Shown in pieces: positions 1 through 64,000 of a DNA stretch of 64,000 nucleotides; positions within the stretch are counted from its first letter, which is position 1; each line of letters begins with the position of its first letter. The notes below the pieces were generated by a model that worked only from the letters and a program-made list of their open reading frames with translations, had not been told where the DNA came from and did not search any database. This DNA is from Vitrella brassicaformis CCMP3155 (lineage: Eukaryota > Protista > Chromerida). Location: NCBI GenBank assembly GCA_001179505.1, contig CDMY01000791.1, positions 201,880-265,879 of the forward strand, in the 5' to 3' direction. Position numbers and translations under genes: made by a program.

Positions 1-48
1 TGTGTGCCCCTCCCTCCCTCCCTGCCTCCCTCCCTCCAGGCGGCCCAC

Positions 49-907
49 CTTGCAGGCCTGCATGTACATGTTCTTGAGAGCCTGGACCTCCGCATCGCCC
101 GCCGTGGTGCCCTGGCCGTGGGCCTCCAGCTGCCCCAGCCCCTCGTCTGCCGTCGGGATGCGCCACTGCACGCGACACACGTGCTGACCCCCGCTGATCT
201 CACGGTCCTGGGTCTCCTCGGCCCGCAGCCGCAGACGGAGGTTGTTGGCCATCCATCGGGTCAACTGGGATAGCTCCTCTGCCTCGGGCTCGCACCCCTG
301 CATGCGCCATGTCCTGTGCAGCACCTGCCTCGCCGCATGACGACGCGCCTCGCGCTTGTTGGCACCCTCGCCGCTCACCTGCACTCACCACAACCTCTTC
401 TCCCTCTCTGGTTGATGTTTTCATGTTGATTCACTCACTGACCGCAATCTTTTGGTTGGCCCGCCCCGTGATGTGCCACGTAATGGTGTGTGTGAAGCCG
501 CCCCTCCGCCCCTTGTCCACCCTCTCGTGGGCCTCCACAGCCAACACACCGCCGCCCCGGCCGCCCACACCGACACCCACATTGGCCTGCAGGCACTGCA
601 ACCGGATCGTGTAGGCCACCAAGACGTTCTCGACGTCGACGGCGCATCGGTACATGGCCTCCAGGTCAAACGCAGACGAAAGAGGAGTGGCAGCAGGGGG
701 AGTGGCGACATCGATGCCGCTCGCAGATGGGCGTGTGAGAGCTGCAGGGGAGGGGGGCAGTGGCGGCAGCTGCTGCTGCTGGACAGAGGAGCTCTGGTGG
801 CGGCGGCCGCGAGTGCACCACTGGAGAGCGGGCCTGGCTGCTCGTGCTGACAACTGATCTGGGGAGAAGAGGTCTCTGAAGGCAGAGAGGATCGCCCGAA
901 GCCTCAT
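49..907 (-). CDS. dsRNA-binding-domain (two dsRBD-like motifs) protein with N-terminal mitochondrial-type presequence; 5' part only, continues beyond left edge (DHX30-like helicase N-terminus possible)
   Basis: Exon 1 907-443 (MRLRAILSAFRD...GFTHTITWHITGRANQKIA) and exon 2 378-49 join in frame over a GT-AG intron. Exon 2 reads VSGEGANKREARRHAARQVL and HVCRVQWRIP...AHGQGTTAGDAEVQAL, both resembling the dsRBD 'G.G..KK.A...AA..AL' signature. A donor GT follows at 48. Confidence 0.7.
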
Positions 908-1169
908 AACGGTAGCAGAGCAGCCCAATGCAGAGATCTCCCGCAACTGGACATCAAAAGACAGATCATCACTTCCGATGAGTCCTTTCGATGTGTACAC
1001 CGCATCTTGGTTCACCTGCCGGAACGCGATGAATCTGAAGGTCTGCGAGCTCAGCTTCAAAGCTCGCAAAAGGACAACGAAGGAGGAGGAGGGAAAACCA
1101 CGGCGCGCGTGTGGCCTCTTGGCGATCGGCATCTGCCTTGATATAGACTCCAGTACTGCGGCTTTCCAG
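908..1169. promoter_or_regulatory. Putative bidirectional promoter (262 bp) between divergent genes
   Basis: Head-to-head ATGs at 907 (-) and 1170 (+); function inferred from geometry only. Confidence 0.4.
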
Positions 1170-2136
1170 ATGAGAGCAGAAGGCCGCTCTTTGGTGCCTG
1201 TGACAGCGCCGCCAGATCAGCGCAACATGGGAGGCGGCGAGCAGCAGCTGGCGCCCTCCAGCCCTCCACCAGACACCAGCAGCACACACAGCGGCGCAAC
1301 CGACCCGCTCGCATCATTCCCATGGGACCCCGCGGAGATGGGTAACTAACTACTCACTGACACGTACACCGCCCGCAAGGAGCATACCACGGTGTGGTGA
1401 CAGCGTCGCTCGGTGTACGGGCGTACTCTGATGTGCTGTGTGCTGTGTGTGTGGTGTGTGTGCAGAGTATTTGTCGTTGGACGACACTGGTGCGACTTAT
1501 CCCTACGGCCTTCGGTGGCGAGTGCTGATCCCCAGCCTGGTGTTGATCTGTGTGGGGTGCGTCATGTTTGTCAAGGCGACGGTGGACCAGCACTACGCCG
1601 ACACGTTCCACAACTGGAACGTCTACGGCATCCCCATCCCCCACGCATTCCTATTCCCCTTCCTCGCAGTCGTCAGCGTCGTCGTCTTCGCAATGGCCAT
1701 GGCCCACCTCTACTACAAGGTGGTCCTGCGGCCCACACTCGTGCTGCGCCCAACCTTCGTGTGTGTGCCGTCACTGCGGTGCTTCCTGAGGGTGCGGGTG
1801 CGGGTCGTGCACTTCAACACCGTCATCAGCATGACTCGCCTCAGGCGGCGGGGCACCTCCTGCTTGGGGCTCAGCCAGCGCATCGAGGTGGCCTACAGGA
1901 AACCCTCCACATCTGTCCATTCGCCATCCACCTCTTCCAACATCCTCTCGCACATCGGCGGACTCACGAGCGGGTTGGTGGCACCTGACAGCAGCGAGTC
2001 GAGTGTGCGCGACCGTGTGATGATCGACTCGCTGCAGCTGCCGTCTGATAAGGATTTCGACGACGTGTGGAGCTTTCTTCTGTCGCAAGCCAACCCGCAG
2101 AGGGAGGAATCGAGACTCACTGCCAGTGACCCGTGA
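1170..2136 (+). CDS. Hypothetical membrane protein, two predicted TM helices
   Basis: Exons 1170-1341, 1380-1412 and 1466-2136 join in frame over GT-AG introns of 38 and 53 nt. Hydrophobic segments VLIPSLVLICVGCVMFV and FLFPFLAVVSVVVFAMAMAHLYY. Confidence 0.7.
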
Positions 2137-3228
2137 GTGACCGATGGTCGCGGCAGTGAGAACTGTGTGTAATGTATGTGAGTGAGAGTACTAAGTGACG
2201 TACGTGCCTGCTTGTTGGTGGCACGGCACGTGTCTGTCTGTCGGTCAGCCAGCCAGCCAGCCAGCAGCCGGCCAGACTGAGTATGTGGGTGGCGGGGAAG
2301 GTAAGGTAGGTACCTTGGGTGTGGTGTACAGCTAGCTGTGTGGTGACTTTGTGGGGCGGCCCTTGGTGGTGTCCGCCTGGGTGAGGTCAGGTGAGGTGAG
2401 TGCGTCTTTTTCTGTGGCATGCCGTCGTGTGTGTTATCATGTGGTGCCGAAAGACTCATGATCAGGACGAGTGATGCGACTTGGTCTGGTGTGAATCATG
2501 GCCAATGCATTCATTCACTCCACGGCACACGACTCGCACCTTTAAAGACGGCGTGTAGGGCCAGTAAGTACCACGACAGGTGGTTTCGTTCATTCATGTC
2601 ACACGAAGGTCTGTACACACATCCATCCATCCACGCACCCATCAGGAAGCACACGCATCGAAATCCACACCACGCCCACGCCTCGTGGAGGCCACACACT
2701 GGCCACCCATCCATCCAGCCTTGTCCATCCAGCCAGCCGTGTAGATACGTGCCATCCATCCGTCCATCATGCGGCTGCTCTCTCACTCAGTGTGTGCGAT
2801 GTATACATACATATGGATACACTTCATTGCCAGACAAACAGACGGACAGACCGTTGGCCGAAAATGCATGGATGGACACACAACTGCAAGCAAACACAGG
2901 CCGGGCGCTGTGTGTCCATGTCCTCCCTCCCCCTCTGGTCAAAAATTCATCCGGTGCAGCTGCCTTGCCGCAGTCACATAGGCCACACACCCACACTGAT
3001 GCAACCCTCCATCCAGCCATCCATCTCTCTGTGCGTGTGTGTTCACATAGTCCATTCCGCAGTCGGTCGCGTGGGGCTTGGCCCGGGCGGTGGGACCATG
3101 CATCCATCCATCCATCCATGGATGGGCTTGCTCCCTCATTGCCTACAATGTACATGGCACGGATGACCATACACCAAGACAAATGGGCTATCTCTCGCTG
3201 ATAATAGAGCTCGCGTTATCTCACTCTC

Positions 3229-4796
3229 TCACGCTCTTGGGTCGAGTGGGAACGGCCTCATCTTCGAACCTGGTAACCCCCTGCACACACGGAGAGAGAC
3301 GGAGAGAGACATCAGAACCGCTCATGACCCCCTGACCACGGTTGCATACCTTCCCCCTGGCAGCAGTCCCCTCTTCATGGCGAGGCTTTCGTCCGGCTCC
3401 TGCTCGCCCTTGCGCTTGGCGATGAATGCGTATGGGACCACCTTGAGCTCCCGAATGCTGCCGACCTTGGTGTCGAGCTTGACGACCCCCTTGCGCTTCA
3501 CCTTGGCCACCTCGTCGCCCTCAACGCCCAACAGAATGCCCGTCTTGCCCTTGTCGGGACCTGGAAAGGGACACGCCAACACATACGGTATGTCTGCAGG
3601 TCGGCTGTGTTGGGTGTGGTGTGGGGCGCAGGCTGGCTGGCTGGCTGACCTCTGAGGAGTAGGACTTGGTCCCTGATCTTTGGCGGGTCCCTCAGAGGCG
3701 GGACGTACACCAACTGTGAATCCTCCACACCCTGTCTCCACACACACACACACACACCCAACCATACATCAAGAATAGCAGTAAGTAACAGGTGCACCAA
3801 GGACGTCTGTCTGTCTGTCTGTGCATCTGTCGCGTCGTTGCAACCGCTGACTTCGAAGAATTTCTCGGTTGAGATGATGGGGTCGTAGACCTCATACAAA
3901 TCGCCAGCCTTCAAATACCTACACACACGCCCATAGACAGACACCATAATGGTCAGTCAAAACATGCCCTCCCGCCCGGCGGTATGCCATGCCATGCTGT
4001 GGTTCGCCGCACCTGTCGAATGAGACCGACATGGCTGCGAAGGCCTCCTCGGTCTCCCGCACGTCCTTCTTGTCCACAGCGCGTTTCAGACGCTCAACAG
4101 ATCCGAACAAACGACCCACCTGCATGACACACACACAGACAACAGGAGGCCACGTGACTGACAATGGTGCGTATGTCCAGCCCTCACCCACCTCATATCT
4201 GAGTGCGAATCGTGTGTTCTCGTCGACAGGGTCCTTGCCGGGGAAGGCCGAGTCCGTGTACTTGGTGAAGATGGGCACGTACGCCCGCAGCTGCTGCGGA
4301 TACGACGCCAAGATGTCCCAATCCTATAGACCGACCGACAAACACACCAACACACAACAACACAACATCCACACATGCACTGAACACAGACAGCCCGTCG
4401 CTGGCTGACCTCGTCGTAGATGTCAGCCTGCAGCTCATCGAGTACAGTGGCGATTTGCCGTATCCTCGGGGCTATCTTCTGAGCCAATGCGGTGTTCTTG
4501 GCGGCCTCCGACGGCAGAGGGACGCCTCCGAGACTCAACAAGCCCACGGCAGCCGGCGTGGCCAGCCACCTCCAGAAATGGGCCCTGCGGCTGTCATCAC
4601 TGTCATGACTTGCGGACATCTGCAGCGCCTCATGTGAGAGGGAGGATGGCCGATGCCGCCTCGGCGTTGTCGCTGACATGAGCTGATAGAGTTGTCGATG
4701 TGATGGTCGTGGAGGGGAGAGGGGCTGGAAGGCATGCGCCAGGCCTATGCAGAGGGCGACGCACTGCATCACAGGCGATGAAGGGAATGCCATCAT
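3229..4796 (-). CDS. Thylakoid-lumen-targeted PsbQ-like protein with C-terminal KOW motif
   Basis: Seven exons (4796-4410, 4323-4192, 4119-4013, 3918-3852, 3731-3650, 3560-3350, 3280-3229), all GT-AG and in frame. Leader: signal peptide ending AHA-FQP, Ser/Arg-rich transit peptide, twin-Arg SRR plus hydrophobic stretch ending SEA. Helical domain GRLFGSVERLKRAVDKKDVRETEEAFAAMSVSFDRYLKAGDLY; KOW-like IRDQVLLLRGPDKGKTGILLGVEGD. Confidence 0.75.
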
Positions 4797-4965
4797 CTTG
4801 AGCTTGACACGGAGAAGTCAGGGAAAACTCTTCCCTTTGTCGAGATCTTGTTTCTATGTCCTCGTGCTGCCTCGCTTGCCCCGCAGCTGGGAAAATCCCC
4901 GTTGACAACTTAAGCTCGCACTCTGAGCTTAGCTCGCAGGTGTGATTCGCTTTCCTCGCATCATC
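4797..4965. promoter_or_regulatory. Putative bidirectional promoter (169 bp) shared by the PsbQ-like gene and RPL15
   Basis: Divergent ATGs at 4796 (-) and 4966 (+); pyrimidine-rich TCGCTTTCCTCGCATCATC just before the RPL15 ATG. Confidence 0.45.
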
Positions 4966-5937
4966 ATGGGCGCGTACAAGTAAGGGAGACCACAGGGAAG
5001 ACAGCTTGACGGGAGATCTTGAGGATCTCTGTCTTGTGTGTGTCCTGCAGGTACCTGGAGGAGCTGTGGAAGAAGAAGCAGTCGGATGTGCTCCGATTCC
5101 TTCTCCGCGTCCGCACATGGGAGTACCGGTGACCAACGCACACAGGGAGGGAGGGAGAGAGGGGGGCACGGGTGCTGACAGACAGATGCGAGCGCAAGAC
5201 AGCTCTGACGAAGGCAGGCAGGCAGGCAGTCAGATAGCTCGTGTGACCACCGCTTGTGGATGTGTTGTGTCTTCTGGCTGGCGTTGTGTGTTTGGTTTGG
5301 TGTGCTGTAGTCACCTGCCTGCGGTGCACCGTGCGTCCCGTCCGACTCGTCCTGACAAGGCGCGTCGTTTGGGTTACAAGGCCAAGCAGGGGTTCGTCAT
5401 CTACCGCGTCCGTGTGCGTCGTGGGGACCGCAAGAAGATGGTGAGCAAGGGCATCGTCTACGGCAAGCCCAAGCACCACGGTATCCGCAAGCAGAAGAGC
5501 ACCCGCAACCTCCGCAGCGTCGCCGAGGAGCGGGTGGGCCGCAAGGTGTGCGCCGGGCTGCGCGTCCTCAACTCCTACTGGGTGGCCCAGGACGCCACTT
5601 ACAAATTCTTCGAGGTCATCATGGTCGACCCCTCCCACAACGCCATCCGCAAGAACACACGATACAACTGGATCTGCGACGCCACACACAAGCACCGCGA
5701 GCTCCGCGGACTCACCAGCGCAGGTCGGTAGAGATAGATGATATCGCTACACAGGGAGGGAGGGAGGGGGACCCACTATACACGTGTGTACCGTTTCTCT
5801 CAATGTGTGTGTCACATGTTGCAGGCAAGAAGTATCGTGGTCTGCGGACCAAGGGCGGTGGTGCGGCCCGGCTGCGCCCCTCGCGGCGCGCCACCTGGCG
5901 CCGACGACAGTTCCTCCAGCTCAGGCGATACAGATAA
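4966..5937 (+). CDS. RPL15: 60S ribosomal protein L15 (eL15)
   Basis: Exons 4966-4979, 5051-5128, 5311-5723 and 5825-5937 give [58 protein letters not shown]...LQLRRYR, the canonical eL15 sequence. Confidence 0.98.
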
Positions 5938-6653
5938 ACACACGACAATGCCCACACCCGGACGCCTCCCCCCCCTGCACCAGTCAGCCTGCCGCCTCTT
6001 GTCGTGCGTGCACGTGTTGCCGCTTTGGTCCGTCTGCTCGCCGTGTTTCAACCGAGATGGCGGTGGGCGGGATGGGTAGGGAGGGAGGGGCCTGGGCGTG
6101 TTGGCAGGAGGGACGATGGTTGGATGGACGGACGGACGGGGTGGTGGCGATTCTCGTGTGGTGCATGGCTGTCTCGTGACGTCAGTGTGCGTGAGAGCGT
6201 GAGGAAACTGTGCCTCTGCTCAGTCAAACTTGCCATGGTTTACTTGGTTGGTTGCCTTGCCGCGTACCAATGCGTTCACACACACAGACACACACACACA
6301 CACACACACGACAGGTCGCAATGCCTGACACGTGCACAGGTCACATGAGAAAGTCCCATCCCACTCACGTGTGGGTTCCCTACACGTCTCCAGCCAGCCA
6401 GTGGGGGGAGCGCTACAAACCCTGTCCTCTCCTTCTCTCGCAATCTAATAGATAGATAAGACGAGAAAAATACACGTCATCGATACACACATGTATACGT
6501 GGGCAGCATCGGTCAACGGAGGAGTGTCCCTCCATCCATCCATCGATCCCGACTCCGTCTGTTTTTTTGTCTGTCTGTCTTGATTCAAATCGTCAGTCCA
6601 CTGGAAAAAAGGTAAGGCATCCCTCCTATCCACGCAACCGTCCGTCAGTCAGG

Positions 6654-9600
6654 TCAGCCCCACTGGCTGGCCGAGGTGAGCTGCATCATGAGCTCCTTGC
6701 CCTCTTTGGACGTCCTCGTCGACGGGCCCCCCAGCTGGTCGGCCTCCTCCAGGATGTCGGGCGACAGCTGCTCGATCGGTGCGTCGTCAATCTCGCCCAT
6801 CGCCCGGTCGGTGGCCTGCAGCGCCCCCATGATGGCGGCGATCTGCTGGCGGAACTCCTCCCGGCCCTTCTTCTCTCGCAGCAGGTTCTGGTCGATGGTC
6901 GTCATGTGGTGGGCCAGCTTGTGGCTGTCGTCCCGGAGGCTCTCGGTCTCGTTCAGGAGCTGCCGCAGCTCGCTCTCCTGCGCGTTGAGTCTGCGGCAGA
7001 GCTGCGCACGGAGTGTGTTGGACTTGTCGACGAGGTAGTGGAGGGCCTCCTTGGCGGCGGTGAAGGACGCCTCGAGGAGGCGGACCTCGGCCTTCTTCTT
7101 CTCCAGCTGGGCCTCGATGTCAGTCACCTTGGCCTGCACCGAGGACACCTCCTCGGTCTTCTTGTCTACCTCACCATCGGCCTGGCGGCACAACGCCTGC
7201 AACTCGGCCGCCTTGCGCACCATCGCCTCAGGGTCACTCTGACACATACATACACAGAGAGAAAGAGATGAGATGGGTGCATGTCTGTTCGTCTGTGATG
7301 TTTGCCCATCCATCCATCCATCCATCCACCTGTAGAGCGAGTTGCTGCTGGAGGTTCTGCAGGTCAGCCTCTAGTCTCTTGACCTCCTGTTCGATCTGCT
7401 TGTGCTTGTCCTGCAGCTGGCGGATGGACCGCAGCGTGTCGTCGGTCCTCAGGGGTTGCATCCGCTGGCGCACCCAGTCCATCTTGGCCTTGATCAGCCG
7501 ACGGAACTCACGAGACGTCTCAGACGCGTCACCTGAGGCCGTCATCAAAGCCTGCACCGACTCGTCCATGACCAGAGACGGGATCTTGGCAGCCAGGGAG
7601 GCGATCTTGGCGGCATTGCCCAGCTCCTCGGCTGGCTCCTCCTGGGAGGAGGAGGAAGGGTGACCGTGGGCCGTATCGGCGGTGGATGCAGCAGCTGCTG
7701 CTGCCGCGGCGGACACGTGTGTGAGATGGTGAGCTGTGTTGGAGGGGCTGCCGTCGCCGGTGCCGTCACCCGTGCCGCCACCCGCTATGCGGCTAGATGA
7801 GGCCGGTGCGTGCGAGTGGGGGCCCTCATCCTGACTCCCAAAGAAGAACTGCTCGTGCTCCTGCACACGACACCACACCAAGACAGCCCAGACGACAGAC
7901 ACATCACATGAGTGCATGTTTCGATGCGTATCTGTGTGTGCTGGTCCCTCCCTCCGCTCCCTCCCTCCCTCCCTCCCTCCCCACTGACCTCGAGTGCCTG
8001 GTCGCGTTGCCTGTGCCGCACCCACTCGTCGTATTCCGCCTCGATCTCCTTGAGTTTGGTCAGGGCTGCGTCGTACTCGGCCCTCTCGGCGTCGTTGTGG
8101 GACGACTGCTGCCTGAGGGCCGCCAGCTGCCGCTCGTGTGCGTCCCTCTTGTGTCGGAGCGTCTCGAGCTGCTCCTGGCGGTACTTGACCTGCTCGGCCA
8201 GCTGCTGCTTGCGCTGGGGGGCGTTCTCGATGAGCCGCTCGACCTCCATCCACTTCTCGCGGTGGTTGGATGCCTGGTTCTTGACGATGCGGAGGTTCTC
8301 CTGGCTCTGCTTGAGGATGCCGCTCGCCTCCAGCAGCGACCGCAGCAGGGCGTCGGCCTCACGCTTCCGCTCGTTGAGCTCCTGCTCCTTCCGAACCGCA
8401 CCCTCGTACTGCGTCTCGATCTCCTTGGCGTCCTCCTGGATCTTACGGATCTCAGACGCAAAGTCCTCGGCATTGACGTTGAGCCCGCCGCGAGTCAGCC
8501 CCTGGGCCTCCAGCAGCGTCCGCATCTGGCCCACAAAGGCGCGGGAGGCCTGTGCAGCCTGCGAGAGGGCCTCCCTTTTGCCTTCGAAGCGCTCAAACTC
8601 CTTGAGGAATTCGTCGATGCGGTCGAGGGACAGCGCCAGGCCTCTCGTGCGGTCGACGACGAGCTCCTCCTTGGCCTTGAGCCGCTCGTTCTCGCCCTTG
8701 AGCAGCTCCTTGTGCACATCGAACTGACGCTCGGCGTGCTCCAGCAGCACCTTGGTGATCGTCAGACGCTGCTGCAGCAGGTCCAACGACAGCGGGAAGG
8801 ACGGGCACGCAATGGACGATGCCGCCTTCTTGTCCACGCCGCCACGAGACACCACTCGCATGCTGGCCGCGGCCGCAGAGGCCCCTCCGCCAGTGCTGGA
8901 GCTGCTGGCCATCGAGTTGGCCCGTGTGCCCATCTGTGCGCGGGAGGTCGGTTGGGCTGACTGCTGCTGGTGCGTCGGGGGCACCGATGGCGATGCGGGA
9001 GAGTCCTCCTCGCCCCAGGGCACGTGGAGCAGAGCGACAGCTGCGAGGGTGCGGACCATGTCGGTGGCGCCCCAGCTGAGCTGGTGCTCGATGGCCGGCA
9101 GCAGGCCGTGCTTCACCACCAGCTCCGCCACGTCTTCACGGGGGCTGGGGGTAGACGGGCCCCCACCAGCAGCGGCGGACCCCGCCTCGTGTGACGATGA
9201 CGCCGCGCCACTAGCTGCTGCTGCTGCTGCTGCTGACGAGGGCTTGTCTGTGGTGGCCGCTGCCGCCTTGGTGACGAGTACCGACACGAACCAGCAGACG
9301 AAGAACGTCACTGCAGGGATGGCGTCCTCGCCCTCGGGCTTGTCGCCACTGCTGGTGACGAGCTGGGCGATCCTGGCCATGTTGTTGCCCTTGCACACGA
9401 GCCTCAGCTGCCGATACTCGAGGCCTGGCGGCGAGTTGGGACCGCTCTGTAGGTCCTTTGGCAGCAGCTCCAGGGACATGGCTGCCCGCTGGGCCGTCTC
9501 GGGGTGTGTGAAGCGGTGGTGCTTGAGGAGGGTGGCGATCATGAGGCCGCTCAGCAGTCGGGCGAGTGGGTTTGGGGACTGGTAGAATGCCGCCAGGACC

Positions 9601-11550
9601 TCCATGCCGATGCCGTCTGCCTCTGAGAGGGCGCTCTGGATCTCGGGCAGCGCCATGGCGAGCCAGAGCAGCAGGGCCAGGAAGTCGTGGAGGGTCGTGT
9701 ACTTGGGGTCACGCAGCAGACGCCGGAACTGCACCATCCCGCCGTCGTTACGGAAGAACACCAACAGACTCGTCGGACCTGCCAACCAAAAAAAGGCCGG
9801 CATGGCCTGCTGTGAGAATGAATGTGTGTGTGCTCACTGTGTTCGACGAGGGACAGGCAGAAGAAGTGGGCTGACGACACGAGGGCTGCCGGGGGCTCAC
9901 CGTCTGCACACGGAGAGTGTCTACCAGGAATTCTGCTGCCCATTATCATAGCTCTGCCTCTGTGAGCGCTGACCTCCGATGTTTTTCTCGAGTATTGAGA
10001 TGACGACTGACAGGGCACTGAACTCAATCAGCAGCTGACGGCTACCTGATACCCGACAGCGTACACATGAATGGAATGCACATGGTGCCGTCCCCCGTGT
10101 CTGTGGTGATCTATCGGAGCGGACCTTCTTTGGAGAGGAGCTGCTTTAAAATGGTGCACAGTCGAGTGTGGAGATCACTGTTGTTGGTGTCCCCCTGCAC
10201 ACAGACAAACAGCACAGAGAAAGGAGGTGACGCTGATGGCCGTTGCCGGCATGGTTGCATGTCTTTGCTTGACTGACCAGGTCGAGCAGTGCGCTAAGGA
10301 CAGAGGGGTGACAAATACGAAACAGATTCACTTCGTTGGCCGCCAAACTGAAGTAACAAACCCATGGCATGTTCACATCGCCTGCCCCGCTCTGTGTGCG
10401 TGCGCGTGTCTACCGCTGCAGATGTGAGACGAGCGTGACGGTGCCATCGGGCTCGCGACAGCACTGTGACCAACAAGCAGCGACGTGGCTGTGTCTTGTG
10501 TGTGTCGGTCATGTCTGTGCGTGTTTGTTACCAGGAATCTAGCGACGACCACTGTGGCCTCCTCTGCGTCAAGAAAGGTCCATATGTTGCCGTCGTTGAT
10601 CACCGCATCAATCTTGAGCAAACTCTGACCGATCAGCCAGCACAGCAAAAGCGACACAGACACCCAGCCGGTGACCCCACCCCCTCTGCACCACATTCAT
10701 TCGTCTCTGCAGTGGCTACCTGGAGGTATTGTTCGAGTGCCTGCCTCCGCCGCTCCACAAAGGTCAGATCCAGATTGCCAAACAGCTTCTTGGCAGGCAA
10801 CTGATCAACACAACACAGACAGCATCATGCCGTCAGTCATTGCGTGTGGAAGAGGGAGCATCTCTCTCTCTCTGTGTGTGTGTGTGTGTGGACCTCTGGG
10901 AGTCCCTCGATACCAAGACGGCGCAACTGGACACAACACACGCATGAGCCAAATGAAGCAACCACTCCCTATTTGCCCTCGTGCTGAGCTGCTCCTCCCC
11001 CTCCCTGCCATACCCGTGCATGTAAGTCGGCGAAGTTCTTGAATCGGCGTGTGGCCGTCGTCACCTTGCCGCAATCTTCAAGCTCGATGATGTAGTCCTG
11101 TCGACACGCACAGGCGCACACGAAATCCCTCAACAGCGTGGCCACATGCACCTAGATGTGCGCACGCACCGTGTGTTTGGCTCCAAACGTGTTGCTGACG
11201 CAGCTGGTTCGCGGGATCCTCGTCGATATGGGCTGGTCATCCGCACTTCGCCTGACGACGCTTGACGCTCCTCCCGCCTCATGACCTGCGACGGGCGTCT
11301 GTTGATCGTACTCAGACATGGCCACAAGATAAGATTGGTGCACTGGCCGACTCAAATCGCTAAGTGGTAGGTCACTCAGAGAATCAGCGTCGAGGTTGGT
11401 TGGCCCTCTCCCGGCTCTGCGAACAGTTTCACGCAATGGTGCGGCGAGCTCGTCTTTGTCGAGCGAGGACGTGTGGCTTGCAGAGGGCCGTGCCTGCGGG
11501 TCTTGCTCACCCGGCTCGTTCGGCACTTCACGTAGCTTCGTTTGCACCAT
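6654..11550 (-). CDS. PX (Phox homology) domain protein with helical/ARM-like middle region and long C-terminal coiled coil
   Basis: Spliced exons give DYIIELEDCGKVTTATRRFKNFADLHAR|LRRLGIEGLPE|LPAKKLFGNLDLTFVERRRQALEQYLQ|SLLKIDAVINDGNIWTFLD (PX signature RR-F/Y, Pro-Lys loop, RR..LE.YL). Large exons ~9780-7988, ~7870-7332 and ~7237-6654 are heptad-rich (EQKLR). The true start codon is uncertain. Confidence 0.85.
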
Positions 11551-11744
11551 CTCGTGGCGACAACCGAGTGTCGCGCGCTGCCCTTGGCATCATCCGCAGG
11601 CACAACCCATCACAGGTGAGAAGCAATGTCAGACGAGTGACCTCCAGGCCGTCAACATGCCCTCCCTGTCGTTTGTGTGCCATTCAGGTCATAGTGCTGA
11701 CCGCTCTCGAAAGAGCATGTCGGACGCGGCGTCTGCATCGGCTG

Positions 11745-11915
11745 ACGGCGGTATTGATACACAGGTGGGCCACCCTGTGTATCATGCACACGGCAGTGTC
11801 CAATTCTCTCCGCTGTCGGAATATTCCAGGATTGGCTCTACATCCAGGATTGCCCCGCCGGGCTCTGTGCGTTTCCGACAACCAACGACTTGAAGTTCCC
11901 GCCGCAGGTGCGCGC

Positions 11916-11960
<45 letters not shown>

Positions 11961-13537
11961 CAGACAGACAGACAAGCCACACATGAGGGATAGTTTCTGG
12001 CGGGCATACCAGCGCATGTCGTGATTTGTCGTTTCGATCAGGAGGAGATGTATTTCGCGGGTGATGACCACAACGAGTACGTCCCTCTGCGTGCTGGGGA
12101 CATCCTCCTCCTCGACCGCAAGATCGGCTGTCTCTCGTACCTCAACAGAGTCCCGGAGGGCTACGACGCCCCCACGCAGCCCCAGGGCCTCCACTCTGCC
12201 AGAGGCAAGCCCATCCCCTGCGTCCGCTTGCGCCCCCCCGGCTGGCCTCCGGGTGACTCTGCCTGGACCAAGAAGATCGTGATAGACCCGCAGGAGCTGC
12301 GCGGCCCTTCGGCCATCCCCGGCCGCGCACCCACCCTCAACGAGCTCCCAGACGTGAACAGGATGCTCGGCGATGCACTGGAGCACGCAGTAGGTGGGGC
12401 GCTGCGGTCAGCGTTCAGCCACGAGCAGCTGACGGACATCGCTCTGCTGGTGTGTGCCCGCGATACGGTGGTGAAGGCCCACGCCATCCTGACCGCCGAG
12501 GTGCCCCCCATCTCTCCGCCCACCCTGCTACCCGATGGACATATATCTGATTTTTTTGACTCGAGCATGAGGCTGACCAGGGTAGGTTTCCAGTGGGTCC
12601 ACACCGCAGCCGACGGCCAGGAGCAAGTGGTGGAGTCTTTCCCGTTCCGAATGACGAAGGTGGAGGCCAGCAACATGAACGCATCCCTCACGGCCGCCCT
12701 CATCACCCACACGCCCCCGCCCCCCACACCCAGCACATCCGTCACCCCGCGCACCATCAAGCTGCCCATCCCCTGCATCACATTCACCACGTCGACGGCC
12801 AAGCGGGCGACCAACACGACAGGGAGATCCGCGCACCTCACACCGACCACCCCTCATTCGACGGGTCCAAGTGGGCAGTGGGAGGCGGATATGCTGTCGG
12901 CCCGTCTTGCTCCGTGGCGCCGGAGGCCCTTCTCCTGCGCCACATAGCCCCCGCTGACCCAGCCACCAACAACCAGCGGCTCAACAGGTGGGGATTCGCG
13001 GGCTTCTGCGGGGGCAGCTCCGTCTACGCTGTCGCTCTCGCCCTCCCTGCGTTGCTCGTGGGGGCGCATCAGCAGTACAAGCAGCGCTCGCCAAGGGTCC
13101 GCTGGGCTCGCGAGCCATCCAACACGCCGTCGTCGTCGAATGCTGGGGAGGCACAGAGGCAGGATGTGGGCGGCGTGGTGGCGCGCATCGCTGCGTGCTA
13201 CGACCTGGTGGATGGAGATTGCCAGGATGATGGCGATAGCGACGAGAGCGACGGAGAGGATGGTGACGAGCCGGATGGGCCGGACGCACAGGGAGGAGGG
13301 CAGCCCAACGGAGATGGGACGGTGTTTGAGGCCATCGTGCGGTGCGTCAACGAGACCAGGGCGGCCTTTCGGCGGGCCGCCGAGGGCAAGTCCGTCGCCA
13401 TTCGCGAGACCGTCGAGAGCATCTGCAAGAACCTGCTGTGTCTGCGCCCCGAGGACCGACCAGTGGACAAGCTGCTGCTGGTCAAGACGGACATAGACCA
13501 GAGTTTGCAGACTCACTACAGCGTCACTCTTCGCTAG
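11745..13537 (+). pseudogene. Degenerate protein-kinase-like gene (copy K1) with apparent 1-nt frameshift near 12770
   Basis: ORF 12021-12947 carries an alphaE-like EQLTDIALLVCARDTVVKAHAIL and a decayed catalytic loop FRMTKVEASNM. ORF 12593-13537 carries SVAPEALL, SSVYAVALALPALL and LLCLRPEDRP (subdomains VIII, IX, XI). The frames switch in the C-run 12770-12773, judged by alignment to the 39 kb paralog. Confidence 0.6.
11915..11974 (+). repeat. (CAGA)n intronic microsatellite
   Basis: About 14 near-perfect CAGA units, directly visible. Confidence 0.95.
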
Positions 13538-13891
13538 AGATAGACGGATGTGTACATCGATGCACACAGGGAGATGTGTCGGTGCTCTGGGGGTGGGGCT
13601 GCCTGTGGCTGTGGCTCTGTGCATGTGTGTACAGGGGCTGGCTGGCTGCCTGGCTGGCTCATTGATGGTAGTTTGGCTGGAACGAATGGCCGCGTGTTCA
13701 TATGTGGTCTGTACCACTCGATGTTGACTGAATGCGGACTCGTGGATGGGTCAATCTTTCATGGGTCCATCGCGGGAACATCACTTGAATCAATCACTGT
13801 CTGTATGTACTCACACGTCGGCCCTCACTCACAACTCCCCACCAAAGCTAACTCAGCACTCAGCACTCCGCGGCTGTCACCGAATGCACTC

Positions 13892-14535
13892 TCACCGAAG
13901 AGCTACGTCCTGCACAAATACACATACACAGCACGCGGATGACATCAGCGAATAGATACCCCGCGTGTATCCATACCACCACTCGGCGAGTTGGAGTGAT
14001 TCGAATCTTGCCGGGAAGCCCGAGACTGTGCCGACCTGACCCAGCTGAAACGCCACGTGTGCCCCAGCTAGATGGTCGATCGTCAGGCCGTGTTCCGCCG
14101 CCTCCTCCCGCCTGGCCTTCTCGATGACGTCTCGCAGACCCACACGCTGGCCTCCCACGCCACCGATGACGAAGCACTTGCACTGGTCGAGCTGCTGCTG
14201 GAGACTCCACCCGTTCTGCGCATTGCCGCCACTCCCCTGCCCGCCAGTCTGCTGCACCACTGCTCGATTCGTCGCCACGAAACGAACGAATTTGTCGATT
14301 GCCTTCTGCACACGACGGCCGAACAGTGTCCGTGTTGTGAATGGGAGATGGGCGGGGGGGATGTCGACCAGAAAGTGGCCGATGAGTGATTCCACGCTGA
14401 TCAAGATGTCGAGGGTGCTTGCGGGCTGGTTGGTGGCCTGGGTGTTGGTCTGGGTGTTGGTCCGTATGGCCATGTGGAAGGCAGCCACGGAGCCGAGCGA
14501 TGCCTCAATCAGGCTCTCAGCACGGGTGAGCACCT
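13892..14535 (-). pseudogene. Orphan terminal exon of the ankyrin-associated lineage-specific family (family B)
   Basis: Acceptor at 14536, then VLTRAESLIEASL...FVIGGVGGQRVGLRDVIEKARREEAAEHGLTID, homologous to 47900-48040 (LFVIAGVDGRRLSLYDVIEKARRDEAAKHGLTID). No upstream ankyrin exon found. Confidence 0.55.
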
Positions 14536-15114
14536 GATGGCACAGACACGAGATAATCATGGCCGGACATGCAGGTAGGAGTGAGATGCATGGGTGTCTC
14601 CTCAGGGCTACGCCTGTCTATATTTTGTATTAGGTCCACTCCTTCCTTAACTTACGCGCACCCCTCTCGCCGAGGTGTCGGCGAGAATGGGCGGGTTTGT
14701 AAGTATGATGGGCCACCGGAAAATGACTGAGGAGACACGATGACGCTCACTGCCTTGCTTCCCGCTTCTTTTATGCAGGCAATCGCTGACTACATTTTAT
14801 ATCAGTAGAGATGTACTTCCGGGGTACGCGCTACCATGTCTGCCAAGCGGTAAACGCAGGCCACGAATGCCCTGATCTGGGATGGTACCAGACGTGCTTC
14901 TCAGACGCGGACAAGACCATGACGGCACCCAGGCGCCTTCGGTGATAAAGACTGGATAGCCCTTTTTATCGAGTACCCTTCCTTCGTGGCGCCGCGCCAG
15001 ATCATGCCAGCCAACGAGCAGCCCTTCCCCATCAGCCGTACCCTCACACCCCATATTCGACAAAACACCGATGCCGTGAAGCGCTCATCGTCGGAAGATA
15101 GAACAAACACCACG

Positions 15115-15972
15115 ATGGAAGCAGGTGACACACACAAACACAAGGCAGCGAGCGGGAGGCGCCATCAACAGTGATTGTTCTCCGTGTGGCAGTTGAGTGT
15201 GATGCTGGTGGCAATGGTGGCAGTGGATCATCTGCGACTCGTGTGCCCGGCAGTGCCACTAGTGCCGCGAATCAGCAGGTCAGCATCAGCCTTCACCAGT
15301 TGCATTTCGTTGCAGCGACGTGTAGCCTGTGTGATGCAGGCTGTCAGTGATAGTCGCTTTCATCGCATGCGGGAGCAGTTGGATCTCATGCGCGACATCG
15401 CCGACACACTACAGACACAGGTACGTGTTGTACAGACATTATGTAGCCCTGGTTGCTTCCATGGGCAAGTTAACTGCCGCCTCTGTTGGCTGTGTTTCGT
15501 GTCAGTGCGTGGACCTGTCGACAGCACAAGAGGACGTGTCTGAGCGGCTGTCTGATCGGCTGATGCGCATTGAGTCGGACCTCCACCACATGGAACAGAT
15601 CCTCGAGAGCTCACAGGTGCGCATATCGATGGGTGCGGGATGTGAGTGCACTTTCGTGAGCTCGCGTGGTGTGCCGTTAGGTTGGTGTTGGCGGGGCGAT
15701 GGCTGTAGACGAAGAGGCAAGTGAAGGACCTGACAACTCCAAATCGGACAAGGCTGTGCGAGTGGACGGTACTTGAAGAGGAAACGGGAGAGAGACCGTC
15801 ATTGACGGCTGGCAATCCCTTCCATGTGTGAATGCAGCTACTTGCAGCCGTGAGGGAGAATGATTCCCCTGCTTCTGCGGCTGCTAGTGCTAGCAGTAGC
15901 GCTGCTGCTGCTGGTGGTCGTGATACGGAGCGACACAAGGATGAAACAGCGACCCGCCACATGCGCCAAGAG

Positions 15973-16018
<46 letters not shown>

Positions 16019-17400
16019 CTGCGTGTGTGCAGGTGGTGTGTCGGAGGACTTTGAGCAAGGAGAGAGCAAAGGCCAGCAACAGCTTCAGGAGGTCAGTGTG
16101 TGAATGCACTGCCAGACATGGCTCCCGGGATTCATTGCTCTCACTCCCCTTGTCCGTCTGTCTGTCTGTCTGTCTGTCAGGGTGTCGGCCCGCTGGGTGT
16201 CGGCAGTCTGACGAGTGAGGCGCTGTGCGAGGCGACGTCATCAGGCTTCTTCCTCACCAAGATGAGCTCACTGCCGCCCGGCGGGATCGACAAGGGGCCG
16301 GCGGAGATGACAGAGGGCAACCACCACAACACGATCATCGCACCCCGTGCTCTCGACCAAAGCGCCAGCCACAGCAGAGGCCGCTCGTCATCCCTTCCGC
16401 CTCGAGTGGTGCCCCCGTCGCTGCATGATGATGCCTCACCATCTTGCCAGCGCAGCTCCGGCGGACAGGTGAAGCACGGTCAAGCAGCCCCTTGGTGGCA
16501 GCATGCAGTGTCCATATCTTTCTCCCCCGGTCTAACAGGTTCGCATAGGGGATTTCGAGTTTCTGCACCAGCTGCTTGTGCAGGTGTGGCGATGGATGGG
16601 AGGCAACACCGTGCATGAGTGTTGTTCATTCCCTCTCTTGTGTGTTCCGTGCCTTCAGAACCACGCGGTAGCTTGTATGGACGCCTCTCAGCTGCCCAAC
16701 CAGGTCAGTCGGCGTCCCGTCCCCACAGCCACGGTGGTCGTCCACAGGTCAGGCTGCGGTGCATGTGTGTTGTATGTGTGCTGGTGCAGAGTCCCATGAC
16801 GCTGAGGACCACGCGTCGGTGAAAAGAGCCCTGCAGGCAGCGAGGGACGCCCTGTGGACGGGCTTCGGGAGCCTTCAGAACATCAGATACCAGGCAGGCA
16901 CCTTGGCACGCACAACGACACACACTGCTATACATTGTATCCCTGCGGCACGTCTGTGGTGTGGCATGTGTGGTGTGTGCAGCATGACCCACAGCTCGAG
17001 GGCAACGAGTTCCACCTGCACGAGAGGGGCAGCATGTCAACTTGCAACGAGGGACCGGTAGGTAACCACCAACGCACAGAGAGGAGCGTATCTGCACTGT
17101 CGCGCCGCACTCCGTACCTATCTGTATGTCGATGGATCACCAGGCTCAATTCCGCGTGTCATCGCTCGAGCTCGCCCACGTCATGAGCTTGTTGCCTCCG
17201 TGGGACCTCGGCCGCCGTCTCCTCAGCAAGGACCTCTCCTCGCAGTCACTCCCCCGCTGCGGACGCTATGTCATCGACTGCAGTGACCCGGCAATGCGGT
17301 CTACGTGGGAGCGCATGCCGTCGGACGTGGCCCGCAAGCTGGGGCGGCGGCTGGTCAATCTCACATGTGGGTGCGCCTCGTTGAGGGTCACATGAAGGGC
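15115..17400 (+). pseudogene. Lineage-specific multi-exon gene (family A: coiled-coil leader, F-box-like segment, 'WERMP' domain), frameshifted and truncated
   Basis: Exons MEA|...SSATRVPGSATSAANQQ|AVSDSRFHRMREQLDLMRDIADTLQTQ|CVDLST...LESSQ, then ...QNIRYQ|HDPQLEGNEFHLHERG and TWERMPSDVARKLGRRLVNL. Paralogous pieces at 17.6, 28.7, 52 and 60.5 kb. Confidence 0.55.
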
Positions 17401-17577
17401 CGTAAGGAACAGGCGAGAGAGGAGGGACAGCGGCAGCCCAGCAGCAGAGGTGCACCCACAACACGTACTAATGTCGGGTTCGGGCACGTCTCAGGATGAC
17501 GACACCACTGACCAGGTGAAGCACCAAAGGCTTTCTGACGGCCATGGCCATCTCTTCCTTCTCTCTAATTCATCCAG

Positions 17578-18530
17578 AGACCCGCAGTGCATCTCGACGA
17601 AGTCCATCTCCGGCCATCGCAGGTACTGATCAGTCACGCTATGCACACTGGTGAATCTGAGCCTGCCCGGCTGCGTCTGTCAGAACAACGATGATGAGTA
17701 CAGAGCGCCGAAGACGGATCCCTCAAAGGTCGACGACACATCGCGGCCAGCTGGGAGCTCGTAAGCATCGACGCTCGGTCTCACGTGTGTGTGTGTGCGT
17801 ACCTGTGTGTGTGTGTTTGTAGCTCATCGAGCGATGCAGTGAGCGCACGGCTGCCATCTGACGCCCGTGTCGGCATCCCGCCTGCGACGGAGAAGGACAG
17901 CCCGTTGGTGAATCCTGGAGAGATGCAGACCATCAGATATCAGGTATGAGATACCCTTACCCAGCGGCGCATCGACATACATATGTATGTATGTGTGTGG
18001 TGCTGTGTGTGGTGTGCGCAGCACGACCCGCGGATTGAGGGCACCTTGTTCCATCTGGACGAGAGGGGCAACAAACCACCTCGCAACGACGGACCGGTGG
18101 GCTACCGACACACACACAGGGGAACATCGATATTGTGCCTCACACCCATGCGGCTGCGTGCGTCTGTGTGTGCGTGGATTGGTTGTCAGGCTGCGTCTCG
18201 CCTGTCGCCTCTGGATCTGGGCAACATCATCAGCTTCTCGCAGCCGTGGGACCTCTCCCAGCTGTGCTTCAGCACAGACATCGCCAGCCAGGCGCCCATA
18301 CACCAATGCGCATACCTCGCCATCGACTGGAGGGACGCGTCCACGCGAGATATGTGCCAGCGGATACCCATCCCTGCGGCCCGCCGGCTGGGGCGGCGGC
18401 TGATCAACCTCGAGACGCTGGTGGTGCGCTACCCCATTGGCAGCCCCCTCTGGTGCTTCGACGTGTGGGTCAGTATCGTTGAGGGCCACTTGGAGGGGCA
18501 CGACGCACTAGCGAGAAAGGATAATGGCGC
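17578..18530 (+). pseudogene. Family A middle segment (truncated)
   Basis: Exons ...EMQTIRYQ|HDPRIEGTLFHLDERG...MCQRIPIPAARRLGRRLINLETLVVRYP...WVSIVEGHLEGH; near-identical to 51551-52510. Confidence 0.6.
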
Positions 18531-20539
18531 ACCACGCGCGAGGGACGATGCTTCATCGGCGCGCTTTGGGTGTATCTTTGTGTGTGTGTGTCTGTGTCTG
18601 TTTGCAGGTTGTCGACTGATGCCCAGGTTGGCCATGATACTCAACCAGTCGAGGAAGCCACTTGGAGTAGACCCATACGCCTCAGAAGGTCAGTGGTGGG
18701 AGCGGGAAAGCGTCACGGGACCGTTCCCTTAACACTATCTTCCTTCAACAGATTATCGGTGCCTACATTTTATATTCGTTGAGCTTTTTCTTCCTTGAGA
18801 CCTGCACTGAGTTGCCCGCAGCTCTTCCCCCATCCGGACTCTCTGTCCTTCGGCATGAACGGACATTCAGTCTTTGCCACCTGCCCATTCGTAGGGCCCT
18901 TGTTGGTTGCAGGCACTCCACCAGTTGCTCCAGCAGGTGAGCAGGCAGAACGACTGCGACGATTCTAAACTTGTGATCGCAATGCCGTGCTGTTGCTGGT
19001 CTACACTGCCTCTTTGTCAACAGCTGGGTACAGTGGCGCGCCTGAACTCCTCGCAACTCGCCGACAAGGTCGCTGGCAGAAAGTCCATGCTCGTGACACA
19101 ATCACGTTATACTCTGTGTGTGTGGTATGTGTTTGGTGGCGTAGTCTCCCGAGACACTGGAGCGGAGCGCCCACCAGCGGCTGAGAGACCGCTTCAGGAC
19201 CGTGGCAAGTATCCTGTTGGGCTCTGCTCCCGACCTGCAGACTTACAGCACCACATGCACAGACGTCAACAGTCAGCCACCGAGCACACACACGGTGGGC
19301 ATGGATTAATTCAATGCTTGCTCTGTGTGCGCGGCTCATCGGGTACTGAGATGGATTCCCGGCGTTCTCAAGCTCCTCAGGCAGCTGACACGCGTCGACC
19401 AGATCAGCCACTTGAGACCAGCCTGTCATCCCGGGGCGGTGTCGAGGACACGTCCAAACAGCATGGTGCGCGCTGCATGGGAGGGTCCCTGCCGCATGAG
19501 ATTGGCCACACCCCGCATCTCTGACCAGATGGAGTCAAGCCAGCTTACGACCGGCTTTTCTTCCCGCTCCAATCCCCTGCTGCTGCTGCTGCTGCTGTTG
19601 TTAATGACGATGCGTCTCGTCGTGGTGTTCCTCATGAGTCAGTCTCCCCACTAGTGCCTCATGAGGTCTCTTCCCATCGCTGGTGCGTCGATGCCGGCTG
19701 CCGGCAGTGGAAGCTGCAGCAATAGTGGAGGCCAAGACGTGCACGGCCCCGCCACCGGCCCCTCGCACGACAACCCTTCCCTGTTTTTCCCGCCAGCCTT
19801 ATCTTCAGCCGGTATGCGTCTAGCGAAGATATTGAGCTGCTCGGTGCTGGCCGGCCTGCGAGGAGGCATTTCCACTTGGAGTAGACCCACACGCCTCAAA
19901 AGGCCAGTGGCTGGAGCGGGGAGGCGTCACGGGACCGTTCATTCCACTGTGAGGCATCTGCTCTCTTCTTTGAATTGGCTGATGGATCCTTATCGGTCCC
20001 CTGTCCGACCGACTCGACCAGGTGAGTCAGCACAGCCCCAGCAATAGGCGTGGCAGGGTGGTCACATAAATGGGGTACCTCTTTGTTTTGTGCTGTGGCG
20101 TCCTTCAGTCGGCCGTGGTTTGATCTCACCCACTGGCCGGTCTCCCCAGCACAGGCCGCAGTATGATGCCCAGTGGCGGCCGCCCCCGGACTTGATGGCA
20201 GTTCGCCCACCACATGCTGCTGCGCCACACGGCCCTCTACCACATCCAGTGTTTCACACCTGTCGCGTGAGCCCTCCAAGTATCGCGGATTCAGGCACCG
20301 ATCAATGCGCTTGTTTCTTGTCACAGGCACCGGAAGCACTAGCAGCAGCAGCCGGACGGCCCATTGTCGCCTTCCCTCTGTCGCCACGGAGCCAAACGTG
20401 ACCACCCCTATCACCACGTGCCCGCATCGTGGTTGTGTATGCACCTGCCCAGCTCCCGGCCACGGTCGCCCACCCCCCAGCCAATGCCGTCGTCAGGTGA
20501 CCCACCGTCACAGCCACTGCTTAGAGTGGCAGTGATATG

Positions 20540-21783
20540 CATGGACTGATGTGCGTGTGTATCGACGCAGGCGACTCATGCGCCCATGTCAAGGAAAAGG
20601 TTTCTGTCAAGGAGAAGGTCTTCTCTGGGTCAACTGATCGAGGCGTCATGAACCGCCATCCTTCGAGCGTCGGCGAACTACGCATGAAGTCCATGGAACC
20701 GGTAATCTCACTGCATTGGCATCCAGGCATCCATCGACGGACGTTGATTGCACCATTCCGTGTGCAGATGGAGAAGACTATAGCTGCGTCTACCGAGCCA
20801 GCTGCCTCGAAGCCGGGTATTACGGGCGAGTCATATGCAGCGCGGTGCGTGGAGCACGTCGTGGAGCTCTTCACCCACTATTATGCTTGGTACTGGACCC
20901 AGCAATGGGCCTCGCCCATCCCTCCCGTTGGCGGTGCTTGTGATGGTGTGGGTACAATGCCGATTGAGCCCGGCTTTGGGCCGCAGATCCAGAGGACCTT
21001 CTGCCTGCAGCCGTCCGTCAGTCTAAGGCCCAATGGACGGCATATCATCAGGCGCCATATGAGGGGCAGGAAGAGGGAGACGATAACGAGGATGAGGCCG
21101 CGGACGGGAAAGAAGAGGTAGGGAGCATAGCATTCAAACGTGCCCTTGCCTCTCTTCTCCTTTGTGCAGGACCCAGTACATGACGAGTGCCTTGCGGGGC
21201 AGCCGGTGGACGACAGGCCATCACGTGACGCATTCATTGCCTTCCACATAAGAGGCAGCGGTGTGGAACAGCAGCTCCCTGAGAAGCTGATATATCTGGC
21301 GGGCAGCAAGCTGCCGTGCGGCGAGGTGCTGGTGGGAAGACGGGACGAAGCAAGCACTCGTGACATCCACGAGGACGCCTGTCACCTTCGTGCGGCTGGA
21401 TTCGTCAAGTTCGTGCAGGCAATGAAGATCCACCTGTTCAAGCACCTGATAAAGAATGTCTCCATCAAGGTAGCGCTGAGCGAAAGAAAGAGATGCCGCA
21501 TCTCTTCGAATCCTGTCTCCCTGCGACATCGGTAAGAGAGAAGTGCCATGTGCCCTCCCTGCTGTCTGTCTCAGATATACGGCTGTCTACATTTTGTATT
21601 GGTCGAGATATTTGCCGAAGAACCACGATCCAGCCCTGGCGCATTGGACGGAGCACCGCACCTTCGGCGGTGCTCGAAGAGACGCACCCCGAGTCGGCCA
21701 ATTCTTTCTCGACAACAACGAAGTGGCGCTCATCGACAACAAGGACATGGCCACTGTTTTACAGCAAGCATCACGACGCTGAC
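20540..21783 (+). pseudogene. Fragmented gene of unknown family
   Basis: Coding-like exons (HVVELFTHYYAWYWTQQW; AAVRQSKAQWTAYHQAPYEGQEEG|DPVHDECL...KHLIKNVSIK|YTAVYILYWSRYLP) with frame breaks; 21007-21170 is duplicated at 24051-24215. Confidence 0.4.
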
Positions 21784-22345
21784 GAGCTCATGAAGGCGGG
21801 GGCGCGACCTGCTCGGTGGGACCTCGACAAGGTGGCCGGGTACGGTGACATGAGGCTCTGGCATATGTTGGCGTTCACGCGCACTTCGCCCCCGGGCAGT
21901 GCACGAGCTGCCTCGCGTCCGCCATCAAAACTGGCGCAGTCAGCATGACGCGTGAGCTGATGCTCAACAGAGACGCGATGTCCGTCGCCGCCGAAGCCCT
22001 CTGCGTGGCCCTGGAAGCCCTCTGCGTGGCCCTGGAAGACGAGCTGGACGACGAGCTGGCCTCGAGCAGGCATCGTTGGAGGAGCGGCAGCGGCTGTGCA
22101 GCCCCCTCCAAGCCAGCCGTCACTGAGCAGCCGCGCCGCAGCCAGGCAACTGTGGCGGCTGCCCGTGCCGGTGAGTCGAAGCGAGAGGCACCGGCCGCAG
22201 AAGGAGCGTCGTCAGCCCCAGCCCCAGCAGCGGCCACACCACCCAAGCTCTTTCTCCCTCCAGCAGGCCCCTTGGAGGGAATTGGCCGACTGATAGATAT
22301 GCTCGAGAGCGCCATCAGCCAGGTCCCACAAAGTTCCTTCGGCGG
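21784..22345 (+). pseudogene. Chimeric fragment: family B piece fused to Ala/Pro-rich linker and kinase-like 'DMLESAIS' piece
   Basis: 21784-22080 matches 25355-25640; 22290-22325 (LIDMLESAISQ) matches 23793-23825 and 63003-63030. Confidence 0.55.
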
Positions 22346-22399
22346 CATTGCTTCAGTGGAGTGGGGGCGGGGAGGGCTCATGCCAGCGTCGGGTGTTTC

Positions 22400-23432
22400 G
22401 GCTCATCCGGCTGCTGTATGTGCTCGACATGGATGGCGACTGGGCGGGCAGTGCGGAGCTGATCCGATTGGCAAGCCACTATCGCCGGATCGAGGGGCCG
22501 CTGCCCATGCAGCTGACGGCGGCGGATGTGCAGCACGCGGGCAGGAAGGCGAGAGTCGACAGGCGCCCGGCGAGCATGCGCCAGTACTTTCCCTTGGGCC
22601 ACCGGCTGGGGACGGGCATGACGCTGACACGTGGGGGGCGGGGCAGAGACAAGCTGGGCGACGGCATTCTGGTGGTGCACACTCGCGAGACGGTGCCCGA
22701 TGCATACAAGGATGGATTCGATGACGACGACCCTGTGTGTGGCATCACTCACTGTAAGTCGGGGGGACCAGACAGCAGAGGTGCGGTCGTGTGTGCCACG
22801 TACATAACCGTTCTCTTTGTCAATTGGTCTGTCTGTCTGTCTGTCTGCAGTCAATCCGTATCTCCATCGTGGCTTCCTCAACTTGGCGACCAATCGGTGG
22901 GTATACAACCTTCGAGCACAGCAAAACACAGGGCAGCAAGCTGTCATCCTTTTGCCTCTTCCCTTTTGCCATTTCATTCAGGATGATCCAGACCACATCA
23001 AGACAGACGTATGCAGCCAACACATCGACCAGAGCAGGCAGTGTATCGCATTCTCTGTTTCCTTCCTTCAACACCTTCAGAGTGCACTGTGTGACAAGTG
23101 TGGAGTATCTCCAGTGCCATTCGCCCGCTGCCTATGCCCTCCTGGCCCAGCAGGGGCAGCTGTGGGGCCACCGCACCATCATCGACGACCGACTCAACAG
23201 CCGGACAGTCATTCTGTGTGGTGACAAGCCTGGCGACAACTTCGCGGCCCACATTCGCATCAAGATAGACACCATCCTGTCGGCATCCATCGCGCTGTAC
23301 AGCATTGAGGAGCGCCACGGAAATCGCAGTGGTGTGGCGGGCAGTCCGTTGGCAGCTGGCGTCGCTCGTCGTGTGATGGGCGGGGATGCATGGGTGATTC
23401 TGCCAGGTATGAACGAGCATGTGGAGGGGTGA
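22400..23432 (+). pseudogene. Lineage-specific family C gene remnant
   Basis: Exons LLYVLDMDGDWAGSAELIRLASH...YKDGFDDDDPVCGITH and ...RTVILCGDKPGDNFAAHIRIKID...EHVEG*, separated by a microsatellite intron; no intact 5' end seen. Confidence 0.45.
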
Positions 23433-23729
23433 AAGGGGTGGGAGGGTTGAACTCATGTGATTGAGTCCATCCCACCTCCGTGTTCCTCAGGTTGTCCCAG
23501 TCCTAGTGGTGGTGGTGACGGTGATAGTGATGTGGCGGCGGTGAGCCACAGATGCCACCCTTCAAGTTCGCCCATCGAAAATGGTCAGCCGCGGCCAGCC
23601 ACTGTTGATGGATTGGGTTTGGTCAAACAGCTGCGGGCAGAGGGCAGACACACACAGCCAGCTGCTGATCAGACAGACGCTCTCCATTAATGTTTGTTGT
23701 GTACGTTTGTCTCCTGTCTCTTAACGCAG

Positions 23730-24663
23730 AAGCCCCCAGCCCCAGCTCCGAGGGCGCCAAGCCTGGGAGAGGACAAAGAACTGGCCGAAGCCATGGACAT
23801 GCTCGAGAGCGCCATCAGCCACGCCGACTCCCTCAGCGACAGTGGCTACCCCAAGGAGCAGCTGATGGACATTGCCGTGATGGTGTGTGTCATCGATGCA
23901 CTCGAGAAGGCCTACTGCATCCTCACGGCCAACATCCCCCGATTCGACTTCGAGAAAAGAAACACGCCAGCTCAGAAGAAGCTGATGGCGCCCCTCGTGT
24001 CAATCTCAACCTTATCAAAGCGGCGGACGCATGGCTCGAGGAGACACCCGTGCAGCCGTCCGTCAGTCTAAGGCCCAATGGACGGCATATCATCAGGCGC
24101 CATATGAGGGGCAGGAAGAGGGACACAAGAACGAGGATGAGGCCGCGGACGGGAAAGAAGAGGTAGGGAGCACAGCATTCAAACGTGCCCTTGCCTCTCT
24201 TTTCCTTTGTGAAAGAGGTAGTGCTGTCTCCATACGACTTCCATCTCTCTCTCGATGGTGCAGGCAGTGCGGAGCCGCCGGACCAGATCCCATTCGACCG
24301 TATGTACCACATGCTCAAGTACATCATGGGTGGCAAGATCTCCATCCCAAGTGTGTGCCATCTCTGGGACTATCTCTGTCCTTCCTTTCTCCTCAGTTTT
24401 GGCGTGTCAACGGTCGTCTCAATCAAGACAGCAGCAGGATGCTCTACCCCCACGACCCACTAGCACTGGACAGCGAGGCCTCCTTTGCCACTGCCAGCAC
24501 CGATCGCATTCGATTCACCGTCGGCAGTGACGTGTACGCAACACAGAGGGAAGAAGGACGCGAATCGAAGTTTTCGTCTGCTTTCATCTGTCAGGTGGAA
24601 AGTCCCTCGCTCCTTTTGGTGGCGACGGCTCTTCTGCGCGGCCGGCCGGCGGCATCGAGATGA
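23730..24663 (+). pseudogene. Kinase-like fragment (K2) fused to unrelated exon pieces
   Basis: 23650-23950 matches 62840-63170 (same intron and KPPAPAPRAPSLGEDKELAEAMDMLESAISH...EQLMDIAVMVCVIDALEKAYCILTANIPRFDF), then switches at ~24050 to the segment shared with 21007. Confidence 0.55.
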
Positions 24664-24819
24664 GATCATCGGTAAGGGGACATGTCATGCACTATCACAA
24701 CTCATCACCGGTGAGCTGCAACGATGAGGCTGCGATAGGACGCCAGAAACAGCCTGACTTTTCGTCCTTGTTGGTGTCATTCAGGCTTTGCCGCGAGAGG
24801 ATGCAAATGTGAGTGAGCG

Positions 24820-26003
24820 ATGCGGTTCGTCTGCCCAGTCCTGGCGGAGCAGGCGTATGCACCGCCATCGACGTGGGTGTCGGCTGTGGTGACTGACAGC
24901 GATCCTACCTTCCTTCTGCAGAAGGGCATCACCGACCCCATCAGGGCTAGGCGAATATGGAACACCATTCTCCTCTGCAACGGCCTTAGCCACCGTTTCC
25001 TCACGGCAGCCAAGACGGCGCAGCTGGTAGAGGCGGGAACCGATTCTGCTGCGACAATTGTCACAGCACTGAGTTTGGTCTTCCGCAATCTGGACCGATG
25101 GCGTGGTGGGCGGCGGGAGGCCATTCGCGTCATGGGCGCCCTCATCAAGGGCGGGGCGGCAGGGCGGAAGCTCTCTCCGTACCACGCGAGTGCCTTCTCT
25201 CTCGAAGACGACGACGTGCTGGACGATCTTCTGAGCAGTGGCTGTGTGCAGCTGGGTCGCGGCTTTCCCATCCTCAGTCCATCCCTCCCCGCCGACCCGC
25301 CACATGACGGCTACGACACCCCCCGTGCCGTCGCGGAGCGGGCGAGGGCGGCCAAGCTCATGGAGGCGGGGGCGGAGCTGCTCGGTGGGACCTCGCCAAG
25401 GTGGCCGGGTACGGTGACATGAGGCTCTGGCATATGTTGGCCGCTCACAAGCGGTTCTTCCCCGGGCAGTGCACGAGCTGCCTCGTGTCCGCCATCAAAA
25501 CTGGCGCAGTCAGCATGACGCGTGAGCTGATGCTCAACAGAGACGCGATGTCCGTCGCTGCCGAAGCCCTCTGCGAGGCCCTGGACGACGAGCTGGACGA
25601 CGAGCTGGACGATGGGACCCTCGAGCAGGCATCGTTGGAGGAGCGGCAGCGGCTGTACGGCGGCACGAGCGAGGCATTCCACCTGGTGGTGGACATTGAC
25701 GAGACAAAGCAGGCACGCTCCCCTCACCTGTTGCCAGTGGTGAATCAGCGATTGGAGGGCGCATACCAGCACTATCTCAACCAGGTGAGAGTGGGACACA
25801 CATAAACCGAAGGGCACACACTCTCACCCACAGTCCTTCTTCTCCTTGACGGTGTCAGGTTCCTCTTCGTGTGAAGCGTGCGGCCAGGGCGGCCCTCCGA
25901 TCCCTCACCGCCATCCTATCCTCTCCTCTGATGCCCGTATCGCCCCCACTCTCGGCCCGCTGCTCATCGAGGAGGCCCCCCGACACATCCAGTTCCCGTC
26001 GAC
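24820..26003 (+). pseudogene. Ankyrin-like family B gene, frameshifted and 3'-truncated
   Basis: Ankyrin-like VMGALIKGGA and AKLMEAGAE; frameshift near 25380 relative to the 21.8 kb copy. The conserved ...AYQHYLNQ|intron|V.....R..AAL..L boundary is shared with 47530; LGPLLIEEAPRHIQFP is cut at 26003. Confidence 0.6.
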
Positions 26004-27075
26004 AGATTATCGGTGCCTACATTTTATATTCGTTGAGCTTCTTCTTCCTTGAGACCTGCACTGAGTTGCCCGCAGCTCTTCCCCCATCCGGACTCTCTGT
26101 CCTTTTGCAGACAACTGACCACCCTTTCCTGTTTAAATGTTGACATCCGTGTGGTTGTCTGTCCACACTCAGAGTGTCGCATAAGCACAACATTCATCGA
26201 ATACGAACCTTCATTCAGTCGACACGCACCATCGAACCCCCCCTCTAGTCAATTGAATGAAGGCTAGTTAACACACGACAGTGACACATCTGTCCATCCC
26301 CTGTTTGCTTGCGCCTGCCTGCCTATCCATCGATCCATCTGGATGAGTGTGCCGTTCCAGTCAATGCTGGGGTTCATCAATGAGCTTTCCTGCCAACGGA
26401 TCTCAGCTCTTGCTGCTCGGCTGATGATGCCACAGCACATTCACCGACCAGGCATCAGCGTGTCGCTGACCACGCACTATCAACACCAGCTCGTGATGAC
26501 TCGCCGTCGGCATGTCCTCCTCTCATCTACAGCGTCTCCACACAGAATGAGTCGGATGTGCGCCTGACGCGCTGCATTTGTGTGTATGGTGTTGTAGCCG
26601 TCAGACATCGTTTCTCTCCACCACAGAGAAAACGGAGAGAAGGGAGACTGCAGGCAAAGAGAGAGAAAGGAGAGGCCTTGATCTGATCTGGCTCCTTCAT
26701 GTGTCGTGTGTGTTTGTAACTGCCTGCCTCGTCGAAATTGGAATCAGCTCTGCATCATGCTGGTGTGAAAGGCTCTCGCAGCTGTGTAATCAGCGATTGG
26801 CAAGGGATCGTCAGATGCAGATCCTTTGCGGCATCGAGATGGAGAAAAAGGCTTCCTGGGCGCACTGATGAAACGACACATCGATCGCCAGGAGGAAAGT
26901 GGGCTGCGTGGCACACTATCAGTTTGTATGACATACGTTAACTCATAGCGCAACGGCAGGCAGAGTCTGCCGGTCTCTCATGAAATGAACTGCGTCAGCA
27001 TCGACCAACCCTCAATCATGCGACAAACTATCAGTTTGAGTGGCGTGGAGGTTCACCTGCTCAGCCATTGCTGCT

Positions 27076-28399
27076 CAGTGCCTTGATCACTACCGTGATG
27101 CGATGCTCCCGCCTCCCTTTGTACCTCCCGCCGTCAGTCACTGAGATGCGATCGATGCTGCCATGAGCTGAAAGGAACAGAACAGATAGCAGAGTGGCCA
27201 CGACAAGCGTTATTGCTTTCGGTGCTGAAGGCCCTCGCTGCTTTCTCACATCCACCTCACACATCTCATCTCACCTTTGGCACTTAAGTCCTTCGAGTGC
27301 GACGCATCCTTCGCCAGTAGCCAAGAAAACAGGAAGGTGATCTCCGAGCTTTGCAAGCTCAAGGAACCAGGGCGAAAATCGCTTTCTCGGCTTTGCCCAG
27401 CCAATTTTCCTCTCTGAATGTGTACGAGGCGACGCACTGAAGGAACTCAGCCGATAAAATCAGAAAACGAATTTGCCACTGTTGAGAAAATCAGCCGTTC
27501 GATCCTCACTCGATCGGCTTCTGCGGCCGCTGCCGAGGGCCTGATGGGCTGCCCGAGGGGCTGGGCGGCCTCTTGACGGCCGCCGTGACCGGTCCGCGAG
27601 GCAAAAAGACGAAGGCAATGAGTCCCCTTCGCCATCAGCACACTCGGCTGGGGTGAGTGGGTGTGTGAGTGCGGTGGCGTCAAGTATCGGCACGTATGCA
27701 TAGCGCCATGCAGTGCGGTCAGCACGGCGGAGGTCTGGCAAGTCACGCTAACACAATGAAGACAGCACAGAGTACAATGGGCGACATGGTGTGTCTTGGA
27801 AGGATGGAACACACTGAGAGGGAGATACCTGTCTGTCTGTCTGTCTGTCTGTCCGATGACACAGCGAGGCGCCCGTCATCCGCCCGCCCACCTATCCGTC
27901 CATCTAAGCCATTGGCAGCACATCAGCGACTCATCAGCGTAGTGGAAAAAGAGGCATGACATCCAGACGGCCCGACCCACACACAGCTGGTGTGTATGTA
28001 TCCCGCTCTCCAACACACCCATAGGTATCATGTGTGTGTATGGTTGAATGGACGAAGCGGCCTGCCGTCCAATGCAGTGACGCGTGGGTGGGGCACTGCC
28101 TGAATGGCAATGCCATACACCACACATACGGCCAGTAAACGACACACTCCCATCGCAACGCAACACTTACAGAAACTCTCTCTCTCTCTGTCAGTCTGGC
28201 GCGTATCTGTCTGTCAGTGTCCGAGGGGTCAAAGCAGCCACACGAGTGGACCGGATCGGTGGGCCAATGTCATGTGGCCGCACCGAAGATGCGCACAAAT
28301 GGGAAAAGAATGGCATTCACCCGATGCAGTCAGTCGATGTGGTCGAATTACATACAGACGGATCTACACGACCGAGTGGGCCAGCCAGTCAGTCAGTGA
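27076..28399 (+). repeat. Dispersed non-coding module, copy 1
   Basis: 27076-27850 matches 55365-56140; 27455-28399 matches 32998-33780. Confidence 0.85.
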
Positions 28400-28699
28400 N
28401 NNNNNNNNNNNNNNNNNNNNNNNNNNNNNNNNNNNNNNNNNNNNNNNNNNNNNNNNNNNNNNNNNNNNNNNNNNNNNNNNNNNNNNNNNNNNNNNNNNNN
28501 NNNNNNNNNNNNNNNNNNNNNNNNNNNNNNNNNNNNNNNNNNNNNNNNNNNNNNNNNNNNNNNNNNNNNNNNNNNNNNNNNNNNNNNNNNNNNNNNNNNN
28601 NNNNNNNNNNNNNNNNNNNNNNNNNNNNNNNNNNNNNNNNNNNNNNNNNNNNNNNNNNNNNNNNNNNNNNNNNNNNNNNNNNNNNNNNNNNNNNNNNNN
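28400..28699. other. Assembly gap (300 N)
   Basis: Run of N. Confidence 1.
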
Positions 28700-29096
28700 C
28701 GTCAGATGTGTCGCTTGCCTCTCCTTCTACGCCACTCGCCTCGCCAGCACCGACCTGAGGGCACACCACACCACACGAAGCCATGCAAGTGCACCCACAT
28801 CCCGCACATATGTCGACGTCCGCACCTGTGAGCTGTCGATGATTCGCCTCATGTCGTCGACTTGCGACTCGATGCGCATCAGCCCCTCAGACAGCCGACC
28901 AGAAAGGGCGTCTCGGGTCGCCGACAGATCGACGCACTGACACATAAGAAGCCAATACATGAGGCACGTGCTTACGGAAGCGACCGGGCGCATACCTGTG
29001 TCTGCAGTGTGTCGGCGAGGTCACGCATGAGATCCAGCCCCGCCCGCATGCGATGGAGTAAGTCACGATCACTGACGGCCTGCACGACATGAGCGC

Positions 29097-29128
<32 letters not shown>

Positions 29129-29349
29129 CACACACGTGTTGGTGCGACAAGATGAGCCCGGTGCTGAGTGCCCACCTGATTGTTCGCGGCATGAGTGGCA
29201 CTGCCGGGCAGACGAGTCGCAGATGACCCACTGCCAGCACCACCACCGTCACGCTCACCTGCCACACAGACGGACAAGACAGCCATGGCTGATGAATGCC
29301 CGCCTGCTTCCCTCCGCTTGTGTGAGTGCACTTCACCTGCCGCTTCCAT
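28700..29349 (-). pseudogene. Family A 5' module, inverted copy
   Basis: Reverse complement is near-identical to 60536-61175 (MEAA|GERDGGGAGSGSSATRLPG...|AVSDRDLLHRMRAGLDLMRDLADTLQTQ|CVDLSATRD...). Confidence 0.7.
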
Positions 29350-31029
29350 CGTTAGGCCCCGGTTGTCCTGTCCTACTCTCCGCCGATGCCAATCGCTTCC
29401 ATGGTCACACGAGCAGCGATGTGGGTGCCGCTGTCGTCGTCTTCTATCGTCCGCCGCTGACCACCTCTCTCACCATACGCAGCATGGAAAGCAGGATCAT
29501 CCTCCAACGATTCGGACTCGGTCTTCGTCCTTCCCGTTTCGCCTGCCGCTAAGAAAACGTCACGGAAGGCATCTCACTCGCCTCAGAGAGAGCGCTTTTT
29601 TTGCGAGCTTTTGAAAAGTTGCATGCATTTCGAGCTGACATGGCATCGCGGAGGGTCGTTGTGCAGTCAAAGGATGGCCGTCTTCACGCACGCAATGAGC
29701 GAGGTCGGCTCAAGTACAAGAGAAAAAAGCACCGATGATTGACTGATGCATGCTGTTTCTGCTTCAGATGATGGAAGTGATCCCATTTCACTGCCTCAGA
29801 TCACAAGGGCAGTGCTGCGGCCACTGCTGCCAAGATCAACAAACTGCTTCACAACAGCTGCCAAGATGGCGAACAGCACTGGGTGCTGTTGATCAGTGAA
29901 GCGCCATCTTCATCAAGTCGCTGGACGTGCTCTCTTTAAGAACGCTGTACTTTCAGCTGAGGTACTGACACGACACCCATCTACCATTCCGCTCAGGTGC
30001 GACACATGGCGAATTTCCCCTGTCCAGGTGTTCTTGTGAGATCCAAGTGCTCCGCAGTGCCCCTGCACCCCCTCACGGCAAATGGCCATTGCCGGCGGTG
30101 TGATGAAGTTCCTTTCTTTGCAACTGGTTGCCAACGACGGGTCCCACCGACTCTACTTTGATGTCGGAATTCACGCCGCACATTCAGACACCCGGACATC
30201 CACCTCTCTGTCTCCCTCTTTGCTTGTGTGTCTGTAGGGTCGATCTCTTGAGCGGCAGCTGGACCTTCTCGGCGTCAGTGTCTGCATCGGCGGACAGACC
30301 CCCACAACCGGCCACTAGGTACCTCCACGCGCACGAAACTGCACACACATGCACCCCATCGCTTTCTGTGGTGACTTGGCGCCCCTCCCCAGTGTTGTTG
30401 TCGATGCTGCCCGGCCGCATAGTCTCCCTCTGTGCCAACACGACCACCAGCAGGCAGGCAGCAGCACAGGGCGAGGAGGGGATGGACGGCCGCAGTGTGT
30501 GCACCGTGTGTCGCTGCTATCGATGAGTTTGGCTTTGTCGTTTTCTTTTTCTGCAGCGTGTTGGGCCTCCGTCGCGCACCCTGCGGCGCGCGAAGAGACA
30601 GTCGCGGGGTGGCGGGGCCCCGTCTTGCGCACAACGGCACGCCCGTTGTATTCCCTTGCTTGTCGAGATTGGCTGCTGGTTGTGCGGATGGCTGACCGGA
30701 CGACTGGCTGTCTGTTTGTCGTGCCTGGCTGTTGTTGGCTTCTTTTTGGCTGGGCCATTCGCTCGACGACTGTTTGACAATGAGGGCTGGAGAGGGAGGG
30801 AGGGAGGGAGGGAGGGCCTTCTTACACAGCCGATCGCTGTCCGCATTTATATCTGACTGATTTGGTCCTTTGAGAAGATGTCACGCTGCCTGGCGAGTGA
30901 TTCTGGCTTAGTGATTGTGGACATCGAGAGTATCGCTAAGCGTCTTTTGTTCATGGGATTCGCATCAAATGGATCGTTACGCCGTTTGTCGCTTTGGAGT
31001 CTTCTCACATTCATGCACACGACTCAACA

Positions 31030-31395
31030 ACATGGATACACTTACCCCCGCTTCATGGCCCGATTGACCAGCCCCCCGCGCGGTTGGTCTTCGGCCTGGT
31101 GCACAGCCAAGTACAGACAAGGGCACTCGTATCTATCAAGTGTGTTGTGCCTCTGACCCAAATCCGCATAAGTACCGTGAAGTAGTAGTGCTCCTGGTTG
31201 TGGGGGGCAGTGCTCTTCTCTGAGAGCTGGTGGGCGAGCTTCTCCTTCCTGCGAAAGAAGAGACAGGAACATGATAATCAGTTAAAGCCTGTCGTCTCAG
31301 GTCTGCGAGTGTTATTGGTGGCCCACTGGGCGGCAAACTCCTCCTCAGACATCCCCACCCCGGCCAGCAGCTCCGCCTCGACTTCTTTGATGGCC
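31030..31395 (-). pseudogene. Possible small-exon gene remnant
   Basis: Coding-like short exons AIKEVEAELLAGVGMSEEEFAAQWATNN and KEKLAHQLSEKSTAPHNQEHYYFT flanked by splice-like signals; no continuous frame established. Confidence 0.25.
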
Positions 31396-32049
31396 TACAC
31401 ACACACGGGGAGCGAGTGGGTGAGTGTGTGAGTGCGTGTCATTGTATTATGTATATGTTTGTTGTCTCCTTGCTTGAGGGAAGTATTGATCCAATGGCCT
31501 TGTGTCCCCCCCGTCCCTCCTCCCCCACAGCTCATACGCCCTCCCTATGTACCTGTGTGACAGACACACACAGACAAATGGGAGGAAGGCAGGGAAAGAG
31601 AGGAATCGGTCGGTCAATCAGTGTGTGGCCCCACGGACAGTTTAGCGAATGTGGTGTCGGGTGGGTAGTTGTGGCCCCCTCCTGATCCCTCGCCCCCTCC
31701 CCCCTCTTCCCCTCCTCCCTCGCCCTCATCTGACGAGACATCGGAGAGGAGACACACAAGTCCAAATGACAGGCAGTCCGGCCGTTATATGTTATCCCAC
31801 CCTCTTCCATGTCGGCCCCCTCCTCCTGCTGCTTCTCATCCCTGAAGGGCATAGAACAGACAAGCCACACCAGGTCGACAGACAGGCTGCATGAGCGGGT
31901 CGATCGGCTTGCTTCTCACTCTTCTTCCTCTCCCTGCTCCTGTGCATCCCTCGCCGCCGCCCTGTCGGAACAGTCAGTCAAACAGAAAACCGTCCATGTG
32001 AGACACGATGTGTGTATGTGAAGACAGCGGCCGTTTGTCGTGCTCCGCC

Positions 32050-32440
32050 TTACGCTGCCTGGCGCTTCTTCCTCCGGCTCGCCTTGCTCCTCTTCTTCTT
32101 CGACGAGTTGTTGACGCCCCTCGTCGCCTTGTTGAGCTGCTGCTTGCTCTCCGTCGCCCTCAGCTCCTCCTGGGTGTGGGCATACGGGCACTGCACTCGG
32201 GAGGAAATGAAGAGACAAAAGTACACACAGCATGGGCCACAGTGCGTGCACTCAGGCAACTGGATCCTCACGTTTGCGTCGAGGCAGCCCCAGGGGCTGT
32301 TGATGTACTGGCACATCCTTGTCTTGTACTTGGCGGCGGCGAGACGCCTGTCCGATTGATTCGTGTCGAACATTGCCGCAACACTTACTGTTCAGCTGCT
32401 GCCTTCGCTTGCCACTTACGGGGTTTGATACTTGTAAAAG
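32050..32440 (-). CDS. Small CCCH zinc-finger protein (single TIS11-like finger) with basic tail
   Basis: Spliced KYKTRMCQYINSPWGCLDAN|CPYAHTQEELR (intron 32271-32191; C-x8-C-x4-C-x3-H), followed by SKKKRSKASRRKKRQAA*. 5' end uncertain; may be a remnant. Confidence 0.7.
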
Positions 32441-32929
32441 GCGGGCGCTACCTGCAGAAGAAGATGGAAGCACAGCCCGTAGTGTAATGCACAAACGCCC
32501 GCAGCGTCCGCCTCGGTGGTCGTCTGCTTACCGTCCTCTGGCCGCTGCTCGCCATCTCAACCACACTGCGATACTTCAGCGGATCGCAGCAGTCTCACTT
32601 GGGGGAGGCCCCCACATCGTCTCCGAGTCGATGACGCGACAGCTCTGTAATGGGGGTCGTCAGATGCAGATCTATCCGAAGGAGGTCTTGTGGCTGCAGA
32701 CTGCAGGAATATAGAGAGAAACGAGAGGCCCTGATCTGATCTGGCTCCTTGTTCATGCACCCCGTTGACAACGTCCTAAAGGCAGGCAGGAAAATCAGGC
32801 AGCAGAATCGCAGCAACTCTGCATCATGCTGGTGTGAAAGGCTCTCGCAGCTGTGTAATCAAAGGCATTGAGATGGAGGAAAGGCTTCAGGCTTGCGAGC
32901 TGAAAAAATGGCCCGGATTTCCTTTGCTC

Positions 32930-33780
32930 GGCTTTCGGTGCGGTTTTCTCATCAGATCCGTTAGCGCAATCACAGAGAGAAGGCATCTGGCCAATAATAT
33001 CAGAAAACGAATCTGCCACTGTTGAGAAAATCAGCCATTCGATCCTCACTCGATCGGCTTCTGCGGCCGCTGCCGAGGGCCTGTTGGGCTGCCCGGGGGG
33101 CTGGGGGCCTCTTGACGGCCGCCGTGACCGGCAAGAAAGGCAAAAAGACGAAGGCAATGAGTCCCCTTCGCCATCAGCACACTCGGCTGGGGTGTGTGAG
33201 AGTGCGGTGGCGTCAAGTATCGGCACGTATGTATAGCGCCATGCAGTGCGGTCAGCAGGGCGGGGGTCTGGCAAGTCACGCAAACACAATGAAGACAGCA
33301 CAGAGTGCAATGGGCGACATGGTGTGTCTTGGAAGGATGGAACACACTGAGAGGGAGATGCCTGTCTGTCTGTCTGTCTGTCCGATGACACAGCGAGGCG
33401 CCCGTCATCCGCCCGCCCACCTATCCGTCCGTTTAAGCCATTGGCAGCACATCAGCGTAGTGGAAGCATGACACCGAGCAAAACGGGCCACTCTCATACA
33501 GCCAGCAAACGACACACTCTCAGCCATCGCAACGCAACACTTACAGAAACTCTCTCTCTCTCTCTGTGTCAGTCTGGCGCGTATCTGTCTGTCAGTGTCC
33601 GAGAGGTCAAAGCAGCCACACGAGTGGACCGGATCGGTGGGCCAATGTCATGTGGCCGCACCGAAGATGCGCACAAATGGGAAAAGAATGGCATTCACCC
33701 GATGCAGTCAGTCGATGTGGTCGAATTACATACAGACGGATCTACACGACCGAGTGGGCCAGCCAGTCAGTCAGTGATAT
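32930..33780 (+). repeat. Dispersed non-coding module, copy 2
   Basis: 32998-33780 matches 27455-28399; 32930-33056 matches 51060-51193. Confidence 0.85.
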
Positions 33781-35210
33781 TATGTACACCGCACAACTGG
33801 ATGTGTGTGTGTGTCTTCCCGGCGCCTTTGCGGAGACGACAGCACAGCACAGCACCGCAGATGGACAGACAGACAAGGCAGACAGGCACCGGAAGGAACG
33901 TATCAGCCAGCCAGCGATAATACAACCAAAACAGCCTCGTGTGTGTGAGGGGCAGCTTCATCAGTGTGTCCCTGGTGGGTATGAGCGACGGCAGTTTACA
34001 AAGCAGAGAGAGTGCGGCAGGGCAAAACAATTCAGCAACTCGGCAGGAAGGTCAACGTACCCACACAGAATGAAAGCAATGGGTCATAAATCGACAGCAT
34101 TGTCTGGTGGGTGGCAGGCAATGCAGTCCGCGCGCTCAGTCAGCCGCCACCAATTGACCCTCCAACACACAACACCACACACCACGAGATGCAAAGATAC
34201 CTGGCTGACGCGGGCGAGAAGTACAGATGAGATGAGTGAGTGACTGAGTGAGTATTGGCAGCCGGCCATGTGTGTCGACACAGCCGCCCACAGGTAATTC
34301 ACCAAGTGGCGGACGGGATGGGCAGGCAGCTCCCCGCCCACCACATCGATGCAGTCAGTCAGCGTACACACGAGGGCACATAATACATAGAGAGGTACGA
34401 ATGCAGGCCAGGCCAGGAGAGGGCCATTGTGTGTGTGGATGCGATCGATGGCTTAAACCACACGTGGACCTCTCTCCCTCCGCCACTTCCACACGACCCA
34501 GACGAACAGCACACACATCGATGTATATGTGTGTGGCTGGCGGCTGCGAGAGAGAGAGAGAGTGAGTAGAAGTCCCTGGTGCACTGCAGGTGCCTCCCTC
34601 CCTCCCCCCTCCCCCCTCCCACGCCACTGGTGCCGTTGTCAGTCATTTCCCTCTGGCCTTTGCACGACGACAGGTGGGCAGACTGACTGACAGACACAGA
34701 CAGACAGGGAGGGCTGAGGGGGGGCGAGTAGCTGACAAATACACGCATCCATCCATCCATCCATCCATCAGTCAGTCAGTGTGGGTCCTTCACTGGTGCA
34801 CGTGAACATCGGATCGGTCGCCGAGGGCAAACACACTTAAACCATTGCTGGCAAAGCAGCATAGGGAGGGAGGGAGGGAAGCCATACATCCACAGGTCGT
34901 GTGAGTGACTGACTGAGTGAGTGAATGGCAAGTCGTCCTATCGACAGATGATTGGGGCCGCCGCCGTCGGCAGAAAGACGGCGACCCCTCAGCCCGACAC
35001 AAATAACACGACAGACAGCAAGGAAGCGGCAAGAACGGATCAAAACTTGGCTGCCTGGCGTCTGTCCAGGTCATGAGGCAGCTGGCCTGGACGACCTGTG
35101 TGTGTGTGGTGAGATGGATGAGCAACAAACAAATACATCCGGTGGGTGGGAGTATAGCAGAGTGTTCATACAGACAGACAGCCACACTGACACACACAGC
35201 TGGCGGCACA

Positions 35211-35510
35211 NNNNNNNNNNNNNNNNNNNNNNNNNNNNNNNNNNNNNNNNNNNNNNNNNNNNNNNNNNNNNNNNNNNNNNNNNNNNNNNNNNNNNNNNNN
35301 NNNNNNNNNNNNNNNNNNNNNNNNNNNNNNNNNNNNNNNNNNNNNNNNNNNNNNNNNNNNNNNNNNNNNNNNNNNNNNNNNNNNNNNNNNNNNNNNNNNN
35401 NNNNNNNNNNNNNNNNNNNNNNNNNNNNNNNNNNNNNNNNNNNNNNNNNNNNNNNNNNNNNNNNNNNNNNNNNNNNNNNNNNNNNNNNNNNNNNNNNNNN
35501 NNNNNNNNNN
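35211..35510. other. Assembly gap (300 N)
   Basis: Run of N. Confidence 1.
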
Positions 35511-36743
35511 TCCCTGGTGCACTGCAGGTGCCTCCCTCCCTCCCCCCTCCCCCCTCCCACGCCACTGGTGCCGTTGTCAGTCATTTCCCTCTGGCCTTTG
35601 CACGACGACAGGTGGGCAGACTGACTGACAGACACAGACAGACAGGGAGGGCTGAGGGGGGGCGAGTAGCTGACAAATACACGCATCCATCCATCCATCC
35701 ATCCATCAGTCAGTCAGTGTGGGTCCTTCACTGGTGCACGTGAACATCGGATCGGTCGCCGAGGGCAAACACACTTAAACCATTGCTGGCAAAGCAGCAT
35801 AGGGAGGGAGGGAGGGAAGCCATACATCCACAGGTCGTGTGAGTGACTGACTGAGTGAGTGAATGGCAAGTCGTCCTATCGACAGATGATTGGGGCCGCC
35901 GCCGTCGGCAGAAAGACGGCGACCCCTCAGCCCGACACAAATAACACGACAGACAGCAAGGAAGCGGCAAGAACGGATCAAAACTTGGCTGCCTGGCGTC
36001 TGTCCAGGTCATGAGGCAGCTGGCCTGGACGACCTGTGTGTGTGTGGTGAGATGGATGAGCAACAAACAAATACATCCGGTGGGTGGGAGTATAGCAGAG
36101 TGTTCATACAGACAGACAGCCACACTGACACACACAGCTGGCGGCACAAACAGGGGTATCTGTCTGTCTGTCTGTCTGTGTCGGCACATTCGGCCGCCCC
36201 GTCGCCCTTTGTTGTGGGGGCCCGCCAGTGCGTGAGTGCTCAGGCAGACAGGCAACGAAGGCTGTGGTGCGTACACACCCAGACAGACAGACAGACAGAC
36301 AGGTTTGTATGCATGTCCGTGAAGCGCATCCACACACTTGTACAGACAGACGGCTGGTGCCACTTCGCCTGTGGGTCGGGGGCACGTGCACTCGCTGGCT
36401 GCCTCGGCGGGGGATGTGTGTATGCTCAGAGGTACATGAGATGTTGGAAAACGGGACAGAGGCCGTCCGATCGATCGATTGACATGATGGGATCTCTCTC
36501 TCTCGCTCGCTTCACTCTGTCCTCGAGACCCCCCACAACAGCCAGCCACACCAGCCAGCCAGCCAGCCACACCAGCCAGCCAGCCTCCCATCGGTTGTGT
36601 ATGAATCGACCAGCCTGTCAGCAACGGCACTGTACTGCCGGCACGACCGACCAGTATCGGTGCGCATCTGTGGACCAGCCAATACGATCCACATCCATCC
36701 ATCCAGCCATCCATTCATCCATCGGCCACAGCAACAAGGCACA

Positions 36744-37043
36744 NNNNNNNNNNNNNNNNNNNNNNNNNNNNNNNNNNNNNNNNNNNNNNNNNNNNNNNNN
36801 NNNNNNNNNNNNNNNNNNNNNNNNNNNNNNNNNNNNNNNNNNNNNNNNNNNNNNNNNNNNNNNNNNNNNNNNNNNNNNNNNNNNNNNNNNNNNNNNNNNN
36901 NNNNNNNNNNNNNNNNNNNNNNNNNNNNNNNNNNNNNNNNNNNNNNNNNNNNNNNNNNNNNNNNNNNNNNNNNNNNNNNNNNNNNNNNNNNNNNNNNNNN
37001 NNNNNNNNNNNNNNNNNNNNNNNNNNNNNNNNNNNNNNNNNNN
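36744..37043. other. Assembly gap (300 N)
   Basis: Run of N. Confidence 1.
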
Positions 37044-38514
37044 GGATCAAAACTTGGCTGCCTGGCGTCTGTCCAGGTCATGAGGCAGCTGGCCTGGACG
37101 ACCTGTGTGTGTGTGGTGAGATGGATGAGCAACAAACAAATACATCCGGTGGGTGGGAGTATAGCAGAGTGTTCATACAGACAGACAGCCACACTGACAC
37201 ACACAGCTGGCGGCACAAACAGGGGTATCTGTCTGTCTGCCTGTGTCGGCACATTCGGCCGCCCCGTCGCCCTTTGTTGTGGGGGCCCGCCAGTGCGTGA
37301 GTGCTCAGGCAGACAGGCAACGAAGGCTGTGGTGCGTACACACCCAGACAGACAGACAGACAGGTTTGTATGCATGTCCGTGAAGCGCATCCACACACTT
37401 GTACAGACAGACGGCTGGTGCCACTTCGCCTGTGGGTCGGGGGCACGTGCACTCGCTGGCTGCCTCGGCGGGGGATGTGTGTATGCTCAGAGGTACATGA
37501 GATGTTGGAAAACGGGACAGAGGCCGTCCGATCGATCGATTGACATGATGGGATCTCTCTCTCTCGCTCGCTTCACTCTGTCCTCGAGACCCCCCACAAC
37601 AGCCAGCCACACCAGCCAGCCAGCCAGCCACACCAGCCAGCCAGCCTCCCATCGGTTGTGTATGAATCGACCAGCCTGTCAGCAACGGCACTGTACTGCC
37701 GGCACGACCGACCAGTATCGGTGCGCATCTGTGGACCAGCCAATACGATCCACATCCATCCATCCAGCCATCCATTCATCCATCGGCCACAGCAACAAGG
37801 CACACACGGACGCCAAATCAGACAGAAGGGCCACAAGAGAGAGACGGCAAGGAAGTCGGTCAAGGGACGGTAACTGGGTGGGTGAGTGAGTGTGTGTGGA
37901 GGTATGTACACCCGGGGCGAGGAAAGGCAAGCCAGCCAGGGAGGGAGGGGAGAGAGAGAGGTTTCTGTCTGTCTGTCTGCCAGTCAGTCCATCGCACCAT
38001 CATCGTCCCTCTCCCCGCCCGCAGACAAACCACCCAACCCAGTGCTCCTCCCCTCTCTCCTCCTCCCCTCCCCTCCAGCAGCACCAAACGAAACAGCCAG
38101 CCAGCGAGTCAGTCAGTCAGTGAGGCCACCCACACACGTCACTTGTACGGATCAATGGATAGATGGGTGTGATGCATCTGAGTGAGTGAGTGAGTGAGTG
38201 TATCAGCCGGTGGCAGAATGGTCCTCCCCCCCGCCGGCAACCCAGGACCACTCGCCGCTCCCAGAGGCAGCAGCTGGAGAGGGAAGGCAGAGGACACAAG
38301 CCAACCATCCACCGATGGATAACGGCTGACTGACGTGAGTGACTGCAGCGCCTCCCTCCCTCCCTCTCTCCTTACCGGCAGCCGCAGCGCTCGCCGACGG
38401 CTCGCCGGTCTCCTCAGCCCCAGCCGCGCCGTCACTGCCGCCTGGGCCGACGCCCCCGCGGGCCTGCCAGTCTGATGATGGACGAAGGCCAACCAACCAA
38501 CACAACACAACACA

Positions 38515-40485
38515 TCAGTGGTCGGATGGCTGGCAGTGAGTGGTTCCATCCCTCAGTCCGTTCGTACCGTCCTGGAGGGTCTGCTGGATGGCGAGCTTGT
38601 CCTCATCGACGCCCCCCGGGGCCGCCTCAACTGAAGGGCAGAAAGCGAAGCGCACATAGAGCGGGGAGACAGACAACCAGACGGATCCACACGTGTGGGT
38701 GGGTGTGGGTGTGGGGTCTGTCGGTGCAATGCGGTTCCTCTTACGCGCGAGCTGGCTGTCACGGCTCTCGCAGGCGCGACCATGTGCTTTCCTCCGCAGC
38801 TCTTCTACCAGCTCGGCACGCGCTGCCTTGTCCACAGATCTCCCCCTCACAATCGACACGTGATACTGCTCCAGCAGGATCCGCACCAACTGCTCCTTGG
38901 CCACAAGCAGCTTGGAGGGGTCGCGATCCTCAGGCCTCAGCTGGAGCAGCACATCACACAGAACCCGCACAGCCTGCCGGAGGGCCGGCGAACAGCTGGC
39001 TGCATCGTTGTGGATGGTGGTCTTCAGTTTGTTGAGGCGCCCCCGGAGGAAGCCCAGCACTGTGCCTCGTGGTCCGCCTTCTTGTTCTGCCGCTCCCACA
39101 GTCCGTCATCAAAGGACTTCTTGATCTTGAAGGACTTTGCCATCCTGCCAAGCAAACCATCGCTGCCCCCACCCCCCGTGGCCGCACTCGACGCAGCACC
39201 CGACGCACCTGCTGCCCTCTTTGCTGAGTTCCGCGACCTCTTGTCGTCTTTTTTGGTCTGCGGCACGGCTTTCTTCTTGGACAGGGCCTTGATATCGAGA
39301 ATCACCTTGTCGCTCCACGGGTGGGCGTCCCTGTTGTAGTTGCGGCGCTTCCGAACGAGCAGGACAGCAAGGGCAGGGGCCAGGGAGTAGACATCGCTGG
39401 CGCCGCAGTAGCCCCTGAAGCCCCACTGGGTCAGCAGTGAGTTCATGGTCTCCTGATGCCGCAGGCAAAGCTCCTCATCCTCCCAGCTCTGATCCACCGC
39501 CTTCCGCATCAGGAAGGCCTCTGGCGCCATCGAATTGCGTTTGCCGAAGCCCTCATTATTGTCCCATCGCTTCCACTCGATGGTCTTGCTGCCGGGCTGG
39601 TCCAGGATCTCGTCCTCGGGCTCCCACCCTGCGTACCCTTCCAGCTCAATCACCACCAAGCTCAGCACAGGCAAGGAGATCTGTGTGGCCGCCGGGGCGG
39701 ATGACGCTCCTCCCGCGGCGAGTGCCCGCTGCTCCGACTCAGCAGCAGGGGCATCAGCAGCAGTAGGCTCCTCGTTGGTCCCAGCTGCCTCGCTGCGGGG
39801 CGACGGCTCGGTGACGACTGACTTGGAGGGGGCCGTAGTGCCTTGCTGGGCGGCTCGGGGGTCGACAGAGGGCGCCTCGATGCCTTCCTCCTCTGCGGCC
39901 TCTGACGGGCCGGGCAATGGTGGCGACTCCTTGGTGGCCGCGGGCCCCTCTCTCTCGGGCAACGCCGCCTCAGCAACCACCCCCCCCTCCCCGCCAGCCG
40001 CGGGCTCGTCTCGCCCACTGCTGCCGCCACCACGTGCCCCATGCCGCACACCTCCCTCGAGCGTCAGAGGGGCGGCCTGGTGTCCATCGCCCCTCTCAGC
40101 CACGCCGTCGGTGCCGGCGGTGGTGCGCCCAGACCTGACGCCAGCGATGTGGCCGACGTGCAGCTGTGGTCCATGTTGGCCAACAGCCGGTGATGCTGCT
40201 GCTGTTGCGAGTGAAGGGGGGCTGGGGAGGATGCCATGTCAATGGATGAGGGCGGGGCGTCACGCGAAATCGGCTGCCAGCATAAGCAACAAAGGAAATG
40301 TTTTTGAGTGGATGGATGAATGGGCATAGCAGCTCACCTTTGGCAGTGCGGTGGGCGGCATGGGCTGGCTCTCCTTCACCTCGCTGCCCATCGCCATGTC
40401 ACTGGACGACTCGCCTGAAGCAAACAAACAACGCATAGACATCTTGGCATACATCATCATCTCTCCCATACCAGGTTGTGGGTCC
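38515..40485 (-). pseudogene. Degenerate kinase-like gene (K3), C-terminal half, frameshifted; 5' part lost in gap
   Basis: ISLPVLSLVVIELEGYAG...RNSMAPEAFL...WGFRGYCGASDVYSLAPALAVLL, then a frame change near 39075-39105 to ...VLLQLRPEDRDPSKLL. 39940-40485 is the reverse complement of 63475-64000. Confidence 0.65.
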
Positions 40486-40785
40486 NNNNNNNNNNNNNNN
40501 NNNNNNNNNNNNNNNNNNNNNNNNNNNNNNNNNNNNNNNNNNNNNNNNNNNNNNNNNNNNNNNNNNNNNNNNNNNNNNNNNNNNNNNNNNNNNNNNNNNN
40601 NNNNNNNNNNNNNNNNNNNNNNNNNNNNNNNNNNNNNNNNNNNNNNNNNNNNNNNNNNNNNNNNNNNNNNNNNNNNNNNNNNNNNNNNNNNNNNNNNNNN
40701 NNNNNNNNNNNNNNNNNNNNNNNNNNNNNNNNNNNNNNNNNNNNNNNNNNNNNNNNNNNNNNNNNNNNNNNNNNNNNNNNNNNNN
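40486..40785. other. Assembly gap (300 N)
   Basis: Run of N. Confidence 1.
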
Positions 40786-42660
40786 CACAGGTCGTGTGAG
40801 TGACTGACTGAGTGAGTGAATGGCAAGTCGTCCTATCGACAGATGATTGGGGCCGCCGCCGTCGGCAGAAAGACGGCGACCCCTCAGCCCGACACAAATA
40901 ACACGACAGACAGCAAGGAAGCGGCAAGAACGGATCAAAACTTGGCTGCCTGGCGTCTGTCCAGGTCATGAGGCAGCTGGCCTGGACGACCTGTGTGTGT
41001 GTGGTGAGATGGATGAGCAACAAACAAATACATCCGGTGGGTGGGAGTATAGCAGAGTGTTCATACAGACAGACAGCCACACTGACACACACAGCTGGCG
41101 GCACAAACAGGGGTATCTGTCTGTCTGCCTGTGTCGGCACATTCGGCCGCCCCGTCGCCCTTTGTTGTGGGGGCCCGCCAGTGAGTGAGTGCTCAGGCAG
41201 ACAGGCAACGAAGGCTGTGGTGCGTACACACCCAGACAGACAGACAGACAGGTTTGTATGCATGTCCGTGAAGCGCATCCACACACTTGTACAGACAGAC
41301 GGCTGGTGCCACTTCGCCTGTGGGTCGGGGGCACGTGCACTCGCTGGCTGCCTCGGCGGGGGATGTGTGTGTGCTCAGAGGGACATGAGATGTTGGAAAA
41401 CGGGACAGAGGCCGTCCGATCGATCGATTGACATGATGGGATCTCTCTCGCTCGCTCGCTTCACTCTGTCCTCGAGACCCCCCACAACAGCCAGCCACAC
41501 CAGCCAGCCAGCCACCCCAGCCAGCCAGCCAGCCTCCCATCGGTTGTGTATGAATCGACCAGCCTGCCAGCAACGGCACTGTACTGCTGGCACGACCGAC
41601 CAGTATCGGTGCGCATCTGTGGACCAGCCAATACGATCCACATCCATCCATCCATCCAGCCATCGGCCACAGCAACAGGGCACACACGGACGCCAAATCA
41701 GACAGAAGGGCCACAACAGACGGCAAGGAAGTCGGTCAAGGTACGCTAAGTCGGTGGCTGAGTGAGTGAGTGAGTGTGTGTGCAGGTATGTACAGCCAGG
41801 GCGAGGAAAGGCAAGCCACCCAGGGAGGGAGGGCAGAAAGAGAGGTTTCTGTCTGTCTGTCTGTCTGCCTGTCTGTCTGTCAGTCCACCGCATCGTCCCC
41901 CCCTGCCCGCAGACAAACCACCCAACCCAGTGCTCCTCCCCTCCCCGCCAGCAGCACCAAACGAAACAGCCAGCCAGCGAGTCAGTCAGTCAGTGAGGCC
42001 ATCCACACACGCCACGAGTACGGATCAATGGATGGGCCTGATGCATCTGAGTGAGTGTGTGTGTGTGTGTATCAGCCGGTGGCGTCCTGGTCCTCCTCGA
42101 AGTCTCACACCTCCTCCAGCGGGGGCAGGCCATCGTCGTCACGCACGGACCACTCGCCGCTCCCAGAGGCAGCAGCTGGAGGGGGAAGGCAGAGGACACA
42201 AGCCAACCATCCACCGATGGATGACGGCTGACTGACGTGGGTTACTGCAGCGCCTCCCTCCCTCCCTCTCTCCTTACCGGCAGCCGCAGCGCTCGCCGAT
42301 GGCTTGCCGGTCTCCTCAGCCTCAGCCGCGCCGTCACTGTCGCCTGGGCCGACGCCCCCCCGGGCCTGGCAGTCTGATCATGGACGAAGGCCAACCAACC
42401 AACACAACACAACACATCAGTGGTCGGATGGCTGGCAGTGAGTGGTTCCATCCCTTTGTCCGTTCGTACCGTCCTGGAGGGTCTGCTGGATGGCGAGCTT
42501 GTCCTCATCGACGCCCCCCGGGGCCGCCTCAACTGAAGGGCAGAAAGCGAAGCGCACATAGAGCGGGTAGACAGACAACCAGACGGATCCACACGTGTGG
42601 GTGGGTGTGGGTGTGGGGTCTGTCGGTGCAATGCGGTTCCTCTTACGCGCGACTTGGCTG
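40786..42660 (+). repeat. Diverged tandem duplicate of 35829-38760 (K3 3' tail plus downstream flank)
   Basis: Collinear similarity with substitutions and indels (e.g. 41740-42660 vs 37850-38760); ends abruptly at ~42660. Confidence 0.8.
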
Positions 42661-42759
42661 TCACGGCTCGCGCTGCGACTGGTGGATGACCCGCCTGGCG
42701 GACGAAAGTGACACGGGTGTGCACTGCACATGCCATACATGCGTGTGTGTACATCTGTA

Positions 42760-45700
42760 TGTTCTCACTCTGGCCAGACGAGCCCGACTGCTCCCTCTCC
42801 TCCTTCTGGCCCTCACTCTGGCCAGACGAGCCCGACTGCTTCCTCGCATCCTTCTGGTTCTCCACCTCCAGCTTGATGGCCTTCAGGTCTGGACCCCACA
42901 CCTACACATACATGCATTCACACATCACATCAGACACGTGCACGGATCGCGTGGGTACTGATGTCACATCACTGACCTCGACGTCGGTGACGTGAGCGGT
43001 CAGGGAGCAGTAGGCCTCCCCCTCCTGCTGCCTCTTGCTCGCCGCCTGCTTCCTTCGCACAGCATCGTCCTCACCAGCGGGCTCCTCAGCAGCAGCCACC
43101 GTACTGTCGGCCTCGTCCGGACAAGTCAGAGCGAGTTGCTCGAGCATGAGGATGATCTGCGTGGTCAGCAGGGGGCTGAAAGAGGCACCCTTACCCTGTT
43201 CCACCAGACGGAGAACAAACAGGATGGTCTCATCTATGGTGTCTGTCTGTCTGTCTGTCTGGTGTCTGGTCTGGTGCGTGTCGTCCGCAGACCTACCGCT
43301 GAGGAGTCGTCCGCACCGGCGGCGGCCGACTGCTGAAGGTCCACAGAGAACAGCAGGCACAGGCATGTGTGTGACCTTGAATCAGTCAATAGACTGTGTG
43401 CTCTCATCCGTGCGGTTACGTGTACCTCCTTCTGCGCCTCCTGATTCGATTGGGCAGGACAGACACACCAAACAGCCGACATACCAATGGGAGTCTGTGC
43501 GTCGGGCTGTGCGCGTGCTGTGCATCCATACCTTGAGCTCCCTCTCGGCCATTGTCAAGGCGCCCTCCCAGTTGTTAGGCCTCAGTGCCGCGCTATACGA
43601 CCGCCGCGTGCCCCCGTTGCTGTCCTGGGTGTCCAGCTGGATGCGCTGGGGCTGCACCTTCAAGTGCATGACACCGCCGCCGAGCAGCGTGCCGTCGATG
43701 TAGCCGCCCCTGCTGAAGGTGATGACCAGCATGTTCTGATGCGGGTAAGGCTGGACCCGCTCGACGTGGACGTCGTTGACCTCATTGGCGCGATGAAAGC
43801 GCTCTCGCACGGCTCGCCTGCGCAGGCCCTTAGAGATGGACTTGCCCCAGCCCACCTCAGCTTTGTATGTGGACCACTCGAAGATGCCGTATGCGGGGGG
43901 GGCGTTGGCGTAATTGGCGTACGTCTGGTGGAGGGGGAGGATCCTGGTGGTGCAGAGGTGGGGGGTGAGGGCGTAGGTGGACTTTCGGGCCGTGCTGAGC
44001 AGAGTGGTGGTGCTGGTCCTGAGGGCGGAGAGGTTCTCCTGCATGACGTGGTGGGGGCCCTTGGTCTGCTTGTACTCCTGGTAAGCGGAACCCAGCTGGT
44101 CCACCGCTGAACAAACACGCACACACGCACAGCACAGCACAGCACAGCACACCACACCACACACACATCAGTGACCGACACACCACCAATGCTGCATGAC
44201 CTCCCCCCTCCTGGCATACCGGCGACTGTCTGCTCGACTTGGCGATAGATCTGCAGTGCTCTTGCCGGCCCTCTCAGCAGCACGATGGCCTTCCTTACCG
44301 CGGATGAGGACAACGCCGTCGGAATCCTCAAGGCTTTGAAGAAATGTGGCGGTTGGTCCTCGAGGTCGACCTCGTCGATCACCATCGCCTCTGGGCTCTC
44401 TTCCACCCCGCACCGCCCATACTCGGCTTCCGTCATGCGATTCAGGGCAGTGAGAGACTCGGTGAGGTTGTCGATGTGGTAGGAAAAGATCTGGAAGTTC
44501 TGCCCCTTCCCGGGCGCGTCGTCCCCTGTGTCGAGCCAGGCTGTGATGCCATCCACTGTGGGGGGGCGGCTGCCCCACCAGAGGGACAGGTACAGCTGCC
44601 GCCTCTGGTCCGCCACCCGCTCATCGGCCCTCTCCAAGACATAGTCGGGCTCGTCGGGGTAGTGGCGGTTGAGGAACGCCAGTTGCTTGTCCCTGAATGC
44701 CTCCAGCGACGTGTCGACAGTGTCGAGGTCCGACAGGCGCACCACGGTGGCATGCACAGGGATGCCGCATCCCCGCACCTGGCTGTAGAGGACGCTCACG
44801 CTCACGTCGGTGACCACCGACGGTGCAGGGACCACCAGGATGGTGGTTTGCGGGTGCTTGAAGAGGTTGGCGATCGCCCTCACGTCGTCTGTCCCGACCT
44901 TGGCGAAGTCGGAGCGGCTGCTGCCGAACTCGTAGAGCTGGGGGAGGCACAGGCCGTACTGGTATGAGAAGCGGCCGTTCTCGAGTGCGATGGGGTCGAG
45001 TTGGATGTTGCGCGGGAAGATGAGACTCCTGTCCTCCAGCATGAGCAGCACGCACTCCTCCTCTAGGAGACCCCCCTGTTGCGGCCCACAGCACGCCCAT
45101 GCAGCTCGTCCCTAGCACCGAGCTCGCGGGGATCGTTGTTCGACGACCTGACCCATCGCCCCAGCAGGATCGTCCGGTTGTCCTTCTCCTCGCGCAGATG
45201 CGCGAACAAGGCGTCGCGCGCGCGCCGTGTAGCGAGGGGCTCGAGGTCGACGCTGGCAGGGAAGAGGATGGCGCCGAACGCGTCTGGGACGCCCTTGATG
45301 GACGAGCAGGACTCGAGGACCTCCTTGTCGGTATCCGCAAGGGGGCCCTTGAGTGCCCCCGCCAGAAAGACAAGCCTCTTCTCCACGTGGTTCCTCAAGC
45401 GCCGGTGGCTACCGAACGCCTCACCGCTGATGAACCGCCGCAGCCCGTCAGGTGTCATCTTCTTCACCCCTGCCGCATCCACGCAGAGCACCAGGTGCTC
45501 CACCTCGATCATCTTCTGACAGTCCTTGCTCTTGATCGCCGCGACGTCGTCATGCATGTTGATGGTGTGCTGGACCGCTTTCTCCACGTCCATCACGCCA
45601 TCGCCGATGACCTGCTCGGCGTTGTACACGAGCAGTGTGTCGGGGCTGCAAAGAACCTTCCGGAATAACTGGCAATCCTTGGTGAGGGCGTATGGGTCGG

Positions 45701-45767
45701 TCTGGGTAGCGGCGGCAGCGGCATGGCTGGTGGACGGCGGCGAAGAGGACAAGGCGCTGGGCTTCAT
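42760..45767 (-). pseudogene. Large orphan gene with one homopolymer frameshift (45071-45076); weak Walker-B-like and RRM-like segments
   Basis: ORF 45767-45063 continues into GLLEEECVLLMLEDR... (ORF 45051-43660) if one G is added to the G6 run. Further exons ~44107-43531 and smaller ones to ~42760. Contains AMVIDEVD and RERFHRANEVNDVHVERV...NMLVITF. Confidence 0.55.
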
Positions 45768-46389
45768 GGCTGGCGATGATCACCCGCACCTGACCGAACA
45801 CACACGAAGGAATCACCCGCTGCAGGTGCACAGTGTCTTTGGCGTGTGAAGCTCTTAGTGTCTCACCTTGTCAGCGTGGCGGACGACGTTGGCTGCGCCG
45901 CAGAAGACGCCACACGACCGAAAACACTGCCTGAGGGCACATCAGAGAGGCAGAAGACACATCCAGTGCGCATGCATCCTCCCCTTTCGCCAACTGTGCA
46001 CTCACGCGCTTACCGGACAGCGGAGGTCCTCCGGCAGCGCCGCCCCTCCTCTCCCGAGTCGCCTCTCACACCGACTGCCTGGAAGGCGCTGAGGAGATCT
46101 TCTGACCTACAGGTCAGAGATCAGTGAAACCTGACGCCTGGCAGACAGGCATGAGCACAGCGAGACCCTTGAACGCCTCAATGCGACAGCCTGCGAGCTG
46201 CAGCAGCGGTTTCAGGGAGCACCCTAGGTGGCCTGACGGCCAAGTCCCCTGTCGGTCTGTCCAACAGCCTGCGAGCTTAGCTGCGCGCTTTGGAAAGGTG
46301 AAGGCAGCGATGAGCTTTGCTGTCGGCTGTGGCAAAGTGTGTGTTGGCGGGAGTTGAGTCGGGTATGGCTTGATTGAGTTGTGCATGCC

Positions 46390-48338
46390 GGCCATGAGCA
46401 GCCCTCAGCAGCGGTGCTGGGAGTGCTCTCCGACAGGGCGTTTCGTCGATGGCGTCCGCCGCCGCTCTCTTCGCTCCAAGGAAATGCTTCAGCTTCTATC
46501 GGCCGGAGCCGACCCCAACGCGCCGGTCGTTCGGGAGAGTCACTTCTCGCGGTCAGCTGGCAGCGAGGGCGGCTTTGCAGCCGTCGTCGAGGTGTTTGCG
46601 TGGAAGGCCGGAAGCCGCCTGGCGCCCCCACTGGTGGATGCGCTCATCCCGGCGCCGACCTCTCGTTTCTCTGCCGCCGATTCCCGCGACCAAAGCCGAG
46701 GCGGCGCGACCGCGTTGCTTCCTTCAGCCGGGACACGGACACCCTCTACGAGGCATGCCGCCACCATGACGTCATCGAGGGCGCCATTGACCGTGCAGTC
46801 GAGCGGCTGGACCACCACATGGTCCGCCAGGTGATGGCCATGAGCGACATATCGTCTGTGTCGCTGCGGCCGAGCTGGGCGACACTCATGGCGACGGCGA
46901 TGCAGGTGTCCGCCAATCAGCGGTACGACGGCCCCCAAGCCGCTGCGGTGCGTCAAATCGCCGAGGCGTTCCTTCCCCCGTCAGCCCCTTCCTCTCCACC
47001 CGCCCCCCCTGCCGCTGAGGTCCGCTGCCGAGAGGAGCGTCGGTGGGTCTGTTCGTCTCTGTCCAGGTCGCTGAGTCGCCACCGGGTCCACCTGTACAGT
47101 GGTGACGACTGCAGGGGTGCGGACCACGTGCTGGTCTCAGCGGCTCGCTATGGCGACGTGGCGCTTTTCCAGCTGGTGATGGACAGGGGAGGGCGGCACG
47201 AGTGTGAGCTTGGGCAGATGCTGAGGGCTGTGGGTGGCGTGGTGGAGGTCACTTTGAGGACTTTGGCCAAGGAGGCGATTCACGCCGGATCGACGGCCAT
47301 AGTTCGCCATCTGGTGCTGCACGAGGGGGCCGAGCTGCCGGCCTCGATCATCACAGCGAAGTTCCCATCCGCGGCCCCCACCCGCCAAGAGACCAGCAGC
47401 CTCACCGAGGCCATTCGTCTGGGGGGCGACATGGCCGTGCTGTGGCCAGAGGCAGTCAGGTGGGATCGCATCACTTCCTCCAAGCAGAGGAGACAACAGC
47501 TCCGATTGGTCTACCAGGGCTATCTGAATCAGGTTGGTGGGCTGGCTCACGGAGGGAGGGAGGCAGTGAAGGGATGGTCCCCTCCCTTGATCCGATCGAT
47601 CCGTCTCTGATTTCCTCTCAGGTGTCTGTTTGTGTGGAGCGAAGGGCCAAGGCGGCCCTGACAACGCTCTCCTGCCTCTATACGGCCGCCCACAGCCATC
47701 CGGTCCTCTCAGCCGACGCTCAGTCCGCCCCCACACTCGGCCCGCTGCTCATCCAGCAGCCCCCCCGCCACCTCCACTTCCCCACATCCACGCCATTCGG
47801 CCGCCGCATCGCCATCGCTCTCAACCACGCTGTCAATTCAGTGGCCATGGGCAGCACGGAGGGCTCGGACCATCAGCAGGGTGCCGCAGCCACATGGAGC
47901 ATCACTCACCAGCTGAGTCGGCCGCTGTTTGTGATAGCTGGGGTGGATGGCCGGCGTCTGTCGCTCTATGACGTCATCGAGAAAGCCAGGCGAGACGAGG
48001 CGGCCAAACACGGCCTGACAATCGACGAGAGGGCCGGCAGCGACACGGCTTTCGATTGGGCGGACGTGGGCTTCATCGAGGACCGCCGATTCGTGTCGCT
48101 GCGTCTCGACAGAGCCGTCATTGCGGCCCAGCCCGCCGCCGGTGCTGCTCGTCCCGCCGTGATGCATCGCCGGTGGACGGCCGCTGACATTGTCGCGCCG
48201 CCGCCTCGCAGTGTGTTCGGTCCCGCCAGCCCCCGGCCGCTCATCGACCCCCAGGAGCTGCTGCACACCAAGGGAAGGGCCATCTTCAGGTGGACGGGCA
48301 ATATCCATGACGACAAGCAGGTGACCCAACTGCAATAA
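46390..48338 (+). pseudogene. Ankyrin-like family B gene, nearly full length, one frameshift at ~46560-46740
   Basis: MLQLLSAGADPNAP; VLVSAARYGDVALFQLVMDRGG; EAIHAGSTAIVRHLVLHEGA; YQGYLNQ|intron 47534-47622|terminal exon ...LIDPQELLHTKGRAIFRWTG...LQ*. Confidence 0.65.
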
Positions 48339-49926
48339 GTGATCCGATCTCACTCAAGGCCCTCTGTGTGTGTGTCGGTGCGTGTGTTGTAGGCCACTGC
48401 TGCTTCTGCCGGCGGTGCATTGGCCGCGGCCCACTCATTCTCCCTTCCCCACCCACCAGCCATGCCGTCACCATCAGTGGCGGGTCACAACGACCAGCCC
48501 GCCGTCTCATCGGCAGCCAATGAGGCCTCGCCACCCTCCCGGCCGCATGAGTGACAGCAGCAGCCAGATGGGCTGATGGGGCGAGAGACATAGATGCATC
48601 TGTGCGGACGATATGGAGAGAGACTGCAGAGAGAGGTGTGTGAGTGAGTCGGTCCGTAGCCTTTCGGGCTGATCTCTTCTCCGTGTTCGCGGGGAGATCA
48701 AGGTGCATCCATGGGTAGCATAGCGTGCATGTGTGTGTGTCCAAACGGCAGACAGGCATGTGTTCCTTTCGTGATGTCTATGGATGTGGACAATCGAATC
48801 CACCGACTGCGAATGAACGGATCTGGCAACCTTGTTCACTCCTCCGATGGCAGATATCGATGTGTGTCTGGTCCTATGTTATCATTTGGGCATGACTGCG
48901 GGTGAGTGACAGCTCCGTAAACGGACGCGACGTGACTCCCGCCACCGCGCGTATGTCGATGTGGATCTTGGTCGTGGCTGCATCAGTATGCTTAGTTGCC
49001 TGTGGGGGCTCCCAAATGGACGAGAACGGGCTTAATGCCTTTGCCTTTGCGACGCCATTCAAGCAAGGTCCGTTTTCACTATTGCACATTGCAAAAGAGG
49101 AGGCTGGGCGCCACAATGATATGCCTGGTGTGCAGCGGATGCGTTTCTGCACCGGAGTTTTCACACCGCCATGAGGGACGAAAGGGAGGACGACGAAGCC
49201 GCGAAGCCCTCTTGTCAGAACAGACTGACAAACATACGAACCTACGAAGCATCCGTTCCCCTTTGTGTCGGCAGTCTTGTCGGACCGAGAGTACCTTCAG
49301 AGCTCTGCCAACGAGCTGGAAGGTCAGCCATGGCCTTCTGCGGATGGTGGCTCTGTGTGTGTGTGTGTGTGTGCAGCGTCGGTTGGCTGGAACATTCGGG
49401 ATCTTGACAACAGTGCACACATGGCACAGGCAGCGCTCAAACACAGTGAGTGCACTCACCGATGCGAAGCCCGGCGGAGGGGCCGTGTCTCACTGTTGGC
49501 GTGAAGCGTATGTCTGCGTCGCTCCGTCAGGTTTGTCTGGCCCGGCAGAGATCAGATCCTTCATGGAGATGATGCGCCGGATGCGCAGGCAGAGAGAGAT
49601 GAATGACGACAGGCATGTGTGCTGACAGCAGAGAGCCCAGCCACAAATCCAGTCAGCCAGTGCACATGCTGGTAGAAGAGACCACAGACAGCTATGAGGC
49701 AGCTCATATGTACGAGTGCCGCTCGCATGTCTGGATACTGTCAGCTCCGTGTAGGCATAGTAAAGTAGTAGGGCGACGACTGACGCGCATGTGCATCATT
49801 CAACCCGAGCGTGAACACTATGAGCAGCGTCATCCGTCACCATCCCCCATCCGTCCATCGACAAATGCATGCATCCATCCGATAGTCAGTCAATCCAGCT
49901 GCCCCTCACCCAATCTACGTGTGGAG

Positions 49927-50600
49927 TCACTCACGCCGTCTGAAGGACAACTCGAGGCTCCACTGTGTGTCGTGTGAACAAGTGTGAAAGCTGCCCACCT
50001 TCCCACCAGGGAATCGTCGGAAATACTCCTTTCTGATCTCACGCAGCACTCCTATGTCGCGGTCCGCAGTTGTGAAGCGAATGGTCAGCTCTCGAATGCC
50101 TCTGACGGTGAGGATGGACTCAACACTTGACAGCACACCAACGCCAGCGCCCGCATTTGCCACTACATACAGACACAGCACATAGTCAGACGAGCCGGGC
50201 ACCTTCACTGTCATTTCCGTCCGGCTTACCGTACAGACGTAGCCGCACGGTTTCGATCTCGGGCAGCTGGTCCTTCTCATTGCCCCACATCAGCTCCTCC
50301 CTGCCCACACCGTCCACATCAGCCGTAATGCTCATCTCGCCGAGCGCCTTCTCTGGCCCAGCCGCCCGAAGCATGGCCACCACATCAGTCGTCGTGACCC
50401 GGGACGAGTCCGATGAGACCGATACCACCGTCACTCTGGATGACGACGTGTCGCTGCCGGCCCTCTCGTCGATCGTCAGGTCGTATTTGGCCGCGTCGTC
50501 GGCACAGCTCGTCCACACACTCCCTTCCCCCTCCAGGTCACCTGTTTTGATCCGCTTGTTCATCTTGGCAGCAGTGCGCTTGGGGAAGAAAAAGATTGTC
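49927..50600 (-). pseudogene. Family A 3' (LRR-like) remnant carrying a family B patch
   Basis: VVAMLRAAGPEKAL...EKDQLPEIETVRLRL and GVLSSVESILTVRGIRELTI resemble 53860-54200 (LISLLRAIGPGKRL...DQLPEVNSLKIRL; TIKPLLQLRGLQKLEL). Confidence 0.55.
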
Positions 50601-51059
50601 GGTTTGAGTGGCGTCAACAGCAGGCCGGCAGCGAGATGACACTCCACTGTCATCACCTGAAGCAGAAGCAGCGTGCATCAATCAATCAATCGTCGGTGCT
50701 CCATTCGCTTCTCTCCCTCTTGTACCTGCTGTGTGCCTCCCTGGGCAGGACGCAGGCCGCTGATTGGACGACGCTGCACGTGGGTGCGCCCTCCTCGCTC
50801 ATCGTGTGCAGACGGCTCCTTTTAACTGCACAACAACGCTCGCCACAGATTCCTCGGCTCTGCACGTGGATGGAACGAGTTCTCCCCTTGAAAGAAAGTA
50901 GCTTGGCGAAAGGTCAACCCTTTTGTCGCTTTCGTTGCGACTGTTCGGCGTTGTTCTTCAGTGGACGTTGTCGAGATCTATGGAAAGGAGGTGTGGCAAC
51001 GGCATTGAAAGGGAAAATGGCTTCTTCAGTGCGAGCTGAAACGAAGGGCCCGGTTTTCC

Positions 51060-51193
51060 TTTCCTCGGCTTTCGGCGCAGTTTTCTCATCAGACTCGTAA
51101 GGGGACTCGCAGAGAGAAGACATCTGGCCAATAATATCAAAAAACGAATGTGCCAGTTCAGAGAAAATCAGCAGTTCGATCCTCACTCGATCG
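51060..51193 (+). repeat. Diverged partial copy of the non-coding module (core only)
   Basis: Matches 32930-33056 and the 58-bp core at 27459 and 55752. Confidence 0.8.
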
Positions 51194-51575
51194 TGGCATT
51201 TTTGGCGCATTTTCGCCTCTTTCAGGGGCTGGTTGTGTGCGGTGAGTGCCACTGAGGGATAACTTGGGGATGACAGGTGTGAACAAGGGGGGAAATTCAG
51301 TGCGAGCTAAAAGTGAGCTCGCAGGGAGGAGGCGGCGCTGCCCTCTGCTCTGTGTGCTCGTCGCTCTTCATCGGAGGTGTCAGGTGAGATTGAATGACAG
51401 GTGAGGACAGTCAACAAGCCATTGCGTTTGTTTGTTCCCATGTTCCTCCTGCAGGACAGTGCTTCTGGACAGCACAGGATGTCTTCTTTTTGTGGCGATG
51501 GCAGTGCTCAGGTGAGGTGAGGCAGGAAGCCTCTCTGCTGCCGGACATGTCATCTCTTCTGCCTCTCCTGTCCAC

Positions 51576-54411
51576 CAGAGACCCGCAATGCGCCTCGACG
51601 AAGTCCATCTCCGGCCATCGCAGGTACTGATCAGTCACGCTATGCACACTGGTGATCTGCGTCTTTCAGAACAACGATGATGAGTACAGAGCGGCGAAGA
51701 CGGATCCCTCAAAGGTCGACGACACATCGCCGCCAGCTGGGAGCTCGTAAGCATCGACGCTCGGTCTCACGTGTGTGTGTGCGCGTACCTGCGTGTGTGT
51801 TTGTAGCTCATCGAGCGATGCAGTGAGCGCACGGCTGCCATCTGACGCCCGTGTCGGCATCCCGCCAGCGACGGAGAAGGACAGCCCGTTGGTGAATCCT
51901 GGAGAGATGCAGACCATCAGATATCAGGTATGAGATACCCTTACCCACACGCGCATTTGACGAACATGTGCATGTGTGTGGTGCTGTGTGTGGTGTGCGC
52001 AGTACGACCCGCGGATTGAGGGCACCTTGTTCCATCTGCACGAGAGGGGCAACAAACCACCTCGCAACGACGGACCGGTGGGCTACCGACACACACACAG
52101 GGGAACATCGATGTTGTGCCTCACACCCATGCGGCTGCGTGCGTCTGTGTGTGCGTGGATTGGTTGTCAGGCTGCGTCTCGCCTGTCGCCTCTGGATCTG
52201 GGCAACATCATCAGCTTCTCGCAGCCGTGGGACCTTTCCCAGCTGTGCCTCAGCACAGACATCGCCAGCCAGGCGCCCATACACCAATGCGCATACCTCG
52301 CCATCGACTGGAGGGACGCGTCCACGCGAGCTGTGTTCCAGCGGATACCCATCCCTGTGGCCCGCCGGCTGGGGCGGCGGCTGATAAACCTCGAGACGCT
52401 GGTGGTGCGCTACCCCATTGGCAGCCCCCTCTGGTGCTTCGACGTGTGGGTCGGTATCGTTGAGGGCCACTTGGAGGGGCACGACGCACTAGCGAGAAAG
52501 GATAATGGCGGCCTGCGACCACCGGTATGTATGTATCATGCGTGCACTCACAGGCAGAGGAGTCAGCAGCACGGCCACTGACAGCACCACGTCACTGTCT
52601 GTCTGTCTGCTGGTGCATCCATCTATCCATGCAGGTGACGCAGGTGGCCATGTCTGTCCGGAGGTTCTTTGTGCAGACCGCCCTGGCCGCCATCCGCCGC
52701 ATCCGGCGCCTCGCCATGTGCCCACACCAGCACAACCAGACCGACGACGACTCCACCCGCACCACTCACGCCCCACACACTGCCACCAGCACATCTCAGG
52801 CGTCCCTACCCATCACCACCGCCACATCAGATGGATGGGCCCTGGTGGGAGAGGGACAGGCCAGCGGCAGCGCCACAGCCACAGCCAATCGGCACCCGTC
52901 AACTGACGGTCGGGCTGTCAAGTCATCCCTCCACACCATCGTCTTCGAGGCGGTCGGGCAGCCGAGTCCTGCAGCATCGCAGTCTCGTCCCCCAGCTACC
53001 ATCACCACAGCCACATCAGATGGATGGGTGCTGGTGGGAAGGGGACAGGACAGCCCAATACCCTACGAACACGTCGCCTCCGACGTCCCTCTTCCGGCCC
53101 ACAGTCGCCCATCCCGCTTCTCTTCCCAGCGGCCCCTCCGCGTCACCATCCCCGCACTCACCACCATCACCGGCCTCCGCAGTGAGCACGCTGGCATCAT
53201 GACCATGAGGAAGTGGCGCACACCCGCACTCGAGCGGGTGACGGGCGACTTCAGCGGCGTGCGTGACACATACGAAGTGTCCTTTATCGGCACGGCTGGT
53301 CGGCTCAAGCACTTCGATGTCTTAGCGGATCCAGCGGTGATTGAGGACGTGCTTTTCCGGGTGTCGCTGGAAAGACGGTCGGGGCGGCTTGCTGCACTCG
53401 AGACCATCGGCACATTCACCGTCAGCTACAGCGATACTTTTGATGGCCCCAATCGAGACACCTGTCGATTAGCGGTGAGGATTAAATCACCATCACCCTG
53501 CCCGAGGATTTGTCGGACATCTCGTCACCCCTCCTCACCGACAGACTACGCCGCATCGCCAGCCGGGCCAAGGAAGTCAAGTGGAGTTACGACCTCCCCC
53601 TGTACGACTCCTCGGACTTCACATTCGACCTCAACTTCACCCAAGCCGAGAGGGTGGTGGCGTTGCAGAGGACTGAGGTGAGAGTCCGTGCCCTTCCAGA
53701 AGTATCCCCTGCCGCTGGTCTGGATACCCTCCCGCCTGATGCATTCCCAGCAGCGACAGAGCTGATTCTGAAGGGTGAAAGGGTGTGGGAGATCGGTGTT
53801 GTGTTGGTGGAGAGGATGCCGAGAATCACGACGCTGACGATCGAGGACACCGGCTTTAAACTCATTTCGCTGCTGCGAGCCATCGGCCCCGGCAAGCGGC
53901 TGCAGGTGTGCGTCAAGGGAAACTTGCTGGACTGTTTAGACGAGGACGCGAGGCACGATGACGACCAGCTGCCAGAGGTCAACTCACTCAAAATCCGTCT
54001 GAAAGGTACGTAAGAAAGGAGAGAGGGGTTAACCAGATGAAGTCTTTGATACGCTGCCCATTTTACGGGTGTGCATTGCATGCAGAACGGTTCTGTCTGG
54101 GAAGAGAGGACGAATATCGCGATGCCACTCATCTTTTCGATGTCGGTGGTCGAGTGGTGACGACCATCAAGCCACTGCTCCAGCTGCGGGGCCTGCAGAA
54201 GCTGGAGCTGTTGGTGCCCCTTCAAGCTGGAGCGGTATCCGAGATGGAGCAGGAGGCGACCCTGGCAGACTGCCGTAGGGACTTCCCCCCTGCACCTGGC
54301 AAGAACGCCGTGACCTTTACCACCGACACCCACATCGATGACCCTGCTGCTTGCAGCCGTTGGCGTGAGTGTGACTATTTCAGGCTCGTTGCCCGCCAGT
54401 ATGGGCCCTAG
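51576..54411 (+). pseudogene. Family A gene (WERMP-like domain, Thr/Ser-rich linker, LRR-like C-terminus), frameshift at ~53485
   Basis: 5' part duplicates 17.55-18.53 kb. The exon from ~52635 reads in frame to VRIK, then shifts to ITITLPEDLSDISSPLLTDRLRRIASRAKEV...; last exon ends RLVARQYGP* at 54411. Confidence 0.6.
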
Positions 54412-55364
54412 CAGGTCAGGCAAACAGTCCAAATCGCTTTCAACCGTGTGACGTGTGTTGATCTCTTCCTGTGCATGCGTCATAGGCCTATCGAAGCACA
54501 TGGACGTCCACACACAGCGATGAGGAGGTCTGGTCTTGTGGGTCTGCCGTCTGCTCGTGCTCTCTGGCTGGATGGCTTACTTACTAAATAGCCAACTAGG
54601 TGTCCATGTGTGCGTCGGTGTCATTCGTTGTTGGATGGGCATGCCTCTGGCCGGTCCTTTGCTGACATGTCGGCTGTGTTCCCTCACTATCGTGTCGTCG
54701 GTCACGTCAGATGACACGCAGGACGGGACGCATCGGCCGACGGCCAGACAGGCCACCAGCAAGGGACCGATCGCAGGCAGACGCATGTATTGAGGTGACT
54801 AGACAGAGAGACCAGTCTACATGCGATCCTTGCTTATGTACATACATGCATACATACATACACACATACATACATACACGTACGTATACATATATGTCTG
54901 TCTGCCCGTCTGCCTGCCTGCCTGCCTGTTTGTGTCGTCTCCGCAAGGGCCGCGGACAGAGAGGGTAGCCGACGTCGGTTTTCCTTCTGGGCATCCCAGA
55001 CCCGCAACGTGTATGTCTTCCCTCCTGCTGCCTCTCCGACGACAGAACGACATGTCCACACGTTATTTAAGTCATCCACCGATGGCCATCCATCCCTCCC
55101 TCCCTCGCCCCCCTCTGTGCAGCCAGCAGCTCTAACATCCTCTTTTCCCTTGTTTCCTTTCCTTTATCGTGGGTAGGTGGATGGATGGATGGATGCGTGT
55201 GGTGGTGCGGCCTCTTGTTTTTCGCCGTGTCGTCGATGTGATGTGTGCAGATGAGTGGTGGGGCGTGTATGGCGTTCGTGCTTGTCCTTGCATACAAACC
55301 AACGGATATTCTTCCCATGAGACCGTGTCGCACTGTGGATGGACGTGTGTATGCAGCCTGCTCT

Positions 55365-56140
55365 GTGCCTTGATCATCGTTATGTGTGCGATGCTCCCGC
55401 CTCCATTTGTCCCTTCCGCCGTCAGTCACCGAGGTATGAGCTGAAAGGATCTGAACAGAAAGCAACACAGCACAGTGGCGACGAGCGTTAGTTGCTTTCG
55501 GTGCTCAAGGCCCTCGCTGCTTTCTCACATCCACCTCACACATCTCATCTCACCTTTGGCACTTAAGTCCTTCGAGTACAATCCTTCCAGTGCGACGCAT
55601 CCTTCGCCAGTAGCCAAGAAAACAGGAAGGTGATCTCCGAGCTTTGCAAGCTCAAGGAACCAGGGCGAAAATCGCTTTCTCGGCTTTGCCCAGCCAATTT
55701 TCCTCTCTGAATGTGTACGAGGCGACGCACTGAAGGAACTCAGCCGATAAAATCAGAAAACGAATTTGCCACTGTTGAGAAAATCAGCCGTTCGATCCTC
55801 ACTCGATCGGCTTCTGCGGCCGCTGCCGAGGGCCTGTTGGGCTGCCCGGGGGGCTGGGGGACCTCTTGACGGCCGCCGTGACCGGCAAGAAAGGCAAAAA
55901 GACGAAGGCAATGAGTCCCCTTCGCCATCAGCACACTCGGCTGGGGTGTGTGTGAGTGCGGTGGCGTCAAGTATCGGCACGTATGCATAGCGCTGTGCAG
56001 TGCGGTCAGCACGGCGGAGGTCTGGCAAGTCACGTCAACACAATGAAGACAGCACCGAGTGCAATGGGCGACATGGTGTGTCTTGGAAGGATGGAACACA
56101 CACTGCTGGGGCCCAGATCTGTCTGTCTGTCTGTCTGTCT
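55365..56140 (+). repeat. Dispersed non-coding module, copy 3
   Basis: Near-identical to 27076-27850, with a 14-nt insertion at ~55578. Confidence 0.85.
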
Positions 56141-56229
56141 GTCACACGCGTCCATATACAACAAACGAAGCGAAAAGAAGCCCAAAAAGAATTCTTCCAT
56201 GCACCCACACATGCGACATGTGCCCATGC

Positions 56230-59200
56230 CTTCCATACAAAGTGAAGGCACGCCAAGCCCCGACTGCTCTCTGATGAACTCCCGGACCTGACCGAACGTG
56301 TAATTCGCCATCGTCTTGCCACTTGATGAGCTCAGGATTGGCCAGCACTTCGGCAAGCTCGCCACCCTCCTTGACGTAGACCGGCCCCCGGACGGTCCTC
56401 TCCTCATCAACAGCGGCCGACGCGACGATCCCAGTGTTCTGGTTGAATGCAACGACGCCCAGCTCTTCACTGGTCCACTCGGGCGTCAGCTGCGGCGCGT
56501 CTTCTTCTGTGGGGAACTCCAGACCCGCGAAGGAAGGGCTGGCCAACGAATCCCCATCATGTCGTCCGTCACGCCGAGAAAGGCTCCGAGGGCCGCCATG
56601 GGGCTGTCTCCCCCGGATGGGTTGAGAGGGGGAAGATTCTGAGCGTCGATGAGGCCGATAAGGGAGGTTTCCTCCTCTGATATGAGCTCGAAGAAAGCCG
56701 CCGGGTCCTCGGGGGGAGGGATCGGGAGCTCTCCTGGTGTCCCGGTCGGGATGGCAAGTCGCCAAAAATCTGGCGGGCCAGGCGGCTCTTTCGCCCCCTC
56801 CTCTGGCAGCAGGCCCAGGGGGTCCTTGGGGAGGCCCTTCGAGTCTTCCTTGGATGGCGGCCCTGTGGGGAAGAGATCTGGTAGCTCTGGTGCCTCCTTG
56901 GCTGGCTCTTTTTCGGGGATGACGACGGCTTGCCAGCCAGCCGGTGGCCTTGCGCTTTCGCCGCGCCCTAGCCGCCGCCTCCTTGCCTGTCTCGCTGATT
57001 GTTGTGGAAGCAGGGAAGGCTGGTTGCTCTGCGGCAGCTTGTTGAGGACATCCGGGCTTGTTGACCGAAGGGCTGGGATGGAGGGGCAGGTAATAAGCCT
57101 GGTGTGGAGAAGGTACGGGACAACGCCGTTCCACCGACAAAGCTTGGGCAGCCTGGAACATAGGACGCCGCACGATACGCCGCACTGACAGACAGTTAGG
57201 GGCACAAGTGTCATTGCTTGTAAGGCGATCGATGGGCTGGTAGGTTTCTCCCTCTTTACTGCCTCGTACCAGTTTGACGTCGATTGCGGCTGTCAGTAGG
57301 CATCCATCCTTGATGAGCTCGACGGGCGCGCATTTGTCATTCTTGGCTTGGTACTCAAGCGGCGCCTCCTCGCAGTGTGACCGCCCTGCGTCCGTGTGGT
57401 CCACCTCCATCCAATCGTTGCACTTTGGCCTTATCTTGACCTGCAATGCTTCGACTTGCAGCAGGCGCCTGCGTCTCCCTGCGTCTCCCTTAACAGGGGG
57501 CTGGTTGTCCATATTATAGTCACCGAGGCACCGAACACCGATGCTCATCCGACGGATTCCACATCATCGGTTGTTTGGATCTTGAGTGCATCGTCGAGCC
57601 CCCCGTTGATCTGCGCCAGGAATGGGTAGTCTTCGATCGGATGGGCCCCCGGCTGCTCCATGATAGTTTCAGAGAACTGATTCAGCAGCAGACCGGCACC
57701 GGTCATGGCCCGCCTGGCCCTCGTCGGAGCCGAAGGCTTCTGCCACCGGCCCTCTCCGTCTCCGGCCTCGCCATTGGCCGCCTGGACAGTGACCTCCCAT
57801 GTCGCCAGAATTTGGTGCAAGCCACGGGAGTCACGGTCTGCTGGCAGACGGACTTGCAGGCGGCTGCTGTGTTGAAGGCCGTCGGTCTGTCGATGACAGG
57901 GCCGCCGTCCAGTACAGTGTTGCCCGCAAAGCATTTCACACAACCTGACACGCATAACCAGACGCACCGCAGACGATGTCAACGATGCCGGCCGATGAAG
58001 TTGTCTGCTTGCTCACCTTGTGGTGCGGCTCCATTCGCGGCGACGAGTGCGCTGACCAATGCTGCAGTCGGATCCTTCTGCTGTCCCACTTGCTGCCCTG
58101 TCCGGCACTAATGGCGCCTGCCATTTGCCCCGCCAGCTGTGCACCGGCGCCAATGATGAGAACACCCTGCAAGTGGCGTCTTCTTACGTCTCTGGCCGAC
58201 TCTTTGTGCCGCTGAAAGTTGAACCAGGACTGTGCGTAGTCGTTGAAGAGAGGCATCGCGGGATCCTGCCCTGGCGTGAAGATGCGGCGGTTGCCGCTGA
58301 GGAGGGAGGCGAGAAGCATGTCGGGCGCTGCCATGTCGCGAGGCTGGTGCTTGTGTAGGTGGTCTGTTGGCCGGATGAATCCAGAGTGAGCAGACTGTCA
58401 GGAACCCACTGCAAGTTCCGCGTGATGGAGGGCATGTTCGTGTAGTCTGTCGGCTTCCCAGTCGCCGCATCGATGGTGCACACACAGAGGAGGGCCGCAC
58501 CATGTCATCCTTGAGGCTGACTGGTGTCTTGGAGCCTTGCAGGGTGGGCAGTGCGGTCGACTGGAGCTGCGGCTGAATGCCTTCGTTCCCGCACGGGATG
58601 AAGAATACGTGGCCGAAATGCGATGCCCTCTGCATGGCCGTCTTGAGGATGTGGGGTCGTCTTTGGCCTGCTGTGTGTGACGAGGGAAAGTCGCCGAATT
58701 CGAGGGCGAGGTACACCACAGATGTCCTCTGCTGAACAGAGTATTCGATGGGCGCCAGCACATCAGCAATCAGCAAGGTCGAATCCAAGGGCGATGTGGT
58801 CGTGTCCTTGGTGTCGACCTCGCTGTCACAGTTGCCGGCATAGAGCACTCCCGCCGGTGTGTCGTGGGTACCCACGCTGCTGGCGAGCGCCTTTGTTTCG
58901 CTATAGCCACTTCCGCCCTTCTGTAGAGGCCTTGTGACTTCGTACGCGAGGAAGTCGTCCACGAATCCGTTGTCGTCATCGTCGTGCTGGGGGCGGGGGG
59001 AAGACGGGTGGAGACGGGGGGGAGGGGGGAAGCAGAGGGAAAGGGAAGGGGAAGCAGTGGACGACTGGCAGAGCGGCAGGTTGCAGTGCACACGTTCCTC
59101 GAGAGAAACGAATGCTTCAAGCAAACGCTCCTTGAAAGAAGCGAATGCGGCAAACGTTCCTTCGAAGAAACGAATGCTCAATGCAAACGGCCCTTTAAAG

Positions 59201-59386
59201 AGCCGAATGCCTGAAAGCCGCTCAGGGGGCGAGAGCCTCCGGGGGGATGGGATCCACCTCCGGAGTCAACTCGAAGTAGTAGACCAGCTGCCAGTCGCCA
59301 CTCAACGCTCCCAGTTTCCCCAGGCCCGGGTCGTCGATCTGGTATCTCCATCCCGACTCCTTGTCCCGGGTGAAACGATACTCCCA
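56230..59386 (-). pseudogene. Subtilisin-like (S8) protease pseudogene with downstream PAN/apple-like domain, Cys-containing segment and Pro-rich tail
   Basis: Motifs in S8 order: IDDPGLGKLGAL...W (59386-59258), HDDDDNGFVDDF (from 58986), GTHDTPAGVLYAG, ILKTAMQRASHFGHVFFIPCGNEG, LLCVCTIDAATGKPTDYTN, YTSTSLAT/..AAPDMLLASLL. Then GCVKCFAGNTVLDGG...AAACKSVCQQ..ACTKFW (PAN-like). At least 6 single-base frameshifts. Confidence 0.75.
59088..59210 (-). repeat. Array of four 28-bp imperfect palindromes (units 59088-59115, 59121-59148, 59150-59177, 59183-59210)
   Basis: Consensus GCAAACGNYCCTYNRRAGARNCGAATGC, linkers of 5, 1 and 5 nt; compensatory changes at three stem positions. Confidence 0.9.
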
Positions 59387-59489
59387 CTGCAGACAACCAC
59401 CCATCCATCCAGGCACACGCAAAAGAAGATAAGGCGAGAAGTATACATCCATCTGTCTGTCTGTCTGTCTAGCTCAGTATCAGCCTTTG

Positions 59490-60140
59490 TCAGTACCGCC
59501 GTCACCCTCTTCTCGTCGCCGTCGTGCAGCACGCAAACTTCCCGTCGCGGTGGACGGTGGGTCCAGGGTGCCGCGGAGCCGCCGTGGGGGATGCCGTCAG
59601 AAATCTGGCAGACATGCGCAGAACAGGTTGAATCCGATGGGCTCTTCATCTATCTCATGGATGCCTCCCCGCCGGGCCCGCTTTGCTGCGTGTGCTTACG
59701 TCTCTCTTTGGCTGCTCGCACCACATCCACCCCTTGTCGGCCCCGACGAAGCCCTCCGGCACCGGCGCGCAGGTGCCGACCGGCACGAGCTCCTCCTCCC
59801 GCTCCCACCGCCGCCGCTTGTCCTCCTTGCCCGTCCCCCGTCCCCACCTCGCCTTTCGCCTGACACGCACAACACAACACGACACAACCCGACACAACCC
59901 GGTCTCTCCCTGTGCCCCAAGCGTCTCTCTTGCTTTCCTCACTGAGTGCGGAAGAGCTGTCTTGTCATGGGTTCGTCGAACTGCGTGGCCCAGAGGCCGT
60001 GGTCGCTCGCCGTGTTGCCCATTCTCCTGTCTGCCGTCTCCCCTTGGGGGCTGGTCCCCAGAGCGAAGCTCGCCGCGGACAGCATGACTGTTGTGACGGC
60101 TCTCGCTGCCTCACATCCTCCCCTCGAGGAATGGGAAAGA
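59490..60140 (-). pseudogene. Upstream exons of unknown identity, possibly the subtilase prodomain
   Basis: Coding-like exons (LWATQFDEPMTRQLFRT; WEREEELVPVGTCAPVPEGFVGADKGWMWCEQPKRD) on the same strand directly 5' of the subtilase exons; frame continuity not established. Confidence 0.3.
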
Positions 60141-60535
60141 TAAGGCAACGGATGCTTTGATCTCCCCTTCACGGTCATTTACTGTGCCAGATCTGCCCAC
60201 CTGCAATGAGTCATTGTGTGGCCCTGACTGATGGTGCGACGCTTGATGCTCCTTCCGCCACACACATGGCGACAAGAAGGGTGCACTGGCCGACTCAAAT
60301 TGACTCCTGAGGTCGACTCCTTGAGGCGGGAGCTAGAAGCAGCTTCGAATCGCACTTCTGAGCTCGCATTCTACGGCTCCGTTGATCTGTTTTTCTGTGA
60401 GCCTTCCGCGACGTCGGCTCAGCGGCAGGCGAGGCGGGGAGGGAAAAGGAGCGACTGAATTCCGTCGGATGATGTTCGTGACCATGGAAGCGATTAGCAT
60501 CGGCGGAGAGTAGGACAGGACAACGGGGCCTAACG

Positions 60536-61900
60536 ATGGAAGCGGCAGGTGAAGTGCACTCACACAAGCGGAGGGAAGCAGGCGGGCATTCATCAGCATG
60601 ACTGTCTTGTCCGTCTGTGTGGCAGGTGAACGTGATGGTGGTGGGGCTGGCAGTGGGTCCTCTGCGACTCGTCTGCCCGGCAGTGCCACTCATGCCGCGA
60701 ACCATCAGGTGGGCACTCAGCACCGGGCTCATCTTGTCGCACCAACACGTGTGTGTGTGTGTGTGTGTGTGTGGCGCTCATGTCGTGCAGGCCGTCAGTG
60801 ATCGTGACTTACTCCATCGCATGCGGGCGGGGCTGGATCTCATGCGTGACCTCGCCGACACACTGCAGACACAGGTATGCGCCCGGTCGCTTCCGTGAGC
60901 ACGTGCCTCATGTATTGGCTTCTTATGTGTCAGTGCGTCGATCTGTCGGCGACCCGAGACGCCCTTTCTGGTCGGCTGTCTGAGGGGCTGATGCGCATCG
61001 AGTCGCAAGTCGACGACATGAGGCGATCATCGACAGCTCACAGGTGCGCACGTCGACATATGTGCGGGATGTGGGTGCACTTGCATGGCTTCGTGTGGTG
61101 TGGTGTGGTGTGCCCTCAGGTCGGTGTTGACGAGGCGAGTGGCGTAGAAGGAGAGGCAAGCGACACATCTGACGCACCTCACTCGGTAGGTTCTCGAAGA
61201 GGAGAGAGAGCATCAGTGGCGGCGGGCAATCTGATGCACATGTGTGTGTGCAGGCCCATGCTGCTGTGAGGGCGGATGGCTCCTCGGTGCCCTCTTCCCT
61301 TGCCGCTGCTGCTAGTGCTGTGTCTGCTGCTGGTGGCCGGGGTATGAGACGACAGAGGGATGACACGGCGACCCATAAGATGCACCAAGAGCTGTCTGTG
61401 TGTGTGTGCAGGTGGTGTGTCGGGGGACCTTGGGCAAGGAGGAGAGAGCAAAGGCCAGCAACAGCTTCAGGAGGTCAGTGTGTGAATGCACTGACAGACA
61501 TGGCTCCCGGGATTCATTGCTCTCACTCCCCTTGTCCGTCTGTCTGTCTGTCTGTCTGTCAGGGTGTCGGCAGTCTGACGAGTGAGCCGCTGTGCGAGTG
61601 GACGACGTCATGCCCCTCCTTCACCACTAAGATGACCTCAGTGCGGCCTCGCGAGGTCGAGAAGGGGCCGGCGGAGATGACAGAGGACAACCACCACAAC
61701 AAGATCATCGCGCCACGTGCTCTCAACAAGAGCGGCAGCCACAGCAGAGGCCGGTCGTCCTTCGTGTCGCCTCGAGTGGTGTCCCGGTCGCCGCATGATG
61801 ACACATCACCCTCTGGCCAGCACACGTCTGATGGACAGGTGAGGCAAACCCAACCCAACAGCAGCCCCTTGCTGGCGCCATGCAGTCCATATCTTTCTGT
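60536..61900 (+). pseudogene. Family A 5' module (truncated)
   Basis: Collinear with 15115-16500 and, inverted, with 28700-29349. Confidence 0.65.
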
Positions 61901-62208
61901 CCGGTCCATCAGGTTTCCGTGGGCATGTCCCCCGTCTGCAGAGGCCGCTCGTCATCCCTTCCGCCTCCTGTGCTGCCCCGGTCGCCAGCGCCGTCATCGG
62001 CGGCGGCGTCCCACCAGGACACCCCCGGTGCACACGTAAGGAGCAGAGCACAGGAGCCACCCGTCGATGCCATCACTGACAGTGTGATGGATGTTGATGG
62101 CCTTGTGTATGTTGTCATCAGGAGCTTTCGTCAACTTTCCTGGTCGAGAAGGGGATTGGGAAGAAGCCCAAATCTAAGGTCAAGGCGTATAAATCGCGGT
62201 GTCTGGAG

Positions 62209-64000
62209 ATGTGGGACAGCTTCTATGGGTCCTCCTCGATCCACGGTCACGATGGCGAGACGCACTACGAGGAGTCTTCGTCCCACGACAAGCTCTTCGA
62301 GCAGGGGGGCTCACCCATCCCTCCTGTAATCATCGCTGAATGTGTTGATGGGTTCGCCGTGCTCGAGCATGGCATGGTGCTGAAGGACCCCCGAGGTCTT
62401 CTGCCTCCTTCTTTCGGCGTGGCTGAGAGGGGCGATGGACACCAGGCTGCCGCCCTGACGCTCGAGGGAGGTGTGCGGCATGGGGCACGTGGTGGCGGCA
62501 GCAGTGGGCGAGACGAGCCCGCGGCTGGCGGGGAGGGGGGAGTGGTTGCTGAGGCGGCGTTGCCCAAGAGAGAGGGGCCCGCGGCCACCAAGGAGTCGCC
62601 ACCATTGCCCGGCCCGTCAGAGGCCGCAGAGGAGGAAGGCATCGAGGCGCCCTCTGTCGACCCCCGCGCCGCCCAGCAAGGCACTACGGCCCCCTCCAAG
62701 TCAGTCGTCACCGAGCCGTCGCCCCGCAGCGAGGCAGCTGGGACCAACGAGGAACCTACTGCTGCGCATGCCCCTGCTGCCTCCCCTGACGACTCCAAGT
62801 GGGAGGTCGTGTCGGCCGAGGTGCGCACAGACAGCCAAACAGCTGCGGGCGGGGGGCAGACACACACAGCTAGCTGCTGATCAGAGAGACGCTCTCCATT
62901 GATGTTCGGTGTGCCTGTGTCTCCTGTCTCTTAACGCAGAAGCCCCCAGCCGCAGCTCCGAGGGCGCCAAGCCTGGGAGAGGACAAAGGACTGGCCGAAG
63001 CCATGGACATGCTCGAGAGCGCCATCACCCACGACCAAGAAAAGTCCCTCAGCCGCAGTGGCCACTCCAAGGAGCAGCTGATGGACATTGCTGTGCTGGT
63101 GTCTACGATCGATGGACTCGAGAAGGCCCATCAGATCCTCACGGCCAACATCCCCCGATTCGACTTCGTCAAGCATGCCCGCCCAGCCAGAACCCCTGAC
63201 CAGAGGCCGTGCGTCGATGTCAGCCTTATCAAGATGGGAGACGGATGGTGCAAGCTCACCAACGGCGTCCATGAGCGGGTGGATTCCGGCCCGCTGCGCC
63301 TGATGGACTTGAATGCGCCGAATATCCTCCTCTCCCTCACACTAGCGGAGCTCCGCATCGAGCCCGCGGCGCCCTCGGCCACGGCACCATCAGCCACGTC
63401 TGCGGCATCACCAGCGGTCCAGCACTCGGCCGTGGGCAGCCAGGCACCGCAGCCGCCACCGCAAACGGACCCACAACCTGGTATGGGAGAGATGATGATG
63501 TATGCCAAGATGTCTATGCGTTGTTTGTTTGCTTCAGGCGAGTCGTCCAGTGACATGGCGATGGGCAGCGAGGTGAAGGAGAGCCAGCCCATGCCGCCCA
63601 CCGCACTGCCAAAGGTGAGCTGCTATGCCCATTCATCCATCCACTCAAAAACATTTCCTTTGTTGCTTATGCTGGCAGCCGATTTCGCGTGACGCCCCCG
63701 CCCTCATCGATTGACATGGCATCCTCCCCAGCCCCCCTTCACTCGCAACAGCAGCAGCATCACCGGCTGTTGGCCAACATGGACCACAGCTGCACGTCGG
63801 CCACATCGCTGGCGTCAGGTCTGGGCGCACCACCGCCGGCACCGACGGCGTGGCTGAGAGGGGCGATGGACACCAGGCTGCCGCCCTGACGCTCGAGGAA
63901 GGTGTGCGGCATGGGGCACGTGGTGGCGGCAGCAGTGGGCGAGACGAGCCCGCGGCTGGCGGGGAGGGGGGAGTGGTTGCTGAGGCGGCGTTGCCCGAGA
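62209..64000 (+). pseudogene. Degenerate kinase-like gene (K5), runs off right edge, in-frame TGA at 63712
   Basis: Exon 62209-62820, then intron, then ...EQLMDIAVLVSTIDGLEKAHQILTANIP...GPLRLMDLNAPNILL (catalytic-loop-like, HRD replaced). Introns at ~63482-63537 and ~63615-63678; next exon hits TGA at 63712-63714. Confidence 0.6.

What the first reader, a model, noticed from the sequence alone, without database searches (positions are those of the whole stretch)
59088..59210. Four tandem 28-nt hairpins with compensatory base changes, strand-specific (minus-strand RNA or ssDNA element)
Seen: the four units are GCACACGTTCCTCGAGAGAAACGAATGC, GCAAACGCTCCTTGAAAGAAGCGAATGC, GCAAACGTTCCTTCGAAGAAACGAATGC and GCAAACGGCCCTTTAAAGAGCCGAATGC. 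Pairing position i with 29-i: pair 8/21 is T-A, C-G, T-A, G-C; pair 9/20 is T-A, T-A, T-A, C-G; pair 13/16 is C-G, T-A, T-A, T-A. Every substitution at these pairs keeps the pairing, while the loop varies. The invariant C10/A19 mismatch becomes a G-U wobble on the minus strand, and the A/A mismatches become tandem U-U. Minus is also the sense strand of the surrounding gene. Spacing (33, 29, 33) breaks frame, so this is not a coding repeat. The array lies in a predicted intron of the subtilase gene (59257-58987) or, alternatively, starts 12 nt after a TGA (3' UTR). Inference: a selected multivalent RNA structure (protein-binding or processing element), or a REP/BIME-like hairpin substrate for an HUH-type nuclease. 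I recognise no named family for it.
Basis: partly seen in the sequence, partly recalled or inferred. Interest (0 to 1): 0.8.

Follow-up and report, generated by a model that had tools for sequence, protein, structure and literature searches.

The report
Four-hairpin tandem repeat in probable intron
Four tandem copies of a 28-base near-palindrome in a non-coding gap of an orphan gene of the alga Vitrella brassicaformis would fold into four small RNA hairpins whose pairing has been kept through mutation, but it is a single local repeat with no detectable relatives and no demonstrated function.

Summary
Four 28-nt units lie at 59088-59210, spaced 33/29/33 nt. All 44 cells over 11 symmetric positions stay paired on the minus strand, and three of those positions changed on both sides. 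Random substitution would keep all the stems intact with P of about 5e-5. As minus-strand RNA each unit folds at -10.5 to -14.9 kcal/mol. The plus strand folds weakly and DNA folds marginally. The array is the strongest GC-adjusted structure outlier among 1550 windows on the minus strand.

The window is the end of Vitrella brassicaformis contig CDMY01000791.1. The "subtilase" label is not supported: Pfam, PDB and phmmer against 1.84 billion proteins gave nothing. The annotation puts the array 11 nt after a stop codon. Codon-position GC periodicity, a downstream coding stretch with no start codon, and in-frame GT..AG sites with a local-type branch and acceptor motif instead favour an unannotated 193-nt (or 271-nt) intron.

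No other copy exists in the 64 kb, in Rfam, or in the viral, metagenome or prokaryote collections.

My best reading is a self-folding intronic minisatellite. A neutral repeat maintained by template switching, or a protein-binding RNA platform, remain open. REP/HUH is unsupported. Interest is modest.

The parts
59183..59210 (-). Hairpin unit 4 (first in the transcript): GCAUUCGGCUCU-UUAA-AGGGCCGUUUGC
   Evidence: Folds alone as RNA at -14.9 kcal/mol, z = -5.1. CM score 44.8 bits.
59150..59177 (-). Hairpin unit 3: GCAUUCGUUUCU-UCGA-AGGAACGUUUGC
   Evidence: -10.5 kcal/mol, z = -3.3. 44.1 bits.
59121..59148 (-). Hairpin unit 2: GCAUUCGCUUCU-UUCA-AGGAGCGUUUGC
   Evidence: -12.9 kcal/mol, z = -4.8. 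46.0 bits.
59088..59115 (-). Hairpin unit 1 (last in the transcript): GCAUUCGUUUCU-CUCG-AGGAACGUGUGC. Its extra U-G pair replaces one of the U-U mismatches.
   Evidence: -11.2 kcal/mol, z = -3.0. 41.7 bits.
59217..59223 (-). 5' arm (GAGCGGC) of a 7-bp helix that closes the whole array. It overlaps the annotated stop codon.
   Evidence: Paired with 59071-59077 in the minimum-energy and centroid folds of the 161-nt and 216-nt stretches.
59071..59077 (-). 3' arm (GCCGCUC) of the closing helix
59065..59257 (-). Candidate unannotated intron of 193 nt: GUGGAU...[47 nt][array, 123 nt][23 nt]...CUCUGCCAG. The alternative acceptor at 58987 gives 271 nt.
   Evidence: GT and AG are in phase with frame 2 upstream and frame 0 downstream, with no stop codon in the joined product. 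Codon-position GC periodicity is absent between about 59220 and 59010. The 3' end resembles those of neighbouring annotated introns. No RNA evidence is available.
59080..59087 (-). Putative branch-site region ACUGCAAC, immediately 3' of the last hairpin and about 15 nt upstream of the AG at 59066-59065
   Evidence: The same CAACCUG...UCUGCCAG arrangement occurs in intron 2 of the annotated gene, and a CUAAC...UGUCAG arrangement in the intron of the 313-aa model. It stays unpaired in the predicted fold. This is an inference.
59222..59224 (-). TGA that ends the annotated 191-aa protein P0001. It lies 33 nt inside the candidate intron.
   Evidence: P0001 was mapped onto the window.
59258..59386 (-). 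Upstream coding exon (last exon of annotated P0001, up to the candidate donor): WEYRF...YYFELTPE
   Evidence: Exact match to P0001. Over the whole annotated last exon, 59225-59386, GC at codon positions 1/2/3 is 0.63/0.44/0.81.
58468..58986 (-). Unannotated coding-like stretch (HDDDDNGFVDD...CGNEG...), frame 0, with no in-frame ATG before about 58590
   Evidence: GC at codon positions 1/2/3 is 0.59/0.46/0.72, with continuous frame-0 periodicity. No homologue was found anywhere.
58988..59064 (-). C/U-rich tract. It is either the tail of the 271-nt intron or a Ser/Pro-rich coding linker if the acceptor is at 59065.
   Evidence: Sequence. The G-rich low-complexity repeat on the plus strand was reported by TRF and the repeat finder.

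Best explanation
The array is a local minisatellite: four tandem copies of one asymmetric 28-nt near-palindrome. The copies share one orientation, and the spacer pattern 5/1/5 nt suggests a duplicated 62-nt dimer. It sits in the only non-coding gap between two coding stretches of a minus-strand orphan gene of Vitrella brassicaformis.

That gap is most likely an unannotated spliceosomal intron running from 59257 to 59065 (193 nt), or to 58987 (271 nt). The published gene model reads into this gap and stops at a TGA 33 nt in.

In the pre-mRNA each unit would fold on itself. The predicted hairpin has 3 bp, a 2x2 U-U internal loop, 7 bp including a U-G wobble, and a 4-nt loop. The 123-nt insert then becomes four compact stem-loops placed between the 5' splice site and the branch site.

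I infer that pairing has been preserved because folding keeps the insert harmless. Without the array the intron would be 70 nt, against 83-110 nt for the neighbouring introns, so folded hairpins would keep the effective distance from 5' splice site to branch point near the local norm. Folding would also bury the AG and GU dinucleotides inside the repeat.

Shown here: the repeat, its fold, the covariation, the strand asymmetry, and the coding-periodicity and splice-site geometry. Inferred: transcription, splicing, and the reason the fold is kept.
For: Repeat and covariation:
- The repeat is unique in the window.
- All 44 cells pair on the minus strand, three positions changed on both sides, and the slid controls collapse.
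- All stems remain intact by chance with P = 4.5e-5 (or 3e-4 conditional). Loops vary faster than stems, P = 0.006.

Fold:
- Minus-strand RNA hairpins fold at -10.5 to -14.9 kcal/mol. The plus strand and DNA fold weakly.
- The region has z = -7.3 on minus against -2.0 on plus.
- It ranks 1 of 1550 GC-adjusted windows on the minus strand.

Intron reading:
- GC3 periodicity runs in frame 2 down to about 59225, is absent from about 59220 to 59010, and resumes in frame 0.
- The downstream coding-like stretch has no start codon before about 58590, so it needs an upstream exon.
- In-phase GT (59257) and AG (59065 or 58987) give a stop-free junction.
- The acceptor context GCAACCTGCCGCTCTGCCAG matches TCAACCTG...GTCTGCCAG of the neighbouring intron, and CTAAC...TGTCTGTCAG of another.
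- The four neighbouring annotated introns are 83-110 nt. Genome-wide, 16.41 Mb of intron is spread over 22,817 genes with a median of 6 introns each (PMC4501334).
- The branch-like motif stays single-stranded in the predicted fold.

Precedent: stems that shorten the 5' splice site to branch point distance are documented in yeast introns (PMC2536676, PMC12350175; titles and abstract openings seen).
Against: - No RNA data were available. The published Augustus model, which used RNA-seq intron hints (PMC4501334), does not contain this intron and ends at the TGA. The region may therefore be a 3' UTR, a retained intron or an untranscribed relic.
- The gene is an orphan with no homologue, so the coding call rests on composition alone.
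- There are only four units at one locus. Two stem pairs and one loop-closing position covary, which is too few for R-scape-type statistics.
- Palindromy runs through the loop centre in units 3 (TTCGAA) and 4 (TTTAAA) and at 13/16 in all four units. These positions cannot pair in an RNA hairpin, which hints at a DNA-level symmetric process.
- The compaction rationale is a geometric argument, not a test.
Confidence: 0.4

Rival explanations
1. Neutral minisatellite. The near-palindromic unit was duplicated by slippage, and its symmetry is kept by mutation bias rather than selection. Replication template switching within a quasi-palindrome copies one arm from the other and produces 'compensatory' changes in a single event. 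The repeat has no function, and the RNA fold is a by-product.
For: - Template switching is documented to create and repair hairpin stems with multi-base compensatory changes (PMC8794818; PMC5453318 and PMC3820800, listed).
- Symmetry extends through positions that cannot pair in an RNA hairpin: 13/16 in all units, and 14/15 in units 3 and 4.
- Unit 4 differs by an adjacent dinucleotide on both arms (TT to GC and AA to GC), as one templated event would give.
- The array is a single locus in a repeat-rich contig end, inside an orphan gene. There are no relatives in the 64 kb or in any collection scanned.
Against: - None of the six stem substitutions that differ from the consensus is left uncompensated (P = 3e-4), which would require switching to outpace point mutation.
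- The C/A mismatch next to the covarying pair 9/20, and the AA/AA mismatches, were never 'corrected' in any unit. Arm-to-arm copying should tend to correct them. They are tolerable only as U-G and U-U in minus-strand RNA.
- Loops and spacers are far more diverged than stems.
Confidence: 0.3
2. Multivalent regulatory RNA element. As annotated, the four stem-loops start 11 nt after the stop codon, in a 3' UTR or a regulated retained intron. They would serve as repeated binding sites for a structure-specific RNA-binding protein that controls stability, translation, 3'-end formation, or the choice between the truncated 191-aa product and a longer protein.
For: - The annotated model places the array directly after the TGA.
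- Besides the pairing, the non-paired U-U/U-U internal loop and the U-G wobble are kept in 15 of 16 and 4 of 4 cells, while the loops vary. That pattern suggests sequence-specific recognition of the lower stem.
- The fold is specific to the sense strand.
Against: - No second array exists in 64 kb even with a covariance model run with filters off. A trans-factor regulon would be expected to recur, although 64 kb is only 0.09% of the genome.
- No Rfam family reaches threshold. The best hit is LOOT at 23.9 bits against a 46.4-bit cut-off, and IRE and Histone3 are absent.
- Conservation of the unpaired bases may simply reflect common descent of four copies.
Confidence: 0.15
3. Single-stranded-DNA hairpins of a mobile or REP-like element, recognised by an HUH-type nuclease or transposase, or the end of a Helitron or MITE.
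For: The only support is the formal resemblance to clustered short imperfect palindromes. Position 13/16 covaries, and a 2-nt loop is sterically possible in DNA (my own knowledge, not tested here).
Against: - The DNA hairpins are marginal, at -3.1 to -6.4 kcal/mol with little strand difference.
- There is no other copy in the window.
- All units face the same direction.
- I saw no terminal inverted repeat or target-site duplication at the borders, and no CTRR-type 3' end next to a hairpin on inspection.
- No HUH or any other Pfam domain was found in the ORFs scanned.
- Vitrella carries only 1.5 Mb of transposable elements (PMC4501334).
- Exact-pattern scans of the viral, metagenome and prokaryote collections gave only two single hits, about the number expected by chance.
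Confidence: 0.03
4. The array is translated. This could happen as part of the long open minus frame 0 (59265 to 58111), reached by a +1 ribosomal frameshift at CCC-UGA-G with the hairpins as stimulator. It could also be a coding repeat.
For: Frame 0 is open through the whole array and runs in frame into the downstream coding-like stretch. A +1 shift at CCC UGA G (59227-59221) would join the two. The structure begins at the stop codon.
Against: - The 29-nt step puts units 1-2 and units 3-4 in different frames, so there is no peptide repeat.
- There is no codon-position GC periodicity over the array.
- Open frames of 200 codons or more are commonplace here, with 70 in 64 kb.
- A canonical in-phase GT..AG intron explains the same join more simply.
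Confidence: 0.03

Closest known systems
Intron-internal stems that shorten the 5' splice site to branch point distance ('zipper stems', e.g. yeast RPS17B/RP51B; PMC2536676, PMC12350175)
   Same: The predicted structure lies inside a probable spliceosomal intron, between the donor and a branch-like motif. Folding would bring the effective distance back to that of ordinary local introns.
   Different: The yeast cases use one long-range helix between two distant segments. Here there are four independent tandem mini-hairpins derived from a repeat. The organism is a chromerid. Neither splicing nor any dependence on structure has been shown.
Bacterial REP/BIME clusters with RAYT (HUH) transposases
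   Same: Both are short imperfect palindromes of 20-40 nt, clustered in transcribed non-coding DNA, with stems that vary in a compensatory way.
   Different: This is a eukaryotic nuclear locus and the only copy in 64 kb. All units are in direct orientation, whereas my recollection (not tested here) is that BIME units alternate. No HUH gene was found, and the DNA hairpins are weak.
Introner elements and hairpin-forming repeated introns of alveolates and algae (Amoebophrya, Micromonas, Aureococcus; PMC7789003)
   Same: Both are intron-borne sequences with predicted stem-loops in an alveolate lineage, and the insert accounts for most of the intron's length.
   Different: Introners are multi-copy families, with inverted repeats joining the two intron ends and direct repeats at the exon/intron borders. 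Here the palindromes are internal and tandem, there are no border repeats, the splice sites are canonical GT..AG, and no second copy was seen.
Quasi-palindromes maintained by template-switch mutation (PMC8794818, PMC5453318, PMC3820800)
   Same: Both show imperfect inverted repeats whose arms change together, including a two-base change on both arms.
   Different: Template switching should also erase neighbouring mismatches. Here the same three mismatches persist in all four copies.
Multi-hairpin untranslated-region elements such as the five iron-responsive elements of the transferrin-receptor 3' UTR (my own knowledge, not tested here beyond Rfam)
   Same: Both comprise several similar stem-loops in a row in a non-coding part of an mRNA.
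   Different: IREs are defined by a conserved apical loop and a bulged C. Here the loops differ in every unit and the lower stem is what is conserved. Rfam gives no IRE hit.

Membership tests
REP/BIME (bacterial repetitive extragenic palindromes) | Prokaryotic genome, located between genes of operons | tested here: not met
   The window is the end of contig CDMY01000791.1 of Vitrella brassicaformis CCMP3155, a eukaryote whose genes contain introns.
REP/BIME (bacterial repetitive extragenic palindromes) | Many dispersed copies per genome | tested here: inconclusive
   No other copy in the 64-kb window by pattern search or by covariance model with filters off. The window is only about 0.09% of the 72.7-Mb genome.
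REP/BIME (bacterial repetitive extragenic palindromes) | Cognate HUH (RAYT) transposase | tested here: not met
   No HUH or any other relevant Pfam domain in the local ORFs or in the ten long ORFs of the window that were scanned. The rest of the genome was not searched.
Introner elements / MITE-derived introns | Inverted repeats joining the two intron ends, and direct repeats (target-site duplications) at the exon/intron borders | tested here: not met
   The borders are GAG|GTGGAT and CTGCCAG|TCG (or CCCCAG|CAC), with no shared direct repeat. The only enclosing helix (59217-59223 with 59071-59077) is internal.
Introner elements / MITE-derived introns | Multi-copy family of near-identical introns | tested here: inconclusive
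   None in the 64 kb.
Any curated Rfam family (including IRE, Histone3, LOOT) | Covariance-model score at or above the family's gathering threshold | tested here: not met
   No hit at gathering thresholds over the whole window. The best sub-threshold hit is LOOT at 23.9 bits against 46.4 (E = 0.23). There is no IRE or Histone3 hit at E <= 1.
Structured intron with a distance-shortening stem (yeast 'zipper stem' type) | The structure lies in a spliceosomal intron between the 5' splice site and the branch point | tested here: inconclusive
   There are in-phase GT..AG sites, loss of coding periodicity across the gap, and a branch/acceptor motif like those of neighbouring introns directly 3' of the array. 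No transcript evidence is available, and the published model lacks this intron.
Structured intron with a distance-shortening stem (yeast 'zipper stem' type) | Efficient splicing depends on the pairing | not testable with these tools
   This needs minigene mutagenesis with disrupted and restored stems.
   Pfam gave 0 relevant hits, even for a concatenated 287-aa product at E <= 10. PDB gave 0 hits at E <= 10. phmmer against 1.84 billion representatives gave 0 hits. Motif-like strings (DDDDNGFVDD, GTH, CGNEG, STSLA) remain only a lead.
CRISPR array | Repeats separated by unique spacers of similar length (about 30 nt) | tested here: not met
   The spacers are 5, 1 and 5 nt, and the host is a eukaryote.

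The most novel reading that the evidence does not exclude
The array could be the first seen instance of a chromerid-specific class of multivalent stem-loop RNA elements. The defining features would be a conserved lower stem with a tandem U-U internal loop, a U-G wobble and a free loop sequence, read by a dedicated RNA-binding protein. At this locus it would decide whether the intron is removed, giving a long protein, or retained, giving the annotated 191-aa product that ends at the in-intron TGA.
Probability: 0.12. Interest if true: 0.6.

Novelty: new member of a known kind. Interest (0 to 1): 0.3.

Why it matters
If the fold is truly selected, this would be a compact natural example of compensatory evolution acting on the copies of a tandem repeat inside one intron. 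It would also hint that organisms with uniformly short introns tolerate intron expansion only when the insert folds out of the way. That idea could be tested genome-wide in Vitrella.

The analysis also flags a fragmented gene annotation at this locus. Three short models and one unannotated exon probably form one longer gene.

If the repeat is instead neutral, it is a clean small case of palindrome maintenance by template switching. In either case it is a single-locus curiosity in an orphan gene, not a new system.

Tried and rejected
- Subtilase identity. I ran Pfam on five ORF pieces and on a spliced 287-aa construct, PDB phmmer, a word-indexed search of 5.8 billion proteins (twice, with different exons), and a full phmmer against 1.84 billion representatives. 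Only the locus's own annotated orphan proteins P0001 and P0002 came back. No paralogous or orthologous locus therefore exists for comparing the array.
- Relatives of the unit. Exact-pattern scans of the metagenome, viral and prokaryote-genome collections gave two single, non-tandem hits, about the number expected for 20 fixed bases. Rfam gave nothing. Covariance model R1 found nothing in the window beyond the four units.
- Transposon context. Scanning ten long ORFs gave no Pfam domain of note. I saw no TIR or TSD.
- Long open frame through the array as evidence of coding. Rejected, because the window holds 70 open frames of 200 codons or more.
- Two perfect 10-nt inverted repeats sharing a 15-mer beside the array. 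Such helices occur at 0.43 per 250 nt in this window, so I recorded them only as noticed in passing.
- Resemblance of unit 4 to the histone 3' stem-loop. No Rfam support.
- Sampling more of the Vitrella genome through protein look-ups, and searching six-frame translations of the array. I considered both and did not run them. The first would add about 0.3% of the genome. The second has almost no power, because the conserved bases do not give any conserved 5-residue word.
Full report
**What is there.** Reading 58700-59600 shows four 28-nt units at 59088-59115, 59121-59148, 59150-59177 and 59183-59210 on the plus strand. Tandem Repeats Finder reports the array with periods of 33, 29 and 62 nt. 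The 62-nt period and the 5/1/5 spacer pattern suggest a duplicated dimer. The unit-to-unit distances (4-8 differences, my count from the alignment) are nearly star-like. A degenerate consensus with up to three mismatches finds only these four sites in 64 kb, against 0 expected. A covariance model built from the four units, run with filters off, finds nothing else. The next best hit scores 12 bits at E = 0.6.

**Is the hairpin pattern more than chance?** I aligned the units on the minus strand and scored 11 symmetric positions.
- All 44 cells form standard pairs.
- Three positions changed on both sides: 8/21 (UA, UA, CG, GC), 9/20 (UA x3, CG) and 13/16 (UA x3, CG).
- Position 10/19 is U-G in all four units.
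- Sliding the partners by 1-3 columns drops pairing to 37-56% and removes all double changes.

Position 13/16 would close a 2-nt loop, so the RNA stem proper has 10 pairs, of which two covary. If each unit receives its observed number of substitutions at random, all stems stay intact in 4.5e-5 of trials. Conditioning on the number that fall in stems gives 3e-4. Loop columns vary more than the rest (4/4 against 5/24, P = 0.006). The one unpaired substitution (plus-strand A4 to C in unit 1) turns a U-U mismatch into U-G on the minus strand.

**Strand and molecule.**
- As minus-strand RNA the units fold alone at -11.2, -12.9, -10.5 and -14.9 kcal/mol, with z between -3.0 and -5.1.
- As plus-strand RNA they fold at only -4.4 to -8.9 kcal/mol.
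- As DNA both strands are marginal, at -3.1 to -6.4 kcal/mol.
- The 161-nt region has z = -7.3 on minus and -2.0 on plus.
- Among 1550 overlapping 160-nt windows, the array is the top GC-adjusted outlier on the minus strand (z = -3.5) and is not in the top twelve on the plus strand.

The observation and the strand asymmetry are therefore confirmed.

**Where it is.** A protein search with the flanking reading frames returns one protein, an unnamed 191-aa product of Vitrella brassicaformis CCMP3155. Its contig is CDMY01000791.1 of GCA_001179505.1, and the window is the last 64 kb of that contig. The annotated gene occupies 59222-60085 on the minus strand. Its stop codon is at 59224-59222, so the array starts 11 nt after the annotated stop. 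The next annotated minus-strand models are a 108-aa gene (57936-58334) and a 313-aa gene (56486-57512).

**The subtilase claim.**
- Pfam finds nothing in five ORF pieces. For a spliced 287-aa construct at E <= 10 it gives only two weak, irrelevant matches.
- PDB sequences give no hit at E <= 10.
- A full phmmer scan of 1.84 billion representative proteins with the 173-aa "HDDDDNGFVDD...CGNEG" stretch gives zero hits.
- A second word-indexed search with the downstream exons returns only the locus's own 313-aa orphan.

As a consequence, there is no homologous locus anywhere against which the array could be compared.

**Intron or 3' UTR?** The published models were made by Augustus with RNA-seq intron hints (PMC4501334), and they end the gene at the TGA. 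Four observations in the sequence argue that the gene continues.
- Genes in this window have GC of about 0.8 at the third codon position and about 0.45 at the second. The last annotated exon shows this pattern (0.63/0.44/0.81). So does the unannotated stretch 58468-58986 in frame 0 (0.59/0.46/0.72).
- A sliding scan shows frame-2 periodicity down to about 59225, none from about 59220 to 59010, and frame 0 from there on. Further frame changes down to about 56300 look like one multi-exon gene spanning all three short models.
- The frame-0 stretch has no in-frame ATG before about 58590, so it needs an upstream exon.
- A GT at 59257 and AGs at 59065 or 58987 are in phase and give stop-free junctions.

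The acceptor at 59065 sits in the context GCAACCTGCCGCTCTGCCAG. That closely resembles TCAACCTG...GTCTGCCAG at the end of the gene's second annotated intron, and CTAAC...TGTCTGTCAG in the intron of the 313-aa model.

Either candidate intron contains the whole array. In the 193-nt version the layout is 47 nt, then the 123-nt array, then 23 nt. The branch-like ACUGCAAC lies directly after the last hairpin, and it stays unpaired in the predicted fold (-95.9 kcal/mol, z = -6.1). The four neighbouring annotated introns are 83-110 nt. Genome-wide figures imply a mean intron near 100 nt. Without the array, this intron would be 70 nt.

I therefore judge the intron reading more likely than the 3'-UTR reading, at roughly 60:40. 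No transcript evidence was available to me.

**What it most likely is and does.** The simplest account that fits is a local minisatellite of a self-complementary unit that expanded inside a short intron. Each copy folds on itself in the pre-mRNA, which keeps the donor-to-branch distance effectively normal. Stems that shorten this distance are documented in yeast introns (PMC2536676, PMC12350175). Copies that lose pairing would then be selected against. This explains three features: compensatory changes without loop conservation, tolerance of U-G and U-U only on the sense strand, and faster divergence of loops and spacers.

**The main rival.** The repeat may have no function at all. Replication template switching in quasi-palindromes can produce compensatory multi-base changes in one step (PMC8794818).
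- In its favour, the symmetry runs through the loop centre in units 3 (TTCGAA) and 4 (TTTAAA) and at 13/16, where RNA cannot pair. Unit 4 also changed an adjacent dinucleotide on both arms.
- Against it, not one stem change is left uncompensated, and the three fixed mismatches beside the covarying pairs were never corrected.

**Other readings.**
- A protein-binding multivalent element, in a 3' UTR or a regulated retained intron, is possible. The in-intron TGA yields exactly the annotated 191-aa product, so intron retention could toggle between two proteins. Nothing here tests that idea, and no second instance was found.
- The REP/HUH idea fails on orientation, copy number, DNA stability and the absence of a nuclease gene in the ORFs scanned.
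- Translation through a +1 frameshift at CCC-UGA-G is formally open, because frame 0 is open through the array and joins the downstream exon. However, the array has no coding periodicity, and open frames of 200 codons or more are abundant here.

**Comparison with known kinds.** No Rfam family reaches threshold. Pattern scans of the viral, metagenome and prokaryote collections give only two single hits, about the number expected by chance. The array is not an introner in the Amoebophrya or Micromonas sense, because it has no end-joining inverted repeat, no border direct repeats and no family. I file it as a new member of a known kind: a dyad-symmetric tandem repeat forming a structured intron insert.

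**Verdict.**
- The best explanation has confidence 0.4 and overall interest is 0.3.
- The most novel surviving reading is a chromerid-specific class of multivalent stem-loop elements, at probability about 0.12.
- The decisive tests are a whole-genome covariance-model search and the existing strand-specific RNA-seq. Neither could be run here.

Noticed in passing
window 56300-60085, minus strand: The annotation looks fragmented. There are three short unnamed gene models (191, 108 and 313 aa) and an unannotated stretch at 58468-58986 with clear codon-position GC periodicity and no start codon. Frame-switching periodicity runs through the whole interval, so this is probably one longer orphan gene.
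   Followed up: partly
window 59057-59071, with 58953-58962 and 59288-59297: The 15-mer GTGGACGACTGGCAG, just beside the array, is perfectly complementary over 10 nt each to a site in the downstream coding stretch and to one in the upstream exon. Such 10-nt inverted repeats occur at 0.43 per 250 nt in this window, so this may be chance. It could also be a trace of template switching or an exon-bridging helix.
   Followed up: partly
window 28400-28699, 35211-35510, 36744-37043, 40486-40785: Four 300-N assembly gaps are flanked by 97-100% identical copies (for example 34573-35210 equals 35511-36148). This looks like a tandem repeat of roughly 1 kb that was collapsed or scaffolded.
   Followed up: no
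window 39953-40485 vs 63467-64000; 28700-29408 vs 60478-61174; 15112-16541 vs 60533-61915: The contig end is rich in dispersed and inverted duplicated segments at 71-99% identity. One inverted copy reaches the very last base of the contig. None of the ten long ORFs scanned has a significant Pfam domain; one gave only weak sub-threshold coiled-coil-type matches.
   Followed up: partly
window 54641-54920: This is the second strongest predicted-structure outlier in the window. A (TACA)n microsatellite abuts its own inverted complement and forms a long AT-rich palindrome.
   Followed up: no
window 59183-59210, minus strand: The core of unit 4, GGCUCUUUAAAGGGCC, resembles the metazoan histone mRNA 3' stem-loop GGCUCUUUUCAGAGCC. 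The other units do not, and Rfam gives no Histone3 hit at E <= 1.
   Followed up: yes
window 59065-59699 and 57185-57269, minus strand: Local intron 3' ends share a (C/T)AAC motif 13-24 nt upstream of the AG, followed by TGTCTG(C)CAG. This may be a usable branch and acceptor signature for re-annotating Vitrella genes.
   Followed up: partly
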